From: an uncultured delta proteobacterium
GTDB lineage: Bacteria; Desulfobacterota; Binatia; DP-6
Reading direction: 5' to 3'
DNA length: 64,000 nucleotides
NCBI GenBank assembly: GCA_963815115.1
Contig: CAWFFN010000009.1
Span: 128,001-192,000 of the forward strand
How positions within the stretch are numbered: position 1 is the stretch's first letter; the number at the start of each line of letters is the position of its first letter. The notes below the pieces were generated by a model. It made no database searches. It was not told the origin of the DNA and worked only from the letters and a program-made list of their open reading frames with translations. Both the position numbers and the translations under genes were made by a program. Shown here piece by piece: positions 1 through 64,000 of the stretch.

Positions 1-11
1 TGGAGGCTCCG

Positions 12-674
12 ATGCCGAAAGCAAGGACCACGGAGACGCTGGAAGCGCCCGCCGAGAAGATCCCGCGCTGGGATCTGCAGGTCGACTACGTGGAGACCTG
101 CAACTGCAACTTCGGCTGCCCCTGCAACTTCAGCGGGTACCCGACCGACGGCTACTGCGAGGCCCTCGTCGCCTACCACGTCAAGAAGGGCCGCTTCGGG
201 AAGACGCGGCTCGACGGACTCGACGTGATCTACGCCGCCGCGTGGCCGCAGGCGATTCACCAGGGTGGAGGCACGTTGCGTCTCTACATCTCCGAGGGTG
301 CGTCCGCCGACCAGCGTGCAGCGCTCATCCGGATCTTCTCGGGAAAGGCCAGAGGCAACGGCCCCTTCGCGCTCTTCGGCGGCACGATGGCCACCGTCGA
401 GGATCCCCTCTTCGCGCCCATCGAGGTGACCATCGACGGGCGCCGCAGCGCCTTCCGCGTTCCCGGCCACGTCGAGGTGGCGCTCACGCCGTTCACCAAC
501 CCGGTGTCGGGCGAGGTGCAGGACATCCGCGTCAGCATGCCCAAGGGATTCATCTTCCGGACCGCGCAGGCGGCGCGGACACTGGTGATGAAGCTCTTCG
601 GGACCGGTGCGCTCAGCTTCGATCACTCGGGACAGAACGCATTCTTTGCCCGCCTCGAGTTCGCCGGGCCGTAG
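12..674 (+). CDS. DUF1326 domain-containing protein
   Basis: N-terminal ETCNCNFGCPCNF...C motif, 220 aa, GGAGG RBS upstream. Confidence 0.85.
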   Translation: MPKARTTETLEAPAEKIPRWDLQVDYVETCNCNFGCPCNFSGYPTDGYCEALVAYHVKKGRFGKTRLDGLDVIYAAAWPQAIHQGGGTLRLYISEGASADQRAALIRIFSGKARGNGPFALFGGTMATVEDPLFAPIEVTIDGRRSAFRVPGHVEVALTPFTNPVSGEVQDIRVSMPKGFIFRTAQAARTLVMKLFGTGALSFDHSGQNAFFARLEFAGP

Positions 675-728
675 AGGCACTCTCGCGCCCCGCGGCGCCC
701 GAGACGGCGGATCGCAAAGGAGATCCCC

Positions 729-1439
729 ATGTTGCCCTCGCTCTTCGGTGCCTCTCTCCCTCGAGCCCTCGTCGTGGCTCTTCTCGTGCTCCTTCCGCTC
801 GGGGTCGCCCACGCGAAGCCGAACAATGGGAACTCCGAGGTCCTCAACTGCGGCGACCCCGACAACAAGGACATCTGCCTGCAGTGCTGTACGGAGGACG
901 ACTGTCAGTGCATGCAGAACGCCTGCCTCGACTGCTGCGTCGAGCCGCCGTGTCCCATCATCGACGTCCCGCCGACCACGGCCCTGATGTTCCCGCCGCT
1001 CCGCCTGAAGCTGACCGTGGGCAGGATCAAGCTGCAGTTCGAACGCAAGGGAAAGCTGGTCGGCGGCCAGATCCTCGTGGACGTGAAGCTCACGGAGACG
1101 TTCGCTTCGACGATTTCGAAGCGGACCATCTCGCTGAAGACGGAGCTCGGCGGCGCGAATGCCGGGATCGGTGGCCTCGCCTACCCGGTCGCCTACCTCG
1201 CGCTCGGGGCCGGTGCGCTCGACGCGTTGCATGCGCAGGCACTGGACGTCTCGTTTGCGGGCAATCCGCCTGCCCAGACGTGTCAGGTGCTCCTGGGGTC
1301 GCAGGCCTGTGCGGCTCTCGCGCAGCACCTGGCGGAAACCATCGATTCCGCTCTCGGCACGGGCGACGGCACCGAGAGGAATGCGTTCCTCTCCGCCGTT
1401 CAGACGCTCGGATATCCGCCCTGTCAGATCATTCTCTGA
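729..1439 (+). CDS. Hypothetical secreted cysteine-rich protein
   Basis: Signal-peptide-like N-terminus (ALVVALLVLLPLGVAHA), Cys/Asp-rich segment, AAGGAG RBS upstream. Confidence 0.7.
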   Translation: MLPSLFGASLPRALVVALLVLLPLGVAHAKPNNGNSEVLNCGDPDNKDICLQCCTEDDCQCMQNACLDCCVEPPCPIIDVPPTTALMFPPLRLKLTVGRIKLQFERKGKLVGGQILVDVKLTETFASTISKRTISLKTELGGANAGIGGLAYPVAYLALGAGALDALHAQALDVSFAGNPPAQTCQVLLGSQACAALAQHLAETIDSALGTGDGTERNAFLSAVQTLGYPPCQIIL

Positions 1440-1511
1440 GCCGACCTCCCGCCGCGGCGCGACGCTGGGCCGGGTCGTCGCGCCGCCGGGTCTTCACGAG
1501 GGGATCAGACC

Positions 1512-1946
1512 GTGCCTGCACCGATGACACGCGACGAACGCGAGGGGTTCCTGGCGGCGATTCACGTCGGCGTTCTGACCGTCGACGAACCCGGACGAGG
1601 CCCGCTGTCGGTCCCGGTCTGGTATCTCTACGAAGCCGGGGGCGAGATCGTGATCGTCACGCGGCCCGAGGCGCGCAAGGCGCGGCTGCTGGGAACGGGG
1701 GCACGAGCCTCCTTCTGCGTGCAGTCCGAGGACATGCCGCCGAAGTACGTGACGATCCAGGGACGCGTGGTCTCGGCGGAGCCTGCGGACGTCGAACGCG
1801 ACCTGAAGCCGATCGTCCGCCGATACCTCGGCGCCCCGGTCGGCGACGCCTACGTCGACGGCACGCGGCCGAACGGCACCAACGAGATCGTGGTTCGCAT
1901 TCACCCCGAGCGGTGGTACTCGCGCGACTTCGGCAAGTCCGGGTGA
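1512..1946 (+). CDS. Pyridoxamine 5'-phosphate oxidase-like (PPOX/F420-dependent class) protein
   Basis: MTRDEREGFL...GPLSVPVWY...KARLL...SFCVQ...KYVTIQG pattern; start may be ATG 1524. Confidence 0.8.
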   Translation: MPAPMTRDEREGFLAAIHVGVLTVDEPGRGPLSVPVWYLYEAGGEIVIVTRPEARKARLLGTGARASFCVQSEDMPPKYVTIQGRVVSAEPADVERDLKPIVRRYLGAPVGDAYVDGTRPNGTNEIVVRIHPERWYSRDFGKSG

Positions 1947-1985
1947 GGCTGGTCGCGACCTCACGCGCCCGTGCTAGAAGGCTCC

Positions 1986-3158
1986 ATGCGACGGAGCGAC
2001 GGACGTATCCTCACCACCCACGCCGGCAGCCTGCCGCGTCCGGCGCCGTTGACCGAGGCCTTCGTCAAGCAGAGCCGCGGCGAGCCGGTGGACGCCGGCG
2101 AGCTCGCGCGGCTGGTCGAGGCGTCGACGCGCCAGGCGGTGGAGCACCAGCGGGCGGCGGGCATCGACGTCACCAACGACGGCGAGCAGTCGCGCGAGAG
2201 CTTCTTCACCTACGTGCGCCATCGCCTGAGCGGGTTCGGCGGCGAGAGCGATCGCCCGGTGATGCGCGACCTGCTGCGCTACCCGAGCTTCGTCGAGCAG
2301 AAGCTCCCCGAATTCTCGCGCCCGATGGTCAACCTGATGCGCGCTCCGAGCGCCATCGGCCCCGTACGCTACCTCGACCCGGAGGCGCCGGTCCGCGACG
2401 TGCAGCGATACCTCGACGTCGTCGCCGCGCTGCCCGACGCGCCGGTCGAGTCGTTCATGACCGCGCCGTCGCCGGGGATCGTGGCCGCGGCGATGCAGAA
2501 CGCCTACTACCCGGACCTCGCCAGCTACGTCGGCGCGCTCGGCGATGCGCTGCGCGTCGAGTACGAGGCCATCGTCGATCACGGGCTCGTCCTGCAGGTC
2601 GATGCGCCCGACCTCGCCATGGAGCGGCACACGCTCTTCGCCGACCGATCGCTCGACGAGTACCTCGCCTTCGTCGACCTGGTCATCGACGCGCTGAACG
2701 GCGCTCTCGCGCGCTGCCCGCCCGACCGCGTCCGGCTCCACGTCTGCTGGGGCAACTACGAGGGGCCGCACGACCTCGACGTGCCCCTCGAGCCGCTTCT
2801 GCCTCACCTCTATCGCGCCCGCGTCGGCGCCCTCGTGCTCTCCATGGCGAACCCGCGGCACGCGCACGAGCACCGCTGCTTCGCCCGTCACCCGCTGCCG
2901 GCGGACTGGCTGCTGGTCGCGGGCGTCATCGACACCACGACGAACTACGTCGAGCACCCCGAGGTGGTGGCCGATCGCCTGGAGCGCATCGCCGCGGCGG
3001 TGGGCAACCCCCGCCGCGTCCTCGCCGGCACCGACTGCGGCTTCGACACCGCGGCCGGGCTCGGAGACGTGGCCGAGGACGTGGTGTGGGCGAAGCTGCG
3101 TGCCATGCGCGAGGGAGCCGACCTGGCCAGCCGGCGGCTGCTGGGCGGCGGGGCGTGA
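1986..3158 (+). CDS. Cobalamin-independent methionine synthase II family protein
   Basis: TTHAGSLPRP, DGEQ, HVCWGNY and GTDCGF (Zn ligands) motifs. Confidence 0.9.
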   Translation: MRRSDGRILTTHAGSLPRPAPLTEAFVKQSRGEPVDAGELARLVEASTRQAVEHQRAAGIDVTNDGEQSRESFFTYVRHRLSGFGGESDRPVMRDLLRYPSFVEQKLPEFSRPMVNLMRAPSAIGPVRYLDPEAPVRDVQRYLDVVAALPDAPVESFMTAPSPGIVAAAMQNAYYPDLASYVGALGDALRVEYEAIVDHGLVLQVDAPDLAMERHTLFADRSLDEYLAFVDLVIDALNGALARCPPDRVRLHVCWGNYEGPHDLDVPLEPLLPHLYRARVGALVLSMANPRHAHEHRCFARHPLPADWLLVAGVIDTTTNYVEHPEVVADRLERIAAAVGNPRRVLAGTDCGFDTAAGLGDVAEDVVWAKLRAMREGADLASRRLLGGGA

Positions 3159-3162
3159 CCGG

Positions 3163-6100
3163 TCAGCGGCTGGCGACGGCGCGCTCGACCGGACGCTCGG
3201 CGCGCGCCGCGGCGGCGAGCCGTTTGCGCTCCGCGGAGCGCCGCAGGATGACGTAGAACACCGGCGTCAGGAAGAGGCCGAAGAACGTGACGCCGAGCAT
3301 CCCGCTGAAGACGGTGGTGCCGAGCACCTGCCGCATCTCGGCGCCGGGGCCGGCGGCGGTCACCATCGGCACGACGCCGAGGATGAAGGCGAAGGCGGTC
3401 ATGAGGATGGGCCGCAGCCGCAGGCGACAGGCCTCGACGGCGGCGGCGAAGCGATCCTTGCCCTCCTCCTCCTGCTGCTTCGCGAACTCGACGATCAGCA
3501 CGGCGTTCTTCGCCGCGAGGCCGATCAGGGTGACGAAGCCGATCTGGGTGATCAGGTTGTTGTCGATGCCGCGCGCCCAGGCGCCGCCGAGCGCGAACGG
3601 CAGGCACACCGGCGCGATGAGGATGATCGCGAGTGCGAGCGACCAGCTCTCGTACTCGGCCGAGTGCACCAGGAACACGAACAGCACGCACAGCGGGAAG
3701 ATGAAGAGCGCGCTGTTGCCGGCGAGCTGCTCCTGGTACGCGATGTCGGTCCACGCGATGGCGAAGCCGGGCGGCAGGATGGTGGCGGCCAGGCGCTCCA
3801 TGGTGGCGATGGCGTCGCCCGAGCTGTAGCCGGGCGCGGAGTCGCCCTGCACCTCCGCGGCAGGGAACATGTTGTAGCGCACGATCCGATCGGAGCCGCT
3901 CCTCCACTGCACGTCGAGGACCGAGCCGAGCGGGACCATGCCGCCCTCGGCGTTGCGGGTCTTCAGACGCTGGATGTCGGCCGGGTCGGCCCGGAAGCCG
4001 CCCTCGGCCTGGGTCCGGACCTGGAACGTGCGCCCGAAACGATTGAAGTCGTTCACGTACGCCGAGCCGAGGTAGACCTGGAGGGCGTCGAAGACGTTGC
4101 TCAGCGGCACGTTCAGCTTTTGCGCCTTCACGCGGTCGATGTCGGCGTAGAGCTGCGGCGTGCTGGCACGGAAGGTGGTGAAGACCCCGCGCAGCGAGGG
4201 TTCCTTGTGGGCGGCGGCGACCAGCTCGTCGGTGGCTTGCTGCAGGGCCTTGAAGCCGCGTCCCGCGCGGTCCTGGACGAGCAGCTTGAAGCCGCCGGCG
4301 GTGCCGAGGCCGCGCACGGGTGGCGGGGGGATGACGAAGATCTGCGCGTCCTGGATCTCCGAGAGTCGATGCTGGAGCGTGGAGACCAGCTCGGTGGAGG
4401 TCGGGCCGTGTCGCGCCCGCTCGTCGAACGGCGCCGGCCCCACGAAGATCGCTCCCGCGTTCGACGCATTGGCGCGCGTGGCCCCCGAGAACCCGGCGAA
4501 CGCCACCGCGAACCTGATCCCCGGGGTGCCGAGGATGATCTCGCTGGCCCGGCGCACCACCGCGTCGGTGCGCTCGAGCGACGCGCCGTCGGGGAGCTGG
4601 ATCGCGGTGATCAGGTATCCCATGTCCTGCGCCGGGATGAATCCCCGCGGGACCTCGCGGAAGCCGAGCCCCGTCAGCGCGATCAGGACGGCATAGAGGG
4701 CGAGCCCGATCGCCACCCGGCGCACCAGCCATGCGACGGCGCCGGCGTAGCGCCCGCTCAGGCTGACGAAGGCGCGGTTGAAGGCGGCGAAGAAGCGCCC
4801 GAGGAGCTGGTCCCACAGGCGTTCGAACCAGTCCTTCGGGGCGTCGTGCGGCTTGAGCAGGATGGCGCACATCGCGGGGCTCAGGGTGAGCGAGTTGAAC
4901 GCCGACAGGATGGTCGACACCGCGATGGTGAGCGCGAACTGGCGGAAGAACTGTCCCGAGATGCCGGAGATGAAGGCCGTCGGGACGAACACCGCGGACA
5001 GGCCGAAGGCGATGGCGATCACCGCGGGGGTGACCTCGTCCATCGCCTTGCGGGTGGCGTCGCGTGAAGACATGCCGTCGGCGATGTGGCGCTCGACGTT
5101 CTCGACCACCACGATGGCGTCGTCGACGACGATGCCGATGGCGAGGACGAGGCCGAAGAGGGACAGCATGTTGAGCGAGAAGCCCATGGCCGCCATGACG
5201 GCGAAGGTGCCGATCAGCGACACCGGGATGGCGAGCAGCGGGATCACCGTGGCGCGCCAGTTCTGCAGGAAGACCAGCACCACGAGGATGACGAGTGCCA
5301 CGGCCTCGAAGAGCGTGTGGATGACCGCGTTGATCGACTCGCGGACGAAGACGGTGGGATTGTAGACGATGCGGTACTCGAGACCCTGCGGGAACGTCTT
5401 CGAGAGCTGGGCCATCGTGGCCTCGATGGCGTCGGCGGTGGCGAGGGCGTTCGATCCCGGGCGCTGGAGGACGGCCATCGCCACCGCGGGCTGGTTGTCG
5501 AGGTAGCTGTTGACCGTGTAGTCGCGCGCGCCCAGCTCGATGCGCGCGACGTCGCGCACGCGGGTGACGCGTCCATCGGTGCCGGTCTTCACGATGACGT
5601 CGGCGAACTGGTCCGCCTCGAGCAGCCGGCCCAGGGTGTTCACGGAGAGCTGATACGCGTTCCCCTGCGGCACCGGCGGCTGGCCGATGACGCCGGAGGC
5701 CACCTGCAGGTTCTGCTCGCGCAGCGCGTTCACCACGTCGCCCGGCGTGAGGTTCAGGTAGGCCAGGCGCTCGGGATCGAGCCAGACCCGCATGCTGTAC
5801 TCGCGCAGCCCGAACAGCGTCACGCTGCCAACCCCGTCCACCCGGGCGAGCTGATCCCGCACCTGGATGAGGGCGTAGTTGCCGATGTAGAGCTGGTCGT
5901 AGCGGTTGTCGGGCGAGATCAGGTGGACCACCATCAGGAGATCGGGGGACGACTTGATGGTGGTGACGCCGAGCCGGCGGACGTCTTCCGGCAGGCGGGG
6001 CTGGGCGATGGCGACGCGGTTCTGCACCAGGACCTGCGCCTTGTCGAGGTCGGTGCCGAGCTTGAACGTGATGGTGAGCTGCATCTGCCCGTCGGTCGTC

Positions 6101-6351
6101 GACTGCGACGACATGTAGAGCATGTCCTCGACGCCGTTGACCTCCTGCTCGATGGGCGTGGCGACGGTCTCGGCGATGACCTCGGGAGGTGCGCCGGGGT
6201 AGCTGGCGGTGACGACGATCGTGGGTGGCACGACGTCGGGGTACTGGGCAGAGGCCATCGACAGGTAGGCGATGACGCCCACGATGATGGTCACGATCGA
6301 GATGACCGCGGCGAAGATCGGACGGTCGATGAAGAAGCGCGAGATGTTCAT
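3163..6351 (-). CDS. RND multidrug efflux permease (HAE1, MexF/BepE-like)
   Basis: 1062 aa; FFIDRPIFA, GIVVDDAIVVVENVER, AKNAVLIVEFA and RLRPILMT motifs. Confidence 0.95.
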   Translation of the reverse strand: MNISRFFIDRPIFAAVISIVTIIVGVIAYLSMASAQYPDVVPPTIVVTASYPGAPPEVIAETVATPIEQEVNGVEDMLYMSSQSTTDGQMQLTITFKLGTDLDKAQVLVQNRVAIAQPRLPEDVRRLGVTTIKSSPDLLMVVHLISPDNRYDQLYIGNYALIQVRDQLARVDGVGSVTLFGLREYSMRVWLDPERLAYLNLTPGDVVNALREQNLQVASGVIGQPPVPQGNAYQLSVNTLGRLLEADQFADVIVKTGTDGRVTRVRDVARIELGARDYTVNSYLDNQPAVAMAVLQRPGSNALATADAIEATMAQLSKTFPQGLEYRIVYNPTVFVRESINAVIHTLFEAVALVILVVLVFLQNWRATVIPLLAIPVSLIGTFAVMAAMGFSLNMLSLFGLVLAIGIVVDDAIVVVENVERHIADGMSSRDATRKAMDEVTPAVIAIAFGLSAVFVPTAFISGISGQFFRQFALTIAVSTILSAFNSLTLSPAMCAILLKPHDAPKDWFERLWDQLLGRFFAAFNRAFVSLSGRYAGAVAWLVRRVAIGLALYAVLIALTGLGFREVPRGFIPAQDMGYLITAIQLPDGASLERTDAVVRRASEIILGTPGIRFAVAFAGFSGATRANASNAGAIFVGPAPFDERARHGPTSTELVSTLQHRLSEIQDAQIFVIPPPPVRGLGTAGGFKLLVQDRAGRGFKALQQATDELVAAAHKEPSLRGVFTTFRASTPQLYADIDRVKAQKLNVPLSNVFDALQVYLGSAYVNDFNRFGRTFQVRTQAEGGFRADPADIQRLKTRNAEGGMVPLGSVLDVQWRSGSDRIVRYNMFPAAEVQGDSAPGYSSGDAIATMERLAATILPPGFAIAWTDIAYQEQLAGNSALFIFPLCVLFVFLVHSAEYESWSLALAIILIAPVCLPFALGGAWARGIDNNLITQIGFVTLIGLAAKNAVLIVEFAKQQEEEGKDRFAAAVEACRLRLRPILMTAFAFILGVVPMVTAAGPGAEMRQVLGTTVFSGMLGVTFFGLFLTPVFYVILRRSAERKRLAAAARAERPVERAVASR

Positions 6352-6355
6352 CGCG

Positions 6356-7516
6356 TCACTGCGCGTCGAGCGGCGCCGGCGGTGCGCCTGCCGCCTGATC
6401 GGCGTCGGACGGAGGCGGGAGCTGCTCCTCCTGGGCCTCGACGACGGCGTCCGGCCGCGCCCGCTGTATGCCCTTCACGATCACCCGGTCGGTAGGCGTG
6501 AGACCCTCGCGGACGACGCGCAGCCCGTCGTGCAGCGAGCCGACCGTGATCTTCCGGTAGTGGACCCTGTCGTCGCCGTCGACCACCCAGACGAATTTCT
6601 CGGCCTGGTCGCTCTGCACCGCGTCGTCGGGGACGAGGAGCGCCTTGTAGTGCCCGCTGCCGATCAGCCGGAGCCGGACGAAGAGGCCGGGCGCGAGCAG
6701 CCCGTCGGAGTTGGGGATGATGGCGCGTCCCTGGATCGTCCCGGTGCCGCGGTCGATCTGGTTGTCGACGAAGTCCATGTACCCCTGGTGCGGGAAGCCC
6801 TTCTCGTCGGCCAGCCCCACCTGCACCGGGTTCTTGTAGTCGCGCGAGCTGGGTCGCTCGCCCGACTTGGCGAGACGGACGTACTTCAGGTAGTCGCGCT
6901 CGTTGGCCTCGAAGTAGACGTACAGGGGATCGAGCGAGACGATGGTGGTGAGGAGCGTGCCCTGGGTGCCCACGCCGCCGTTGATCAGGTTGCCCTCGGT
7001 CACGAGCTTGCGGCTGACGCGGCCGCTCACCGGCGCCGTGACCCGGGTGAACTCGACGTCGAGCCTGGCGGCATCGACGGCGGCCTGCGACGTCGCCACC
7101 CCCGCCTCTGCCTGGCGGACGAAGGCCGCGCGGGTCTCGGCCTCTTCCTTGGACATCGCGTTGCTCTTCACCAGGTACTGGGCCCTGGCGAGGTTCTTCT
7201 GCGCGAGGTCCAGGCGGGACTTCGCGAGCGCGAGATCACCCTCCGCCCGGCGGAGCTGGGCCTCGTAGGGGCGCGGATCGATGAGGAAGAGCAGCTCGCC
7301 CTTCTTCACCACCGAGCCCTCGCGGAAGTGCACCGACTCGAGGTAGCCGCTCACCCGCGCCCGGACCTCGACCGAATCGATCGCCTCGAGGCGCGCGGTG
7401 TATTCGTCCCAGTCGGTGAGCTGGCGCTCGACCGGGTGTGCCACGGTCACCTTCGCAGGCGGGGGCGTCGTCTCCGTGGCCCGGTTGCAGGCGGCGAGCG
7501 CAAGGAGGCACAGCAC
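6356..7516 (-). CDS. RND efflux periplasmic adaptor (membrane fusion lipoprotein)
   Basis: LAAC lipobox; EVRARVSGY, LLFLIDPRPY and TRVTAPVSGRV motifs; directly upstream of the permease. Confidence 0.93.
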   Translation of the reverse strand: MLCLLALAACNRATETTPPPAKVTVAHPVERQLTDWDEYTARLEAIDSVEVRARVSGYLESVHFREGSVVKKGELLFLIDPRPYEAQLRRAEGDLALAKSRLDLAQKNLARAQYLVKSNAMSKEEAETRAAFVRQAEAGVATSQAAVDAARLDVEFTRVTAPVSGRVSRKLVTEGNLINGGVGTQGTLLTTIVSLDPLYVYFEANERDYLKYVRLAKSGERPSSRDYKNPVQVGLADEKGFPHQGYMDFVDNQIDRGTGTIQGRAIIPNSDGLLAPGLFVRLRLIGSGHYKALLVPDDAVQSDQAEKFVWVVDGDDRVHYRKITVGSLHDGLRVVREGLTPTDRVIVKGIQRARPDAVVEAQEEQLPPPSDADQAAGAPPAPLDAQ

Positions 7517-7661
7517 CGTCGTGAGTACTCCGGGAACTGCGGCGGCCAGTCGGATCCTGCGGAGCCGGGGGGGGGAACGAGCGTCGACAATCGTGCGCGG
7601 ATTGGGGTTCGGTATATGTGCGCGACAAATTGTTGCAAGTCCCTTGCGCTATGGCCCTTGC

Positions 7662-8507
7662 TCATTCGCCCGCGTTCGAGAACAGGATGTCCACGACGTC
7701 GCACAGCGGCTCGTATCCGATCCGGGCGTAGATCGCGTTCGACGTGGGATTCGCGAGGTCGGTGTAGAGGAAGCAGGACCGCCGCCCGGCACGCAGGAGG
7801 TGGTCGCTCAACGCGGCCACGGCCGCGGTCGCGTACCCCCTGCTGCGCTGTGACGGGGGCGTGTAGACATAGCCCACCCGGACGCCGTTCGGCGTTCGGG
7901 CCGACGCTGCGGCCATCGAGCGGGGCTCGCCGTCCGTCCAGAGGTGCACCGCCCGATCGTGAAGCAGCTCTTCGGCCCTGCGGCGCAGATCGCCCGCATC
8001 GCTGGCGGTCTCGGCGGCGAACGCGCCCAGCCAGTCGACGAGCAGGGGAATATCGGCTTCGGTCGCCGGGCGCAGTGTGCCGCTCGGCACCCGGCTCGGA
8101 ACCGTCACGCGGGTGAGCGCGTGGATCCGTTGACGTGTGCCGAACCTCACCGGGCACCCGGTTCGTCGACCCCACAGCTCGGCGAAACGCGCCGCCTCCT
8201 CTTCCGGTCCGAGGACGGCCGGAAGCGAGGCGTACACGCCGGCGACGTGCTCCGCGACCAGCTCCACCCCCGCCCGCGGCATGCGGGTGAGTCCGAGCTT
8301 GAAGGGCGGCGTCCGGAACGCGCAGCCGGCGACCTCGCCATCGATGTCGATCGACACCAGGTAGATCGGCTGCTGGAACGCGTGGTCGCCCGAGATCAGC
8401 TTCGGCAGGAGGCCGAGGAGGAGGTTGTGCTCGGCTTCCCGGCGCAGGAGCCACGGCTCGGCGCAGGCGGCGAAGCTCGCGGCGTCTGGATACTCCCGGA
8501 CGTGCAT
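7662..8507 (-). CDS. GNAT family N-acetyltransferase
   Basis: C-terminal VYTPPSQRSRGYA acetyl-CoA motif and LYTDLANPTSNAIYARIGY; GGA before ATG 8507. Confidence 0.88.
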   Translation of the reverse strand: MHVREYPDAASFAACAEPWLLRREAEHNLLLGLLPKLISGDHAFQQPIYLVSIDIDGEVAGCAFRTPPFKLGLTRMPRAGVELVAEHVAGVYASLPAVLGPEEEAARFAELWGRRTGCPVRFGTRQRIHALTRVTVPSRVPSGTLRPATEADIPLLVDWLGAFAAETASDAGDLRRRAEELLHDRAVHLWTDGEPRSMAAASARTPNGVRVGYVYTPPSQRSRGYATAAVAALSDHLLRAGRRSCFLYTDLANPTSNAIYARIGYEPLCDVVDILFSNAGE

Positions 8508-8524
8508 GGCTTCGCATCCGGAGG

Positions 8525-9025
8525 TCAGAGATAGCCGAACGCCTTCAGCCGCTTGATGACCTCGCGCTCCTCGAGCGCGGAGTAGGCGGCGGTGCCGACC
8601 TGCGCCTCGAGGAAGCCGAGCAGCTCCATGGTGCGGAGCACGCGGTCTGCTGCGTTGCCGGTACCGAGCTCGGGTACCGCCACCTCGACCTCGGCACGCA
8701 GCGGCGGCTCGTAGGCGGCGCCCGCGCAACCCGACGACGGCACGTACACCTCGATCAACCGCCCGAGCGCCGTGCGCGCGCGATCGCGCGCCGCTCGCGA
8801 CGGGGTCGGCAGCGCCACGACGGTGACCACGCCGTGACGCGCCAGCACGCCGGCGACGAACGTCGCCGTTCCCTCCGTGCGCAGCGCCTCGGCGCCGGGC
8901 GTCCGGGAGTCGATCAGCTCGGTGGGCGTTCCCCGGCCGCGCAACCGGCCGTCGATCTCGAGCGCGACGCGCTCGACGACGGACGCCTCGGGCCCCGTCA
9001 CGAGCACCGTGAAGCCATCGCTCAT
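8525..9025 (-). CDS. Adenylylsulfate kinase (CysC)-like protein with degenerate P-loop
   Basis: GFTVLVTG..., FVAGVLARHGVVTVVA, RAARDRAR, IEVYV, YEPP and RLKAFGYL resemble CysC, but GK[ST] is absent. Confidence 0.6.
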   Translation of the reverse strand: MSDGFTVLVTGPEASVVERVALEIDGRLRGRGTPTELIDSRTPGAEALRTEGTATFVAGVLARHGVVTVVALPTPSRAARDRARTALGRLIEVYVPSSGCAGAAYEPPLRAEVEVAVPELGTGNAADRVLRTMELLGFLEAQVGTAAYSALEEREVIKRLKAFGYL

Positions 9026-9912
9026 GCGCCCTCCGCCGCGCCGGGGAAGCGGCCGGGCCGGAAGATGACCTTCTTCTCCTTCACCACCAGCTGGTCGTTC
9101 AGGAAGAGCTGGACGGCCTGGGACAGCACCTTGCCCTCGAGCGCCTGGCCGCGCGCCTTCACCTCGTCGAGCGTGTCCTCGCCGACGCGGATGTGGAAGA
9201 CGTCCTGCAGGATCACGGGTCCGGCGTCGAGCTGCTCGGTGACGAAGTGTGCGGTGCAACCCGAGACGCGCACGCCCTCCTCCCACGCCTGCTTGTAGGC
9301 GTTCGATCCCGGGTGGTACGGCAGCAGCGAGGGGTGGATGTTGATGATGCGGAAGGGATAGCGCTCGATGACCTTCGGCGTCAGCACCTGCATGTAACGC
9401 GCGAGGACGACGAGGTCGGGCTTGGCCGCGCCGAGGCGCTCGAGCAGGAAGTCGAAGTGGGCGGTCTTGTCGGCGGAGGAGCTCCATGCGAACGGGATGC
9501 CCGCTTCGCGCGCGACGCTCTCCAGCACGTCGTGGTTGGACAGCACCAGGGCGAGCTCGCCGTTCAGCAGGCCCGCGTCACGGTCGCGCACGAGCTGCTC
9601 GAGGCAGTGGGCCTCTCTGGTGACCAGCACGGCGACCCGCTTCGGCTCGGCGGTGCCTCCGGCGAGCCGCAGCTTCACCTCCATGTTGATCTCGGCGCCG
9701 ATGAGCCTGAGCCCGTCGACCAGCTCGTCGAGCGTGCAGCTCAGCTCGGTGAGGTCGACCAGCATGGTCATGATGAAGAGCCCTTCCATGACCTTCTGCT
9801 CGATGTCCTCGATGTTGATGTCGCAGCCGGCGAGATAGGTGGAGACGCGGGCGACCACGCCCTTCTGGTCGCGGCCGATGACGGACACGACGGCGCGGTT
9901 CCGACCCGTCAT
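9022..9912 (-). CDS. purU: Formyltetrahydrofolate deformylase
   Basis: N-terminal ACT domain (GRDQKGVVA) plus formyltransferase motifs LARYMQ, INIHPSLLP, GCTAHFV, LDAGPVI. Confidence 0.88.
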   Translation of the reverse strand: MTGRNRAVVSVIGRDQKGVVARVSTYLAGCDINIEDIEQKVMEGLFIMTMLVDLTELSCTLDELVDGLRLIGAEINMEVKLRLAGGTAEPKRVAVLVTREAHCLEQLVRDRDAGLLNGELALVLSNHDVLESVAREAGIPFAWSSSADKTAHFDFLLERLGAAKPDLVVLARYMQVLTPKVIERYPFRIINIHPSLLPYHPGSNAYKQAWEEGVRVSGCTAHFVTEQLDAGPVILQDVFHIRVGEDTLDEVKARGQALEGKVLSQAVQLFLNDQLVVKEKKVIFRPGRFPGAAEGA

Positions 9913-12311
9913 GGCCGCGAGCTTAGCGGCGCGCGTGGCGCGGGGGCAAGCTGGGTGGGCCCCGCGATCACACCCCCGGCGTGCAGCGCGGCGATCTCGT
10001 GAGGCTCGAGGCCAAGCACCTCCGCGAGCACGGCGTCGCCGTGCTCGCCGAGGAGCGGGCCCGGACCCCGCACCGCCGCCGGCGTCCCGGAGAGCAGGAA
10101 CGCCGGGCCATCGAGGCGGACCGTCGTGCCTCTGGGCGTCGGCACGTCCACGAAGTGCCCGCGCGCGCGGAGCTGGGGATCGCCGGCGCAGAGCTCGGCG
10201 GCGTTCGCCACCCGACCCGCCGCCACGCCGGCCGCCTGCAGGCGCTCCATGGCCACGTCCGCCGGCAGCGTCCGGGTCCAGGAGGCGACGTGGCGGTCGA
10301 GCTCCGTCGCGTGCGTGCCGCGTCCAGCGTGCGTGGCGAAGCGAGGATCGTCCGCCCACGCAGGATCGCCCGCCACGCGGACGAAGCGCGCCCAGCCGGC
10401 GTCGTCGAAGACGGCGATCGCGATCCAGCGATCGTCACCCGCGGACGGGTAGACTCCGTGCGGCGCGCCGGGTGCTTCCTGCGACGCATTGCCGACGGCG
10501 CTGGAGACGCCGCCGGCGACGGCGCGTTCGAGGAGCAGCGGGCCGAGCAGGCTCGCGACCGCCTCCTGCTGCGCCAGGTCGATCAAGGCGCCGGTTCCGG
10601 TGCGCCGCCGGTGCCAGAGCGCCAGAAGGACGGCGAGCGCCCCGAGATTGCCGGCCGCCAGGTCGGAGTAGGAATAGCCGAAGCCGGCGGGCGGCCGTCC
10701 CGGCTCTCCCATGAGGAGCGTGTAGCCGGTGAGCGCCTGCAGCGTCGGGCCGTAGCTCACCTTGTCACGATCGGGCCCGGTGAGGCCGTATCCCGTCATG
10801 CGCGCGCAGATCAGGTCGGGCCGCTCGGTTCGAAGCGTCGCGTGATCCAGACCCAGGTTGGACATGACGCGCGCGCTGAAGTTGTCGATGACGACGTCGG
10901 AGGCCAGCGCGAGCCGGCGAGCGAGCGCGACGCCGCGCGCGTCGCCGAGGTTCAGCACGACGCTTCGCTTGCCGCGCATGAGGGTGCCCGAGAGACCGCC
11001 CCGGCGGTTGCCGAAGTCGACGGCGTTGCGCCGCTCCACCTTGATGACGTCGGCGCCGAGGTCGGCGAGGATGCGCGTCGCGACCGGCCCGGCCACCACC
11101 CACGTGAAGTCGAGGACGCGGATTCCCGCGAGCGGGGGAGTGCCGGGGCTGGCAGACTGGCTCGCGCGCGCAGGCTCGCCGGCGGGCCACGTACCCAGGA
11201 CCGCTTCGCGATCCGCGTCGAGGCGCGGCGGCGCCGTGACGTGCCAGGGCAGATCGTCGATCCGGAAGGGCACGCCCGGAAAGCGTACCGTGCGTCCGAG
11301 GCCGGGATGCTCGATCGGGACGAAGAATCCGCGCTCGGCGAGGTGCGGATCGGACAGCAGCGCCTCGGGGGCACGAACGGCCGCGTACGGGATGCGGCGC
11401 AGCTGCGCGCCCTCGTAGAGCTCGGCGACCGTGTAGCGGGCGCCCCAGGCGTCGAGGACGGAAAAGATGCGCTCCGCCTGCTTCTGGCGCGCCATGGGCT
11501 CCTCCAGCGCCGGATCGTCGATCTCCGCGCCGAAGCCGTCCGCCTTCACCCACTCGATGAGCGAGGTCCAGTCGCCGAGCGTGCAGTGCATGACCCAGCC
11601 GTCCTTGCAGCGTCCGAGGCGGAAGAAGCGGGTCCAGTGCAGCGTGCCCTGGCGCCTGGCGACCAGGCCGGACTGGTGGAAGAGGCCGGGCACGTGCTCG
11701 AGCGAGCCCGCGACCGCCGCCTGCAGGCTGACGTCGACGTGCTGGCCGCGCCCCGTCTGCTCCCGCGAGAGAAGCGCTGCGACGATGCCGGTGGCGGCGA
11801 AGACGCCCGCCTGGTGGTACGCCTGCAACCCGAGCGATTGCAGCGGCGGCCCGTCGGCATGGCCGTTGACGGCGAGCATGCCGCCGACCGCCTGCGCCAC
11901 CAGGTCGGAAGCGTGCCAGTCGCGGTACGGTCCGCTCTGGCCGAACGGCGTGATCGAGGCGACGATCAGCCGCGGATGCCGCTCGCACAACGCGGCGGTG
12001 CCACCCGGCGGGCCGGTGTCGATGAGCACGTCCGCGCGGCCGGCGAGGTCGTCCAGGAGCGCGGCGCCGTCCGGCGTCGTGGGGTCGCAGAGCACGCTGC
12101 GCTTGCCCGCAGCGTAGAACCAGAAGAACAGACTCCGGTCCGGGGCGGAGACATTCTCCATGAACGGGGGGATGGTGCGCAGCGCGCTGCCGCCCGGCCG
12201 CTCGAGCAGCACGACGTCGGCACCGAGCCCCGCCAGCAGCCTGCCCGCGAGCGCCCCCGACTGATCGGCCAGGTCGAGCACACGCAGCCCAGTCAGGACC
12301 CCCGGCGTCAC
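9909..12311 (-). CDS. Tandem (two-domain) CaiB/BaiF family III CoA-transferase
   Basis: Two repeats of the LxGxRVLD...LADLGADVIKVE-type start and PxLGEH-type end; GTG start overlaps the upstream stop. Confidence 0.9.
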   Translation of the reverse strand: MTPGVLTGLRVLDLADQSGALAGRLLAGLGADVVLLERPGGSALRTIPPFMENVSAPDRSLFFWFYAAGKRSVLCDPTTPDGAALLDDLAGRADVLIDTGPPGGTAALCERHPRLIVASITPFGQSGPYRDWHASDLVAQAVGGMLAVNGHADGPPLQSLGLQAYHQAGVFAATGIVAALLSREQTGRGQHVDVSLQAAVAGSLEHVPGLFHQSGLVARRQGTLHWTRFFRLGRCKDGWVMHCTLGDWTSLIEWVKADGFGAEIDDPALEEPMARQKQAERIFSVLDAWGARYTVAELYEGAQLRRIPYAAVRAPEALLSDPHLAERGFFVPIEHPGLGRTVRFPGVPFRIDDLPWHVTAPPRLDADREAVLGTWPAGEPARASQSASPGTPPLAGIRVLDFTWVVAGPVATRILADLGADVIKVERRNAVDFGNRRGGLSGTLMRGKRSVVLNLGDARGVALARRLALASDVVIDNFSARVMSNLGLDHATLRTERPDLICARMTGYGLTGPDRDKVSYGPTLQALTGYTLLMGEPGRPPAGFGYSYSDLAAGNLGALAVLLALWHRRRTGTGALIDLAQQEAVASLLGPLLLERAVAGGVSSAVGNASQEAPGAPHGVYPSAGDDRWIAIAVFDDAGWARFVRVAGDPAWADDPRFATHAGRGTHATELDRHVASWTRTLPADVAMERLQAAGVAAGRVANAAELCAGDPQLRARGHFVDVPTPRGTTVRLDGPAFLLSGTPAAVRGPGPLLGEHGDAVLAEVLGLEPHEIAALHAGGVIAGPTQLAPAPRAPLSSRP

Positions 12312-13823
12312 AGCGTGATGAAGAGCTCGCGGACCGCGTCGTCGGTGAGCTGGGAGACGCTCGTCACCCGGTCGCTCAGCTGGGCGAGCGTCGCGGAGCT
12401 GCTCGAGCCGACGTCGATCAGGATCGAGAACAGCGAGAAATCGAGGCGGCGCTTCTCGCGCTCGAAGTGCTCGAGCCAGGCGGGCTGCACCTGACACTCG
12501 CCGTCGGTGATCAGCACCACGTCGCCCCGGCGATAGCGAGCCGCGGCCAGGGTGTCGAGCGCCGCGTCGAGCGGCGTCTCGAAGTCGGTGCCACCGCCCG
12601 GGAAGTACTCCGCGACGTCCAGGGCACGGTCCTCCCGGACCATGTGGTGCTCCCGCGGGTTCAAATCGAGCGTGAAGAGCGGCGTGTCGGCGGAGGAGAA
12701 GCAGACGAAGCGGAAGAGCCGGCGTTGCCGGCGCGCGATCTCGAGGAGCGTCAGCGCGACGGCCTTCGACCAGATCTCCTTCTCGCCCGCCATGGACGAC
12801 GACCCGTCCAGGCACACGATCATCGGACCGCGACCCCGGTCGTCGGCACCGCGGAGCCGATAGGTGAGGAGCTGTCCCTCGGCGAGCCGGCGCATGAGAT
12901 CCTTGCGCAGCGACGGATGGCGCAGCGCCAGCAGCTCGGGGGGCAGGAGGCGGTCGAGCGAGCCGCCCATCTCGACGGCGTACACCTCCTCGCTGGTGCG
13001 CTCGAGGCTGCGGCGGCGGAGCGCGAGCGCCTGGGCCCGCATGCGACCCACCAGCGCCGCCAGGCGGCGCAGCTTGGGATTGGTGGCGAGCCGCCGGCCG
13101 AGCTCGACCTGCCGTCCGGGGGAGTGCCTGCCACCCGCGCCCAGGCCGGCGCCCCAGCTCCGGGCCTCGGCGGTGGTCTCGGACAGCTCGCGCCGCAGGC
13201 CGGCCACGCCCGCCGGCACCGCGGCCCGGGCCCGCGAGGGGATCTCCGCCAGCCGCTCGGCGACGCGCGCGGCCTTCTGACGCAGCTCGCCCTGTGCGAC
13301 CTGCGCAGCCCGCTCGGCCTCGGCGCGCGTCTCCGGTGAGACGTCCGAGCCGTTCCAGATCCGCGAGCTCTTCGCCGCGGCGTCGCAGCTCGTCCTCGTG
13401 ACGTTCGAGGTCCCAGAGGTCGAGCAGGTCGCCGCGCGTGAGCAGGCGTTCCTCGCGCAGGAGCCCGATGATGTGCTCGCCGAGCAGCAGGGCACCCAGC
13501 CCCGCCTTGACCTCGTCGAGCTGGCTCTCGGCACGGACCGACTCGAGCAGCGGGTGGTCCCGGAGCCCGGCGAGCAGCTCGCCGTTGAGCGCCGCAGCCC
13601 CGGCCACCTCCTCGGTGTGGCGCCAGCGGGGCTCGAGCTTGTAGAGCAGGCAGAAGAGGTCCTCCAGCAGCTCGCGAGCGTGCGGCACGAGAGCCGCGCC
13701 GCGCTCGAGGAGCGCCGCCAGCGACGGCGTCTCCGCGACCAGCGACTCGAAGGTGCTGCGGTCGAAGGCGTCGCTCTCGATCCAGCAGTGCTGGCGGGGC
13801 GGGATGAGGATGGTCCGAGCCAT
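12308..13823 (-). CDS. VWA domain protein (ViaA/CoxE-like partner of the MoxR ATPase); one frameshift near 13345
   Basis: CLDGSSSM MIDAS, GGGTDF and LITDG motifs; N- and C-terminal halves lie in different frames. Confidence 0.8.
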
Positions 13824-13827
13824 GCGG

Positions 13828-14949
13828 CTACAGGCGGGCGAGCATCTCCTGCTCGATGCCGGCGATCTCGCGGCGCAGCGACTCGACCGTCTGGGTGGGA
13901 CGTCCACCCCGGCGCGCCGCGGCGAGGATGTCGTCGACCTTGTCGAGGACGGTGCGCAGCTTGGTGTGCGCCTCGAGCGCGGCCCGGTTGCGCAGGCGCG
14001 GCTCGTCCCACTCCCGGAGCGCGTAGTCCCGTAGCTCGCGCGACTGGTAGAGGAGCACCCGCACCTCGTCCTCGTAGCCGTGAAGGAGCTCGCGGATCAC
14101 CTCGCGCACGGTCTGGCGCTCGGCCGGGTCGCGCCACAGGACGTGCTCCAGGAAGGCGACGTCGCGGTCGCCGACGCCGTCGCGACCGTCCAGCCACGCA
14201 TGCGCCCGCAGCACGCCGATCGACTGCGCCCAGCGCCGGTCGGAGGCCACGACCGCGCGCCGGCCGAGCTCGCGTCGCAGATCGGCGACCGCGCGCAGCA
14301 CCTCGCCCGGCACCGTCACCGCCGCCACCCCGGCGCGCGCGTCCTCGAGGTCCGCGAGCGACAGCGTCGTGCGGGCCGCCGGCGGCTGGGCCTGGAGGAG
14401 CTTCAGGAAGCGGAAGTCCTCGCCCAGGTAGTCGACCACGAAGCGCAGCAGGAAACGGTCGTTCAGGGCGAGCAGCTCGTCGTCCTCGGGCAGCTCGTTG
14501 GACGCCCCGAAGAGCGTGAGGAGGGGAACGGGCGTGACTTCGCGCCCGTTGTGGAAGCGGCGCTCGTGCATCAGCGTGAGGACGGTGTTCAGGATCGACG
14601 AGCTGGCCTTGAACACCTCGTCGAGGAACGCGATGTGCGCCTCGGGCAGCTTGTGGGTGGTGAGGCGCCGGTAGTCGTCGGCCTCGAGCGCCTTCAGGCT
14701 GATGGCGCCGAACAGCTCCTCGGGCGTGGTGAAGCGGGTCAGCAGCCACTGGAAGTAGCGCGCACCGGTGATGCGCCGGCACACCTCGTCCGCGAGCATC
14801 GACTTGGCGGTGCCCGGCGGCCCGATGACGAGCACGTGCTGTCCCGCGAGGAGGCCGATCAGGGCGCCGTCGATCAGCTCGGCGCGCTCGAGGAAGAGCT
14901 GGCGCAGCTCGTCCCGGATGGTGCGCAGCAGGTCCCGCGGTGCCGACAC
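13828..14949 (-). CDS. MoxR/RavA-type AAA+ ATPase
   Basis: Walker A GPPGTAKS, LLTRFTTPEELFG, Walker B FLDEVFKA, ASNELP and DRF. Confidence 0.9.
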   Translation of the reverse strand: MSAPRDLLRTIRDELRQLFLERAELIDGALIGLLAGQHVLVIGPPGTAKSMLADEVCRRITGARYFQWLLTRFTTPEELFGAISLKALEADDYRRLTTHKLPEAHIAFLDEVFKASSSILNTVLTLMHERRFHNGREVTPVPLLTLFGASNELPEDDELLALNDRFLLRFVVDYLGEDFRFLKLLQAQPPAARTTLSLADLEDARAGVAAVTVPGEVLRAVADLRRELGRRAVVASDRRWAQSIGVLRAHAWLDGRDGVGDRDVAFLEHVLWRDPAERQTVREVIRELLHGYEDEVRVLLYQSRELRDYALREWDEPRLRNRAALEAHTKLRTVLDKVDDILAAARRGGRPTQTVESLRREIAGIEQEMLARL

Positions 14950-15016
14950 CTGGCGAGGATAGGGCCCGTCGCTCCGGGCCGCAACCCGCGCGACCCGCTC
15001 GGTCACCCTGTTGCAT

Positions 15017-15040
15017 TCACGTAACCAGTCGGTTACGTGA
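15017..15040. promoter_or_regulatory. Perfect palindromic operator, probable ArsR autorepression site
   Basis: TCACGTAACC-AGTC-GGTTACGTGA ending 6 bp before the ArsR ATG; TTGCAT -35-like hexamer at 15011. Confidence 0.75.
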
Positions 15041-15046
15041 CGCGAC

Positions 15047-15388
15047 ATGGCAGCCAGGGCGAACGTCGCGCTCGACCGCACCTTCGCGGCTCTCGCGGAT
15101 CCGACTCGGCGCATGCTGATCGAGCGCATCGGCCGCAAGCCGCACCGGGCCGGCGACCTGTGCCGGGGGCTGTCGATCTCGCGACCGGCCGTGTCGAAGC
15201 ACCTGCGCGTCCTGCGCGACGCCGGCCTCGTCGCCTCGGACGCGCGCGGTCGTGAGATGGTCTACCGGCTGTCGCCGGCGTCGCCCGGCATGGTGGCGGC
15301 GCGCGCGTACGTGGACCGCGTGAGCCGGCTCTGGGACGACGCGCTGGCGGCCTTCAAAGCGTTCGCGGAGCAGGAGGAACGGGAATGA
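15047..15388 (+). CDS. ArsR/SmtB family transcriptional regulator
   Basis: FAALADPTRR and ISRPAVSKHLRVLRDAGLV wHTH. Confidence 0.92.
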   Translation: MAARANVALDRTFAALADPTRRMLIERIGRKPHRAGDLCRGLSISRPAVSKHLRVLRDAGLVASDARGREMVYRLSPASPGMVAARAYVDRVSRLWDDALAAFKAFAEQEERE

Positions 15389-15810
15389 CGGTCAGGAAGT
15401 CGATCCATGTGAAGCGTTCGGTCGAGGACTCGTTCCGGCTCTTCACGCAGGACATCGGGAAATGGTGGCCGCTGAAGGAGGGTTTCTCCTTCGGAGGCGA
15501 ACGCGCCGACCAGATCCATCTCGAAGCCCGGCAGGGCGGCCGGTTCTTCGAGCGCTACACCGACGGCGAGGAGTACGACGTCGGCACGGTCACCGCCTGC
15601 TCGCCGCCGTCGCGGGTCGTGATCACGTGGAAGGCACCGGACTGGGACGGCCCGACGGAGGTCGAGGTGCGATTCAGCGCCGAGGGCGACGGCACTCGCG
15701 TCGACCTCGAGCACCGCGGCTGGGAGCGCGCCGGCGCCGCCGCGGAGAAGCAGAGCACCGGCTACGGCCAGGGCTGGGATACCGTACTCGCACGCTACGC
15801 GGCCGCCTGA
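15385..15810 (+). CDS. SRPBCC (AHSA1/START-like) domain protein
   Basis: FTQDIGKWWP, PPSRVVITW, TRVDLEHRGW and GW motifs; ATGA overlap with ArsR. Confidence 0.88.
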   Translation: MTVRKSIHVKRSVEDSFRLFTQDIGKWWPLKEGFSFGGERADQIHLEARQGGRFFERYTDGEEYDVGTVTACSPPSRVVITWKAPDWDGPTEVEVRFSAEGDGTRVDLEHRGWERAGAAAEKQSTGYGQGWDTVLARYAAA

Positions 15811-15842
15811 GCCGCCGCTTCGAACCCGAGAGGAGGATCGAG

Positions 15843-16472
15843 ATGAAGCTCCACGTCACCCCGCCGTCGCCGCGCGCCTTCAAGGCCGTGGCGGTCATGC
15901 ACCAGGTCGGAATCGAGGCCGAGCTGGTGTTCGTGAATCTGCTGAACGGCGATCACCTGAAGCCGGAGTTCGCCGCGCTCAACCCCAACCGCAAGATGCC
16001 CGTCCTCGAGGACGACGGCTTCGTGCTCTGGGAGTCGAACGCGATCATGCAGTACCTCGCGTCGAAGAAGCCGGAGTCGGACCTGTGGCCGACCGATCCC
16101 AGGCGGCAGGCCGACGTCAGCCGGTGGCAGTGCTGGGAGCTCGCCCACTGGGAGCGGGCCTGCGGCACGCTGGTCTACGAGAACTTCGTGAGGGGACGCT
16201 TCGGCCGAGGCGGCCCGGATCCGCAGGAGGTGGCGCGTGGCGAGGACGACTTCCACGTGGTGGCGCAGGTGCTGGACCAGCACCTGCGCGGCCGCGATTG
16301 GCTGGTCGGGAACGGCATGACGCTCGCCGACTTCTCCGTCGGCGCCTGGCTGACCTGCGCGGAGATCGGACGCTACCCGCTGGGCGGATACGGTGAGATC
16401 GGGCGCTGGTACCGCCGCCTGGAAGCGCTGCCGGCGTGGCAGAAGTCCATCGTCGCGCCACCGCCGGCATAG
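15843..16472 (+). CDS. Glutathione S-transferase family protein
   Basis: LNPNRKMPVLEDDGFVLWESNAIMQYL and TLADF; GAGGAGG RBS. Confidence 0.93.
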   Translation: MKLHVTPPSPRAFKAVAVMHQVGIEAELVFVNLLNGDHLKPEFAALNPNRKMPVLEDDGFVLWESNAIMQYLASKKPESDLWPTDPRRQADVSRWQCWELAHWERACGTLVYENFVRGRFGRGGPDPQEVARGEDDFHVVAQVLDQHLRGRDWLVGNGMTLADFSVGAWLTCAEIGRYPLGGYGEIGRWYRRLEALPAWQKSIVAPPPA

Positions 16473-16711
16473 AGGCTCGGCGGTCGCGCGACCGTCCCTT
16501 CAGTCGCTCATGAGCTGCATGCTGGCCGCGACGCCCGGAGCTGGAGCTCGCGAACCTCGCCTCCCAGCATCCGCCGCTCTCGCGCTGGAGCTGCGTCGTG
16601 GCCGGCAGTGAAAACCCGCCGGGTGCCGGCGGAGCGTCGGGTGGCTCGCCGCCAAGTGGAGTAGCGGCGGGCGGTTGTGAGGCGACGGACGGTCGGATAG
16701 ATCGTCCCACC

Positions 16712-16966
16712 ATGAGCGCCAAGAGCAAGGTGTCCGTGACGGTCGACCGGGAGCTGCTCCGGGAGGCCGCCCGGCTCGGTGAAGGCATGACCCGAAGCCA
16801 GCTCTTCGAGCACGCGCTTGCCGCGTGGGTGCGTCGCCAAGGTCGCGCGGAACTCGATCAGGCCATCGCACGTTACTACACCTCCTTGACGGCAGCCGAG
16901 CGGCGCGAGGACGACGACTGGGCCGCGCTGGGGGACGACACGGTCTCCCGGAGCTGGGACAGGTGA
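16712..16966 (+). CDS. Ribbon-helix-helix antitoxin (MazE/CopG-like)
   Basis: KVSVTVDRELL...TRSQLFEHAL, acidic C-terminus; overlaps the toxin start (GTGA). Confidence 0.75.
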   Translation: MSAKSKVSVTVDRELLREAARLGEGMTRSQLFEHALAAWVRRQGRAELDQAIARYYTSLTAAERREDDDWAALGDDTVSRSWDR

Positions 16967-17319
16967 GCGATCTCATCGCTTCTCCCCGCCGCGGCTTCCT
17001 GTACTGGGTCCGGATACCCGACGAGCCCGGCGGTAAGCGACGGCCGGCGCTCGTGGTGTCACCGGACGTTCGCAACCGTCTCGCCAACGACGTCATCGTG
17101 GTGCCGGTCTCGACCGTGCTCCGCGAAGCGCCCACCCACGTCCGCATGCGAGCGCGAGAGGGTGGACTTCCGCGGCCCTCGGTTGCCAAATGTGAGCAGG
17201 TCACCACCATCCGTCGCGATCGCCTCGTGCCCACGGCGCTCGGGGGAGCCGTGTCGCTCATGCGCATGGTCGAGGTCGAGAAGGCGATCCTCCGGGCGAT
17301 CGGCGTGCCGGTGTCGTGA
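16963..17319 (+). CDS. PemK/MazF family toxin (endoribonuclease)
   Basis: RRG..YWV...KRRPALVVSPD..N, VIVVPVST and SVAKCEQVTTI. Confidence 0.9.
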   Translation: MSDLIASPRRGFLYWVRIPDEPGGKRRPALVVSPDVRNRLANDVIVVPVSTVLREAPTHVRMRAREGGLPRPSVAKCEQVTTIRRDRLVPTALGGAVSLMRMVEVEKAILRAIGVPVS

Positions 17320-17495
17320 CGGCACTTCGCTCGGGCGACCCGGAGCGGGCGCTGTAGGGCCCCTGAGCCGGACGCGCGCGACGGGGACACGCCCCGGACG
17401 GTCGCGGGCATCCGCCACCACGCCCACACACCCCGAGCCCGCCGCGCCGGTCGCGGCTCGCAACCGGCGCGGGTTCGGGGCAAGATGCGGCCGCC

Positions 17496-18560
17496 ATGCC
17501 CTCGTCCTCGCTGACCCGCCGGCTGCTCCGCGACCGCAAGCGGCGCAGCGTGCTGCTCGACCTGCTGCCGCGCGTGCAGGGAGACGAGCGCACGCTCGGA
17601 CGCGAGGAGCGCCTGGTGCGCGAGATGCTGGAGACCAGCCTGAAGCTCCTGCGCGACTCCAGCGGCATCGGGGATCTGAAGCTCCTGAACGCGGCCCTCC
17701 GCGAGCTGCGGTATGCCTTCAAGGTCTTCGCGTCCTATCGCGGCATCCGCAAGGTCACCGTGTTCGGCTCGGCCCGCACGCCTCCGGGCGCGCCGGCGTA
17801 TCGCACCGCGGCGGAGTTCGCGAGCAAGATCGCCGAGCACGGCTATCTCATCATCACGGGTGGCGGACACGGCATCATGCGCGCGTGCCAGGAGGGCGCC
17901 GGACGGGATCGCAGCTTCGGCGTGAACATCAAGCTCCCGTTCGAGCAGGAGGCCAACGAGTTCATCCTGGACGATCCCAAGCTCGTCACCTTCCGCTACT
18001 TCTTCACGCGCAAGCTCATGTTCGTGAAGGAGGCCGACGCGATCGTCCTCTTCCCCGGTGGATTCGGGACCCACGACGAGGGCTACGAGGCGCTCACGCT
18101 GGCCCAGACCGGGAAGATGAAGCCGGTCCCGATCATCTTCCTCGACACGCCGCGAGGCACCTACTGGAAGAGCTGGATGCAGTACGTGAGGGATCATCTC
18201 CTCCGTCCGAAGCTCATCTCCGAAGAGGACCTGTGCCTCTTCCGGACGAGCACCAGCGTCGAGGAGGCGGTCCAGGAGATCCTCGGCTTCTATCGCGTGT
18301 ATCACTCGTCGCGCTACGTCAGCCGGCACTGGGTGATCCGGCTCGAGCGCCCCGTCGCCCCCGAGCTGTGCAACGCCCTGGCGCGCGATTTCGCTCCCCT
18401 CATCGAGACCGGGGGCATCGAGCAGTGCGGCGCGTTCCGCGAGGAGCGCGAGACGGAGCCCGAGCTGGATCACCTCCCGCGCCTCGCCTTCGTGGCCCGC
18501 CGCTCCAGCTCCTTCGGGCTCCGCCGGCGGCTCATCGACCGCCTGAACCGGGAGGGATGA
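17496..18560 (+). CDS. LOG family (TIGR00730-type) nucleotide phosphoribohydrolase
   Basis: VTVFGSART, TGGGHGIM, YFFTRKLMF and PGGFGTHDE. Confidence 0.9.
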   Translation: MPSSSLTRRLLRDRKRRSVLLDLLPRVQGDERTLGREERLVREMLETSLKLLRDSSGIGDLKLLNAALRELRYAFKVFASYRGIRKVTVFGSARTPPGAPAYRTAAEFASKIAEHGYLIITGGGHGIMRACQEGAGRDRSFGVNIKLPFEQEANEFILDDPKLVTFRYFFTRKLMFVKEADAIVLFPGGFGTHDEGYEALTLAQTGKMKPVPIIFLDTPRGTYWKSWMQYVRDHLLRPKLISEEDLCLFRTSTSVEEAVQEILGFYRVYHSSRYVSRHWVIRLERPVAPELCNALARDFAPLIETGGIEQCGAFREERETEPELDHLPRLAFVARRSSSFGLRRRLIDRLNREG

Positions 18561-18900
18561 CATGGCGGCGGGACGGCCGCCGCGGCCCGTCCCTGCGATC
18601 TGACCGCCTGCCGCGCCTGGACGTCTCCCGGGGCCAAAACGCCCGGTCGGGAGCGCTCGCGAGCCGCTCGACCGCGCGGGCTTGACGGCTTCCTTGCGGT
18701 GGGCCATTGGGCCCGGATGCGCCCGGTGGCGTCGAGTCACGGGTACCCGGCTTCGGGTGATGCCGATGGCGGGGGACCACGGTGGGACCACAGGGCCGGC
18801 GGGCGCATCCGGATCCGCCTCCGACGGTCGGGGTGCTTGGCCATGTCGAGCAAGCGTGGCATTATGCGCGCGCCTGCAGTCGGGGCGGTGGAGGAGAAGG

Positions 18901-21090
18901 ATGTGGAGTAGAGGGCGGGCGATCCTCGCGCTGGTCGTGGTCCTGCTGCCGTCAGCCACCCGGGCGCAACCCCTGGTGACCGCAAGCGGTGCCATCATCG
19001 TCGACGCTCCCAGCGGTTCGGTGATCTGGGAGCAGGGTGCCGACCTGCCGCTCGCCCCGGCGAGCACCACGAAGGTCCTGACGGCCATCGTCGCGTTGCA
19101 GAGCGGCCGCCTCGACCAGCGCTTCCTGGTGACCGGCAACGCCTCCGGGGTGGAGCCCACGAAGATCGGGCTGCGACCCGGTCAGGAGGTGGAGCTGCAC
19201 GACCTGCTCTACGCGGTGCTGCTCCGGTCGGCGAACGATGCCGCCGTGGTCGTCGCCGAAGGAGTGGGAGGCTCCGTCGAATCCTTCGCCGTCCGCATGA
19301 ACGAGAAGGCGCGAGCGATCGGTGCGACCCGGTCGAACTTCGTGAACCCGCATGGGCTCACCGAGCCGGGCCACTACACCACCGCGCGCGACCTGGCCAC
19401 CATCTTCCGCTACGGCCTGCGGGTGCCGTTGTTCCGCGACATCCTCAGCACGCCCACGGCGGAGGTCGCCATCGACGGCCCGGAGGGACGGGTCGCCATG
19501 GTGCGCTCGCACAACCGGTTGCTGAACGCGCCCGAGTACCAGGTCATCGGCAAGACGGGCTACACGAGAGCCGCCCGGCGTTGCTTCGTGGGGGCGGCGG
19601 GCCTGGGCTCACGCGAGGTCGTGATCGCCATCCTGGGGTCGACCGATCTCTGGGGCGATGCGCGCCGCATGCTCGACTACGGACTCACCGAGCCGGAGAG
19701 GCCCGTGCTGCTGGCCTCGGCCTCCGGGCTGCCCAGAGCCGTCGTGCTCGAGCCGCGCCTGGCGCCTCCTCCGGCCGAGGCCGCGGAGCGCGTCCCGCCG
19801 CCGCCGCCCGCGCAGGCGGTGGCCTACGTTCCGCCACCGCCTCCTCCCGACGAGAAGCGCACCCCGCCGCCTCCGCCGGCGGCTGCGCAGGCCGCGGCGT
19901 ACGTTCCGCCGCCTTCACCGCCGCCCGCACCGACCGTCGTGGCGCGCGCCGAGCCCGAGACGGCCCCCTCTTCGGCGCCGGCGGAGGAGCCGCGCCGGGT
20001 CGCAGCAGAAACGCCGCGCGACGTCCGCGAAGACGGTGAGGGCGACAGGCCGAGCACGCGTTCGGTCCAGTCGGGACGTGCGGCCGACTCCGGCGCTCGC
20101 GGGCAGGAGATCTACGATCAGGAGATCGGCGACGGAGCACCGGCGCGCAACGAGGCTGCGATCGAGTACGCGCGCCGGCGCGCGCGATCCATGTGGGCCG
20201 ATCCACCCGACGCTCCGGCGGCCGACGGCGTAGCGGGTGCTGGTGCCGGGGCTGCGGCCGCCGCGGCTGCGGCGGCGCCCGCACCCGCCGCGGCGGTGCC
20301 CGCGCGTGCCGAAACCGCTCCCGCAGCCGATGCGGCGCCGGTCCGCGCCGCGGCCGTCGCTCCGGGGCGTGCCCCGCGCCGGGACGCCGGCGACGACGAG
20401 GATTCGCCGCGCAAGCAGACCGTCCGCGAGCAGCAGCCGTCGCGCGCGGCGGTCGCCGCGAAGGGCCGGGCGGCGCGGCAGGTCGCCCGCGACGAGGACG
20501 AGGATGACGACAGGCCGGCGCGCGGCATGGCCAAGGAGAAGGGACGCCGGGGAGCGGCTGTCGCCCGTGCCGATGCCCGGCGGGGCGCCCGCGTCGCGGA
20601 CGACGACGATGATGCCGACGAGTCTCCCCGGCGGGGCCGGAAGAATGCCGACGATGACGGGCGGAAGGCGCCGGGCGCGACGCGCGTCGCCGGTGCAAAG
20701 GACCGTGACGGCAAGGCGTCGCGCGGCGGCCGTGACGACCGGCGCGAGCCCGCCGTCGTGACGCGCGTCGCCGCCGTCGAGCCGCGTGGCTCGGCAACGT
20801 CGGGTCGCGCGAGCGAGAAGGCGGGCAGGCGCTCCGGCCGCGGCGCGGCCGAGACCGTCGGCGATCCCAGGCTGCCGCCGCCCGGCCGCTTCACGGTGCA
20901 GGTCGGCCCCTATCGAGACCGCAAGTCGGTCGAGGTGGCGCGCGCCGATCTTTCTCGTCGAGGCTACGAGGCCCGCGTCGTGGGCCAGAGCCTCCAGCTG
21001 GGCAACTTCACCCAGAAGGGTCTGGCGGAGCGGCTCGCGAGCCGGCTGCGCGTCACCGGCCACCCTGCGACGAGCGCGACCGTGCGCTGA
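18901..21090 (+). CDS. D-alanyl-D-alanine carboxypeptidase (peptidase S11) with long low-complexity linker and C-terminal SPOR-like domain
   Basis: Signal peptide; STTK, SAN and KTG motifs; Pro/Ala- and Asp/Arg-rich linker; FTVQVGPY...LQLGNF C-terminus. Confidence 0.85.
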   Translation: MWSRGRAILALVVVLLPSATRAQPLVTASGAIIVDAPSGSVIWEQGADLPLAPASTTKVLTAIVALQSGRLDQRFLVTGNASGVEPTKIGLRPGQEVELHDLLYAVLLRSANDAAVVVAEGVGGSVESFAVRMNEKARAIGATRSNFVNPHGLTEPGHYTTARDLATIFRYGLRVPLFRDILSTPTAEVAIDGPEGRVAMVRSHNRLLNAPEYQVIGKTGYTRAARRCFVGAAGLGSREVVIAILGSTDLWGDARRMLDYGLTEPERPVLLASASGLPRAVVLEPRLAPPPAEAAERVPPPPPAQAVAYVPPPPPPDEKRTPPPPPAAAQAAAYVPPPSPPPAPTVVARAEPETAPSSAPAEEPRRVAAETPRDVREDGEGDRPSTRSVQSGRAADSGARGQEIYDQEIGDGAPARNEAAIEYARRRARSMWADPPDAPAADGVAGAGAGAAAAAAAAAPAPAAAVPARAETAPAADAAPVRAAAVAPGRAPRRDAGDDEDSPRKQTVREQQPSRAAVAAKGRAARQVARDEDEDDDRPARGMAKEKGRRGAAVARADARRGARVADDDDDADESPRRGRKNADDDGRKAPGATRVAGAKDRDGKASRGGRDDRREPAVVTRVAAVEPRGSATSGRASEKAGRRSGRGAAETVGDPRLPPPGRFTVQVGPYRDRKSVEVARADLSRRGYEARVVGQSLQLGNFTQKGLAERLASRLRVTGHPATSATVR

Positions 21091-22206
21091 CCGGCTGGGG
21101 CGGCTGGAAGGACAGGCGGCGCCGGCTGCGGGTGTCGTGGCGCTCGAGCGCGAGCGCTACGAGGCGCTCGACGAGCGCGGATAGCGGCACGCCGCTCGCC
21201 TCCCACAGACGCGGATACTGGCTCACGCGGGTGAAGCCGGGCATGGTGTTGATCTCGTTGACCAGCACCCGGCCCGTGCCGCGCTCGAGGAAGAAATCGA
21301 CACGCGCGAGTCCCGAGCAGTCGACGGCGTGGAACGCACGCAGGGCGAGCTCGCGCATGGCGTCGGCGGTGTCGGCGTCCAGCTCGGCCGGGATCACGAT
21401 GCGCGCGCCGTCCTCGACGTACTTGTCGGCGTAGTCGTAGAACTCGTGCGACGGCATCAGCTCGCCCACCACGGAGGCTTCGGCGTGCTCGTTGCCGAGG
21501 ACGCCGCATTCGAACTCCCGCGCGTCGATGGCCTCCTCGACGATCACCCGTGGATCGTAGGCCGCCGCCTCGGCGAGCGCGGCGGCGAGCTCGGCCGCCC
21601 GCTTCACCTTCGTGATGCCGACCGACGAGCCGAGGTTGCATGGCTTCACGAAGCACGGGAAGCCGAGCGCGTCGTCCACCCGTGCCCGGACCTCGTCCGC
21701 GGCGCCAGCGCCTGGCCGGACGACGATCCACCGGGCCACCGGGATGCCGGCGTCGCGGAACACCGCCTTCATGACCGCCTTGTCCATGCCCACCGCGGAC
21801 GCGAGGACGCCCGCGCCGACGTAGGGCACGCCGGCCAGGTCGAGCAGATCCCTGCATCGTGCCGTCCTCGCCGTAGGTGCCGTGGAGCACCGGGAAGACG
21901 ACGTCGAGCGCCGCGCGCCGCCACGCCGCCGGCAGCCGGGACGAGCGCGCCGCCCGACGGGACCGGCGGCAGCATGACCTCGACGCCGTGCTCGGGGACG
22001 GGTGCGAGCGTGCGCTGCGCTTCCTCGAGCAGGCGCAGGCTGTCGGGTCCGGTGAGCCAGCGTCCGTCCTTGGTGATGGCGATGGGCACCACCTCGTAGC
22101 GGGCGGGATCGAACGCGCCGATCACCGTCGCGGCGGAGCGCAGCGACACCTCGTGCTCGCCCGACCTGCCGCCGTACACCACGCCGACCCGCACCCGCCG
22201 CGTCAT
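21053..22206 (-). CDS. ddl: D-alanine--D-alanine ligase; two frameshifts near 21850 and 21915
   Basis: [31 protein letters not shown] and NEINTMPG spread across three frames. Confidence 0.9.
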
Positions 22207-22252
22207 GGGTCGCTTCTGGCACCGCGCCCCGGCGTTGACAAGGTGGCGGGGC

Positions 22253-22667
22253 TCACGCGGAGATGTGCCGCGGGTCGATCGGCTGCCCGTACGAGAACTC
22301 GACCTGGTTCCCGTCCGGATCGCTGACGATGCAGAAGTAGCCCACGACCGGACCGGCATACACCGGAGGAACGACGAGGATGCCGGCGGTCCGTCCCGCT
22401 TCGGCGGCGGCGTCGACCTCCTCGCGCGAGGTGACCGCGAAGCCGAGATGCTGCAGGGTCGAGGGCGCGGGCGGCGGATCGCCGTGGATCTCGAACAGCA
22501 CGAGCACGAAGTCCGGAGCCTCGGCGCGCTCGCTCAGCCAGACGACGCGCACGTCGCCGTCGTGGCGGTCGTGCACGACGTGCAGCCCGACGTGGCGGCG
22601 GTAGAAATCGATCGTTCTTCTCGAGGTCGCGCACCCCGAGCGCGAGATGCGTCAGGACCGGTTTCAC
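22253..22667 (-). CDS. VOC/glyoxalase family protein; frameshift near 22615
   Basis: [18 protein letters not shown] and [10 protein letters not shown]. Confidence 0.8.
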
Positions 22668-23632
22668 GGCAGATGCTCCGCCACGCGGGTTGCGATCACC
22701 TCGGCGAGGATGCGCCGCAGCTCGGGCAGCTCGCAGCCCGCGGCCGCGGCGTGGCCACCGCCGCCGAGCGCCTCGGCGACCTTGGAGAGGTCGACGTCGC
22801 AGTCGGGCGATCGTCGCAGGCTGACCGCCAGACCGGTGACGTCGTAGAGGGCGAAGACCGCGCCGGGGGTCTGCTTGCCCCAGGCATCGGCGATCTCGCT
22901 CGGGTGTCCGGCGCAGACGGCGGCCACCACCTGCACACCCGCTGCCGTGTGCTCGACGCGGCTCGCCTCGGCGACCGCGAAGCTGCGGGCGATCTCCTCG
23001 CCGACGCGCGCCGCGGGCAACCGCCATGCGCGGCGTGTAGGTGACGTGCTCGTCGAGGGCGAGGAAATCCTCGTACGCGTCGGGGCCGAGCGCCCGCACC
23101 ACCCAGGCCAGCTCGCGGGAACCCGGCACCCGGTGCAGCCAGCGGTCGTTGTCGTCCGCCATGGCCACGACGGGCGCGAAGGCAGCGAACGCGGGCACCG
23201 CGACGGCCGTCGCGAGCGAGCCGCGCCGGCCAGGTACTCGTAGGTGAGACGGGAGGCCGCGTACTCCTCGCTCAGCACGGTGTCGGTGAAGGGGACGTCG
23301 ACGCGGCCGGCGCGCACGCGCTCGAGCGCCGTGCGATGATGATCGATCCAGTAGATGCGAACGCCGCCCTGGCGCGCGAGCTCCCGCAGGTGCTGCTCGG
23401 TGGCCGGCTCGCGCCAGGAGATGTCGGTGATCCAGAGCTCGTGGTCCCCGCCCGGATCGAAGCGCAGCCCCTGCAGCACGGCGTCGATCTCGCTGTTGCT
23501 CGCGAAGCGTGCGTCGACGTCGGCCCGGTCGCCGTAGAAGCGCGCCACGGCGACCGCCGCCGTCACTCCGTCGAGGCAGGTGGGGCCGTGGCTGACGATG
23601 TGCACCTGCGTTCGCATGGCGAGCGGGATCAT
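22664..23632 (-). CDS. DHH/DHHA1 family phosphoesterase; internal compensating frameshifts
   Basis: H...DG, ITD, WIDHH and GGGGHAAAAG; the middle part (MADDNDRW...) lies in another frame. Confidence 0.82.
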   Translation of the reverse strand: MIPLAMRTQVHIVSHGPTCLDGVTAAVAVARFYGDRADVDARFASNSEIDAVLQGLRFDPGGDHELWITDISWREPATEQHLRELARQGGVRIYWIDHHRTALERVRAGRVDVPFTDTVLSEEYAASRLTYEYLAGAARSRRPSRCPRSLPSRPSWPWRTTTTAGCTGCRVPASWPGWCGRSAPTRTRISSPSTSTSPTRRAWRLPAARVGEEIARSFAVAEASRVEHTAAGVQVVAAVCAGHPSEIADAWGKQTPGAVFALYDVTGLAVSLRRSPDCDVDLSKVAEALGGGGHAAAAGCELPELRRILAEVIATRVAEHLP

Positions 23633-23653
23633 GGCAGATCGCTCCCGGGGCGG

Positions 23654-24197
23654 CTACCGCTGCGCGCGTCCGAGGGGAAGCTCGCCGACGTCGTAGATCA
23701 TGCGACCGCCGTCGACGCGCGCGAGGCGGCCGAGCGCGTGCGGTCTCGGCGCGCCAGGCCCGAGGATGTGCAGCACGGTGACCCCGCGCACCACGAGCGC
23801 ATCGGCGATGAGCTGGCGGTGGCAGCGCCACGGCACCGCCTCGGCGCAGAGAATCGCGGTGGGTCCGCGCCGACGCGAGCCGGAGCAGCGTGTCCAGGCC
23901 GGAACGGAACTCCTCCGTACCCATGTGATCGGCGTAGGCACGGAAGGCGGGCTCGCGCCACGCCACGTGAGGCGAATCGGGCCGGGGAACACGCCGGCCG
24001 CCGAGCGCCGGCAGCCACTCGTAGCCGACCCCCGCGGCGGCGAGCGTCTCCGCCAGCGCCTCGCGCCCGAACTGCGGGTGGCGGCGCGAGGCGGGAAAGC
24101 GGCGGACGTCGGCGATGCCCGCGATCCCGTGCGTCCGAAGCAGTGCCAGCACCTCCTCGGCGGTGCGTGTCGAGTGCCCGAGGGTGTAGACGGTCAC
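23654..24197 (-). CDS. DUF488 family protein; frameshift near 23870
   Basis: YTLGHSTR, DVRRFPASRR, LGGRR and LCAEAVPWRCHR. Confidence 0.85.
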
Positions 24198-24222
24198 GGG
24201 CCGAGTGTAGCAGAACCCGGGC

Positions 24223-25005
24223 ATGCGCTGGCTCGCCCGGGGCACCGGGCTCGTCCTCCTGATGGCGATCGTGCCCGCCTGCACCCCCGCGCGCTACGTC
24301 GTCGAGCGCCCGGGGCTGGATTGCGAGCGTGCCGTGCGCGTCGCGCGCCGGACCCTCGTCGACATGGGCTACACGATCACCGACATGGTCCAGCCGAAGG
24401 GCGGGACGTCCGGCTTCGTCACCGGCACGAAGCGGACGCCGGACGGACAGACCGCGAAGGGATCCGCGAGCATCAGGTGCTCGGCGACCGGGGCGGAGGT
24501 CCGACCGATCGAGGGTTCGCTCCTGTCGGGCTTCGAGTTCAGCCGACGCTTCGACTACGGCTTCACGTCCCTCGTGCAGCGTCCCGACGTCGAGACGCCG
24601 CGGGTCGAATCCGGCGTCCAGGTGCTGGTGCAGGTGGTGGACGTCTACCAGTCCCGGCTCGATCTCGGGGGCGAGGCCGTCCGCGGCGGCAACGTCCTCA
24701 TCCGCCTCACCGTGCGCAACGGCACCGATCGCGCCGTGGCCGTCGCCAAGGAACGGCTGACCCTGGTCACGGCCGACGGAACGTCGGCCCAGGCCCTCGG
24801 CGGCCCGGCGCTGGACGCGGCGTTCGCCGCCGGCCCGGCCGCCGATCGGGTGCGCCACGAGCTGCTCGGGAAGCTCGAGGTGGCGGCGCGCACCACGTCG
24901 TTCCGCTTCCTGGTGTATCCTTCCGGCGTCTACCGCGAGGCGCGCATCGCGGTCGAGGACGTCGAGACCGGTGAGAGCGACGGCTTCGTGACGGCCGTGG
25001 AGTGA
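24223..25005 (+). CDS. Hypothetical lipoprotein
   Basis: Signal peptide ending IVPAC; GC-biased codon usage. Confidence 0.65.
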   Translation: MRWLARGTGLVLLMAIVPACTPARYVVERPGLDCERAVRVARRTLVDMGYTITDMVQPKGGTSGFVTGTKRTPDGQTAKGSASIRCSATGAEVRPIEGSLLSGFEFSRRFDYGFTSLVQRPDVETPRVESGVQVLVQVVDVYQSRLDLGGEAVRGGNVLIRLTVRNGTDRAVAVAKERLTLVTADGTSAQALGGPALDAAFAAGPAADRVRHELLGKLEVAARTTSFRFLVYPSGVYREARIAVEDVETGESDGFVTAVE

Positions 25006-25006
25006 T

Positions 25007-25342
25007 TCACTCGGGCGTCAGGCGGAGACCAGCCGCTTCGAATCGCCTGAAGTCGGCCCTGTTGGAAGTCGCGAGCGCGGCTCCCGCTCGGATGGCCACG
25101 GCGGCGATCATGCAGTCGGTCAGGGTGCCGCGACGTCGACCGGTCAGGTTGCAAAGTCGGGCGGTTGTCGCGGCATCCTCTGCAAGAAACGGGTCCGGGT
25201 CCTGCACGACCCGAGCGGCGAGCTGGAGCAAGGCGCCGTCGACTGGACCGCAAAGGAACTCGGCCCAGCCCACCGCACTGACGCCGACCGCCTGCTCATC
25301 GTGTAGCGCGCGAATGAGGAAGCTGGTGTCGAGATGGATCAC
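25007..25342 (-). CDS. PIN domain (VapC-like) toxin
   Basis: IHLDTSFLI, AEFLCG, DCMIAAVA and LATSNRADF acidic tetrad. Confidence 0.85.
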   Translation of the reverse strand: MIHLDTSFLIRALHDEQAVGVSAVGWAEFLCGPVDGALLQLAARVVQDPDPFLAEDAATTARLCNLTGRRRGTLTDCMIAAVAIRAGAALATSNRADFRRFEAAGLRLTPE

Positions 25343-25623
25343 CGCGCGCGCTGCTCGCGACGCGCGGAGGCCGTCCGCCGCTCTCGGCGAACATCGCCGG
25401 CCCAGGCACGTGCGCGTGCAGAGGTCAGGTCGAGCGCTCGCTGAAGTGCCTCCAGCGCCGAGAGGGCGTCGGGTCGCTCAGACGCGGCACCCTCCGCCGC
25501 TACACGGATCGCGCGGCGAAGCGCCTCCGACTTCGACACCCTCCACCGGCGCGCCATTCGCTCCAGCGTGCGCACCGTGTCGACGTCAAGGGCATAGGTG
25601 GCCTTGATGCTCGGGGTGGCCAT
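25339..25623 (-). CDS. Ribbon-helix-helix (CopG/VapB-like) antitoxin
   Basis: KATYALD...LERMARRWRVSKSEALRRAI; overlaps the toxin start. Confidence 0.8.
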   Translation of the reverse strand: MATPSIKATYALDVDTVRTLERMARRWRVSKSEALRRAIRVAAEGAASERPDALSALEALQRALDLTSARARAWAGDVRRERRTASARREQRAR

Positions 25624-25641
25624 ACTCCCAGAGTATGGCCA
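25617..25641. promoter_or_regulatory. Perfect 11-bp inverted repeat over the antitoxin start codon (TA operator)
   Basis: TGGCCATACTC-CCA-GAGTATGGCCA. Confidence 0.65.
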
Positions 25642-25747
25642 TACCCACAGAAGCTCGGCAAGCGGCGAGCCGAATTCCCTGGCCGTGGGGCGCGCGATGC
25701 GCTGCGTCGGATGACCTTCGTGCGCTGGTGTGCTAGGCACCACCGCG

Positions 25748-26723
25748 ATGCGGGTGGCGGCGGGCTGGCGGCAGGACGCGGACGTCTCCCTGTACCAGGG
25801 AGACACGCTCGATCTGCTGCGCGAGCTGCCGGACGAGTCGGCCCAGCTCGTGATCACGTCGCCTCCCTACAACCTCGCCAAGGCGTACGAGCGCGGCCGG
25901 CGCCTGGCGCTCGACGAGTACCTGGCCGCACAGGCGCAGGTCATCGAGCAGTGCGTTCGCATCCTGCGTCGCGGTGGCAGCATCTGCTGGCAGGTCGGCA
26001 ACCACGTGACCGCGGACGAGATCGTTCCGCTCGACGTGATGCTCTACCCGCTCTTCAAGCGGCACCCCGATCTCCTGCTGCGCAACCGCGTGATCTGGCA
26101 CTTCGAGCACGGCCTGCACTGCACCAGGCGCCTCTCCGGCCGGTACGAGGTGATCCTCTGGTTCACCAGAGGCCCGGAGTACCGCTTCGACGTCGACCCG
26201 ATTCGGGTGCCCCAGAAGTATCCCGGCAAGCGCGCGTGGAAGGGTCCGACGCGCCGGCGAGTACACCGGCAACCCGCGCGGGAAGAATCCCGGCGACGTG
26301 TGGATCTTCCCCAACGTCAAGGCGAACCACGTCGAGAAGACCATCCACCCCTGCCAATTCCCCATCGAGCTGGTGGAGCGCTTCGTGCTCGCGACCACCG
26401 TTCCGGGCGATCTCGTGGTCGATCCCTACATGGGCGTCGGGACGACCGCCTGTGCCGCGGTGCTGAACGGCCGCCGCGCCGCCGGCGCGGAGATCGTCCC
26501 GCAGTACGTCGCGATCGCCCGCGAGCGGCTCGCGATGGCGGCGGCCGGACGTCTGGGAACGCGCCCCATGACACGGCCCGTTCACCAGCCGGATCCCCGC
26601 TCGGCACTGACGCGGCGTGACGAGTCCAGCGGTACGCGCAGCGGACGCATACGCCCGCGGCCCCGGGCGCAAGGGCTGCGGATCGTCGCGCGCGCCGCGG
26701 CCAGCGAGCCGCCGGCGGGCTGA
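25748..26723 (+). CDS. Site-specific DNA methyltransferase (N4-C/N6-A, beta class); frameshift near 26250
   Basis: Motif IV TSPPYN precedes HPCQFP and motif I VDPYMGVGTT. Confidence 0.88.
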
Positions 26724-26743
26724 CGGGCCGGCCAGAGTCGCCG

Positions 26744-26765
26744 ATGCCATATTGTAGTATGGCAT
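26744..26765. promoter_or_regulatory. Inverted repeat upstream of the second vapBC (TA operator/promoter)
   Basis: ATGCCATA-TTGTAG-TATGGCAT in an AT-rich patch containing a TAGTAT -10-like hexamer. Confidence 0.6.
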
Positions 26766-26786
26766 TACGGCTGGTAGATTGGATGG

Positions 26787-26993
26787 ATGGGCGCGGCGCG
26801 GAAGATCACGGTCCAGCTTCCGGCCGACCTGCTCGCGAAAGCGCAGCGGTCGAGCGGCCAGAACCTGACGGCCACGATTCGCCGTGGGCTCGAGCTGGTG
26901 GCGGCCGGGGGCGCCTACGACCAGCTGCGGGGCATGCGGGGCAGGGTCTCGTTCTCGATCGACTGGCGCAAGCTTCGCGAAGATCGGCGATGA
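26787..26993 (+). CDS. Antitoxin (VapB-like)
   Basis: 68 aa, KITVQLPADLL..., ends LREDRR; ATGA overlap with the PIN gene. Confidence 0.75.
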   Translation: MGAARKITVQLPADLLAKAQRSSGQNLTATIRRGLELVAAGGAYDQLRGMRGRVSFSIDWRKLREDRR

Positions 26994-27385
26994 TCGCCGT
27001 CGACACGAGCTCCTGGATCGCCTTCCTCGGAGGTGCGACCGGCGACGATGCCGACCTCGTGGCCCAGGCGCTGGCGGACCGCCAGGTGTGTCTCCCTCCC
27101 GTCGTGCTGACGGAGCTCCTGAGCGACCCGAGGCTCCCGGAGCGCGTGGCGGACATGCTGGCACAGCTGCCGCGGCTCGAGGTGCTCGAGGGGTACTGGG
27201 AGCGAGCGGGCTCCCTGCGAGCCAAGGTCCTCGGCTCGAGGCGTCGAGCACGGCTGGCCGACACCCTGATCGCGCAGAGCTGCCTCGATCACGACGTGGC
27301 TCTCGTGACACGAGACGACGACTTCTGGCACTTCACGCGGGCCGGAGGGTTGCGACTGTTCGGGGCCCGGCGCCGCGCCTCTTGA
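26990..27385 (+). CDS. PIN domain (VapC-like) toxin
   Basis: IAVDTSSWI, VLTELLS, ADTLIAQ and LVTRDDDF. Confidence 0.88.
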   Translation: MIAVDTSSWIAFLGGATGDDADLVAQALADRQVCLPPVVLTELLSDPRLPERVADMLAQLPRLEVLEGYWERAGSLRAKVLGSRRRARLADTLIAQSCLDHDVALVTRDDDFWHFTRAGGLRLFGARRRAS

Positions 27386-27400
27386 TCTGCCAAACCTTCC

Positions 27401-29539
27401 TCACCGGCAGACGTTCGATTCCATCGACCGCAGGCGCGCCGCCAGCGCGTCGCCTCCGGCCGTGTTCGAGCGCCCGCGCGAGGAGCGCAGAAGCTGGCAC
27501 GCGTCGTCGCGGCGGCCGTCGCTGGCGAGCAGCGTGACCTGCTCGATCCGGGCTTCGTACCAGGCGGTGCCACCGGGTGCGCTGCCCTCGACGACGCGCC
27601 GCCAGTAGCCGAGTGCTCCCGCCGTGTCGCCCGCCGCAGAGGCGGCCCGGGCGGCGCCGCGCAGCGCCTCGGCGGAGGCGTCGTTCCTTGCCAGCACCTG
27701 GTCGTATTGCTTGCGAGCGCCCGCGGGATTGCCCGCGGCCAGCATCAGATCGGCGAGCTGGATGCTGTCGCGCTCGTCGCCTCCGTCGCGTACCAGGACG
27801 GCGTAGGTCTTTTGTGCCAGGGTGACCGCCTGCTGGCGAGCGGCGGGGTCGCCCTGCCGCGCGCGATCGGCGAGCTCGCGGCCGAGGCGCGCGAGCGTCT
27901 TCCGACGGTCCGGATCGGCCGGCGTGGCGAGGTAGGTGTCGAGATCGTGCCCCGCGTCGTCGAACTGCCCGAGCGCGACCCGGGCCTGGAGCCTGAGCTC
28001 GACCACACGCGGGAAGAGATCGCGCGCCGCCGGATACTTCTGCTCGAAGCCGGAGAGCAGCGCCACGGTCGTCTCCCGGTCCGGCGGCGTGGTGCTCGCC
28101 GCGACGAGCGCTCCCATGAGGGCCGCCCGGGCCGCCATCGGCGCATCGTCGCCCTTCGCCGGCGTTGCGGCGACGAAGGCGCGCAGATCCTTCGCCAGGG
28201 CGGTGCGGTCGTCGGCGGAGGTCTTGTCGGAAAGGGTGCCGGCGCGGCACTCGAGCACGCCGAAGCGGGCTCGTGACGCGTAGGCGCCCGGGGGCACCTT
28301 GGCGAGCTCCGTCGACGCCTTCGTGCAGTCGCCGCGGCTCCGGTAGAGGTCGCCCAGGAGGTACCGTGCCTCGGCCACGCCGTCCGCCTTGGGATAGCGC
28401 GTCAGGTAGGTGGTGAGCGCCTCTTCGAATGCACCGTCGGCGGCGCCGCCATGCGACGGCTCCGCCGCGCGCGCCACGTCGAGCGCGCGGAAGCGCAGAT
28501 AGGCGCTTTCCGGCGCGCGCGGCGAGTCGGGGAAGTCTCGTACGAGCTCGCCCAGCACAGGCGCCGCCTCCGCCTGCTTCTTGGCGTTCAGCAGACACCC
28601 GCCCGCGAGGAAGAGCAGCTCGGGCCGCCAGCGCGCACGGCCCGGGTCCTTCACCGTGGCACCGGCGGTCGCCAGCGCCGGCACGTCCGCGCAGCGACCG
28701 CGGTCGACGGCGAGCTGGCCGAGGAGGAAGAGGCCGTAGCTCGAGCGCACGCCCGCCGGCGTGCCGTCACCCAGCTTCTGCGTGATCACGCCCTGCACGC
28801 GCGCCGGCCAGTCGCCGCCCCGCGCAGCGAGCCCGCGGGCCAGCTCGGTGATCTCCTTGTCGGCGCCCGGCTTCTCGGCGGCGTTCGGCAGCCCGTCGGA
28901 CAGCTTTCCGAGCAGCATGGCGTCGGTGTCCTGCGGCGGGGGCTCGGGCTTGCCGCTCTCCCTGCGCTCGAGCTCGGCGAGCGCCACCTTCGCCTTGGCC
29001 GCGGTGCGCGATTTCGACGCGGCAGCCTTCAGGTCGTCACGGGCTTTCGCCCAGTTGCCGAGGTCCATGTAGGCGAGCCCGCGCCCGTAGAGGCTCTCGG
29101 CATAGACGTCGGGCGCCTCCTCCATCTCGGCGAACTGCGAGAAGCCGTCGACGGCCTTCGAGAGGAGCGACTTCTTCTGTGCCGCGTCGCTCACCAGCTG
29201 CGCCGCCTGGTAGCGCACCCAGGCGAGATGGTAGGCGACGATGTAGGACTGGACCTCGGGCTCGCGCCAGCGCGGGCTGCGGTAGAGCTCCTGGAGATCG
29301 CCGTCCGCGGTGATGACCTCGTCACGCAGGCGATCGAGCCGGGCGCGCAGCTGCTCCTTCTCGGCCGCGAGATCGCGCTCCAGATCGGGCCACACCGCGG
29401 TCGCGCGCTCGCGATCGCCGCGCTCCAGGAGATCGTAGAAGCTCCGGCTGCGCTGCTCGAGCGACGGCGCGTCCGCCGCCCTTGCCGGCAGCGCGAGCGT
29501 CGCAATCAGCAGGAGCGCGCCGGCCCGCCGGAAGATCAC
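27401..29539 (-). CDS. Exported tetratricopeptide-repeat (TPR) protein
   Basis: Signal peptide (LALPARA); repeated helical TPR-like units (YGRGLAYMDLG, ARYLLGDLY, FPDSPRAPE). Confidence 0.75.
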   Translation of the reverse strand: MIFRRAGALLLIATLALPARAADAPSLEQRSRSFYDLLERGDRERATAVWPDLERDLAAEKEQLRARLDRLRDEVITADGDLQELYRSPRWREPEVQSYIVAYHLAWVRYQAAQLVSDAAQKKSLLSKAVDGFSQFAEMEEAPDVYAESLYGRGLAYMDLGNWAKARDDLKAAASKSRTAAKAKVALAELERRESGKPEPPPQDTDAMLLGKLSDGLPNAAEKPGADKEITELARGLAARGGDWPARVQGVITQKLGDGTPAGVRSSYGLFLLGQLAVDRGRCADVPALATAGATVKDPGRARWRPELLFLAGGCLLNAKKQAEAAPVLGELVRDFPDSPRAPESAYLRFRALDVARAAEPSHGGAADGAFEEALTTYLTRYPKADGVAEARYLLGDLYRSRGDCTKASTELAKVPPGAYASRARFGVLECRAGTLSDKTSADDRTALAKDLRAFVAATPAKGDDAPMAARAALMGALVAASTTPPDRETTVALLSGFEQKYPAARDLFPRVVELRLQARVALGQFDDAGHDLDTYLATPADPDRRKTLARLGRELADRARQGDPAARQQAVTLAQKTYAVLVRDGGDERDSIQLADLMLAAGNPAGARKQYDQVLARNDASAEALRGAARAASAAGDTAGALGYWRRVVEGSAPGGTAWYEARIEQVTLLASDGRRDDACQLLRSSRGRSNTAGGDALAARLRSMESNVCR

Positions 29540-29940
29540 TCCGAGGCCAGGGCGAAGCCGCTCGCACCCGCCTCCTTGGCGAGGCCGAGCACGCGTACCA
29601 CCTCGCCGAGGACCACCTGGCGGTCGCCGGCCAGGATCACGACCTTGTCGTTGGTCTTCGCGAGCGCGTCCTTCAGCACGCTGGCGAGCGCGCCGTCGTC
29701 GCCGGCGACCGGCCGGTCGTTCACGTAGACCTCGTGCGACGGCGTCATGGTCACCATGATGCCCTTCTGCTCCTGCTCCTCGGCGCTCGACTTCGGCAGG
29801 TCGACGTTCTCGGGCTTCATCATGGCCGAGGTGGTGATCATGAAGATGATGAGGAGGACGAGGAAGACGTCGGTCAGCGGAGTGACGTTGATCTCCGCCA
29901 TGATGCCGCGCTTGCGCGACGTCGCGGTGCTAAGCGCCAT
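29536..29940 (-). CDS. ExbD/TolR family biopolymer transport protein
   Basis: EINVTPLTDVFLVLLIIFMIT with the conserved Asp. Confidence 0.93.
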   Translation of the reverse strand: MALSTATSRKRGIMAEINVTPLTDVFLVLLIIFMITTSAMMKPENVDLPKSSAEEQEQKGIMVTMTPSHEVYVNDRPVAGDDGALASVLKDALAKTNDKVVILAGDRQVVLGEVVRVLGLAKEAGASGFALASE

Positions 29941-30580
29941 GCACCCTCCGGCCGGCGGTCAGCGCTTCGAGCACCCGGCTGCTGCCGATGCGGAGCGCGG
30001 CGTCGATGCGCTCCACGCGCGACTGGAAGTAGTTGTAGAACACGACCGCGACGATGCCGACCGCGAGGCCGAGCGCGGTGGCGATGAGCGCCTCCGATAT
30101 GCCGCTGGCGACGACCGCGAAGCCGCCCGTGCCCGCCAGCGCGATGGCGTGGAAGGCGCGGATGATGCCGAGCACGGTGCCGAACAGCCCGATGAACGGC
30201 GCCGAGGAGCCGATGGTGCCGAGCACCCACAGGTTCGATCCGGCGCCCTGCACCTCCTCGAAGTTGCGCTCGGTGGCGACCCGCTCGAGCTCGGGCATGG
30301 GCAGGCCGCGCTCCTTCTCGATCAAGTCCGCGAAGACCCGTCGTGCGGGACAGGCGCGATGCTTGCGCACGACCTCGAGGGCGCCCTGCCAGTCGCCGTG
30401 CGCGAGCACCGGGACGACGTCGCGGGTGAGCCGGGCGGTCGACCGCACGATGCCGCGCAGGCTCCAGGCGCGCTCGAGGACGATGCCGAGCAGGATGACC
30501 GAGCATGCCAGCAGGGGATAGGTGGAGATCGCTCCCTGCCGGATGAGGGCCACGAGGTCGAGGGTGTTGGTGTTGTCCAT
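29930..30580 (-). CDS. MotA/TolQ/ExbB proton channel family protein
   Basis: APFIGLFGTVLGII and GISEALIATALGL. Confidence 0.94.
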   Translation of the reverse strand: MDNTNTLDLVALIRQGAISTYPLLACSVILLGIVLERAWSLRGIVRSTARLTRDVVPVLAHGDWQGALEVVRKHRACPARRVFADLIEKERGLPMPELERVATERNFEEVQGAGSNLWVLGTIGSSAPFIGLFGTVLGIIRAFHAIALAGTGGFAVVASGISEALIATALGLAVGIVAVVFYNYFQSRVERIDAALRIGSSRVLEALTAGRRVHGA

Positions 30581-30599
30581 GGTTGCTCCTTGCGAGTCC

Positions 30600-31865
30600 T
30601 TATCGGTTGCGGGCGACGCGCGAAACGTCCTTCTCCCACTGCGGGCCGAAGGCCTGCACCAGGAGGTACCGCACCATGGCCTGATCCTGCCCGAGGGCGA
30701 TCGCCTGACCGCCGCCCATCCGCGAGATGTCGGCGAAGCTGTCCTGGAGCTGCTTGTAGAAGTCCGGCAGCGGGGAGACCTCTTTCAGCTCGTCGCCGTA
30801 GAGCCAGCGGTGCAGCTTGCGCTCGTGCTCCTCGTGGAGGCGGAGGCTCACGTCGATCGTGCTCACCACCCCGCCCCGCGCGTGCCACTCGCTCACCAGG
30901 TTGCGGATCGCCGGGATGTCCTTCTCGTGCGGTGGGGAGCTCCCGACGAGGATGATCACCTTCTTCGCGTCATCGCGCCATTTCAGCTGATGTATCGCGG
31001 CGTCGAGACCGTCCTTGACCGCTTCCTCCCAGTCACCGCCGCCCTCGGCGACGATGCCGTCGAGGAAGTTCTTCACCTTGCCGCTGGTGAAGGTGAGATC
31101 GGTCCACTTGACGACGTAGGGCTCGCTCTGGCGCGGCGCCGTGGCGACGTTGTCGTCGTCGCGATCACGGTAGGCGACGGCACCGATGCGCGCCCCCGGC
31201 ACCAGGCGCTGCATGGTGAAGACGAGGTCGTCCAGCCGGCGCTTCAGGTCGTCGATGACGTTCTGCATGCTGCCGGTGGCGTCGACCACGATCGCCACGT
31301 CGAGGCCGACCTTGCGCAGGCTGCCGACGTACTTGCCGAAGGCGCTGTCGAGCGAGATGCCGAGGCTGGCCAGCCCGATGCCGTTGCCGCCGCCGCCGCC
31401 GGTCCCGAGGCCCCCGGCGCCGGCGCCCGCGGACGCGAAGCGCGCACCGAGGTCGGTACCGGCTCCGATCGGCCGCACGGGGCGGGCGAACTGCACGACG
31501 GGGCTGGTGGCAACCGCCTTCGGCTTCGCAGCCTGAGGCATCACGACCGCTTCCGGCGTACGCGCGACGAGGAGATCCTTCACCTCGTCATCGCGTTTCG
31601 GATCCTGCGGGCGCACCGGCTGCGGCAGGTCCGTCAACGAGAAGATCTGGCGGCGCTTCTGCTGGCCGAGCCCCGCGCCACCGCCCGAGCCCATGCCGAA
31701 GCCGGGCCCGACGCCGAGACCGAAGCCGCCGCCGATGCCCGCCACGTCGAAGATGATCAGGAGCAGCAGGAGGACGTGGAGGAGCACGGACGCACCCATC
31801 GCGAGGCCGAGACGACCTGGGCGGGAGCGTGCGGTGCCATCGAGGAGAAGATCCGGAGAGGACAT
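30600..31865 (-). CDS. Membrane-anchored VWA domain protein with TonB/TolA-like N-terminal helix
   Basis: TM SVLLHVLLLLLIIF; Gly/Pro-rich linker; VDATGSM MIDAS, GGGDWEE and VGSSPPH. Confidence 0.8.
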   Translation of the reverse strand: MSSPDLLLDGTARSRPGRLGLAMGASVLLHVLLLLLIIFDVAGIGGGFGLGVGPGFGMGSGGGAGLGQQKRRQIFSLTDLPQPVRPQDPKRDDEVKDLLVARTPEAVVMPQAAKPKAVATSPVVQFARPVRPIGAGTDLGARFASAGAGAGGLGTGGGGGNGIGLASLGISLDSAFGKYVGSLRKVGLDVAIVVDATGSMQNVIDDLKRRLDDLVFTMQRLVPGARIGAVAYRDRDDDNVATAPRQSEPYVVKWTDLTFTSGKVKNFLDGIVAEGGGDWEEAVKDGLDAAIHQLKWRDDAKKVIILVGSSPPHEKDIPAIRNLVSEWHARGGVVSTIDVSLRLHEEHERKLHRWLYGDELKEVSPLPDFYKQLQDSFADISRMGGGQAIALGQDQAMVRYLLVQAFGPQWEKDVSRVARNR

Positions 31866-31885
31866 GAAACGGAAGGCGATCTAAG

Positions 31886-31914
31886 GACTTACGGGTGGGG
31901 TATCAACCTGTCAA
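31886..31914 (-). promoter_or_regulatory. Putative sigma70-type promoter of the VWA-exbB-exbD-TPR operon
   Basis: Perfect TTGACA, 17-bp spacer, weak -10 TAAGTC on the minus strand. Confidence 0.4.
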
Positions 31915-31936
31915 GGCAACCGGGTGTCGCATGTGA

Positions 31937-32704
31937 CTACCAGCGCAGCCGGGTGCGCAGGGCGCGCGCCTGCGTCCGGCTCACGGCCACCTCGCTGCTG
32001 GCGTGATCGCGCATGACGAGCTTGTAGCGACCGCCAAACCAGGGGACGATCTCCCGCACGTGGCGCAGGTTCACGAGGCTCGCCTTGTGGACCCGGAAGA
32101 ACGACTCCGGGTCGAGGCGCTCCTCGAGATCGCGCAGCGTGTAGTTCGTCATGTGGGCGCGCTCGCCGGTGTGGGCGTAGACCAGCCGGTGCTCGACCCC
32201 GAACCAGCGCACGTCCTCGACGGGGAGCAAGAGGATGCGCTTCCCGCTGTAGGCGGAGATGCGCGTGGCGTACGTCTTCCGGCTCTGCTCGAGCCGCTGC
32301 AGAACCGCCTCGACGTCCAACCCCGGACCGCCCGTCGACAGGCGCGCGCGTACGCGACCGACCGCCTCCTCGACCCGGGCGCGGGCGAAGGGCTTCAGCA
32401 GGTAGTCGAGGGCATGCACCTCGAAGGCGCGGATGGCGTACTCGTCGAAGGCGGTCGCGAAGACGATCTGCGGAGCGGGACCGCGCAGCGCCCGCAGCAC
32501 CTCGAACCCGTCCATGCCGGGCATCTGCACGTCGAGGAAGACGAGGTCGGGCCGCTGCTCCTCGATCATCCGGACCGCTTCGACGCCGTCCTGGGCCTCT
32601 CCCACCAGCTCCACGCCACCGAGCCGCGCGAGGAACGTTCTCAACCGATCGCGTGCGAGCTTCTCGTCGTCGACGACGAGCGTCCGGATGCCGCTGCTCG
32701 TCAA
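31937..32704 (-). CDS. LytTR family response regulator
   Basis: VVDDEKLAR, FLDVQMPG, DYLLKP and FFRVHKASLVN; TTG start overlapping the kinase stop. Confidence 0.92.
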   Translation of the reverse strand: MTSSGIRTLVVDDEKLARDRLRTFLARLGGVELVGEAQDGVEAVRMIEEQRPDLVFLDVQMPGMDGFEVLRALRGPAPQIVFATAFDEYAIRAFEVHALDYLLKPFARARVEEAVGRVRARLSTGGPGLDVEAVLQRLEQSRKTYATRISAYSGKRILLLPVEDVRWFGVEHRLVYAHTGERAHMTNYTLRDLEERLDPESFFRVHKASLVNLRHVREIVPWFGGRYKLVMRDHASSEVAVSRTQARALRTRLRW

Positions 32705-33801
32705 GCGGCCTCCTGCACCGGGAGCCGCAAGCGTACGACGGTGCCGCGTCCAGGGCTGCTCCGGATCTCGGGCAGGTGATCGGTGCCATAGAGGCGCTCG
32801 AGCCGCGCCCGCAAGTTGCGCAGGCCGACGCCGCGCGCATAGACCTCCGCGAGCACCGGCTCCGCCATGCCGAGGCCGTCGTCGCCGACCGTCAGCGTGA
32901 GGATATCGCCGTCCACTCGCGCGTCGATCGACACCGTGCCGACGCCGAGCTTGCGCGACAGCCCGTGCTTGACGGCGTTCTCCACCAGCGGCTGCAGGAT
33001 GAGGTTCGGGATGAGCTGGCGCAGGCTGCGCGGATCGACGCGGGTCTCCACGCGCAGGCGCTCGTCGAAGCGGGCGCGCTCGATGTCGAGATAGGCGCGC
33101 GTCATCTGGAGCTCCTCGGCGAGCGGCACGAACTCCTGCTCGGAGCGGTGGAGGATGTAGCGGAAGATCTCGGCGAGGCGCTCGACACAGGCCTCGGCCT
33201 TCTCGGGGTCGGCGTGGATGAGCTGGGCGATCGAGTTGAGGCTGTTGAAGAGGAAGTGCGGATTGATCTGCGCCCGCAGGGCGGCCAGCTGCGCGGTGGC
33301 GGCGAGCTCGCTGAGCTCCCGCTCGCGCGTCTGCAACGCCTGCACGTGGCGCCAGACCAGGTGGTAGCCGATCAGCGCCATCAGCCCCACCGGCACGATG
33401 GGAAGGAGCGCGTACAGACGCACGATGCCCTGGCGCATGGCGGGGGTGATCGTGAGGTGGACGTCGTCGCCGGTCGGCGTGCCGAACAATCCGATGCCGC
33501 TCCGACCGTGCCAGGTGGTCGCCCACACGACGACCGCGGACACGACGGCGAAGACGAGCGCCGCCACCACCGCCTGCCGCACCAGCTGACTGGCGAAGGA
33601 GCGGCCCCCGAGAGCCGGGAACACCCAGCGCCAGAGCGCATAGGTGACGCCTCCGAACACCGTGCTGGCCAGAGTGAAGACGATGGGTGCCGTCCACGAT
33701 TGCCAGAGAACCAGGTGCACCAGCCCGAGGTGCAGGCCGGTCGCGGCGCCCGTCCCGAGGACGAGCAGCACCATCCGGTTGCGACGGGTCGACTGCGGCA
33801 T
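32701..33801 (-). CDS. LytS/YehU family sensor histidine kinase
   Basis: Several N-terminal TM helices; LRAQINPHFLFNSLN, QPLVENAVKHG, DDGLG and GVGLRN; start could be 33825. Confidence 0.92.
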   Translation of the reverse strand: MPQSTRRNRMVLLVLGTGAATGLHLGLVHLVLWQSWTAPIVFTLASTVFGGVTYALWRWVFPALGGRSFASQLVRQAVVAALVFAVVSAVVVWATTWHGRSGIGLFGTPTGDDVHLTITPAMRQGIVRLYALLPIVPVGLMALIGYHLVWRHVQALQTRERELSELAATAQLAALRAQINPHFLFNSLNSIAQLIHADPEKAEACVERLAEIFRYILHRSEQEFVPLAEELQMTRAYLDIERARFDERLRVETRVDPRSLRQLIPNLILQPLVENAVKHGLSRKLGVGTVSIDARVDGDILTLTVGDDGLGMAEPVLAEVYARGVGLRNLRARLERLYGTDHLPEIRSSPGRGTVVRLRLPVQEAA

Positions 33802-33968
33802 GAGTAGGTCTGGCCGCGGAGGCATCGGCGCGAAGCATAGCCCAGGCCCCCGCCCCCGCCTACACTGCCCCGCGTCGAAGCCCGGGGCGAGCGCGCCGGG
33901 GCGAACGGTCGGATAGGGGCGCCGAGGGGACCGCGCAGCCGTCCGGAGCGCCGCGCCCGGGTCGCCGC

Positions 33969-34730
33969 TCAGGTGGCGGCGACGCGCCCCGGAGGCTCCG
34001 CCGGCTCCCCGAGCTCGCGCTGGAAGAGCTCGTGGGTCTGTTCGGTGAGGTTCTCGACGGACGTTCCCGCGAAGCGCTCGTAGGGGATCTCCTGCAGCAC
34101 CCGGACGCGGATCGCATGTCGTCCTTGCAGCACGAATCCGCGCTTGGGAAGCGCATGCGACGTCCCTTCCACGAGGATGGGGAGGAGCGGCACGCGGGCG
34201 CCCAGCGCGAGCGTGAAGGCGCCGTGCTTGAAGGGCTTGAGCCGCCCATCGGCCGAACGAGTGCCCTCCGGGAAGATCATGACCGAGCTGCCTTCTTCGA
34301 GCGCACGCTCGGCGTCCCGCATCATCCGGGCGATGCTGTCGGGATTGCCGCGCCGGAGCCGGATGTAGCGATTCAGCGTCATGTTCCAGCCGATGCACGG
34401 GATACGAAAGAGCTCCGCTTTCGACACCCACTTGAAGTGCACGAAGAGACGGAAGAGGACGAGGATGTCGAGCAGCGACTGGTGGTTCGACACCATCACG
34501 TAGGTGACCCCGCGGCGCACGTGCTCGCGGCCGGCGATCGACACCCGCCAGGCCGGGTTGAGCCAGGTGTAGAGCGAGGCCCAGAAGCAGGTGAAGCGAT
34601 GCTGCGCGACCAGACGCCGGTCGAAGAGGACGGTCACGACCCAGAGGAGCAGGGCGATCGGGAACAGCAGCAGCGAGCTGACGACGATGAAGGCCCAGAA
34701 GAGGGCCGAGAGCACGCGCCGCAGGAACAC
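33969..34730 (-). CDS. 1-acyl-sn-glycerol-3-phosphate (lysophospholipid) acyltransferase family protein
   Basis: NHQSLLD and FPEGTRS PlsC motifs. Confidence 0.9.
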   Translation of the reverse strand: MFLRRVLSALFWAFIVVSSLLLFPIALLLWVVTVLFDRRLVAQHRFTCFWASLYTWLNPAWRVSIAGREHVRRGVTYVMVSNHQSLLDILVLFRLFVHFKWVSKAELFRIPCIGWNMTLNRYIRLRRGNPDSIARMMRDAERALEEGSSVMIFPEGTRSADGRLKPFKHGAFTLALGARVPLLPILVEGTSHALPKRGFVLQGRHAIRVRVLQEIPYERFAGTSVENLTEQTHELFQRELGEPAEPPGRVAAT

Positions 34731-34797
34731 CGCGCGCCCTCTACCACTCCGCCGTGATCGCGTCGAGGTTGCTCGGCCGCCGCGACGCGCCGGGGCT

Positions 34798-35217
34798 CTA
34801 CGCCGCGGCCGGGCGAAAGACCGGCAGGCTGACCTCGGGCGACACGTCCTCGAAGGCCACCTCGACCGGCATGCCGATCTCGATCGCGCCCGGCTCGCGA
34901 TCGACGAGGCTCGAGAGCATGCGCGTGCCTTCCTCCAGCTCGACCACGACGACGGCGTAGGGCGCACGGGCCGCGAACCAGGGATGGTTCGCCTGGTGCA
35001 TGACCGCGATGCTGAAGACCCGGCCGCGGCCGCTCACGCGCTGCCACTCGACCCGGCGCGACAGGCAGCGGCTGCACACCTCGCGCGCGGGAAAGCGAAA
35101 CGCGCCGCAATCGACACAGCGCTGGGCGACCAGCTCGTGGCGGTGCGCCGCTTCCCAGAAGGGCGCCATCTCCGGCGTGATCGCCGGGATCGGCCGAGTG
35201 ACGGCCGGCTCGCTCAC
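34798..35217 (-). CDS. Zn-ribbon/OB-fold DUF35 protein
   Basis: PFWEA...QRCVDC...CSRC and VVELEEG; follows a thiolase. Confidence 0.9.
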   Translation of the reverse strand: MSEPAVTRPIPAITPEMAPFWEAAHRHELVAQRCVDCGAFRFPAREVCSRCLSRRVEWQRVSGRGRVFSIAVMHQANHPWFAARAPYAVVVVELEEGTRMLSSLVDREPGAIEIGMPVEVAFEDVSPEVSLPVFRPAAA

Positions 35218-36389
35218 GACGCCAGCCTCGACAGGACCAGCGTCGCGTGCGTCGAGAGGACCCCGCCGTTGCCCGATACCAGCGCGACGTCGTGCCGCAC
35301 CGCCTGCCGTGCGCCACCCTCGCCGCGCAGCTGCACCACCGCCTCCGAGATCGGGGTCATGCCCCACATGTAGAAGCTGGAGAGCTGCCCGCCGCCGGTG
35401 TTCAGCGCGAGCGTGCCTCCCGGGCCGGTATGATGCTCGGCGGCGAACGCGCCGCCCTCGCCCTTCTTGCAGAAGCCGTAGTCCTCGAGGGTCACCAGCA
35501 CGGTGAAGGTGTAGCAGTCGTAGAGCTCGACCACGTCGACGTCACGCAGCCCGATGCCGGCCATCGCGAAGGCCGGCTCCTTGGCCAGCACCGCGCCCGA
35601 GGTGAGGGTGTCGGCCGGGTCGCCCCCCAGGTGACCCTGGCCCATGCCCCAGACGTAGACCGGCGGCTTGCGCAACGAGCGGGCGCGCTCCGCGCTGGTG
35701 ACGATCACCGCGAGGCCGCCGTTCGAGACCAGGCAGCAGTCCATGATGTGGAAGGGCTCCACGATCCAGCGCGAGGCGCGGTAGTCGTCCAGGGTGAGCG
35801 GCCGGTCGTGCATCTGGGCGTCGGGGTTCAGGTTGGCCCAGCGGCGCTGCGCGACGGCGACGGCACCGAGCTGATCCTGGGTCGTGCCGTAGACGTGCAT
35901 GTGGCGGCGTGCGACCAGCGCATACATGGCGTTCACGCCGAAGAAGCCGTAGGCAGCCTCCCAGCCGCGCGCGAAGCCGTAGGCTGCGCCGCTCGAGGTG
36001 CGCGCGCCCTGCGGCGAGGGCGGCTTGAGCGGCGCGTCCGAGAACACGCACGCGACGGTGCTGCACAGGCCGGCGGCGATGGCCTGCGCCGCATGCTGGA
36101 TCATGGCGCATGCGGTGGCGCCGCCCAGGTTCATGGTGGCGGTGAGACGAAGATCGCGCAGGCCGAGCGCCTGGTTCAGCTGGAACGAGCCCATGCCCTG
36201 GTCGTTCCAGGTGAGGCCGGGGTTGAGCAGGAGGCCGTCCAGATCGCTGCGCGCGAGGCCGGCGTCGTCGAGGGCGAGACGCACGGCGTCGACGGCGAAC
36301 CCGATCGCGTTGGTGCCGTAGACCCTGCCTTGCGGCGTGATCCCGAGGCCGGCGATCGCGGCCGCTCCCCGCAGCGGATGCGTGCTCAC
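35214..36389 (-). CDS. Thiolase-superfamily (SCP-x/Ltp2-like) protein
   Basis: AIAGLG, DCCLVSNG, ELYDCYT, EDYGFC and NTGGGQLS. Confidence 0.9.
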   Translation of the reverse strand: MSTHPLRGAAAIAGLGITPQGRVYGTNAIGFAVDAVRLALDDAGLARSDLDGLLLNPGLTWNDQGMGSFQLNQALGLRDLRLTATMNLGGATACAMIQHAAQAIAAGLCSTVACVFSDAPLKPPSPQGARTSSGAAYGFARGWEAAYGFFGVNAMYALVARRHMHVYGTTQDQLGAVAVAQRRWANLNPDAQMHDRPLTLDDYRASRWIVEPFHIMDCCLVSNGGLAVIVTSAERARSLRKPPVYVWGMGQGHLGGDPADTLTSGAVLAKEPAFAMAGIGLRDVDVVELYDCYTFTVLVTLEDYGFCKKGEGGAFAAEHHTGPGGTLALNTGGGQLSSFYMWGMTPISEAVVQLRGEGGARQAVRHDVALVSGNGGVLSTHATLVLSRLAS

Positions 36390-36429
36390 CTAGTCACCGA
36401 CGGTCGTCCAGCCCTGCCGCCTAGACCGG

Positions 36430-36690
36430 TCAGCGCAGCAGGACGCGGAAGTGGCGCCGCAGCAGCATCGCCTGGTCCTGGACCGACGGGCTGCGCCGCG
36501 CGGTCATCAGGACCTCGAAGAGCTCTCGATCGCCCGCTTCCTTGTCCGCCGTCTCGTCGCGCAACGCGTCGAGGATCTCGTGGATGACTCGCGGAATCTC
36601 GCGCTGGGGGATCACCAGGTCCCCCCGGCCGAGCGTACCGGTCCAGTTGGAGGCGTAGGGACGCAGCACGTTCAAGATGCGTTCGGTCAT
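36430..36690 (-). CDS. Hypothetical protein
   Basis: 86-aa ORF with plausible codon usage filling the gap. Confidence 0.5.
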   Translation of the reverse strand: MTERILNVLRPYASNWTGTLGRGDLVIPQREIPRVIHEILDALRDETADKEAGDRELFEVLMTARRSPSVQDQAMLLRRHFRVLLR

Positions 36691-36860
36691 CGAGCGATCA
36701 CCGCGCATGCGATCCACCAGCGCGATTAAACCACGACGTGCGCTGGACGCAAGGAGCGGGTGCGGAGCGCCTCCTACCGCCGTCGTCTTGACAGCAGCGC
36801 GCGGGCGCTCGTACACGCCTCGAGGTGCGATCGGGCGCTTCCTCGGACAGAGCTGAGCCG

Positions 36861-38990
36861 GTGCTCCGGATCGCGGTGGCGGCGCTCGCCGGCATCCTGC
36901 TGGCGCCGCATCCCGCCGCTGGGGTGCAGCCGGCGAAGACGCGCGTTCAGGTCTCGCCCCGCATCGTGCGGCTGGTCGCGGGGCCGGTCGTGGCCGAGGT
37001 ACGCCGCTCGCCGCTCCGGCTGCGGCTGCTGGCGGGTGGGAAGACGCTCGTGCGCGAGCCGAGCGACGGGGGACTCTTCTACGAGCGCAACGGCACGGCG
37101 CACGGCCTCGGCGCCGTACGCGACGCGCGCCGGGTCGGCGACGGCGTGCAGCTCGACGTCGAGACCGACGAGGGCGGCAGCGCGACGGTCACCGTGCGCT
37201 TCCTCACCCGGCGGACTCTCGAGGTCGAGCTGGTGCCGCCCGACCCGGCGAGCGTGAACGCCGTCGGCGAGCGCCTGCGATCACCCGCCAACGAGCGCAT
37301 ATACGGCCTGACCGAGCGGCTGCGCGACTCGCCGGTGATCCAGGCGGGCGTGCTCGATTTCTCCCGCGACGACATCGCTCCGCCCGAGGTCGGCTCCCTC
37401 GATCGCCGCGGCGAGACCGTGGAGATGCGCATCATCCCCACGTTCTCGATCTACGCGCCGTTCTACCAGTCGTCGCTCGGCTACGGGCTGGCCGTCGGGG
37501 GGACCACCTTCGGGCTGTTCGATCTGGCGAAGCGCGATCCGCAGACGGTGCGCTTTCGCTTCGAGACGGCCAGCGCGCCGGAGTCCAGGCGGCTCGTGTT
37601 CCGGCTCTTCGCCGGTCCCGAGTACGCCACCATCCTCGACGAGTACACCAACCTGGTCGGCCGGCCCATCGTGCCACCGGACTGGGCGTTCCTGCACTGG
37701 CGCTGGCGCGGCGAGCTGCGCACCGGCGCGCCCGCGCTGCTCGACGGCGTGCCGGTGAACGCCGACCTGGCCGACGACGTGCTGATGTACGAGCAGCTCG
37801 GCATCCCGGCGGGCGTCTATCACTTCGATCGTCCCGTCCTGGTCGGCAACTTCGGCTTCGCGCGCTGGGAGTGGGACACCGCCCGCCTGCCCAACCCCGA
37901 CGCGATGCTGGCGTCGCTCGCGCGGCGTGGCTACCACACGACGATCTGGAGCGGAGCGTGGATGTGTGGCAGCACGCCCGGCGACGACGGCCTGGAGGCG
38001 CAGGCACTCGGCTACCTGGCTCCCGGCCCCGTCGGGCCACCCAACTGTGCCGACGCCGGTGGCACGAGCTTCATCATGGATGTGACCAATCCCGCCGCGC
38101 AGGCCTGGTGGCGCGACAAGGTGGCGGAGTTCGTGCGCCGCTACGGCATCCAGGGCATCAAGCTCGATCGTGGCGAGGAGCACATCCCGTCCGAGGCGAG
38201 CGACATCTGGGCCGACGGCCGGACCGGGCGCGAGGTGCGGAACGACTATCCGACGCTCCAGGCGCGCATCCACCACGACGCCCTCGCCAGCGTTTTCGGC
38301 GACGACTTCGTGCTCATCTCGCGGCCCGCGTACACCGGGACGCAGCACTGGTCGATCTTCTGGGGCGGAGACATCCCGGGCAGCGAGGCGTTCGGCTTCG
38401 GATCGGGGACCGACCTCGGCCTGCGCAGCGCCATCATCAGCCAGCAGCGCTCGGCCTTCCTGGGCGTCCCGATCTGGGGCTCGGACACGGGCGGCTACTA
38501 CCAGTTCAAGGATCGCGAGGTCTTCGCCCGCTGGATCGAGTTCAGCGCCTTCTCCGGCATCATGGAGATCGGCGGCACAGGAACGCACGCGCCCTGGGAC
38601 ATGCCGACCGAGCCCGGCTACGACACCGAGCTGATCGACATCTATCGCCGCTACACCACGCTGCGCGCCACGCTCCAGCCCTACATCGTGGCGGCGGCGC
38701 GTGAAGCTGCCACCGGCATGCCCGTCGTGCGGCCCATGCCGCTCGCCGACCGGCGCGACCGGAAGCTCGGCGATCTGTGGGACCAATATCTCTTCGGACC
38801 CGACCTGCTGGTCGCGCCGGTGTGGAAGACGGGCGAGCGCCAGCGCACCGTCTACCTGCCGCGCGGGAAGTGGCGGAACTACTGGGACCGCTCGAGGGCG
38901 CTGAAGGGGCGTCGCACCGTGACGGTGAGCGTTCCGCTCGACATGATCGCGGTGTTCGTCCGTGACGGCGCGGCGGTTCCGGGTCCGTAG
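36861..38990 (+). CDS. Secreted glycoside hydrolase family 31 (alpha-glucosidase/xylosidase-like)
   Basis: Signal peptide; YGLTE, PPDWAF, IKLDRGE nucleophile, WGGD, WGSDTGGY, QYLFGPDLLVAPV. Confidence 0.88.
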   Translation: MLRIAVAALAGILLAPHPAAGVQPAKTRVQVSPRIVRLVAGPVVAEVRRSPLRLRLLAGGKTLVREPSDGGLFYERNGTAHGLGAVRDARRVGDGVQLDVETDEGGSATVTVRFLTRRTLEVELVPPDPASVNAVGERLRSPANERIYGLTERLRDSPVIQAGVLDFSRDDIAPPEVGSLDRRGETVEMRIIPTFSIYAPFYQSSLGYGLAVGGTTFGLFDLAKRDPQTVRFRFETASAPESRRLVFRLFAGPEYATILDEYTNLVGRPIVPPDWAFLHWRWRGELRTGAPALLDGVPVNADLADDVLMYEQLGIPAGVYHFDRPVLVGNFGFARWEWDTARLPNPDAMLASLARRGYHTTIWSGAWMCGSTPGDDGLEAQALGYLAPGPVGPPNCADAGGTSFIMDVTNPAAQAWWRDKVAEFVRRYGIQGIKLDRGEEHIPSEASDIWADGRTGREVRNDYPTLQARIHHDALASVFGDDFVLISRPAYTGTQHWSIFWGGDIPGSEAFGFGSGTDLGLRSAIISQQRSAFLGVPIWGSDTGGYYQFKDREVFARWIEFSAFSGIMEIGGTGTHAPWDMPTEPGYDTELIDIYRRYTTLRATLQPYIVAAAREAATGMPVVRPMPLADRRDRKLGDLWDQYLFGPDLLVAPVWKTGERQRTVYLPRGKWRNYWDRSRALKGRRTVTVSVPLDMIAVFVRDGAAVPGP

Positions 38991-38995
38991 CGCCG

Positions 38996-39478
38996 CTAAC
39001 GCCGCCCGTCGAGGAGGGACTCGAGACATGCGGCGCTCTCTTCCTCGAGCTCCGCACAGCGCAGGAACTCCTCTCGCGTCGTCTCACTCTCCGCATGCTG
39101 GGCGAAGTATCTCCAGGTGGCTGCGCCCGCCCGCTCACCCCGCGCCTGGATGGTGAACTGCTCTTCGAGGGGACGGTCCGCGAAGATCGACCTGTTGATC
39201 TCCTCCAGATCGGGATTCTGCTCGAGGAGCTCGCGTCGCACCGAGTCTGCCTCGTCGTACAGTGACTCCACCCGCCGGGCGATCTCTTCCTCACGTTCCG
39301 CGCAGGCCAGGAGGTGAGGCGCGCGCGCATCGTCGCGCGTCTCCTTCGCCCAGATACGGTAGCGCTCGGCTGCCATGCGCTCGGCGATGGCGATGAACAG
39401 GGGACGGTGCGCTCGTGGAACTCGCTGGAGAACGCCGCCCAGGAGAGCGGCAAGATCCGGCGGGTCGACGGCGGTCAC
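38996..39478 (-). CDS. Hypothetical protein, possibly ferritin-like four-helix fold
   Basis: AAAGGAGG RBS; duplicated E..A...Y/W and CAExEEExA pattern. Confidence 0.65.
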   Translation of the reverse strand: MTAVDPPDLAALLGGVLQRVPRAHRPLFIAIAERMAAERYRIWAKETRDDARAPHLLACAEREEEIARRVESLYDEADSVRRELLEQNPDLEEINRSIFADRPLEEQFTIQARGERAGAATWRYFAQHAESETTREEFLRCAELEEESAACLESLLDGRR

Positions 39479-39526
39479 GGGATACCCTCCTTTCGAGGCG
39501 ACGTCGCGACGATGGTGGGTGGACCC

Positions 39527-40870
39527 TCAGAGCAGCGAGCCGCGCAGGATCACGCTCGCCACCGTGAAGTAGATCACGATGCCGGTGACGTCGACCAGCG
39601 TGGCGACGAACGGCGCCGAGGCGCTGGCCGGGTCGAAGCCGAGTCGGCGCAGCAGCAACGGAAGCATCGAGCCCGCCATGGTGCCGAACATGACGACGCC
39701 GATCAGGCTGCCCGCCACCGTGCAGGCGATCAGGAAGTAGTGCTCGCCGTAGAGGTTGAAGAGGCACTGCCAGCTCAGGATGCGGACGAACCCGAGCGTG
39801 GCGAGGATGAGCCCGAGCGCGAGGCCGGCCATGAACTCGCGCCGGATGACGCGCCACCAGTCGCGCAGCTTGAGCTCGCCCGAGGGCGATCGCGCGCATC
39901 ACCAGCGTGGACGCCTGGGAGCCCGAGTTGCCGCCGCTGCTGATGATGAGCGGGCACGAAGAGGGCCAGGACCACGGCGCGGGCGATCTCCTTCTCGAAG
40001 ACCGCCATGGCGCTGGCGGTGAGCATCTCGCCCAGGAAGAGGACGGACAGCCAGCCGGCCCGCTTCTGCATCATGCGCCCCGAACCCGATGCTCAGATAG
40101 GGCGCGTCGAGGGCCTCCATGCCGCCGAGCTTCTGGATGTCCTCGGTCGCCTCCTCCTGCACGACGTCGACGATGTCGTCGACGGTGACGATGCCCTTCA
40201 CCCGGCCCTCCGCGTCGACCACGGGCATGGCCAGGAAGTTGTGCTCGGCGAACAGCTTGCTCACCGCTTCCTGGTCCATGTCTTCGGGAACCGTGACCAC
40301 CTTCGTGCTCATCACGTCGCGCACGCGCTTCTCGGGCGGCGCGGAGAAGAGATCGCGGAACGACACCACGCCGAGGAGGTGCTGCTCGGCGTCGAGGACG
40401 TAGACGTAGTAGACGGTCTCGCAGGCCGCTCGCGCGTCTGCCGGCGCAGGTAGCTGATCGCCTCGTCGACGCTCATGTCGGGGCGCAGCCGCGCGTAGCG
40501 CGGGTTCATCAGGCCGCCGGCCTCGTCCTCGGCGTAGGCGAGGAGCGCCACCACCTCCTTGCGGGTCGGCTCGTCGAGCAGCGCCAGCAGCGCCGTCGCG
40601 CTCCTCGGCGGCCGCCTCCTGGACCACGTCGGCCGCGTCGTCCGGCGGCAGGAAGCGCATCAACGAGCGGCGGGTGGCGGGAGGCGCGGCCAGCAGCATC
40701 TCGGCCTGGTCGTGCGCGTGCATGCCGAGAAAGAGCGTCTCGGTCTCGGCGTGCGTGAGGAGGGCGAGGCCTTCCAGCCGCTCGTCCGTCGACAGCACCG
40801 GCCAGGCCTCGCGCAGCTCGATTCCGGTGAGCCCGGCCTCGCCCGCTCGCTCCTCGGCGGGAGCCGACAT
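39527..40870 (-). CDS. mgtE: Magnesium transporter MgtE; several frameshifts
   Basis: PDDAAD, AGGLM, CBS pair, [17 protein letters not shown] and [18 protein letters not shown] across frames. Confidence 0.9.
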
Positions 40871-41069
40871 GACGCGCTGAACCTCCTCCTGCCCCCGGGG
40901 CCGGGGCGGACGGAGCCGCGTCCGTGCCAGGGGCGATCTACGCGATGTGAGGACGGCTTTGGCCGTCGCTTCCCATATCTCTCAAAGTTCCTAGCGCAAG
41001 TCCCCAGTCGCGTCCAGCCATGCGTCCCCGTTTGAACGCCCCGGCGGCCGGCGCTATTGCTTGCGGCAT

Positions 41070-41897
41070 ATGGCCACGATGATCACCTCCGAGTGCATCA
41101 ACTGCGGCGCCTGCGAGCCCGAGTGCCCGAACACCGCGATCTACCAGGGCGCCGTGGAATGGCAGGCACCGGACGGCGCGATGCACCCGGCGCTGTCGAG
41201 CGAGATCTTCTACATCGTGCCGGAGAAGTGCACCGAGTGCGTCGGATTCCACGATCACGAGGCGTGCGCGGCGGTCTGCCCGGTGGATTGCTGCGTCCCC
41301 AACCCGGACATCCCCGAGACCCACGAGGTGCTGCTGGCGCGCGCCCGCGAGCTCCACCCGGAGGAGACGATTCCCGACGATGCCCCGTCGCGCTTCACGA
41401 AGAGCGGCGCGGAAGCCGCTCTGCCGCCGCGGGCCCTCCGGCCGCTCCCGCTGCCGCGCCTCAGCCAAAGCCGGCGCCCGCGCCCGTCGCTCCTGCTGCG
41501 GGGGCGCCCGCCACCGAGGAGCTCCGCTCGGGTCTGGCCATTCCGCCGCCCGAGGAGTGGGAGGTGCCGATCCACTGCTTCCGCTGCCAGGGCGAGTACG
41601 CGGTTCCCTTCGTCAGCTATCGTGCGGGGACGGTGTTCCGCTGCCCGCACTGCCTCGGGTCCTTCGTCCCCACGCTGAGCATGGTGAGCGCCGTGGCGGA
41701 TACGCTGGAACGCTTCCACCAGGGCTGGAGCGAGGCCTTCCAGCGTTTTCACGACAAGAGGCAGCGCGAGCTGGCGCAGTTCGAGGAGCGGCAGCGCCAG
41801 GAGCTGGCGCGCTTCGAGCAGCAGCTGCACGACCGTCGCGACCCGCGAGAAGGCCGCCGGGGCACCCACCAAGCGCCGCGCCTTCTTCTCGTTCTGA
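41070..41897 (+). CDS. YfhL-type 2x[4Fe-4S] ferredoxin with C-terminal Zn-ribbon/coiled-coil extension; apparent frameshifts near 41420 and 41832
   Basis: CINCGACEPECP and CTECVG...CAAVCPVDCC; downstream CFRC...CPHC in an adjacent frame. Confidence 0.7.
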
Positions 41898-41921
41898 CGG
41901 GTCGCACGAGCGCCGGCGGCG

Positions 41922-43823
41922 GTGCGGCAGCGGCTTCACGAGTATCTGCTCGAGCGACCGGACGGGGCGACGCCGGGCGAGCTGCTCGCGCTGGTGTTCT
42001 CCGGGCAGGGCCGGGACCCCGAGTTCGGCACGCGGTTCCTCGACGTGCTGCTCGGGGCGGACCAGCGCTTCTCCTTCGACCCCGCGGCCCGCCGCTGGCA
42101 TGCCCGCGCCAACGACTCCTTCGCCCGCCTGATCGCCGGGCAGGCGTTCGTCGTCGTCGACCTCGAGACCACCGGCGGCGGGCCCGGCGGGCGGTGCCAT
42201 CACCGAGATCGGCGCGGTGCGCGTCGTCGGCGGCAGGCTCGACGAGACGTTCACCACGCTGGTCAATCCCGGGCCGCCCGATCCAGCCCTTCGTCATCGG
42301 CCCTCACCGGCATCACCGACGCCATGGTCGCGGACGCGCCGCGCATCGCCGAGGTGCTGCCGCGCTTCCTCGACTTCGCCGGCGACGCCGTGCTGGTCGC
42401 GCACAACGCCGGCTTCGACGTCGGCCATCTCGACGCCGCGCACCGGGCGCTCACGGGGCGACGGGCTCGGGCACCCGACGCTGTGCACGCTACGCCTCGC
42501 GCGCCGGCTGCTGCCGGAGCTCCGACGGCGCTCGCTCGACTCCGTGGCCGGCCGCGCTCGGCATCGCCTGCTACGATCGCCATCGCGGCCTGGGCGACGC
42601 CCGCATCGCCGCCGAGATCCTGTGCGTCTTCCTCGAGCGCGCGGCGGAGCGCGGGGTGGTCAGGCTGGGCGAGCTGCTCGCGCTCCAGCACGCGCGCCAG
42701 CGACGGCCGGCCGTTCGTCGTGCACGTGCCGCGGGAGCGTCTCGCCGCGGTGCCGTCGACGCCGGGCGTCTACCACCTGCTCGGCGAGGACGGCCGCCTG
42801 CTCTACGTCGGCAAGGCGCGGCGGCTCCGCGAGCGGCTCGGCAACTGGTTCACCAACGCGCGCGGCCACGGTCCGCGCGCGCTGGAGATGATCCGCCAGG
42901 TCTACGACGTCCGCGTCGTCGAGACGGGCTCGGAGCTCGCCGCGTCGCTGCTCGAGATGCGACAGATCCGCGAGCTGCGGCCGCCGTACAATCGCCAGGG
43001 GCGGCAGCTGCCGCGCGTCGCCTTCCTGCGTCTCACCACCCGCGAGCCCTACCCGCGTCTCGCGGTCACTCGCCGCCTGGGCACCGACCGCGCGATCTAC
43101 CTCGGTCCCTTCGTCAGCGCCGGAGCAGCCGAGCGTGCCGAGGCGGTGCTGGCGCGCGTCTTCGGGCTGCGGACCTGCTCCGGACGCCTCCACCCGTCGC
43201 CGGAGGCGACGCCCTGTCTGCTCGGCCAGGTGGGCACCTGCCCGTCGCCCTGCGCCGCACGCATCGCCGAGGCCGACTACCGGCAGCAGGTCGATGCCTG
43301 CCTCGCGTTCGTCGACGGGCGCGACGACTGCCCGGTCGAGCGCCTGACGCTCCGTCGCGACGAGGCGGCCGCGGCGCTGCGCTTCGAAGCGGCGGCGCGC
43401 TGCCAGCGCGATCTCCTCCTGCTCGACGATCTCCGCCGGCGTCGCCAGGGGTTGCGATGGATCGTGGCGCGGCAGAACTTCGTCGTTCTGCTGCCGACCG
43501 CGACGGGTGACGGCGCCCAGCTCTATGCCGCACTGGGCGGCCGGCTGGCGCTGGAGATGCCGGTACGGGCGAGCGCGGACCTGGTGGCGGCGGTCGAGCT
43601 GATGCGCGAACGCTTCGCGCGCTACCAGGACGCACCGCTGGAGCGAGGCGACGTCGCCGCCAGCACCATCCTCGCGGCGTGGCTTCGCGATCGGGGGCAC
43701 GAGGGACTCATCCTCCTGCTCGACGGTCCCGAGACGCTCGCCGAGCGCCTGGACGACCTGACGGTGACCCTGACCGACCTGTGCCAGCGAGGCCCGCTCC
43801 CGCAGATCGAGGGGCTCGCCTGA
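41922..43823 (+). CDS. DEDDh exonuclease (DnaQ-like) fused to GIY-YIG/UvrC-like nuclease; several frameshifts at 42180-42700
   Basis: [27 protein letters not shown]...LYVGKA, C-x-L..CPSPC and [17 protein letters not shown]. Confidence 0.85.
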
Positions 43824-43867
43824 CCGTCGGCGCGGCGGGCCGTGGTCGACACCGAGCAGTGCCGCCG

Positions 43868-45058
43868 CTAGTGCGGCGACTCGGCGGCGTTCGCTGCCAG
43901 CACCGGCTCGGGTCCCTCGACCGGAACCATGCGGCCGTCCGCCAGCACCCGCAGGCGCTGCCCGCTCCAGTCGACGTCGCGTCCGAGCCAGGAGGCGCAC
44001 CAGACGCCCGAGTAGGCGAGATCCTTCAGCGGCACCAGCCAGAGATGGCGGACCGTGTCCGTGTCGCGGAGCATGCCGGCGATCGCCCGCAGACCGAGCA
44101 GCCGGCAGAGAAGCGCCGTCGCGAGCGCGAGCCAGCCGATCGCAGCGCCTCCGGTCGCGAGCACCGCGAGCACTCCCCACAGCGTCGTCTGGATGATGAT
44201 GGTGGCGAACCAGCCGACGGGCTGACAGACACGGTAGGTGCGCGCCCAGCGCAGGTGGTGGCGCCAGACGTCCCGCATGGTCTGCGAGTCGGGCACCGTT
44301 TCCACCACGTAGGGCAGCAGGCGCAGCCCCCAGCCGGCCTCCGCGACGCGGCGCCCGAGCACGTAGTCGTCGGCGAGGTGGGCGCGCATCTCCTCGAAGC
44401 CGCCGATGGCGTCGAGCGCCTCGCGCCTGAACGCGATGGACGCGCCGTAGGCATACCTGAAGCGCTGCACCCACTGCGCCATCAGCACCATGGGGAGGAA
44501 GTCGGTGTTGATGAGGAGCGATTCGACGATGGCGGGAATGCCGCCCGCGGCGCGGCCCCGGTAGAGGCAGGTGGTGAGGCCGACCGCCGGGTCGGCGAGG
44601 GGGGCGACCAGCCGGTGCAGGTAGTCGGCTCGCACCCGGATGTCGGCGTCGCTCAGCACGAGCACGTCGTGCTTGGCGTGGCGCATCATGTGGACCAGGT
44701 TGGCGACCTTGCGGTTGGCGCCCTCCTCGTGGCCGATCGCGAGCGCGATGTCGATGTGCGGGAAGCGCCGCACGAGTCCGCGCACCACCTCGACGGCCGG
44801 GTCACGCGCGTCCTCGACCCCGAAGACGATCTGGTACGCGGGGTAGCCCTGGCGGCAGAAGCTCTCGAGGTTGGCGTCGAGCTCGATTCCGGGACCCTTG
44901 AGCGGCTTCAGCACCGTCACCGGCGGACACGGGGCGGCCGAGCTTCGCGCGCCAGGCCGCGACCGCCGGAGGAAGCGCCACGCGGCCACCAGCTGGACCA
45001 GCTGATAGACGCTCGCCACGCCCGAGCAGGCGAGGACGACGAGGATCAGGGGATGCAT
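43868..45058 (-). CDS. hpnI: Bacteriohopanetetrol glucosamine biosynthesis glycosyltransferase HpnI
   Basis: VTVLKPLKG, GANRKVANL, LSDADI, LADDY and LRWART; adjacent to hpnJ. Confidence 0.82.
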   Translation of the reverse strand: MHPLILVVLACSGVASVYQLVQLVAAWRFLRRSRPGARSSAAPCPPVTVLKPLKGPGIELDANLESFCRQGYPAYQIVFGVEDARDPAVEVVRGLVRRFPHIDIALAIGHEEGANRKVANLVHMMRHAKHDVLVLSDADIRVRADYLHRLVAPLADPAVGLTTCLYRGRAAGGIPAIVESLLINTDFLPMVLMAQWVQRFRYAYGASIAFRREALDAIGGFEEMRAHLADDYVLGRRVAEAGWGLRLLPYVVETVPDSQTMRDVWRHHLRWARTYRVCQPVGWFATIIIQTTLWGVLAVLATGGAAIGWLALATALLCRLLGLRAIAGMLRDTDTVRHLWLVPLKDLAYSGVWCASWLGRDVDWSGQRLRVLADGRMVPVEGPEPVLAANAAESPH

Positions 45059-45060
45059 GC

Positions 45061-46506
45061 TCACGCCCGAGCCGCCTCCCCGCTCCGTGCCATCTGGCGG
45101 CGCTTCCACATCGCACCGAGGAACTGCCGTCCCTCGGACAGGAGCCGCTTCCGCTCCTCGCGGTCGCGCGCCATCTTCTTGAGCGACTTCCAGATGTAGC
45201 GCCGGCTGAAGTAGTAGCGCCGGTAGAACGTCTCCACCGCGCGGAAGATCTCGTCCGCCGAGACCTCGGGGTAGCTCACGGTGCACTTCTGGTAGCCCAT
45301 GTCGTCGACCAGGCTGTCGACCGTGAGGTAGCCGTTGTCGCGCACCCAGTCGTACATCGCCGTGCCGGGATAGGGCGACGCGAGAGACACCTGGAGGGTC
45401 TCGGGCCGCATCTCCTGCGCGAAGCGAATCGTCTCCTCGATGCTCTCGTGCGTCTCCCCGGGCAGGCCGAGGATGAACGTGCCGTGGATCAGCACGCCGA
45501 CGTCGTGGCAGTCGCGCGTGAAGCGGCGAGCCCGGTCGACGCTCACGCCCTTCTTGATGTTGCGCAGGATCTGCTCGTTGCCCGACTCGTAGCCGACCAC
45601 GAACAGCCGCAGCCCGTTGTCCTTCAGGACGCCCAACGTGTCGCGATCGACGTTCGCACGCGAGTTGGTGGACCACGTGAGCCCCAGCTTGCCGAGCCCG
45701 CGCGCGATCTCCACGGCGCGCTTGGGATCGGCCGTGAAGGTGTCGTCGTCGAAGAAGAGCTCCTTCATCTCGGGGAAGAGCCGCTTCACCCGGGAGCACT
45801 CCTCGAGGACGTTGTCGACGTTGCGCGTGCGATAGCTGTGACCGGTGGTCACCTGCGGCCAGAGACAGAAGGTGCAGCGCGCGGGGCAGCCGCGGCCCGT
45901 GTAGAGCGAGACGTAGGGATACTGGCAGTAGGGGCTGTTGTACTTCTTGTAGTCGAGATCGCGGGCGTAGACGTCGGTGGCGAACGGCAGCGAGTCGAGG
46001 TGCTCGGTCGCGAGCGGCGGCGCCTCGTCGTTGTGCACGTAGATGCCGTCGCGGAGGAAGCTCACGCCGTGGACGTCCGCGAGCGGGCGCCCCTCGGCGA
46101 CCGCCACCACGGCCAGGTCGAACTCCTTGCGCGCGACGTAGTCGATGACGCCGGCGTGACGCAGGGACTCCTCGGGTCGCGCCGTCACGTGTCCGCCGAC
46201 GAAGCCGATCATGGTGTCCGGCTTGGCGGACTTGAGCACCTCGGCGGTGCGCACGTCGGCACGGAACGACGGCGTGCTGGTGTGGATGACGACGTGATCG
46301 TAGTCACGTGCCACCTGCACCACGTCCTCGACCGTCAGGTGCTCGGGCGGAGCGTCGAGCAGCCGGGCGCCGGGCAGCATGCCCGCGGGGTAGGCCAGCC
46401 AGGTCGGGTACCAGAAGGACCAGACCTCGCGCTTCGCCTGGTAGCGCGAGCCGGCTCCTCCGTCGAAGTCGTCATACGAAGGCGGATTCAGCAGCAGCGT
46501 GCGCAT
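45061..46506 (-). CDS. hpnJ: Hopanoid biosynthesis-associated radical SAM protein HpnJ
   Basis: FDGGAGSRYQAKREVWSFWYPTWLA signature; CPARCTFC SAM motif. Confidence 0.9.
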   Translation of the reverse strand: MRTLLLNPPSYDDFDGGAGSRYQAKREVWSFWYPTWLAYPAGMLPGARLLDAPPEHLTVEDVVQVARDYDHVVIHTSTPSFRADVRTAEVLKSAKPDTMIGFVGGHVTARPEESLRHAGVIDYVARKEFDLAVVAVAEGRPLADVHGVSFLRDGIYVHNDEAPPLATEHLDSLPFATDVYARDLDYKKYNSPYCQYPYVSLYTGRGCPARCTFCLWPQVTTGHSYRTRNVDNVLEECSRVKRLFPEMKELFFDDDTFTADPKRAVEIARGLGKLGLTWSTNSRANVDRDTLGVLKDNGLRLFVVGYESGNEQILRNIKKGVSVDRARRFTRDCHDVGVLIHGTFILGLPGETHESIEETIRFAQEMRPETLQVSLASPYPGTAMYDWVRDNGYLTVDSLVDDMGYQKCTVSYPEVSADEIFRAVETFYRRYYFSRRYIWKSLKKMARDREERKRLLSEGRQFLGAMWKRRQMARSGEAARA

Positions 46507-46723
46507 CCCCTTTTTTCCTCTCCTCACTGACCCGATTGAGGCACGCGGTGCGGGCACTTCCGGGCACCTTGCCCGGGCTATCGATCATCCTGACCGAACG
46601 GTAAGCGACGTGCTTAGCGAACCCGACACGGAGGCGCAAGGGAGACGTCACGGTGACGTTGTCTCGCTGACTCAAACGTTGGCTTGCACCGGCGCCTCGG
46701 CCGTCGCATAACCGGCTCGTCGC

Positions 46724-48364
46724 ATGCGAGCGGGTCTGTTGGGGCTTTTCGGGCGGCCGGAGGTCGTGCTCGCGGCGGGAGCCCACGACGCGCTGTCGGC
46801 CAAGCTCGCCGAGGAAGCCGGCTTCGACGCTGTCTGGGCGAGCGGATTCGGCATCTCCGCCGTCCAGGCGCTCCCCGATGCCAACATCTTGACCCTCACG
46901 GAGACGCTGGAGGCGGTCCGGCGCATCTGCGACGCGGTGTCGGTGCCGGTCATCGCGGACTGCGACAACGGGTACGGCAACGCCATCAACGTGATGCGCA
47001 CGGCGAGCGAGTTCGAGCGCGCCGGCGCGGCCGGCATCTGCATCGAGGACAACGAGTTCCCCAAGCGCTGCAGCTTCTACGCCGGCGTGCGCCGCGACCT
47101 CGTGCCGGCCGAGGAGCACGCGCGCAAGGTCGAGGCCGCCTGCTCGGCCCGACACCGGCCGGACTTCGCCGTCATCGCCCGCACCGAAGCCCTGATCGCC
47201 GGCCTCGGTCTCGAGGAGGCGCTGCGCCGCGCGCGCGCCTATGCGGAGGCCGGCGCCGACGCCGTCCTCGTGCACTCGAAGGAGGCCGACTTCGGCGAGC
47301 TCCGCCGCTTCGGCGAGCTGTGGACGCTCGGCGTCCCGCTCGTGGCCGTGCCGACCACCTATCCGGGCGTCGGAACCGACGAGCTCGCGGCGGCGGGCTT
47401 TCGCATGGCCATCTTCGCCAACCAGGCGCTGCGGGCCGCGATCGTCGCCATGCGCGACGTGTTGCGCACGCTGCGCGCGACGGGTCGGGCGGCCAGCATC
47501 GACGACCGCATCGTGCCGCTGGACGAGGTCTACCGCCTGGTGGGCGTGCCGGAGCTCAAGGCGAACGAGCAGCGGTTCCTGTTTGCCGGCGCAGAGGCCC
47601 CGCGCGCCATCATCCTCGCCGCCGGGTTCGAGCCCCAGCTTCTCCCGCTCACCCAGGACCGCCCGAAGACGATGCTCGACGTGAAGGGGAAGACGATCCT
47701 GGAGCGGCAGGTCGAGGCGCTCGGGCGGGTCGGCATCCGCGACGTGGTGGTGGTGCGCGGCTACAAGAAGGAGCAGGTCGCGGCGCCCGGGGTACGCTTC
47801 GTCGACAACGATCGCTACGCCGAGACCGGAGAGCTGCACTCCCTGCTGAGCGCGGGGAGCGACCTGGAAGGCCCCTGCGTCGTCCTCTACGGCGACATCA
47901 TCTTCGAGCCTCCGGTGCTGGAGAAGCTGGTACGCACGCGGGCCGACCTTGCCGTCGTGGTCGACCGGGCGTTCGTCGACACCCTGCATGCGGGCCTCCC
48001 GCTTCCGCCGGGGCCGCTCGACCTGGTGGTCACCGAGACGCCGCCCAACGGCCGCCGCTTCGTGGCGCCCGAGGGCGGCAGCCGCGTGCTGCGCATCGGA
48101 CCCGAGGTCACCCCCGAGGAGGCGCACGGCGAGTTCATCGGGCTCGCCATGCTGTCGGCCGCGGGCGTGCGGCTGCTGCGCGAGGTCCACGCCGAGCTCG
48201 CGTCGAGCCGCGCCGAAGGTCTGGATCGGAGCAGCATCACCCACATCCTGCAGGCGCTCATCGATCGCGGCCACCCGGTCGTGGCGGTCGACATTCACAA
48301 GGGATGGATGGAGATCGACAGCTTCGAGGACTACCGGCGGGCATGGGCCGAGGTGACGCGCTGA
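46724..48364 (+). CDS. Phosphoenolpyruvate mutase-like enzyme fused to a nucleotidyltransferase domain
   Basis: GAHDALSAKL, WASGFGISA, DCDNGYG, EDNEFPKRCS, ARTEALIAG and IFANQ; C-domain IILAAG...PKTML...YGDI...WMEID. Confidence 0.82.
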   Translation: MRAGLLGLFGRPEVVLAAGAHDALSAKLAEEAGFDAVWASGFGISAVQALPDANILTLTETLEAVRRICDAVSVPVIADCDNGYGNAINVMRTASEFERAGAAGICIEDNEFPKRCSFYAGVRRDLVPAEEHARKVEAACSARHRPDFAVIARTEALIAGLGLEEALRRARAYAEAGADAVLVHSKEADFGELRRFGELWTLGVPLVAVPTTYPGVGTDELAAAGFRMAIFANQALRAAIVAMRDVLRTLRATGRAASIDDRIVPLDEVYRLVGVPELKANEQRFLFAGAEAPRAIILAAGFEPQLLPLTQDRPKTMLDVKGKTILERQVEALGRVGIRDVVVVRGYKKEQVAAPGVRFVDNDRYAETGELHSLLSAGSDLEGPCVVLYGDIIFEPPVLEKLVRTRADLAVVVDRAFVDTLHAGLPLPPGPLDLVVTETPPNGRRFVAPEGGSRVLRIGPEVTPEEAHGEFIGLAMLSAAGVRLLREVHAELASSRAEGLDRSSITHILQALIDRGHPVVAVDIHKGWMEIDSFEDYRRAWAEVTR

Positions 48365-48864
48365 GCGCGCCGCTGCCCGCGGTCCCCTTCGTCGATCGTC
48401 TCTTTGCCGCCGGCTTCGACTTCTTCACCGGTGTGCCCTGCTCCCTCGTCGCGCCCGTGATCGCCGAGCTCGAACGGCGCGGGAGCTACCTGGGCGACAC
48501 GCGCGAGGACGCGGCGCTCGGCGTCGCCGCCGGCGCGTACCTCGCCGGCCGGCTTCCCGTGGTGATCATGCAGAACTCGGGTCTCGGGGTGTCGCTCAAC
48601 GCACTCGGGTCGCTGCATCTGCTCTACGAGCTCCCGGTGCTGCTGCTCGTCACCTGGCGGGGCTTCGAGGGCCGGGACGCTCCCGAGCACCTGGTCATGG
48701 GCGGGGTGCTGACCGGCGTGCTCGATCTCTTCGAGATCCCCCATCGCGCTCCGGATGCGTCCACGCTGCTCGCCGACGTCGACTGGGCGGCGGCCACGCT
48801 CCGGGCGACCCGCAAGCCCGCGGCGCTCATCGTGAAGCCGGGGCTCTTCGCCGAGCACCACTGA
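48343..48864 (+). CDS. Phosphonopyruvate/sulfopyruvate decarboxylase, alpha (N-terminal TPP) subunit
   Basis: FFTGVPCSL, REDAALG, MQNSGLG and WRG...APEH; start uncertain. Confidence 0.85.
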   Translation: MGRGDALSAPLPAVPFVDRLFAAGFDFFTGVPCSLVAPVIAELERRGSYLGDTREDAALGVAAGAYLAGRLPVVIMQNSGLGVSLNALGSLHLLYELPVLLLVTWRGFEGRDAPEHLVMGGVLTGVLDLFEIPHRAPDASTLLADVDWAAATLRATRKPAALIVKPGLFAEHH

Positions 48865-48865
48865 C

Positions 48866-49432
48866 ATGACGCTGCGCGACGCTCTCGACCGCATCGCCCC
48901 CCGCCTGCGCGGTGAGGTCTGCGTGCACGCGAACGGACATCTCTCACGCGCGGCGTTCGGCGTGCGCGACGCCGACACCAGCTTCTACATGATCGGGTCG
49001 ATGGGGCTCGCCTCGTCGATCGGGCTCGGCATCGCGCTCTGCCGGCCGGACCGCCGCGTGATCGTCTTCGACGGCGACGGGAACGTCCTCATGAACCTCG
49101 GCACCCTGGCGACGATTGCCGTCGCGGCGCCACGGAACCTCCTCCATCTCTGCTTCGACAACTCCGCGCACGCCTCGACCGGAGGCCAGCCGACCATCTC
49201 GAATCGGGTCGCGCTGGACGCGCTGGCGCGCGCCGCCGGCTATCGCTGGACGGGCCGCGTGGAGTCGCCCGAAGCGCTCGAGGCGGTGCTGCCCGAGTTC
49301 CTTGGCCGATCCGGACCGGCTTTCCTCCTGGTACGCATCGTCCTCGGTCCGCCGGGAGCGCCGGGTCCGCGCATTCCCTGGACGCCAGTGGAGATGACGG
49401 CCCGGCTGCGTCGCGCGCTCGGGTCCGCGTGA
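48866..49432 (+). CDS. Phosphonopyruvate/sulfopyruvate decarboxylase, beta (TPP-binding) subunit
   Basis: FYMIGSMG, DGDGNVLM and DNSAHASTGGQPT. Confidence 0.87.
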   Translation: MTLRDALDRIAPRLRGEVCVHANGHLSRAAFGVRDADTSFYMIGSMGLASSIGLGIALCRPDRRVIVFDGDGNVLMNLGTLATIAVAAPRNLLHLCFDNSAHASTGGQPTISNRVALDALARAAGYRWTGRVESPEALEAVLPEFLGRSGPAFLLVRIVLGPPGAPGPRIPWTPVEMTARLRRALGSA

Positions 49433-49441
49433 GCCGGAAGC

Positions 49442-50743
49442 GTGGTCGAGGCGCTGCGGTCGAACGAACGGACGCGACCACTCGACCTCGAGGCGTGCCT
49501 GCGAGCGACCGCCGCGGGTGCCCTCGCCGGTCTGGTGGGCGGGAGCTATCGTTCCATTCTCGACGGCGTCGATCCGTGGCGACAGGACCTGATCGCTCGA
49601 CTCGGCGGCACGGTCTTCGGATGGCTGGCGCTGGCCGCCGTCTTCGCGCTCGGCGCGGGACTGGCCGCCTGGCTCACGGTGCGCTTCGTGCCCGAGGCCG
49701 CAGGCAGCGGCATCCCACACGTCGAGGAGACGCTGGTGCGGGGTGGACGGCTGCGCTGGAAGCGGCTGCTCCCGATCAAGTTCGTCGCCGGCGCCCTGGC
49801 GCTCGGAGCCGGACTGTCGCTCGGACGCGAAGGCCCCACCGTCCACCTCGGCGCGGCACTGGCCTCGGCGCTGGAGGGCCGGCTCGGAACGACTGCCCGT
49901 CGCGCGCTGCTGGCCGCGGGGGCTGCCGCGGGTTTGACGGCTGCCTTCAGCGCGCCGATCGCCGGTGCGGTCTTCGTGCTCGAGGAGCTTCGCGTCGCCC
50001 CGAACCTGCTCATGATTTCGACCGGTCTGCCGGCGGTGCTCGCGTCGTACCTCGTGACCACGGCGATGCTCGGGTCGCAGCCGATGTTCGCCCTCCCGCC
50101 GGTAGGGGCCCCGTCCCCCTGGGTGCTGCCGCTGTTCGCTGCGCTCGGGATCGGCGCCGGCATCCTGGGCGTGGTCTTCAATCGCGGCCTGCTCGGCGCC
50201 CTGGCGGCGTTCGGGTCGATGCGCCGCGTGCCACGGCCGCTCCGTGCCGCCGCCGTCGGCGTCTTGGCGGCGCTCGTCGCCTGCTGGGTGCCGGCCGCGA
50301 TCGGCAGCGGTGAGCCGACCGCCCAGATCTTGATCCAGGGTCCTCCTTCGCCGCTGGCGAGCCTCGTGCTCCTGCTCGCGGTCAAGCTCGTCCTCACCCT
50401 GGCGAGCTACGGCTGCGGCGTGCCGGGCGGCATCTTCGCCCCGCAGCTCGTTCTCGGAGCGACGCTCGGCGCCATCGTGCATGCGCTGGCCCCCGGCCTG
50501 GGCGGCGGCGCGCTCGGTCCCGTGCTCGCGACGGCCGGAATGGTCGGCGTCTTCAGCGCCTCGGTGCGCGCGCCCCTCACCGGGCTCGTGCTCGTGGTCG
50601 AGCTGACGCACCGGGGCCAGCTGCTGCTGCCGCAGGCGATCACGGCGATCGTCGCCTATCTCCTCGCGGCCGGCCTGCGCGACCGCCCGATCTACGAAGC
50701 GCTGCGCGAGCGGGACGCCGGGCGCGCGAGCGCGGCCATTTGA
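49442..50743 (+). CDS. ClC family H+/Cl- exchange transporter
   Basis: GSGIP, GREGP, FVLEE, GIFAP and PIY signatures. Confidence 0.92.
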   Translation: MVEALRSNERTRPLDLEACLRATAAGALAGLVGGSYRSILDGVDPWRQDLIARLGGTVFGWLALAAVFALGAGLAAWLTVRFVPEAAGSGIPHVEETLVRGGRLRWKRLLPIKFVAGALALGAGLSLGREGPTVHLGAALASALEGRLGTTARRALLAAGAAAGLTAAFSAPIAGAVFVLEELRVAPNLLMISTGLPAVLASYLVTTAMLGSQPMFALPPVGAPSPWVLPLFAALGIGAGILGVVFNRGLLGALAAFGSMRRVPRPLRAAAVGVLAALVACWVPAAIGSGEPTAQILIQGPPSPLASLVLLLAVKLVLTLASYGCGVPGGIFAPQLVLGATLGAIVHALAPGLGGGALGPVLATAGMVGVFSASVRAPLTGLVLVVELTHRGQLLLPQAITAIVAYLLAAGLRDRPIYEALRERDAGRASAAI

Positions 50744-50788
50744 CGGCACCAGCCGGATCGGAGACAAGGCTGCGCCGGAGGACCCGCC

Positions 50789-51349
50789 GTGAAGCCCGAC
50801 GAGTGCATCCTCTTCAGCGGCGCCGCCCAAGGCGCCGAGGCCGCCTTCGGCGAGTGCGCAGAGCGCTATGGAATCGAGGAGGTGAACTTCACCTTCGAGG
50901 CGCACAGCGACGCTCGCACGCGTGGCATCCGCGTGCTCACCAGCGCGGAGCTCAAGCACGGCGACGTCAGCCTCGCCTACGTGAGCCGCCTGATGAACCG
51001 GCGCTATCCCGACACGCCGCTCTTCCGGAAAGTGCTGCAGAGCATCTGGCACCAGGTGAACAACGGTCAGGACATCTTCCTGGTCGGGAAGATCCAGCCC
51101 GACGGTACGGTCGTGGGTGGCACCGGCGTGAGCGCGGAGTACGCCAAGTTCTTCAACAAGCGCCTCCACGTCTTCGACCAGGATCGCGACGCCTGGTCAC
51201 GCTGGAGCGGCGACGTCTGGGAATCCGCCGCAGAGCCCGTGATCACGCACCCGTTCTTCACCGGCACGGGGACGCGGTTCCTGCGCGACAACGGGCGTGG
51301 CGCGATCGACGGCCTCTTCGCGCGCACGTTCGGCGCGCCGAAGCGCTAG
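50789..51349 (+). CDS. Hypothetical protein, possible SLOG-superfamily Rossmann fold
   Basis: LFSGAAQGAE, GGTG and FTGTGTR; GGAGG RBS. Confidence 0.65.
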   Translation: MKPDECILFSGAAQGAEAAFGECAERYGIEEVNFTFEAHSDARTRGIRVLTSAELKHGDVSLAYVSRLMNRRYPDTPLFRKVLQSIWHQVNNGQDIFLVGKIQPDGTVVGGTGVSAEYAKFFNKRLHVFDQDRDAWSRWSGDVWESAAEPVITHPFFTGTGTRFLRDNGRGAIDGLFARTFGAPKR

Positions 51350-51645
51350 ACGCCCCGGGGCGTCGTGCACCACGCTGCGCCGGACCGGCCGACGTAGCCC
51401 CCAGACCCGGACCTCCACCTCTCTTCGCCTTCCGACAGGGCGGCGTCACAGCCTCCGACGCGCATCGGGCCGCGCCGCACGGGGTGCCGGACGACCCGGA
51501 CCCGCGGTGCTCGCGGGGGCGAACTAGGCTGCGAACGCGTTCATCCTGGACGAAGGGGTTGACACGGAGGGTCGAAGGATGGGCGCAAACCCGGCGACGA
51601 GGTACACGGTTCGAGGGCATGACGGGGCTCCGCGGTTCATCCGGG

Positions 51646-52863
51646 ATGAAAACTGCAGTCGAGATGCGTCCCGCCCGCGTCGGGCCGGCCGCCGATCAGT
51701 CCGGTCGAGGTGCTCTCCCCGCGGGTCAGCGGCCCGGACGCAGATACTTCCCGGAGCTCGAGTCGCTGCGCGGGATGGCCGTGTCGCAGGTCTTCGCCAT
51801 GCACGCGGTCGGATGGGTATTCGGGGGTCTGGCCGGCACGAGCGCGCTGTTCCCGGCACTCGTGAAGAGCGATCGGCTCGGGGTCGACCTCTTCTTCGTG
51901 CTGAGTGCGTTCCTCCTCTCCCTGCCCTTCCTGGAAGACGCCGCCGGCGGCCCTCGCGTCCGCGTGCGAGGGTACTTCGGACGCCGCGCGTTGCGGATAC
52001 TACCCGCCTACTATGTCGCGACGGTCATCGGCACCGTCCTGTTGGCGAAGCAGCCCCGCGATCTGCTCCGAGGGCTTCCCTACCTGGTCTTTTTGAACCC
52101 GTTCGCCACCCCGCTCCGGCCGTACAGCGACGTGTGGTGGAGTCTCGCGACCGAGGTCCAGTTCTACGCCGTGCTCCCGCTCCTTGCTGTGCTCGGCCGC
52201 TCGACCGCCGGGCGCCGGCTCGGGGTCGCGGCCCTGCTCGTCTGGATGGCCAGCTATCTCGCCTTCCTGAGCGGTGTGCTCGTCCCTCGCAGCGCCGCAG
52301 GCCTCTTGACCTTCGAAGCATCCCTCTTCGGCCGCGCGCCGCTCTTCCTTGCCGGCATCGCCGCCGCAGCAGTGTACCGGGCGCACGGCGCGAGCATCCG
52401 CGAGCGGCTCGAGCGCGCTCGTTTCATGCGCAAGGGCGGGAGCGACCTCCTTCTCGTGCTGGTGATCCTGGGAATCGCAGCCTTCTCCCGCTGGCAGGAG
52501 ACGCTCGGCCCCGCACTTCTTCTGTCGCCCCGCTACCAGTACCGCGACCTCGTGACCGCGGCCCTGGTCGTCGCGCTGCTCTTGCTTCTCGTGCTCGCGC
52601 CGCTGCGGTCGAAGGCGCTGTTCGTCAACCCGATCTTCGGGGGACTCGGTATCATCTCGTATTCCGTCTACCTGATACACCTCCCACTCATGATCTTCCT
52701 GATCGGCTATCGCCCCTTCGCGAGCATCATCAGGAACGTTCCGGATGTTCGCCTCCAGCCGTTCGTGGTGTTCATCGCGATCGCCACCGCGTGCGTCGCC
52801 GTCTCGACCCTGACCTATTGGGTCATCGAGCGGCCCTTTCTGCTGCGGAAGAGCAGGCTCTGA
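51646..52863 (+). CDS. Acyltransferase family 3 (OafA-like membrane O-acyltransferase)
   Basis: LESLRG, GVDLFFVLS, RRALRILPAY, WSLATEVQFY, SYSVYLIH and IERPF; start uncertain (51619-51664). Confidence 0.88.
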   Translation: MKTAVEMRPARVGPAADQSGRGALPAGQRPGRRYFPELESLRGMAVSQVFAMHAVGWVFGGLAGTSALFPALVKSDRLGVDLFFVLSAFLLSLPFLEDAAGGPRVRVRGYFGRRALRILPAYYVATVIGTVLLAKQPRDLLRGLPYLVFLNPFATPLRPYSDVWWSLATEVQFYAVLPLLAVLGRSTAGRRLGVAALLVWMASYLAFLSGVLVPRSAAGLLTFEASLFGRAPLFLAGIAAAAVYRAHGASIRERLERARFMRKGGSDLLLVLVILGIAAFSRWQETLGPALLLSPRYQYRDLVTAALVVALLLLLVLAPLRSKALFVNPIFGGLGIISYSVYLIHLPLMIFLIGYRPFASIIRNVPDVRLQPFVVFIAIATACVAVSTLTYWVIERPFLLRKSRL

Positions 52864-52990
52864 CCCCGCCGCCCGGGATGGTCTGAGGGTCCATCCGGAT
52901 CATCACCACGACAGCATGCGGCTCACTCGCGGTGATTTCGCGAACGGACCGCCGTGCTACAAGACGAACGGGAGAACGGTCCAGGCCACC

Positions 52991-53530
52991 ATGAGCGTTC
53001 AGCCGTACAGGATCGACATACCGGAATCCGTTCTCGATGACTTGCAGGGCAGGCTCGCGAGAGTTCGCCTCGCAAAGGGGATTGACGGCGGCGGCTGGGA
53101 CTACGGAACGAGCCCGTCATACCTCCGGGAGCTGTGCGACTATTGGCAACGGGACTTCGACTGGAGGAAACAGGAACGCTTCCTGAACAGCTTCCGCCAC
53201 TTCCGCGCTGACGTCGATGGTGTTGGACTTCATTTCATCCACGAGAAAGGCAAGGGTGAGCATCCCATCCCCTCTTGCTGGTGCATGGTTGGCCCGACTC
53301 CTTCGCGCGTTTTCTGAAGGTCATCCCCATGCTGACGGACCCGGTGGCGCAATGCGGACTTGCAGCCGTCATTCGACGTCGTCGTGCCGAGCCTACCGGG
53401 CTTCGGCTTTTCGGATCGACCGCACGAGGCCGGTCTGACCTTCAGCTTCGGTGATCTCCTCCACGGACTCATGGTCGACCTGGGCTATCAGCGCTTTGCC
53501 GTCCAGGGTGGCGACTGGGGCGGCACGGTG
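52991..53530 (+). pseudogene. Truncated, frameshifted epoxide hydrolase (EHN + alpha/beta hydrolase N-half)
   Basis: PYRIDIP..LDDLQGRL, YWQRDFDWRKQE, HGWP, VVPSLPGFGFS and QGGDWG, after which homology ends. Confidence 0.8.
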
Positions 53531-53669
53531 TGGCGGACATTTCGCGGCCCTGGAGGAACCCGGGCTCTTCGTCGAGGAGCTTCGTGCGACGTTTCGCCCG
53601 CTGTGGTCGGAGGCCGGCGAGCAAGCCTAGCGCGAGAGGGTGACGGCGGTCCCACCGGCACCCACGCCC

Positions 53670-54341
53670 TCAGCCGGCTTCGCCAGTCGGGTGGACAGGG
53701 TACGGCCAGGCAGTCGCTGGGGGCGCCAGCCCGGGTGCAAGCTCCGGCGCGGGTTCGGGCGCGCCGGGTGCGAGCCGCAGCGGCATCACTCCCGCCCAGA
53801 CCGGCCACGTCATGTCCTCCTCGTCGTCGATCGGCCCGCCGGTCCGTACCTTCGCGACCGCCTCACGGAGCGGCAGCTCCAGCACCAGCGTCGCCTTGAG
53901 CTCCTGCTCGTTCGGCGACCGCACGCTGGCCCATCGCCCCGGATACAGGCGCTCGGTGAAGGCCTCGAGTGCCGTGAGCTTGCGGTCCCGCTCCGTGATC
54001 TCGGTCGCGCGGCCAAACAGCACCACCGAGCGGTAGTTGATCGAATGGTGGAACGCTGACCGCGCCAGCACCAGGCCGTCGATCAGCGCGACGCTGATGC
54101 AGAGTTCGGCGCCGCCCGTCGCTGCCAGGAGGGTGCGGCTCTTGCTCGAGCCGTGGAACACGACGGCATCGCCCACACGCGCATAGGCGGTGGGAATGAC
54201 GATGGGCCGGCCGCTCTCGACGAAGCCCACGTGGCAGACGAGCCCGGCGTCGAGGATGGCGTGGACGGTCTCGGCATCGTACGAGGCGCGCGCCGGCAGG
54301 CGGCGAACTCGCGTGCGGTCGGTCTGGGCGAAGGCGCTCAT
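53670..54341 (-). CDS. Pyridoxamine 5'-phosphate oxidase-like flavin-binding protein (NimA-like)
   Basis: ILDAGLVCHVGF, HGS, DGLVLARSAFHHSINYRS and KVRTGGP. Confidence 0.9.
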   Translation of the reverse strand: MSAFAQTDRTRVRRLPARASYDAETVHAILDAGLVCHVGFVESGRPIVIPTAYARVGDAVVFHGSSKSRTLLAATGGAELCISVALIDGLVLARSAFHHSINYRSVVLFGRATEITERDRKLTALEAFTERLYPGRWASVRSPNEQELKATLVLELPLREAVAKVRTGGPIDDEEDMTWPVWAGVMPLRLAPGAPEPAPELAPGLAPPATAWPYPVHPTGEAG

Positions 54342-54361
54342 GCATGCGAGAGTCACACATC

Positions 54362-54408
54362 ATTGGACCCATGAACAGGGCCATTATTGAACAATTCATG
54401 GAGCCAAT
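54362..54408. promoter_or_regulatory. Imperfect inverted repeat in the divergent promoter, probable MocR-family operator
   Basis: ATTGGACCCATGAA-N19-TTCATGGAGCCAAT (12/14 match), AT-rich. Confidence 0.6.
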
Positions 54409-54510
54409 TTCTGAGCCGGAACGCGCCGGGACACCCCCGGATGCGCAGCGAGAGGGGCACAGCTCCTCGCGACATTGCATCGCGCGGGCCTTGCGCCCTA
54501 AGCAGCGGGC

Positions 54511-56013
54511 ATGCCTCGCCCGAGCGCAGTTCTCGGCACGCTCTCCCTCGAGCGCACCGGCGCCGTCGCGCTCCAGCGCCAGCTCTACGGTGCGCTGCGC
54601 GAGGCGATCCTCACGGGCCGCCTCCCGCCGGGCACCCGCCTGCCCTCGAGCCGCACCCTCGCCGGCGATCTGGGCGCTGCCCGCAACACCGTCGTCGGAG
54701 CCTTCGAGCAACTCGCGGCCGAGGGCTACGTCGAGGCGCGGGTCGGCGACGGTACCCGGGTGGCGGCGGTGTTGCCGGAGACCCTCCTGCACGCCGGCCG
54801 GGCGCACGTCCCGCAGGCCGCCCGCCCGAGCGCCCCGGACCTGTCGCGGCGCGGGCGGGCGATCGTCGCTGCGCGCCGCCCGCTGCCGGACGCGAGCCGG
54901 CGCGCATTCCAGCCGGGACTTCCCGCGCTCGAGGAGTTCCCGAGCGAAACGTGGGCGCGCCTGGTCGCCCGTCGCTCCCGGGCACCGGTCCGGGGCAGCC
55001 TGGGCTACGGTCATCCCGCAGGCCTGCCCCTGCTGCGGCAGGCGATCGCCGCCTACGCCGGCGGCGCACGCGGCGTGATCTGCGATGCGGAGCAGGTGAT
55101 CGTCGTCGCGGGCGCCCAGGCGGGGCTCGATCTCGCGTGCCGCCTCCTCCTCGACGCCGGCGACGCCGCGTGGATGGAGGAGCCCGGCTACCTCGGCGCG
55201 CGCGGGGCGCTCCTGGGAGCGGGAGCGCAACCGGTCCCCGTCGCGGTCGACGCCGAGGGCATCGACGTGGAGGCGGGACGGCGCGCGGGCCGCCCGGCAC
55301 GTCTCGTCTACGTGACACCGTCCCATCAGTTCCCGCTCGGCGTGACCATGACCCTCGCCCGCCGGCTCGCACTGCTGGCCTGGGCGGCGGAGGCGGGCGC
55401 GTGGGTTCTCGAGGACGACTACGACAGCGAGTATCGCTACGCCGGCCGGCCGATCGCCGCCATGCAGGGACTCGATCCCGCCGGACGCGTCGTGTACGCG
55501 GGCACGTTCAGCAAGACCATGTTCCCGGCGCTGCGTGCGGGCTACCTGATCGTTCCGCCTGCGCTGGTCGACGCCTTCGGCGCGGCGGTGCGCGTGACCG
55601 GCCACCAGGTGCCGGCAGCGGAGCAGGCGGCGCTCGCCGACTTCATCACCGAGGGGCATTTCGCGTCCCACGTGCGGCGCATGCGCGCTCTGTACGCTGC
55701 ACGGCGCGAGCACCTGGTGGCAGCGTTGCAGCGGAGGTTGCCGGCGCTCCTCGAGGTCGTCCCCTCGGAGGGCGGCATGCAGCTGGCGGCGACCCTGGCG
55801 CCCGGCGTGGACGACGTGGCCGCCTCGCGGGCGGCGGATGCGGCCGGCATCGTCGCGCCCCCGCTCTCGATGTATCACCTCGGCCCACGTCGGCTCCGCG
55901 GGCTGCATCTGGGCTATGCGAGCGTGCGCGAGCGCGAGGTCACTTCGGCGGTGGAGCGCCTCGCGCGCGCGCTCGAGTCGGTCGCCCCGAGGCGCAGCCG
56001 GCGCGTTCCGTGA
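54511..56013 (+). CDS. GntR/MocR (PdxR-like) regulator with PLP aminotransferase domain
   Basis: RLPSSRTLA HTH; EEPGY, VTPSHQFPLG, EDDYDSE and TFSK. Confidence 0.93.
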   Translation: MPRPSAVLGTLSLERTGAVALQRQLYGALREAILTGRLPPGTRLPSSRTLAGDLGAARNTVVGAFEQLAAEGYVEARVGDGTRVAAVLPETLLHAGRAHVPQAARPSAPDLSRRGRAIVAARRPLPDASRRAFQPGLPALEEFPSETWARLVARRSRAPVRGSLGYGHPAGLPLLRQAIAAYAGGARGVICDAEQVIVVAGAQAGLDLACRLLLDAGDAAWMEEPGYLGARGALLGAGAQPVPVAVDAEGIDVEAGRRAGRPARLVYVTPSHQFPLGVTMTLARRLALLAWAAEAGAWVLEDDYDSEYRYAGRPIAAMQGLDPAGRVVYAGTFSKTMFPALRAGYLIVPPALVDAFGAAVRVTGHQVPAAEQAALADFITEGHFASHVRRMRALYAARREHLVAALQRRLPALLEVVPSEGGMQLAATLAPGVDDVAASRAADAAGIVAPPLSMYHLGPRRLRGLHLGYASVREREVTSAVERLARALESVAPRRSRRVP

Positions 56014-56181
56014 GCAGGGCAAGCCGATACGCCGTGCCCGTTGCCGCGCCGAGCCTGGTGGCTCCGGCAGTTCCCGGACGCGGGGATCGGCTGGCCACCC
56101 TGCCCGTTCCTCACGGGCGCCACCGGTGATGAGCGGTGGCGTGCCGTCGCGGCGGGTGCTACCCCCGCGATGCTTGATCGC

Positions 56182-57240
56182 ATGATCCTGCTCAATCCGG
56201 GTCCCGTGAACGTCTCGCCGCGCGTCACCGCCGCGCTCGGTCGCGGCGATCTGTGCCACCGCGAGCCGGAGTGCGCCGCGCTCCTGGAGCGCATCCGCGG
56301 CCGGCTCCTCGAAGCGTTTGCGCCGCGCGCCGGCTTCACGGCCGTGCTGATCACCGGCTCGGGAACTGCCGCCGTCGAGGCCGCGGTGACCAGCGTGTGC
56401 TCGGAGCGGGGCCGCCTGGCGGTCGTGTGCAACGGCATCTACGGCGAGCGCATCGTGGCCATGGCGGCGGCGGCGCGCATTCCGGTGACGCGATTGGAGG
56501 GTGCCTGGACCGCTCCGCCGGATCTGGCCGCGGTCGAGGCGGCGCTCCGCGCGCCGGACGTCGAGGCGGTCGCGGTCGTGCACCACGAGACCACGACCGG
56601 TCTGATCAACCCGGTCGCGGAGATCGCGCGGCGGGCGCGTGCGCTCGGCAAGCTCGTGCTGGTCGACGCGGTCAGCGGACTCGGCGGCGAGCCGCTCGAC
56701 GTCGCCGGGATCGACCTGGTCGTGGGCACCGGCGGCAAGTGCATCCAGGCGTTTCCCGGCATGGGATTCGTGCTGGTGCGGCGGGACGTGCTGGACCGGC
56801 TCGCCGCCTACCCACGCCGTTCGGTCTACCTGTCGCTGGCCACCTACACCGCGAGCGCCATGCCGTTCACTCCGGCGGTGCAGGTCGCGTACGCGCTCGA
56901 CGAGGCGCTCGCCGAGCTGCTCGAGGAGACCGTCGCGGGCCGCATCGCGCGCTACGCCGGCGCGGCGGCGCTCCTGCGCGACGGGTTCGGGCGCCTCGGG
57001 CTCGAGCTCGTCCTCCCGCCCGATCTGCGCTCCAACACCATCACGTCGCTCCGCTTTCCGCCGGGTCGGAGCTACCCCGAGCTGCACGACGCGCTCAAGG
57101 CGCGCGGGTACGTGATCTACGAGGGACAGGGATGGTTCGCGAAGGAGGCGTTCCGGGTGGCGAACATGGGGGTGCTCGGGCGCGCGGACCTCGAGGGCTT
57201 CCTGGTCGCGCTCGGCGACGCGCTCGGAGCCGCCCGATGA
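56182..57240 (+). CDS. 2-aminoethylphosphonate aminotransferase (class V, AepZ/PhnW-like)
   Basis: LLNPGP, GSGTAAVEA, NGIYGERI, HHETTTG, DAVS, KCIQ and PFTPAV. Confidence 0.85.
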   Translation: MILLNPGPVNVSPRVTAALGRGDLCHREPECAALLERIRGRLLEAFAPRAGFTAVLITGSGTAAVEAAVTSVCSERGRLAVVCNGIYGERIVAMAAAARIPVTRLEGAWTAPPDLAAVEAALRAPDVEAVAVVHHETTTGLINPVAEIARRARALGKLVLVDAVSGLGGEPLDVAGIDLVVGTGGKCIQAFPGMGFVLVRRDVLDRLAAYPRRSVYLSLATYTASAMPFTPAVQVAYALDEALAELLEETVAGRIARYAGAAALLRDGFGRLGLELVLPPDLRSNTITSLRFPPGRSYPELHDALKARGYVIYEGQGWFAKEAFRVANMGVLGRADLEGFLVALGDALGAAR

Positions 57241-57971
57241 CCGCGATCGTCCTCGCCGCCGGGGTCGGAAAGCGCCTGCTGAACGCCTCCGGTGGCCGCC
57301 CCAAGTGCCTCATCGAGATCGGCGGCAAGAGCCTGCTGCGCCGGCTGCTGGAGAGCCTCGCGGCCGCCGGGGTGCGCGAGGCGGTGGTGGTGGCGGGCTT
57401 CGGGGACGCGGAGGTGCGCGCCGCGCTCGCCCCTCCGGTCGACGGCATCGCCGTCCGCTGCCTCACCAACCCGCGTTTCCGGGAAGGCGCGATCCTCTCC
57501 CTGTGGACGGCGCGCGACGCCCTCGACGGCGGCGTGCTGATCATGGACGCCGACGTGCTCTGCCCGAGCGCGATGCTGGCGCGGCTCGTGACGTCGCAGC
57601 ACGCGAACTGCTTCCTGCTCGATGCGAGCCAGGAGAACACCGGCGAGGAGCAGATGCTGCTGGTGCAGGACGGCCGCGTCCGCAACATCGTACGCGGCGG
57701 CGCCCCGGGGTACGACCTGATGGGCGAATCGATCGGCTTCCTGAAGCTCGGCGCGGACGCCGCCCGATGTCTGCGCGAGCTGCTGGCCGCTCGGGTGGAG
57801 ACCGGGGACACGAGCATCGAGCACGAGGAGGTGTATCCGGCGCTCCTGGAACGCGTCGACGTCGGATTCGAGCGGGTGGACGGCATGCCGTGGATCGAGA
57901 TCGACTTCCCGGAGGACGTGGCGAGAGCGGAGCGGGAGGTCCTCCCCCGGATCGAGGGACACGCGCGGTGA
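57237..57971 (+). CDS. Phosphonate/phosphocholine cytidylyltransferase (PntC/LicC-like)
   Basis: IVLAAGVGKRL, PKCL, MDADV, GESIG and WIEIDFPED. Confidence 0.85.
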   Translation: MTAIVLAAGVGKRLLNASGGRPKCLIEIGGKSLLRRLLESLAAAGVREAVVVAGFGDAEVRAALAPPVDGIAVRCLTNPRFREGAILSLWTARDALDGGVLIMDADVLCPSAMLARLVTSQHANCFLLDASQENTGEEQMLLVQDGRVRNIVRGGAPGYDLMGESIGFLKLGADAARCLRELLAARVETGDTSIEHEEVYPALLERVDVGFERVDGMPWIEIDFPEDVARAEREVLPRIEGHAR

Positions 57972-58672
57972 CGGAAGGCGGGGGCGCTGCCGTCCCCGTC
58001 GGCAATCCGCGCGACGGCTACTTCGACCGGCTGGTGTCCCGCCGGCTGTCGCCCGCCGTGACGCGCCTGCTGCTCCCGACCGCCCTCACCCCGAACGCGG
58101 TCACCATCGCGAGCACTGCCATCGGGGTCGTGGGCGGTCTGCTGGTGGGCAGCGAGGGGAGCGCCGGCATCGTCGCGGGGATCCTGTGCCTCCTCGTCTC
58201 GGGGGTCCTCGACTGCTGCGACGGCGAGCTGGCGCGGCTCCGCGGGACCAGCTCCCGTATGGGGCACGCACTCGACGTCCTCGGGGACACGCTGGTGGCC
58301 GTCGCGTTGCTCGCGGGCATCGCGCTGCATCTGGCGCGTGCCGGCAGCTTCCCCGGCTGGCCGGCGCTCGTCGCGCTCCTCCTCGGCGTCGCCGGCGCCT
58401 TCGCCGTCATCACGTGGAGCGAGGCAAGGGCAGCGCGCCGGCGCCAGGTCGCGTGCTGGGAGAACGGCGTCCTCGACGGCGTCCTCGGTCCGCTGACGAC
58501 GCGCGACTGGTACGTGTTTCCCGTCGCCTTCGCGCTGGCGGGCCGGCTCGGCTGGCTGGTCCCGGCGGCTGCGGTGGGCGCCCACGTCTTCTGGCTGGTG
58601 ACGCTGGTGCTCCTGCTGCGCGTGCTCCGAGCCGCTCAGCTCCACGGAAGCGCGGCTCGCGTCCGCCAGTAG
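57968..58672 (+). CDS. CDP-alcohol phosphatidyltransferase family protein
   Basis: TPNAVT and DCCDGELAR...G..LDVLGD signature. Confidence 0.88.
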   Translation: MTEGGGAAVPVGNPRDGYFDRLVSRRLSPAVTRLLLPTALTPNAVTIASTAIGVVGGLLVGSEGSAGIVAGILCLLVSGVLDCCDGELARLRGTSSRMGHALDVLGDTLVAVALLAGIALHLARAGSFPGWPALVALLLGVAGAFAVITWSEARAARRRQVACWENGVLDGVLGPLTTRDWYVFPVAFALAGRLGWLVPAAAVGAHVFWLVTLVLLLRVLRAAQLHGSAARVRQ

Positions 58673-59631
58673 CGCTCCGGCGGCTCGGCGAGCGCGGCGA
58701 GCGCATGGCGCGCGTCGCCGAGGGGCGGTGCGGAGACCGCCGCGACGTGCGACACGAGCTGTCCGGTCGTCGCCGCTCCCGAGAGCACCATGTCGACGAA
58801 CGGGTGCGCGAGCGCGAAGGCGATGGCCAGCCGGTCGACGGGCAGCCCGCCGGCTGCCGCGCGCAGGCGTGCCAGCAGCTCCACATCCTCGGGACGATCG
58901 TTCAGGTCGGTCAGCCGGCCATTCGCGTGGACCTCCTTGACGGTGACGCCCAGCCCGGCGTCATGCGCCGCGGTCAGCCCGGGTGCGAGCGACGGCTCGA
59001 GGACGTTGAAGGTCGCCTGCACCGTGTCGAAGACGCGCTCCCCGTCGACGCGAGCCTCGAGGGCAAGATCGAGCGCGCGCGCAGACGTCGGGCCGCTGAG
59101 GGTGAGGCCGATGGCGCGAAACCCGCCGCTGCGCCTCGCCTCGACCAGCGCGCGCAGCAGGATCTCGTCGGTGAGGCAGCCCGACTCCACGGTGGCGCTG
59201 TGGATCTGGTAGAGATCGAGCCAGTCGCCGAGAAGGGCGCGGCTCTCCGCGAGCTGGCTCCGGAAGCGGGGTGACGACAGCTCCTTCTCCTCGTGCACGG
59301 GCGCATCGACCGACCAGCCCGCCGTGTAGCGATACCCCCACTTGCTGCCCACGGTCAGCTCCGGTCGCGTCACCGCCCGGGCGAGGAGCCAGCGCGACAG
59401 GAACTCCTCGGCGCTTCCGTAGCTGCGCGCGGCGTCGACGTAGCGTACGCCCGCCGCGCGGGCGGCGTCGAGCAGCTCGGCGGTGCGCGCGAAGAGGACA
59501 TCCGGACCGCGCGCCGCGCCCAGGTCGCGCGCACGTCCCAGCGTGATGTAGCCGGGCCGGCCGACGGCGGCGAGCCCGAGGCCGAGCCGCGAGACCTCCA
59601 GCCCGCTGCGGCCGAGCACGCGGCGCTCCAT
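58636..59631 (-). CDS. Aldo/keto reductase
   Basis: LGRSGLEVSRLGLG, DAARSYG, SKWG and LYQIH. Confidence 0.9.
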   Translation of the reverse strand: MERRVLGRSGLEVSRLGLGLAAVGRPGYITLGRARDLGAARGPDVLFARTAELLDAARAAGVRYVDAARSYGSAEEFLSRWLLARAVTRPELTVGSKWGYRYTAGWSVDAPVHEEKELSSPRFRSQLAESRALLGDWLDLYQIHSATVESGCLTDEILLRALVEARRSGGFRAIGLTLSGPTSARALDLALEARVDGERVFDTVQATFNVLEPSLAPGLTAAHDAGLGVTVKEVHANGRLTDLNDRPEDVELLARLRAAAGGLPVDRLAIAFALAHPFVDMVLSGAATTGQLVSHVAAVSAPPLGDARHALAALAEPPERYWRTRAALPWS

Positions 59632-59652
59632 CGCCCGACGATAGGTCGCGGC

Positions 59653-60762
59653 TCAGGCGCTCTTCAATCCCTGGAGGTCCGCCGTCCGTCGCGCCAGGTA
59701 GAGCAAGCCGATGCCGTCGAAGAAGACCTCGCGCGCCCGCTTGAGGAGCCACAGCGTCAGGGCTTCTGCCTCGGGCATGCCGAGGAACGTGCACAGCCAG
59801 ACGCCGCCCAGCTCCTGGGTGCCGATGCTGCCCGGGATGACGAGCGCGGTCGCGCGGATCGGCTGGGAGAGCGTCTCGATGACGAAGGCGTCGAGCCAGG
59901 ACACGCTTCCGCCCGTCAGCACGACGATGACCACCACCTCGGCGACGCCGATCAGCCAGCCGACGAAGTGGCACGTGGCGGCGAGCAGGAAGGCGCGCGG
60001 CTCCCAGCGATAGAACTCGCGCAGCCGGACGTCGAAGGCGGCGGCCCCGGACTCCAGGCGGGCGACGAACCCCGCGCGGGGCGCGAACCGGCGGAGCGTT
60101 CGCCAGAGGGCGGTCGCCGGGCTGCGTCGCTGCACCCAGACCAGGCCTCCGGTGAAGGCAAGGCAGATCACGATCAGCGCGACGAGCCAGCCCATGGCCA
60201 TCTGCGGGCGCCCGAGACGCAGGAGGAGCGCGGCGATGCCGAGCGCCGTGAACAGACTCTGCGACGCGACCAGCGCGGTCTTCGAGATCACCACGGAGGC
60301 GAAGGCTTCGGCGCCGCTCACCTGCCAGCGGCGCAGGAGGTACGCCTTGATCGGCTCGCCGCCGACGGCGGCCGCGGGCGTGAGGCTGTTCACCGCCTCG
60401 CCGGCCATGCGGCTCAGCGTGAGCGAGGAGAACGGCACCCTCCCCCGCGCCGCCACGGACAGCGTGTAGCGCCAGCCGAACGCATCGGCCAGGGTCACCA
60501 GGGCGTAGGGAACGAGGATGAGCGGTGCGGCCCAGCCGAGCGCGCGTACCCGGTGCCAGACGGGCTCGAGCCCGGCGTGGTGCAGGAGCCAGCCAAGGAC
60601 GGCGAGCCCGGCGGCGGCGGCGAGCACGGTGGTCACGCGGCGACGAATCGGGCTGGCGGTGACGGCGTCCTGCGCGCCGGCGCGAGCCGGGGCCGGCAGG
60701 GCGCGCTTGCGCGACCGCTCAGCGCCCACGTCGGCCGCCAGGATGGTTTCGGGCGATGTCAC
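59653..60762 (-). CDS. Lysylphosphatidylglycerol synthase TM / flippase-like protein (HpnL-like)
   Basis: GEAVNSLTP...GGEPIK and IPGSIGTQE; polytopic membrane protein. Confidence 0.8.
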   Translation of the reverse strand: MTSPETILAADVGAERSRKRALPAPARAGAQDAVTASPIRRRVTTVLAAAAGLAVLGWLLHHAGLEPVWHRVRALGWAAPLILVPYALVTLADAFGWRYTLSVAARGRVPFSSLTLSRMAGEAVNSLTPAAAVGGEPIKAYLLRRWQVSGAEAFASVVISKTALVASQSLFTALGIAALLLRLGRPQMAMGWLVALIVICLAFTGGLVWVQRRSPATALWRTLRRFAPRAGFVARLESGAAAFDVRLREFYRWEPRAFLLAATCHFVGWLIGVAEVVVIVVLTGGSVSWLDAFVIETLSQPIRATALVIPGSIGTQELGGVWLCTFLGMPEAEALTLWLLKRAREVFFDGIGLLYLARRTADLQGLKSA

Positions 60763-61772
60763 GCACTGCCGCCGCCAGTTGCGCTACGGTCGGCGGCCTC
60801 GAGTGCCTCCACGACGCGCAGCGAGCGCGCGCCGCTGGTGAGAGGCTCGGCTCCGGCCCTGACGCACTCGACGAAGTGCTCCGCCGCCAGCGCCAGGGGT
60901 TCGCTCGCCGCGGGTAGCTCGAGCGCGCGGCCGGCGAATCCGGAGATGGGCACGATCGGGGCCAGCGCGCGTTCGGATGTGGGGCTCAGATCGAGCGCGA
61001 AGTCGTAGAGCGTGAGCCCCCGTTTCTCGAACCGGCCCTCGTACGCCAGCATGCGCTCGCGCCCGACGACGATCACCTTGGCCGTCTTCTCGGGATGGAG
61101 CCAGCTGAGATGGATGTGGGCCGAAACACCCCCGGCGAGCTCGACGTCGCACAGCGCCACGTCGGCGATCCCCGGCTGAAGGTGCGCATGACGGTGCAGG
61201 CGGATCGCCGTCACGGGGCGCGGCACGAGGTAGAAGAGGATCGAGAGGTCGTGCGGCGCGGAGTTCCACCACACGTCCGAGTCGCGGCGGATGCGACCCA
61301 TGCCGAGCCGCTCGAACGTGAGGTGGAGGACGGACCCGAGGGCGTCGGCCTCCACCAGACGCTTCATCTCGCGCACCAGCGGGTCGTAGAGAAAGGTCTC
61401 GTCCACGAACAGCACGCGATCGGTCTTGCGCGCGGCGTCGACGAGCTCGCGCCCGTGGGCGGCCGACAGGGCGAGCGGCTTCTCCACCCAGACGTGCTTG
61501 CCGGCGCGGAGCGCCGCCAGCGCCATGGCGTGATGCCGTGACGGTGGCGTGGCGATCACGATCGCGTCGATCTCGGGACGCCGGACCAGCGACGCGAAGT
61601 CGTCGCTGCACTCGAGGTGCGGATGATCGGCGCGTGCCGCGGCGAGACGTTCAGGATCGAGATCGCACAGGCTCGAAAGCCGCGCGCTGGGGAGACGGCT
61701 GAACGTCCGCAGGAGGTTCTTCCCCCAGTATCCCGCTCCGGCGATGGCGATGTTCGGAGCTCGTGCCTCCAT
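60759..61772 (-). CDS. Gfo/Idh/MocA family oxidoreductase
   Basis: GAGYWG, ATPPSRH, HVWVEKP and PHDLS. Confidence 0.9.
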   Translation of the reverse strand: MEARAPNIAIAGAGYWGKNLLRTFSRLPSARLSSLCDLDPERLAAARADHPHLECSDDFASLVRRPEIDAIVIATPPSRHHAMALAALRAGKHVWVEKPLALSAAHGRELVDAARKTDRVLFVDETFLYDPLVREMKRLVEADALGSVLHLTFERLGMGRIRRDSDVWWNSAPHDLSILFYLVPRPVTAIRLHRHAHLQPGIADVALCDVELAGGVSAHIHLSWLHPEKTAKVIVVGRERMLAYEGRFEKRGLTLYDFALDLSPTSERALAPIVPISGFAGRALELPAASEPLALAAEHFVECVRAGAEPLTSGARSLRVVEALEAADRSATGGGSA

Positions 61773-62679
61773 GAAGCATCCTCCTCACGCGGAACACGCC
61801 GTGCTCGCGGGCCTCCAGGAAGCGAACGACGTCGTGGCGGATCGCGAGCGCGATCGCACCGGCGAGCGCCAGGACGAGCCCCGCGACCAGTGACGCGCGC
61901 GCCAGCGCCACGAGGGCGAGCACCCCGAGCACGGCGGCGGCGGCCGCGCAGACGCGGGCCACGTCGCGACCGGGCGGCGGCCGGCGCACGAGCACGGGGA
62001 GCGCGACGAGGTCACGGAACACGACGGCGACGCGGGAGAGCCCGTAGTGCGAGCGTCCCGAGACCCGCGGCCGGTCGCGCGTCTCGATCTCCGCGACGCG
62101 CGTGCCTCGCACGCCGAGGATGGCCGGCAGGAACCGGTTCATGCCGCGCGGCAGCTGGACCCCGGCGACCACGGCACGGCGATAGGCCTTCAGCCCGCAG
62201 CCGCAATCGTAGACCGGCACGCCGGTGGCGAGCACGATCAGGCGATTGGCGACCCAGGAGGGCAGCACGCGGCTCAAGAAGGCCTCCTCGCGCGCCCGCC
62301 GGCGACCGCTGACCACGTCGTACCCCTCGGAGAGCTTCGCGAGCAGCTTCGGGATGTCGGCGGGATCGTTCTGACCGTCGCCGTCGAGCGTGACCACGAC
62401 GTCGCCACGCGCCGCCTCGAAGCCGGCCGACAGCGCGGACGCCTCCCCGAAGTTGCCGTCCAGATCGACCACCCGCAGGTCGGGATCGCGAGCCAGGATC
62501 GTCTCGAGTCGCGCCAGCGTTCCGTCCCGGCTGCCGTCGTTGATGAAGACGAGCTCGTAGGGCAGATCGATTCCCGCCGCCACGCGTGTCAGCTCCTGGT
62601 GGAGCTGTCCGACGTTGCCCTCCTCGTCGTACACCGGCACGACGATCGAGAGTGCCGGCCGGCGGACGGCCGCCCGCAT
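61651..62679 (-). CDS. GT2 glycosyltransferase (ArnC/polyprenol-phosphate type)
   Basis: VVPVYDE, NDGSRD, LDGDGQNDP, DCGCGLKAYR and C-terminal TM helices. Confidence 0.88.
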   Translation of the reverse strand: MRAAVRRPALSIVVPVYDEEGNVGQLHQELTRVAAGIDLPYELVFINDGSRDGTLARLETILARDPDLRVVDLDGNFGEASALSAGFEAARGDVVVTLDGDGQNDPADIPKLLAKLSEGYDVVSGRRRAREEAFLSRVLPSWVANRLIVLATGVPVYDCGCGLKAYRRAVVAGVQLPRGMNRFLPAILGVRGTRVAEIETRDRPRVSGRSHYGLSRVAVVFRDLVALPVLVRRPPPGRDVARVCAAAAAVLGVLALVALARASLVAGLVLALAGAIALAIRHDVVRFLEAREHGVFRVRRMLHGGTSSEHRHRRSGILGEEPPADVQPSPQRAAFEPVRSRS

Positions 62680-63818
62680 CAGGCGAAGAAGCGCACGACG
62701 CTCTCCGCGACGTACTCCACCTCGCCGTCGGTGAGGTCGGGGTGGACGGGCAGCGAGAGCATCTCGCGCGCAGCCAGCTCGGCACGTGGCAGATTGGGTC
62801 CTTCGCCGAACGCGTCGCGCCAGGCCGGTTGCCGGTGAATGGGGGCCGGGTAGTGGATGCCGGTCTCGATCTCCAGCGCGCCGAGGCGCTCGCGCAACGC
62901 ATCCCGTTCCGCCGTGCGGATCACGTACTGGTGGAAGACGTGCGTCCGGCGCGGATCAGCGGGCGGAGGCTCCACCAGCTCTCCGAATCGCTCCGTGTAG
63001 TAGGCCGCGATCGCGGCGCGACGCGCGTTGCGCACGTCGAGCGTGCGCAGCTTCACACGCAGCATGGCCGCGTGCAGCTCGTCGAGCCGGCTGTTGCCGC
63101 CGTAGAAGGCGTGCTCGTTCTTCTTGACCTGACCGTGGGCGCCGAGGTGCTTCACGCGAGCGGCGATCTCCTGCCGGTTGGTGCTCACGATGCCCGCGTC
63201 GCCGTAGGCGGCGAGGTTCTTCACCACGCCGAGGCTGAATGCGCCGGCGGCCCCGAAGGTACCGACGCGCTGTCCGTCGAGCGTCGCGCCGTGCGCGTGC
63301 GAGCAGTCCTCGGCGACGATCAGCCCGCGCTCGTTCGCGAGCGACAGCAGCGGCTGCATGTCGACCGGGAAGCCGTGGAGATGCACGACGAGGATGGCGC
63401 GCGTCCGCGGACCGATGCGCGATTCGAGATCGTCGAGATCGGGGCCGAGATCCTGGTGCTGGATATCCACCGGGACCGGTCGGGCGCCCAGGTCGACCAG
63501 CGCTTCCACCGCGGCCATGAACGCGTTGGCCTGGATCAGCACCTCGTCGCCGGCGCCGACGCCGGCAGCGCGCATCCCGAGACGGAGCGCGTCGGTACCT
63601 GAGGCCACGCCCGTGGCATGGGCGGCGCCGAGGAACGCGGCCATCTCGGCTTCGAACGCGCGGACCTCCTCGCCACCGAGCAGCTGCATGCGGTCGAGGA
63701 CGCGCTCGCATGCCGCCAGGAGCTCGCTGCGGATCGTGTGGTACTCGCGGCCGAGGTCGAGCAACCGAACCCGCGTCGCCGGCGCTCGTCGCGGCGCCAC
63801 CCCCACCATCCGATGCAT
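62679..63818 (-). CDS. DegT/DnrJ/EryC1/StrS sugar aminotransferase
   Basis: SGTDAL, VHLHG, EDCSHAHG, KNLAAYGDAG, NSRLDELHAA, IHYP and SLPVHP. Confidence 0.92.
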   Translation of the reverse strand: MHRMVGVAPRRAPATRVRLLDLGREYHTIRSELLAACERVLDRMQLLGGEEVRAFEAEMAAFLGAAHATGVASGTDALRLGMRAAGVGAGDEVLIQANAFMAAVEALVDLGARPVPVDIQHQDLGPDLDDLESRIGPRTRAILVVHLHGFPVDMQPLLSLANERGLIVAEDCSHAHGATLDGQRVGTFGAAGAFSLGVVKNLAAYGDAGIVSTNRQEIAARVKHLGAHGQVKKNEHAFYGGNSRLDELHAAMLRVKLRTLDVRNARRAAIAAYYTERFGELVEPPPADPRRTHVFHQYVIRTAERDALRERLGALEIETGIHYPAPIHRQPAWRDAFGEGPNLPRAELAAREMLSLPVHPDLTDGEVEYVAESVVRFFA

Positions 63819-64000
63819 CGCGAGAGCCGTCCGCGAACTTTAGCGGGCGTCACCAAGACGCGCAAGGCCGCGCGTTGACTTTTCCACGGCGATCACCAAA
63901 GGCTCGCCCTGTGCTGGAGCGGGGGCAGGCCGTGCCGCGAGCGGCGGCTCGCTGGGGACCGGCGTTGCTCGTGGCGCTTCTCTTCGGGGTGCTCGTGTCG

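Follow-up and report, generated by a model that had tools for sequence, protein, structure and literature searches.

Four adjacent genes on the minus strand of the 64,000-nucleotide stretch of DNA analysed here (the window) probably encode a PMF-driven, TonB/TolA-type machine that carries an integrin β-like VWA domain where the C-terminal domain usual for that type would stand, a reading to which we assign a probability of about 65%. The first-pass annotation had offered this arrangement as a candidate new machine. Motor-linked VWA machines were, however, first proposed on paper in 2025, when Williams-Jones et al. (Mol Biol Evol 2025, PMC12204202) published this class together with the same inference; text passages of their paper describe 'vWA force transducers' of the same anatomy encoded beside tolQ, tolR and TPR genes. 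The window locus is a new member of that class, placed there by shared anatomy and synteny. The architecture and linkage first described for it stand, its novelty does not, and its promoter comes down to a possible −35 element.

By the list of open reading frames and Pfam, the unit consists of a VWA transducer gene (30600–31865, 421 amino acids), an ExbB/TolQ-like gene (29930–30580, 216 amino acids), an ExbD/TolR-like gene (29536–29940, 134 amino acids) and a TPR gene (27401–29539, 712 amino acids), all on the minus strand and in the order VWA–ExbB–ExbD–TPR. Successive genes are separated by a 19-nt gap, an 11-nt overlap and a 4-nt overlap, coordinates that agree with the tight coupling noted at first sight, and the four look co-transcribed. 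The TTGACA promoter proposed for them is present only as a lone −35-like hexamer (31909–31914, minus strand, by sequence reading), 43 nt upstream of the VWA start codon; no acceptable −10 hexamer lies downstream of it at 16–18 nt spacing, and a consensus promoter scan of 27000–32300 returned no promoter-like sites. The response-regulator gene upstream ends just 71 nt before the VWA start codon. Pfam identifies it as a LytTR response regulator, paired with a His_kinase-type (LytS-like) sensor (31937–33790, approximate boundaries, minus strand). This pair lies directly upstream of the unit in 18 of 20 Binatia-type loci with enough flank and is absent from the other clades; the two proteins are possible regulators of the unit. 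The surrounding region is conserved and housekeeping in character, near cell-wall genes that encode Ddl and a D-Ala-D-Ala carboxypeptidase with a SPOR domain.

Pfam assigns the first protein to the VWA family (25.7 bits against a cut-off of 23.8, E = 1.5e-5), with further matches to VWA_4 and VWA_2, and its 340 close homologues are all named merely 'vWA domain-containing' or 'hypothetical'. A hydropathy scan found a single segment reaching membrane-helix hydropathy, at the N terminus, and together with the AF2 model (block pLDDT 83–90) it places a transmembrane helix at residues 16–42 (31740–31820, minus strand). Inside this helix lies S26-V-L-L-H30 (S26 at 31788–31790, H30 at 31776–31778), a TonB/TolA-type motor-docking motif whose serine and histidine occur without exception in 19 close relatives and in a set of 35 relatives at identities down to 33%, so the conservation on which the first-pass annotation had wanted its proposal checked is borne out. 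Conservation of the four-residue SHLS motif does not extend to its leucine and second serine: residue 37 is variable and residue 41 is Val. Searching the N-terminal 80 residues against the PDB by sequence returned Gly-rich linkers and no TonB or TolA chain, and the likeness to TonB and TolA therefore rests on the two-residue motif in the helix.

A linker of 127 residues (43–169; 31359–31739, minus strand), delimited by composition and AF2 disorder, joins the helix to the head, with pLDDT below 50 at residues 43–81, 117–131 and 133–169. The spacer at 42–185 contains 33 Gly, 11 Pro and 17 Ala in 144 residues and runs from a conserved Gly-rich stretch (42–67) through K-R-R-Q-I-F-S-L (70–77) and a Pro-rich stretch to a second Gly-rich stretch. 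Across the Binatia-type alignment, R72, S76, L77, D79 and P81 show no or almost no variation. Judged from its sequence, K-R-R-Q-I-F-S-L is a candidate 'motor box'; it is not a strand in the AF2 monomer.

The head occupies residues 170–421 (30603–31358, minus strand; AF2 block pLDDT mostly above 90) and carries the metal-site motif D195-A-T-G-S199 at 31269–31283. Hydropathy, composition, AF2 and Pfam all agree with the description originally given of the protein as an S-x3-H helix, a Gly/Pro-rich spacer and a VWA domain with DATGS. Across 35 relatives, all of which match Pfam VWA, the residues D195, S199, G275-D278, P311, P312 and H313 are invariant, and no TonB_C or TolA family was matched by the window protein or its relatives (35 sequences, Pfam). 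Foldseek ranked integrin β chains first (E = 1e-9; 240–283 aligned columns among the matches listed), with BatB (3ibs) and the B. fragilis aerotolerance protein (4jdu) at ranks 10 and 12 and TM-scores of 0.65–0.66 by target; the head thus resembles the integrin β I-domain best, with BatB close behind, at identities of only 12–18%. A PDB profile search gave a weak match to integrin β-8 (E = 0.0019), with which the motifs V-D-x-[ST]-x-S-M, G-x-x-D-x-x-E and W-R-x-x-A-K align. Apart from its low identity, the head is unlike integrin in having no α-subunit partner and in not conserving the last metal-site Asp. Where unlinked Planctomycetota relatives have Asp as this fifth metal-site residue (L-V-G-D-A-P), Ser or Gly stands here, a difference that may change how the head binds metal.

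The two motor proteins match their Pfam families far above cut-off: the ExbB-like protein, with three hydrophobic segments, scores 104 bits for MotA_ExbB (cut-off 22.9, E = 4.5e-30), and the ExbD-like protein 87 bits for ExbD (cut-off 25.4, E = 1.3e-24). The best-scoring NCBIfam models are TolQ for the former (104.8 bits against a cut-off of 221; ExbB, 91.7 against 206) and TolR for the latter (94.5 against 127), all under their equivalog cut-offs. The Thr-containing G-T-V and A-T-A motifs of the second and third ExbB helices align with solved TolQ, and the membrane Asp24 of ExbD (29869–29871) lines up with its counterpart in the solved chains of ExbD and TolR. As far as these alignments go, the pair keeps the residues that define the MotA/TolQ/ExbB–ExbD proton channel.

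The TPR protein matches several TPR Pfam families, contains six Cys and has a weak match to CpoB/YbgF (57 bits against a cut-off of 90). Its start, MIFRR...ARA-AD, resembles a Sec signal peptide and all orthologues examined start similarly, which suggests that the protein is exported. Nearby, on the plus strand, lies a gene for a lipoprotein of no known family (24223–25005; lipobox ...VPAC), separated from the TPR gene in the window by inserted genes at 25007–27385 and matching nothing in Pfam or PADLOC. In 13 Binatia-type loci, and also in L022 and L026, a homologue of the lipoprotein gene faces the TPR gene in convergent orientation, either immediately following it or with a methylase gene interposed; none is present in L023, L025, L027 or L028. 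Look-alikes in the atlas come from Binatota and Myxococcota. The lipoprotein is a possible accessory or target of the VWA machine.

We compared 29 motor-linked loci (L001–L029) with 51 loci in which a more distant VWA gene stands without motor genes. In the motor-linked set the VWA gene adjoins ExbB in 29 of 29 loci, ExbD in 28 and a TPR gene in 25, the TPR orthologue coming after ExbD in all 25; every missing gene (one ExbD, four TPR) falls beyond a contig end, and the synteny expected of a true unit is thereby upheld. Recurrence in 29 of 29 related loci makes the gene set more than chance. The helix carries S-x3-H in all 29 (27 by an automatic rule, L003 and L012 by eye), compared with one locus among the 51 that lack motor genes when the strict rule is applied and three more under a laxer rule, counts that represent about four deep lineages rather than 29 independent trials because the loci share ancestry. 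The motif is also present in Planctomycetota L031, L032 and L034, which have no motor genes within 8 kb. Linkage within the Binatia-type clade alone says little, since about 15 kb of flank is syntenic there. In the two-ExbD clade the five-gene unit is all that is common to loci with differing flanks, and the gene set is conserved as a unit across very different genomic contexts. The window, every Binatia-type locus and L028 have a single ExbD; L021–L023 and L025–L027 have two (the L024 contig ends within ExbB). Orthologous VWA genes adjoin two very divergent motor lineages, one single-ExbD and one two-ExbD, which makes chance adjacency hard to sustain. L028 reads ExbB–ExbD–VWA–TPR, an order like that of tolQ–tolR–tolA, with VWA in the tolA position.

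With the vWA force transducers described in passages of PMC12204202, the window protein shares a helix with the Ser and His of SHLS, a linker of roughly 100 residues that is disordered or rich in Pro, a vWA fold at the C terminus, and tolQ/tolR-like motor genes and an uncharacterized TPR gene nearby. According to the same passages, AF3 complexes place the transducer His against the motor, and PVC-group loci read TPR–tolQ–tolR–tolR–vWA with two different tolR genes, unlike the VWA–ExbB–ExbD–TPR order, one ExbD and different motor lineage of the window. Two tolR genes are not strictly defining, as the paper says 'often'. The conserved Gly-rich stretch after the helix also sets the window family apart from the transducers described there, and the window's own lineage, that of Binatia-type MAGs, goes unmentioned in the paper's text passages and supplement, the latter giving no hits for 'Binatia' or 'Myxococc'. 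The resemblance to the Myxococcus Agl–Glt gliding machinery is an analogy only. As portrayed in passages of PMC11761067, that system likewise runs on a TolQR-like motor and includes a VWA domain and single-helix transducers predicted to contact TPR proteins of the periplasm, but it comprises at least 17 proteins compared with four here. Its transducers GltG and GltJ, which end in TonB-C-terminal-like domains, are predicted to bind GltD, a TPR protein of the periplasm, and its VWA adhesin CglB is a separate surface lipoprotein, not a transducer (PMC11761067, same passages).

With TonB–ExbB–ExbD the unit shares motor families, a Ser-x3-His anchor, a long flexible spacer and, in L028, the exbB–exbD–transducer order. 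It differs in having no TonB_C in 35 relatives, no nearby receptor, and ExbB and ExbD below NCBIfam cut-offs. A Pfam scan of 100 window ORFs (49 + 51) found no TonB-dependent receptor, TolB, Pal/OmpA or TonB_C, in keeping with the first-pass statement that the window holds no receptor, tolB or pal; membership of the TonB family was rejected on the missing TonB_C match and receptor. Nor are orthologues always tied to a canonical TonB plus receptor, which would have counted against the proposal: 46 flank ORFs of six other loci contained no TonB_C, receptor, TolB or Pal. The TolQ–TolR–TolA/CpoB system shares with the unit the best motor scores, a short TolQ-like ExbB of 216 amino acids and a TPR gene at the unit's end that parallels cpoB, to which the weak match noted above also points, although the window TPR protein is far larger than CpoB. 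Membership of TolA/Tol–Pal was likewise rejected: there is no TolA family match, TolA domain III, or TolB or Pal/OmpA domain in the window, and TolQ and TolR score under cut-off. PADLOC matched none of the four unit proteins or the lipoprotein, and an anti-phage defence system with MotAB-like parts, such as Zorya, was set aside.

Bat operons pair membrane VWA proteins with TPR proteins and encode the former with a MoxR-type ATPase and a DUF58 protein, and in known bacteria tonB is often unlinked to exbBD. The exbB and exbD genes could accordingly serve a canonical TonB or TolA elsewhere while the VWA and TPR proteins belong to a Bat-like membrane complex of their own that is merely encoded in the same operon, and the place of BatB among the best structural matches and the motif-bearing relatives without nearby motor genes are consistent with this. 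We consider it unlikely. The unit has no MoxR or DUF58 gene next to it (the window's sole MoxR-like gene sits with CoA-transferase genes some 15 kb off), and it was on this ground, despite the similar fold, that Bat operon membership was rejected; the protein has an anchor with the motor-docking motif instead. The near-restriction of Ser-x3-His to motor-linked anchors, the conservation of only the VWA–motor–TPR unit where flanks differ, the tolA position held in L028 and the two very different motor lineages beside orthologous VWA genes all argue against a merely shared operon. It is highly improbable that the VWA domain is instead cytoplasmic and membrane-anchored, with no role across the periplasm. 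Such a topology would suit the K-R-R cluster (70–72) that follows the helix and Gly-rich stretch on the supposed periplasmic side, the net charge of just +1 on the N-terminal 18 residues, and the mild hydrophobicity of residues 42–67 (mean hydropathy 0.73). That stretch, however, is missing in the two-ExbD and other sister clades and disordered in AF2, and one segment only reaches membrane-helix hydropathy. The strongly basic N termini of sister clades, the zinc-ribbon-like C-x2-C...C-x2-C extensions ahead of the helix in some relatives (P0231, P0255 and P0266) and the exported-looking TPR partner suggest a cytoplasmic N terminus and a non-cytoplasmic head.

Two further explanations accept a coupled motor and assign it other work. 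In one, which we regard as quite unlikely, the motor moves a VWA adhesin or carrier in the manner of Agl–Glt, with TPR proteins relaying force to the outer membrane; the parallel with GltG/GltJ, GltD and CglB (passages of PMC11761067), the zinc-ribbon-like motif that some relatives share with GltJ, and a gliding role also suggested in passages of PMC12204202 speak for it. The 100 window ORFs, however, include no glt-like outer-membrane barrel, CglB-like β-propeller or other gliding gene, a VWA domain on a 127-residue inner-membrane tether has no evident route to the cell surface, and the housekeeping setting beside Ddl and the SPOR-domain carboxypeptidase does not point to gliding. Very unlikely is the idea that the head replaces the TonB C-terminal domain and opens a different outer-membrane transporter through an acidic residue rather than a TonB box. 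The anatomy does match TonB point for point, and in L023 a gene for the ferrous-iron transporter FeoB lies directly upstream, but in that locus only; no outer-membrane transporter gene is linked to the unit in the window or six other loci, and the constant partner is a soluble TPR protein, as CpoB is in Tol–Pal, not a barrel.

In the favoured reading, a TonB/TolA-type machine with a VWA head, an ExbB pentamer and ExbD dimer (a presumed 5:2 ratio) would convert proton flow to movement. The VWA-protein helix would dock outside the ExbB ring through His30 and Ser26, as in TonB and TolA, and past the membrane the K-R-R-Q-I-F-S-L segment may bind the periplasmic domain of ExbD as a 'motor box' does. 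The linker would let the head cross the periplasm, where its metal site could grip an acidic residue of a partner on which the motor can then pull. The likeliest guess is that the apparently exported TPR protein, which is conserved along with the unit, holds or presents an envelope protein that acts as this partner, and the neighbouring lipoprotein is one candidate. Were the partner of this kind, the role would be tethering or remodelling like that of Tol–Pal and not nutrient import.

A bolder version, which we hold to be doubtful, makes the head a true force-gated integrin β-like metal-site adhesion domain that operates within the bacterial envelope and forms a catch bond under load, with the four-gene unit taking on TolA–Pal's outer-membrane tethering in Binatia. 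Its grip on the acidic residue would strengthen as the motor pulls, and either the TPR protein would hold its partner or the conserved lipoprotein nearby would itself be that partner. If this is true, the Ser-x3-His helix would be a portable plug, since orthologous heads sit beside two divergent motor lineages, and any periplasmic domain could be wired through it to any 5:2 motor.

The four genes are successive minus-strand open reading frames (ORFs) in a window of about 71% G+C. They encode a VWA protein (30600–31865; 421 amino acids), an ExbB/TolQ-like protein (29930–30580; 216 amino acids; 104 bits to Pfam MotA_ExbB), an ExbD/TolR-like protein (29536–29940; 134 amino acids; 87 bits to Pfam ExbD) and a multi-TPR protein (27401–29539; 712 amino acids; Pfam TPR families), the VWA match lying just above its Pfam cut-off (25.7 against 23.8 bits). 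In gene order, the first junction is a 19-nt gap and the next two are overlaps of 11 and 4 nt, confirming the tight coupling noted in the first-pass annotation. The TTGACA promoter proposed there was not supported: the hexamer is present (31909–31914, minus strand) but is followed by no reasonable −10 hexamer, and a scan of 27000–32300 returned no promoter-like site. Scanning the same interval for terminators yielded one chance-level site, within the TPR gene, and Rfam gave no match across the whole window, so no riboswitch or leader is evident. Directly upstream of the VWA gene lie genes for a LytS-like sensor of the His_kinase type and a LytTR response regulator (31937–33790, minus strand). 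Because the LytTR gene ends 71 nt upstream of the unit on the same strand, read-through from it is as likely as a separate transcription start.

A hydropathy scan found one membrane-type segment in the VWA protein. An AlphaFold2 model built from an alignment of 35 relatives (mean pLDDT 73.8, pTM 0.60) has a confident helix at residues 16–42, which holds Ser26 and His30 of the TonB/TolA-type S-x3-H motif, as well as a VWA domain that starts near residue 170, extends to the C terminus and has 10-residue blocks mostly above pLDDT 90. Between them, residues 43–81, 117–131 and 133–169 fall below pLDDT 50, and the linker contains 33 Gly and 11 Pro in 144 residues. Two of its Gly-rich stretches (residues 42–67, encoded at 31665–31742, and 145–160) are near-invariant across the Binatia-type clade; such conservation is unusual for a linker, and both stretches are modelled as disordered and are absent from the sister clade with two ExbD genes. 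The possibility that the Gly-rich stretch forms a further transmembrane span was dismissed because of its hydropathy, its absence from sister clades and its low model confidence.

Foldseek comparison with the PDB placed integrin β chains first (E around 1e-9, 240–283 aligned columns among the matches listed), with BatB of Bacteroides thetaiotaomicron (3ibs) ranked 10th and an aerotolerance protein of B. fragilis (4jdu) ranked 12th (TM-scores by target 0.65–0.66). A profile search of the PDB with the close-relative alignment gave no match at E ≤ 0.01; a broader alignment, searched at E ≤ 10, gave weak integrin β matches only, the best to integrin β8 (E = 0.0019). In that weak profile match, the V-D-x-T-x-S-M, G-G-G-D-W-E-E and W-R-x-x-A-K-K motifs of the VWA family align with integrin β8 motifs, and Pfam Integrin_beta matched weakly in 10 of the 35 relatives. 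One metal-site position is Asp in Planctomycetota relatives lacking motor linkage (L-V-G-D-A-P) and Ser or Gly in the window's VWA family, whose metal site is probably present but non-canonical. Residues 1–80 matched only artificial Gly-Ser linkers in the PDB and no TonB or TolA chain, and NCBIfam holds no family for the protein.

For the motor subunits, the nearest NCBIfam models were TolQ (104.8 bits against an equivalog cut-off of 221) and TolR (94.5 against 127), the ExbB and ExbD models scoring lower; since these scores are far below every NCBIfam equivalog cut-off, the motor belongs to the superfamily and to neither named system. Asp24 of the ExbD-like protein falls at the position of the membrane Asp in ExbD and TolR chains of solved structure, and Thr-containing motifs in helices 2 and 3 of the ExbB-like protein align with solved TolQ.

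A word-indexed search found 340 VWA homologues; the 120 listed are 63–100% identical, come mostly from Candidatus Binatia metagenome-assembled genomes and are named no more fully than 'vWA domain-containing protein'. An exhaustive search of 50%-identity representatives recovered 5490 proteins with E ≤ 0.001, of which 87 also passed E ≤ 1e-30. In a plasmid collection, tblastn gave domain-level VWA matches only (27–34% identity) and no full-length relative. A scan limited to a single genome for each species confirmed 164 loci, and 80 of these were retained (L001–L080). In L001–L029, ExbB adjoins the VWA gene in all 29 loci, ExbD is linked in 28 (the contig of L024 ends inside ExbB) and the TPR gene comes next in 25 (the contigs of L001, L010, L021 and L024 end earlier), which bears out the linkage of orthologues to exbB and exbD on which the first-pass annotation had staked its proposal. 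The 21 Binatia-type loci (L001–L020 and L029) have the window's order, VWA-ExbB-ExbD-TPR. L021–L027 (n = 7) encode VWA proteins 41–44% identical to that of the window (six of the seven, measured in alignment A3) and run VWA, a longer ExbB, ExbD, ExbD and TPR as far as their contigs reach. In L028 the order is ExbB-ExbD-VWA-TPR, which is that of tolQ-tolR-tolA. In L030–L080, where matches cover the VWA domain alone at 25–45% identity, none of the 51 loci has ExbB or ExbD genes in flanks of up to 8 kb.

Linkage within the Binatia type alone is weak evidence, because about 15 kb is syntenic there: thiolase, OB-fold protein, sensor kinase, LytTR regulator, the four genes, lipoprotein, DHH protein and Ddl. 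In the two-ExbD clade, the five-gene unit is the sole part common to L023, L025, L027 and the group of L021, L022 and L026, and the flanks differ. The sensor and LytTR genes, a possible regulator of the four-gene unit, are kept upstream in 18 of the 20 Binatia-type loci with enough flank (missing in L015, a remnant in L018).

We then asked how the anchor motif is distributed. Neither Ser26 nor His30 varies among 19 close relatives or among 35 relatives with identities as low as 33%, as expected of the docking pair first proposed from the window alone. A strict test required S-x3-H upstream of the VWA domain, inside a 20-residue window whose mean hydropathy exceeded 1.5; it was passed by 27 of the 29 motor-linked loci compared with 1 of the 51 unlinked ones. 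In both misses (L003 and L012) the motif is present and its helix is slightly less hydrophobic. The single unlinked positive, L030, is uninformative because its upstream flank is only 168 nt. Three unlinked Planctomycetota-type loci (L031, L032 and L034) also carry the motif in a less hydrophobic helix, with no motor genes among their neighbours. As relatives share ancestry, the motif and linkage evidence amounts to about four deep lineages, and across these the Ser/His anchor tracks motor linkage.

Among the best 150 representatives, the strict test was positive in 37 of 66 proteins of 330–480 residues and in 18 of 36 longer ones. The longer proteins have an N-terminal extension before the helix; in them, S-x3-H and the metal-site motif remain about 140 residues apart. 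In three representatives (P0231, P0255 and P0266) a zinc-ribbon-like C-x2-C...C-x2-C precedes the S-x3-H helix, which argues for a cytoplasmic N terminus and a VWA head on the non-cytoplasmic side; this extension recalls the zinc-finger domain of Myxococcus GltJ. A second VWA family, found outside the window in Candidatus Binataceae (P0147, P0152 and P0162), has an extra N-terminal hydrophobic segment and then a G-P-F-P-x-S-I-x-x-H helix, suggesting paralogous transducers in the same phylum.

Quick maximum-likelihood trees were used to compare motor lineages; the VWA tree leaves out L013 and L020, which had less than 80% profile coverage, and the ExbB tree leaves out L019 and L021. Branches of 0.35–0.64 join the clades in the VWA tree. 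In the ExbB tree one branch of about 6.8 substitutions per site, saturated and to be read qualitatively only, parts the two-ExbD clade from the Binatia type and L028. By BLASTP the window's ExbB is 29% identical to that of L023, whereas the VWA proteins of the same pair are 44% identical. From these branches and identities, the heads are orthologous and the motors clearly different, with one ExbD or two.

The TPR protein and all orthologues extracted begin with a Sec-signal-peptide-like segment. The window's protein has six Cys and is most conserved at roughly residues 95–160; the CpoB/YbgF model matches it weakly (57 bits against a cut-off of 90). A Pfam scan of 100 window ORFs (49 main and 51 further ones from uncovered stretches) detected neither a TonB_C domain nor a TonB-dependent receptor, nor any TolB or Pal/OmpA domain, in agreement with the earlier report that receptor, tolB and pal are missing from the window, and none was found in 46 flank ORFs of L021, L022, L023, L026, L027 and L028. 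In two related loci only, L022 (8498–9781) and L026 (6591–7862; both minus in locus orientation), a possibly TolB-like PD40-repeat protein of 423–427 amino acids is encoded some 1.7 kb past the TPR gene. An anti-phage defence system was ruled out, PADLOC giving no match.

A candidate partner of the machine is a lipoprotein of no known family (24223–25005, plus strand; 260 amino acids, lipobox ending at Cys20). In 13 Binatia-type loci, L022 and L026, its homologues are convergent with the TPR gene, either as the very next gene or with one methylase gene intervening; L023, L025, L027 and L028 lack them. The TPR and lipoprotein genes are adjacent in most Binatia-type loci; in the window they are separated by genes inserted at 25007–27385, namely PIN-domain toxin-like ORFs (25007–25342, minus; 26744–27385, plus) and an N6/N4 DNA methylase in two overlapping ORFs (25730–26620 and 26298–26723, plus). 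The methylase also occurs at this site in L002, L013 and L020, and no locus matched the PIN query.

The split methylase, a split MgtE (39527–40981, minus; membrane part 39527–39832, CBS and N-domain 39902–40981) and a split epoxide hydrolase or alpha-beta hydrolase (52814–53314 and 53336–53896, plus) are either pseudogenes or assembly indel errors; splits of a similar kind occur in L013, L019 and L020. Elsewhere in the window, a MoxR-like AAA+ ATPase of the 'MoxR-vWA-beta-propeller' type (13828–15138, minus; bpMoxR, 192 bits) neighbours two CoA-transferase III genes and an ArsR-type regulator, with no VWA or propeller gene, and a weakly matched VapB-like antitoxin precedes a PemK/MazF-type toxin gene (16514–17316, plus). 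A cluster at 45061–63818 encodes a PEP mutase–nucleotidyltransferase fusion (46724–48364), a TPP enzyme fragment, a B12 radical-SAM enzyme, aminotransferases, a CDP-alcohol phosphatidyltransferase, an LPG-synthase-type membrane protein and glycosyltransferases; its gene content suggests a phosphonate-bearing lipid or glycan pathway.

The idea of a VWA-tipped, motor-driven envelope machine is sound, and its novelty did not survive a literature search. For earlier or experimental work, that search, which covered material other than the bioRxiv supplements, turned up a single pertinent publication (Williams-Jones et al., Mol Biol Evol 2025; PMC12204202), which proposes the same class and draws the same inference. 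A VWA-head force-transducer class, the third after TonB and TolA, was thus proposed only in 2025, from genome context and structure prediction alone; in that paper AF3 models set the conserved His of the vWA transducers against the motor, it is stated that no deletion phenotype has been reported, and the carriers named are Proteobacteria, Planctomycetes, Verrucomicrobia, Bacteroidetes and Rhodothermaeota, with Tichowtungia aerotolerans as a cultivable one. Neither 'Binatia' nor 'Myxococc' had a match in one supplement of that paper, and a search for Binatota gave no paper with that word among the matches listed. In the Agl-Glt gliding machine, the transducers GltG and GltJ are TonB-C-terminal-like, and their predicted binding partner is GltD, a periplasmic TPR protein; the VWA domain there is part of CglB, a lipoprotein of the cell surface (PMC11761067).

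Our comparisons establish the parts of the unit, their conserved residues and their conserved association. We put the probability that they form a motor-coupled transducer core at about 0.65. In such a core, an ExbB pentamer and ExbD dimer would conduct protons, and the VWA protein would dock on the ExbB ring through His30 and Ser26. A conserved K-R-R-Q-I-F-S-L segment 30 residues past the helix may engage the ExbD periplasmic domain, the linker would span the periplasm, and the integrin-like head would grip a partner by its metal site and be pulled. Given that core, our best guess, held at somewhat less than even odds, is a Tol-Pal-like tethering or remodelling role at the envelope, because the consistently linked partner is a soluble TPR protein, like CpoB in Tol-Pal, no transporter is linked, and the surrounding region is a housekeeping one, with genes for Ddl and a SPOR-domain D-Ala-D-Ala carboxypeptidase next to the unit.

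To our knowledge, TonB and TolA were long the sole known routes from the inner-membrane proton gradient to mechanical work at the outer membrane. Binatia-type bacteria now join the VWA-head transducer class, of which the window's unit is the simplest form so far, with four genes and a single ExbD, and a practical start for reconstitution. As modelled, the head is closest in fold to integrin β I-domains, textbook force-regulated adhesion modules, and knowing what it grips would tell whether bacteria use integrin-like, force-dependent adhesion within their own envelope.

Follow-up and report, generated by a model that had tools for sequence, protein, structure and literature searches.

A PEP mutase-like enzyme with a conserved non-canonical Cys-Ser gating loop in a predicted phosphonolipid gene cluster

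Canonical PEP mutases (PepM, also named Ppm) are recognized in genome surveys by the motif EDKX5NS. The initial annotation of the DNA described here had named it as the motif of genome mining, and PMC6697681, PMC8942020, PMC12723261 and PMC8931226 agree, as these current inventories apply it as the acceptance filter for pepM. The Mg2+-ligand and catalytic roles of D58, D85, D87, E114, K120, N122, S123, R159 and H190 are described in PMC7916636, according to which Asn122 takes part in holding the phosphoryl group, and replacement of this one residue by Thr is held to make a hydrolase of the mutase. Fusion to a PF12804 nucleotidyltransferase has been published for a third of Ppm enzymes, and the 2019 RefSeq inventory dropped only 22 fused sequences for want of the motif. 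The locus analyzed here encodes a fused protein that fails the EDKX5NS test by two substitutions, Lys to Asn and Asn to Cys.

The loop, its gene and its family

The window, which is the whole 64-kb stretch of DNA that was analyzed, holds an ORF that runs from the ATG at 46724 to the TGA at 48362-48364, has no internal stops and encodes a protein of 546 aa, P0001 (46724-48364). Its gating loop, EDNEFPKRCSFY, lies at 47045-47080 (+), where the codons GAG GAC AAC GAG TTC CCC AAG CGC TGC AGC TTC TAC are in frame and read E D N E F P K R C S F Y; the bases thus confirm the EDNEFPKRCS of the initial annotation, with the frame intact. The loop comprises residues 108-119, corresponding to residues 114-125 of Mytilus PepM in an alignment with the EDK..NS loops of PepMs of known structure. 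It aligns column by column with EDKRFPKVNSF of the Streptomyces PEP mutase (5UNC), EDKLFPKTNSL of Mytilus PepM and EDKTFPKDTSL of phosphonopyruvate hydrolase, and the Thr that had been ascribed to the hydrolase at the Asn position is found both in this alignment and in PMC7916636. Proteins with the Cys-Ser loop are called CS type below.

The PEP mutase-like domain (residues 1-290; 46724..47593, +) is identified by PF13714, TIGR02320 and 5UNC. The match to PF13714, the PEP_mutase/ICL superfamily domain, covers residues 13-249 (191.4 bits, E 2.4e-56), and the top solved relative is the PEP phosphomutase 5UNC (E 1.6e-80), with lyases at E 2e-39 or worse. The top NCBIfam match of P0001 is TIGR02320 (PEP_mutase) with 263.1 bits, which is under the cut-off of 319.55, a threshold that discriminates weakly, as six of eight canonical-motif representatives tested score below it and two pass. 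The protein also fails TIGR02321 (PalA; 251.8 against a cut-off of 374.4), having Cys at 122 and EDN in the loop, scores 195.5 with prpB (TIGR02317; cut-off 354.4) and reaches at most 42 bits with the ICL models; the K[KR]CGH lyase loop test fails as well, with Ser-Phe following KRC. TIGR02320 is the best NCBIfam family for all nine CS-type representatives tested, and prpB is the best for four lyase-like ones. A look-up in the ESM Atlas returned generic "ICL/PEP mutase family" clusters only.

The remainder of P0001 (residues 291-546 and the stop codon; 47594..48364, +) is a LicC/PntC-like nucleotidyltransferase domain, with PF12804 matching residues 295-413. Its best solved relative is the CTP:phosphocholine cytidylyltransferase LicC (1JYK, E 5.8e-15) and it also matches the PntC Tde1415 (6PD1); the GXG(T/S)R signature is absent from this domain.

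Residues were compared, in Mytilus numbering, among cluster representatives comprising 18 of the CS type (P0001 included), 81 canonical and four lyase-like proteins. The CS type differs from the canonical EDKX5NS proteins at only four gating-loop positions, namely 116 (Asn for Lys), 122 (Cys for Asn), 125 (Tyr for an aliphatic residue) and 130 (Arg for Gln), and at all four it has the state of the lyase-like relatives; its Cys aligns with the Cys of the lyase-like EDQ..PKRCG representatives. In the K[KR]CGH lyases the Cys is catalytic. D58, D85, E114, D115, K120, S123 and R159 are present in 18/18 CS-type representatives, D87 and H190 in 16/18, S46 in 16/18, and N239 and R243 in 17/18. P0001 itself has D58, D85, D87, E114, K120, S123, R159 and H190, with Cys for N122. 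Five of the residues compared, S46, S123, H190, N239 and R243, are common to the 81 canonical representatives and missing in the four lyase-like ones. The earlier description of the loop as a hybrid is therefore upheld, the protein being lyase-like at 116, 122, 125 and 130 and PepM-like at S123, H190 and further positions. Position 122 varies within the lineage fused to the nucleotidyltransferase, where Cys, Asn (P0147) and His (P0145) occur with the fusion retained, and such switching fits a polar-contact role.

Conservation and phylogenetic position

The pattern EDN[ED]FP[KE]RCS occurs in 118 of the 120 closest homologues listed (77-97% identity) and finds nothing in the other two (P0087 and P0120). 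Genome loci were fetched by six search patterns, one of which contained the motif (ICIEDNEF) and five of which did not, and ED[N/S/A]xFPK[R/K/Q]CS[F/L]Y is present in all 76 loci fetched with their protein, including L018 and L046. These loci span at least eight phyla, with the loop kept down to 48% identity, and the hosts include Binatia-like bacteria, Planctomycetota, Myxococcota (with ten named Sorangium genomes), Acidobacteriota, Omnitrophota, Chlamydiota, Auribacterota, Rokubacteria-like bacteria and Actinomycetota. One of the Sorangium loci, L061, contains the orthologue of Sorangium cellulosum So ce56, at about 10,190,963-10,192,585 of NC_010162.1. Among the 150 nearest 50%-identity cluster representatives, a sample biased towards the query, 28 are of the CS type and 23 more have ED[not K]..NS.

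The CS type falls outside the canonical PepM clade, a clade that has SH-aLRT support of 98 in a quick tree of 135 rows and support of 99/94 in a careful tree of 72 rows, and both trees place the CS type in a poorly resolved basal region beside the lyase-like outgroup and root. PalA-like representatives nest within the canonical clade in the careful tree, apart from P0001. The phylogeny that the initial annotation had proposed as a check thus puts P0001 outside the clade of PepM and PalA and near the lyase-like root.

Gene neighborhood

Immediately downstream of P0001 lie genes for the two subunits of a TPP-type decarboxylase (Ppd). The alpha subunit, with the TPP N-terminal domain (PF02776; 48343..48864, +), has an uncertain start, its ATG at 48343 overlapping the end of the mutase-like gene, and scores 119.8 bits with TIGR03297 (Ppyr-DeCO2ase) and 109.2 bits with TIGR03845 (sulfopyruvate decarboxylase alpha). 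The beta subunit, with the TPP C-terminal domain (PF02775; 48866..49432, +), scores 164.4 bits with TIGR03297 and 160.2 bits with TIGR03846; all four values are under the respective cut-offs. An AepZ/PhnW-like class-V aminotransferase is encoded at 56014..57240 (+; PF00266; TIGR03301 PhnW-AepZ, 307.1 bits, under the cut-off of 360.8), and in several close relatives an AepZ-like gene is found directly 3' of ppdB. At 57305..58672 (+) follows a 455-aa protein with a CDP-alcohol phosphatidyltransferase domain (PF01066, residues 262-374), a candidate for the phosphonyl-to-lipid transferase; its homologues of the same length in other loci are fusions of NTP_transf_3 and CDP-OH_P_transf. The position directly before two decarboxylase subunits, with AEP genes nearby, had already been pointed out in the initial annotation, and the AepZ-like and CDP-alcohol phosphotransferase genes downstream agree with it.

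The window holds all components of a phosphonolipid-type AEP cluster (the fusion protein, PpdA/B, the AepZ-like protein and the CDP-OH_P_transf protein), with the Ppd, AepZ and mutase-specific NCBIfam scores all under their cut-offs. It also encodes an HpnL-like (LPG_synthase_TM) flippase-like membrane protein at 59653..60783 (-; PF03706; TIGR03476, 179.1 bits, under the cut-off of 195.65), a type of protein found beside CS-type genes in 23/76 loci. On the other side, divergent from the mutase-like gene and separated from it by a 166-bp spacer, is an HpnJ-type B12-binding radical SAM gene (45061..46557, -; TIGR03471, 707.2 bits, over the cut-off of 577.6), next to a gene for an HpnI-type family-21 glycosyltransferase (43868..45058, -; TIGR03472, 379.1 bits, over the cut-off of 310). 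HpnJ-type genes occur in 15/76 loci, all Binatia-like except L040, where the match is on the same strand as the mutase-like gene and 7.2 kb downstream of it, and HpnI-type glycosyltransferase genes in 13/76.

Neighbors were tabulated by Pfam scans of chosen ORFs and by seed-trimmed HMMs with a coverage filter. Split Ppd genes are found in 58/76 loci and in 41 of the 48 that have at least 5 kb on both sides, so that the association of motif-bearing homologues with ppd and aepZ genes, proposed as a check in the initial annotation, is indeed present; in the other seven full-flank loci, Ppd was not found within 10 kb. In 42/76 loci PpdA is on the same strand and begins no more than 400 bp downstream, AepZ-like genes are present in 34/76 and CDP-OH transferase genes in 48/76. 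Pfam annotation of 106 ORFs from ten diverse loci gave the same gene set. Three of the 76 loci show no phosphonate genes, namely L017 and two actinomycete loci in which the copy stands alone (L046 and L067). No second ORF of the PEP mutase family was found in the window (64 kb) or in the sequence retrieved for each of the 76 loci. Individual loci have further features, such as an Fe-alcohol dehydrogenase in place of the transaminase (L020) or a PhyH-type dioxygenase directly upstream (L028).

A sulfonate, taurine or beta-alanine-type pathway was considered, since both decarboxylase subunits reach nearly the same scores with the sulfopyruvate decarboxylase models. It was not adopted, because the substrate of a LicC-type cytidylyltransferase, like that of a CDP-alcohol transferase, would have to be a phosph(on)ate. 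Judged by its gene content, the context is one of phosphonate or phosphonolipid biosynthesis.

Proposed function and comparison with known systems

The N-terminal domain is best read as an active Mg2+-dependent PEP mutase belonging to a deep and widespread lineage with an ED[N/S/A]xFPK[R/K]CS[F/L]Y loop, a reading given a probability of about 0.7. The initial annotation had left two alternatives, C-P bond-forming mutases of a class that escapes the motif filter or an enzyme with different chemistry, and the former is favored here because of the conservation of the loop and the gene context. In the proposed chemistry, the metal ligands and the residues holding the substrate and the phosphoryl group would act as in canonical PepM, Cys116 of the query would replace Asn122 and, as the polar residue of the loop, face the phosphoryl group during its migration, and the positive charge lost at Lys116 would be supplied by Arg at 130 (query R124) and often by Arg at 121 (query R115). 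The enzyme would convert PEP to phosphonopyruvate, and the TPP decarboxylase encoded next to it by two genes would draw the unfavorable equilibrium towards the product and yield phosphonoacetaldehyde. The AepZ-like transaminase would then form 2-aminoethylphosphonate (AEP), CMP-AEP would be formed by the LicC-like domain of the fusion, by a second nucleotidyltransferase-like protein or by both, the membrane protein of the CDP-alcohol phosphotransferase family would transfer the phosphonate onto a lipid alcohol, and the flippase-like protein may carry the product across the membrane.

It appears unlikely that the scaffold serves a different chemistry. In such an enzyme the lyase-type Cys, together with Arg115, Tyr119 and Arg124, would serve as general acid/base, and the domain would hydrolyze, cleave or decarboxylate phosphonopyruvate or some other 2-oxo acid. 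The lyase-like state of all four discriminating loop positions, the branching of the CS type near the lyase-like root and the lack of Ppd near the stand-alone copies L067 and L046 point this way, and Cys at 122 could alter the reaction outcome because the hydrolase activity of PalA is linked to one residue change at this position (PMC7916636). However, Ppd, the AepZ-like protein, the nucleotidyltransferase and the CDP-OH transferase would be left without a source of phosphonopyruvate; none of the 76 loci has a second family member nearby; the PepM-specific S46, S123, H190, N239 and R243 are kept, unlike in the four lyase-like representatives; and it would serve no purpose to fuse a hydrolase to an activating transferase and have a decarboxylase follow. 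It is even less probable that the domain is a dead mutase-like scaffold or regulatory partner of the fused nucleotidyltransferase, with a canonical PepM elsewhere in the genome making phosphonopyruvate. The substitution of two motif residues held to be defining would agree with this, but in dead domains the metal ligands and catalytic residues are as a rule no longer conserved, and here seven of them are invariant, the variant loop is itself conserved over large distances, and the decarboxylase gene abuts the mutase-like gene in more than half of the loci (42/76). That the loop is a sequencing or assembly error or belongs to a pseudogene can be regarded as refuted, because the ORF is intact and of the typical length and the loop recurs in the listed homologues and the independent loci.

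Going beyond the reading as an active mutase, one may speculate, at low probability, that EDKX5NS is derived in one PepM clade and that the CS type represents older, mechanistically distinct C-P mutases that retain the ancestral lyase Cys as acid/base or as an S-phosphocysteine that transiently carries the phosphoryl group, and that supply, in Binatia-like bacteria, a phosphonate head group for hopanoid-type lipids produced by the divergent HpnI/HpnJ genes.

Since the published inventories require EDKX5NS, CS-type enzymes are left out of them. It is probable that a whole lineage of phosphonate producers escapes the usual filter, because the loop is real, is conserved across many phyla and stands at the place of the C-P bond-forming enzyme. 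In a full-text literature search, with subscription journals outside its scope, no description of the CS loop or of any non-EDK PepM was found, and none of phosphonates in Sorangium or of a link between HpnI/HpnJ and phosphonates; the minor part of the supplementary tables of PMC8942020 and PMC6697681 that was covered has no entries for Sorangium, Actinomadura, Binatia or Chloracidobacterium. If the CS type is active, surveys from actinomycete mining to ocean metagenomes overlook phosphonate, and probably also phosphonolipid, synthesis in mostly soil and groundwater groups (Binatia-like bacteria, Planctomycetota, Sorangium and other Myxococcota, Acidobacteriota, Omnitrophota and others). It would also follow that Lys116 and Asn122 are not needed for C-P bond formation, and the CS type would offer a natural lyase-mutase intermediate for studying the origin of mutase activity.

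Among the described enzymes, canonical PepM/Ppm (EC 5.4.2.9; TIGR02320; 1PYM/1M1B from Mytilus and 5UNC from Streptomyces) shares with P0001 the superfamily domain, the best curated family, a full-length alignment with 5UNC, the metal ligands, R159, H190, K120 and S123, the gene slot before Ppd and the fusion to a PF12804 nucleotidyltransferase, whereas P0001 has Asn for Lys116, Cys for Asn122, Tyr at 125 and Arg at 130 and branches outside the canonical clade. PalA (TIGR02321; 2HJP/2DUA) is similar at E 3.1e-68 and is also a PepM relative altered at 122; it differs in keeping EDK with Thr122 and in nesting within the canonical clade, whereas the query has EDN with Cys, lies outside and stands in a biosynthetic context (decarboxylase, nucleotidyltransferase) rather than a catabolic one. 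The PrpB/isocitrate lyase type (TIGR02317; K[KR]CGH) has in common with the query K-R-C, a non-Lys residue after ED, Tyr125 and Arg130, but has Gly-His after the Cys where the query has Ser-Phe; S46, S123, H190, N239 and R243 are of the PepM type in the query, and a propionate or glyoxylate context is absent from its locus. At the level of gene content, the layout of the CS-type loci corresponds to that of the phosphonolipid clusters published as Group 1 or "Burkholderiales_CDP-OH" (Yu et al.; Li & Horsman; PMC8942020), with a Ppm-PntC fusion, a further nucleotidyltransferase (in the published clusters a second PntC), Ppd, an AEP transaminase and a lipid transferase of the CDP-alcohol type. 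The loci described here differ from these clusters in the CS-loop enzyme, in Ppd being encoded as two subunits, in hosts that are mostly uncultured soil and groundwater lineages and, in the Binatia-like group, in the HpnI/HpnJ genes that adjoin the cluster.

The P0001 fusion protein and its gating loop

Bases 47045-47080 of the forward strand, GAGGACAACGAGTTCCCCAAGCGCTGCAGCTTCTAC, translate to EDNEFPKRCSFY when read from the window sequence, in frame within an ORF at 46724-48364 (+), which bears out the loop reading of the initial annotation. The ORF (ATG at 46724, TGA at 48362-48364) encodes P0001, a protein of 546 residues in which Pfam identifies PEP_mutase (PF13714, residues 13-249, 191.4 bits) and NTP_transf_3 (PF12804, residues 295-413). 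The window DNA has a G+C content of ~70% and a strong third-position bias, by which the true genes were picked from many overlapping ORFs.

Among solved structures, the N-terminal domain matches the Streptomyces PEP phosphomutase (5UNC, E 1.6e-80), the phosphonopyruvate hydrolases (2DUA/2HJP, E 3.1e-68) and the Mytilus PEP mutase (1M1B/1PYM, E 6.4e-61), and far less well the lyases of the superfamily (E 2e-39 or worse). The query loop IEDNEFPKRCSF aligns opposite IEDKRFPKVNSF in 5UNC, LEDKLFPKTNSL in Mytilus and MEDKTFPKDTSL in the hydrolase. Over residues 17-286 the Mytilus numbering equals the query numbering + 6, so that an Asn of the query falls at Lys116 and a Cys at Asn122; the numbering is confirmed by the Mytilus loop 121-TNSLHDGRAQPLAD-134 given in a review (PMC7916636). 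The top NCBIfam family of P0001 is TIGR02320 PEP_mutase, with 263.1 bits, under the cut-off of 319.55, followed by the hydrolase (251.8), prpB (195.5) and carboxyPEP mutase (158.0 bits) families.

The nearest solved relative of the C-terminal domain is LicC, a CTP:phosphocholine cytidylyltransferase (1JYK, E 5.8e-15), and the 2-aminoethylphosphonate (AEP) cytidylyltransferase Tde1415 (6PD1) also matches. The signature of this nucleotidyltransferase (residues 296-315; window 47600-47680, +) reads AAGFEPQLLPLTQDRPK; relative to the family consensus GXG(T/S)RX4-8PK, the conserved Arg is a Gln in P0001 and the terminal PK is retained. For Tde-PntC, PMC6697681 gives a loss of >90% activity in an alanine mutant of this Arg. 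Other fusions of the CS type, that is, with a loop ending in CS, carry AAGF[ED]x here, canonical (EDK..NS) fusions often AAS[RK]G, and a second NTP_transf_3 gene is usual in CS-type clusters.

Conservation and family position of the CS loop

A word-indexed search with P0001 returned 3599 matches among 7999 scored candidates. The best 120 of the 3599 are 77-97% identical and nearly all ~546 aa long with both domains; EDN[ED]FP[KE]RCS occurs in 118 of them (94 EDNEFPKRCS, 23 EDNDFPKRCS, 1 EDNEFPERCS), and the pattern found no match in the other 2. Scanning a single genome for each species gave 159 relatives, the best 80 of which were kept as 76 loci; all 76 encode ED[N/S/A]xFPK[R/K/Q]CS[F/L]Y at identities as low as 48%, in a set somewhat biased by one of six fetch patterns that contained the motif (the other five did not). 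The nearest kin of P0001 (75-87%) are MAGs labelled Binatia or 'delta proteobacterium'; further hosts, again by the titles of their records, comprise Planctomycetota, ten named Sorangium genomes, other Polyangiales, Acidobacteriota, Omnitrophota, Chlamydiota, Auribacterota, a Rokubacteria-like MAG, Actinomadura chibensis and a Streptomyces. Judged by these sequences, the CS loop is conserved and not accidental.

An exhaustive search of cluster representatives yielded 10,741 proteins at E <=0.001 and 1276 at <=1e-30. In the best 150 (50%-identity clusters), the loop is EDK..NS in 83, ..CS in 28, ED[not K]..NS in 23, lyase-like EDQ..PKRC[G/A] in 4 and of other types, including hydrolase-like ..TS, in 10; no motif was found in 2. 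The 23 ED[N/Q/H/S/A]..NS proteins (P0135, P0153, P0217 and 20 others) keep Asn122 and lack Lys116, and therefore also fall outside the EDKX5NS filter; some have AMP-binding adenylation domains (P0135, P0153) or a 2-hydroxyacid dehydrogenase (P0217) as fusion partners.

When 18 CS rows (17 representatives and P0001) were compared column by column with 81 canonical representatives, only four columns had zero overlap, all of them in the gating loop: position 116 (N 17, S 1 vs K 81), 122 (C 18 vs N 81), 125 (Y 18 vs I/L/V etc.) and 130 (R 17, D 1 vs Q 64, H 13, N 3). Lyase-like rows have Q, C, Y/F and R/K at these positions, where the CS state agrees with them each time; the ED[not K]..NS class, with N, N, Y/L and R/H, lies in between. 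K116/Q130 against N116/R130 looks like a relocated positive charge; Arg121, too, occurs more often in CS than in canonical rows (16/18 vs 16/81). With residue roles assigned from PMC7916636, all other residues expected of a PEP mutase are, by alignment, present: D58, D85, E114, D115, K120, S123 and R159 in 18/18 CS rows, D87 and H190 in 16/18. S46, S123, H190, N239 and R243 are common to CS and canonical rows and absent from the four lyase-like rows. The term 'hybrid' originally given to the enzyme is thus apt, the body and phosphoryl-binding set being PepM-like and the four loop positions lyase-like.

Trees were built without 15 fragments of <250 aligned residues. In a quick ML tree of 134 representatives and the query (135 rows), with the four lyase-like rows as root, one 89-row clade (SH-aLRT 98) holds all 81 EDK..NS rows and no CS row. 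A careful tree of 72 rows (all non-canonical and 18 of the 81 canonical) recovers the same clade with 99/94 support and hydrolase-like rows nested within, and places the CS rows outside it, in a poorly resolved basal region adjoining the outgroup; the root depends on four lyase-like sequences whose best family is prpB, under cut-off. The CS label requires at least 3-5 changes on bootstrap trees, which are compatible with one origin of the loop as well as several.

Gene neighborhoods

Downstream of P0001 are two TPP-enzyme halves, PpdA (48343/48361-48864, +) and PpdB (48866-49432, +), whose best family is phosphonopyruvate decarboxylase (Ppd), below cut-off; the second-best, sulfopyruvate decarboxylase alpha/beta, scores nearly equally and also below cut-off, and sulfopyruvate decarboxylase ComDE has two subunits, as does the split Ppd of the window. 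An interval of ~6.5 kb (49442-56013) then holds, in the orientation of P0001, genes for a ClC channel and a MocR-type regulator and a small conserved ORF (186-201 aa) of no family; it also encodes a Pyridox_ox_2 protein and an N-terminal fragment of an epoxide hydrolase (52916-53317), with G+C dipping to 0.66 at 52001-54000; in the related loci L005, L007 and L009 the transaminase directly follows ppdB. An AepZ/PhnW-like transaminase (56014-57240, +; 307.1 vs a cut-off of 360.8) and a 455-aa protein (57305-58672, +) with CDP-OH_P_transf at residues 262-374 follow. The first ~250 residues of the latter match no Pfam family, and its equal-length homologues elsewhere are NTP_transf_3 and CDP-OH_P_transf fusions. 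Beyond it, on the opposite strand, lie genes for an aldo-keto reductase, an HpnL-like flippase-like protein, a GFO-type oxidoreductase, a GT2 and a DegT aminotransferase.

Seed-trimmed HMMs of the window's proteins were run against six-frame ORFs of the loci (E <=1e-6, >=60% model coverage). The neighbors of the motif, whose tabulation had been proposed initially, include a Ppd half in 58 of the 76 loci (A 56, B 54), the AepZ-like transaminase in 34, the CDP-OH transferase in 48, the flippase-like protein in 23, HpnJ in 15 and HpnI in 13, counts that are non-independent, as ten loci are from named Sorangium genomes. In 42/76, the start of PpdA lies <=400 bp beyond the mutase gene and on its strand; of the 48 loci flanked by >=5 kb on each side, 41 have Ppd and 45 have one or more of Ppd, AepZ-like and CDP-OH. 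Pfam analysis of 106 ORFs from ten diverse loci and 25 more ORFs revealed the same gene kit, in which second NTP_transf_3 genes are often fused to CDP-OH_P_transf or a transaminase. The split Ppd accompanies the CS-type mutase across phyla, and no second PEP-mutase-family ORF was found in the window or any of the 76 loci.

Several loci have features of their own. L028 has a PhyH dioxygenase immediately upstream. In L020 (9665-17848), an Fe-alcohol dehydrogenase and an HTH-cupin protein replace the transaminase, which suggests a hydroxyethylphosphonate branch; a further nucleotidyltransferase and a phosphodiesterase are present, and the stop-to-stop ORF of the fusion carries an N-terminal HTH_3 domain, which may belong to a different gene that precedes the fusion and shares its frame. 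Of the 48 well-flanked loci, L017, L046 and L067 have no Ppd, AepZ-like or CDP-OH gene. In L046:9887-17833 (Streptomyces sp. SID3343), transposase fragments lie upstream of a stand-alone homologue with the loop IEDNEFPKKCSFY, and the genes that follow it encode two ATP-grasp ligases, a homologue of the methylaspartate-mutase E chain and an MFS transporter; the region is possibly a small-molecule (peptide) cluster. The stand-alone homologue of L067:8059-16320 (Actinomadura chibensis; EDSAFPKRCS) lies amid SDR, SpoU methylase, MFS transporter and FAD monooxygenase genes; since no phosphonate gene was found within 10 kb of it, some CS-type proteins need not be mutases.

Upstream of P0001, across a 166-bp spacer, divergent genes within 43868-46557 (-) score above the curated cut-offs of HpnJ (707.2 vs 577.6) and HpnI (379.1 vs 310), the cyclitol-ether and glucosamine head-group enzymes of bacteriohopanetetrol. 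Such divergent genes also adjoin the phosphonate operon in L001, L002, L004-L011, L013, L014, L019 and L021, with a spacer of 49-255 bp in most Binatia-like loci. Given this adjacency, a hopanoid or related lipid that carries a phosphonate is conceivable; no further hopanoid genes were seen beside HpnI/HpnJ in the window, and no such link was found in the literature searched.

Predicted function and relation to known systems

The N-terminal domain of P0001 is probably an active PEP mutase, with a probability of about 0.7. Mg2+ and substrate would bind as in canonical PepM, and the loop would close over the site; next to the migrating phosphoryl group, query Cys116 would take the place of Asn122, and query Arg124/Arg115 would make up for the Lys116 charge. 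The occurrence of N (P0147) or H (P0145) at position 122 in representatives of the fused lineage that retain the fusion argues for a polar contact here rather than an obligatory nucleophile. The split decarboxylase would draw the mutase equilibrium forward, and the transaminase, cytidylyltransferase and CDP-alcohol-type transferase would then yield an AEP-bearing lipid.

Proteins without EDKX5NS are not accepted as PepM by Li & Horsman 2022 (PMC8942020), Rice et al. 2019 (PMC6697681), Acker et al. 2022 (PMC8931226; plus TIGR02320 trusted cut-offs) or a December 2025 study that mined actinomycetes (PMC12723261). Rice et al. discarded 22 fused sequences as 'presumed non-Ppm', and the CS lineage may be among them. 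No description of the CS loop was found in the full-text literature searched, which most subscription journals lie outside. What is new is a PEP-mutase-like variant in the PEP mutase slot, predicted to work like that enzyme despite failing its motif test and falling outside the core clade of the family. The 'Group 1' phosphonolipid clusters described in PMC8942020, which center on canonical Ppm-PntC fusions, have the same gene layout.
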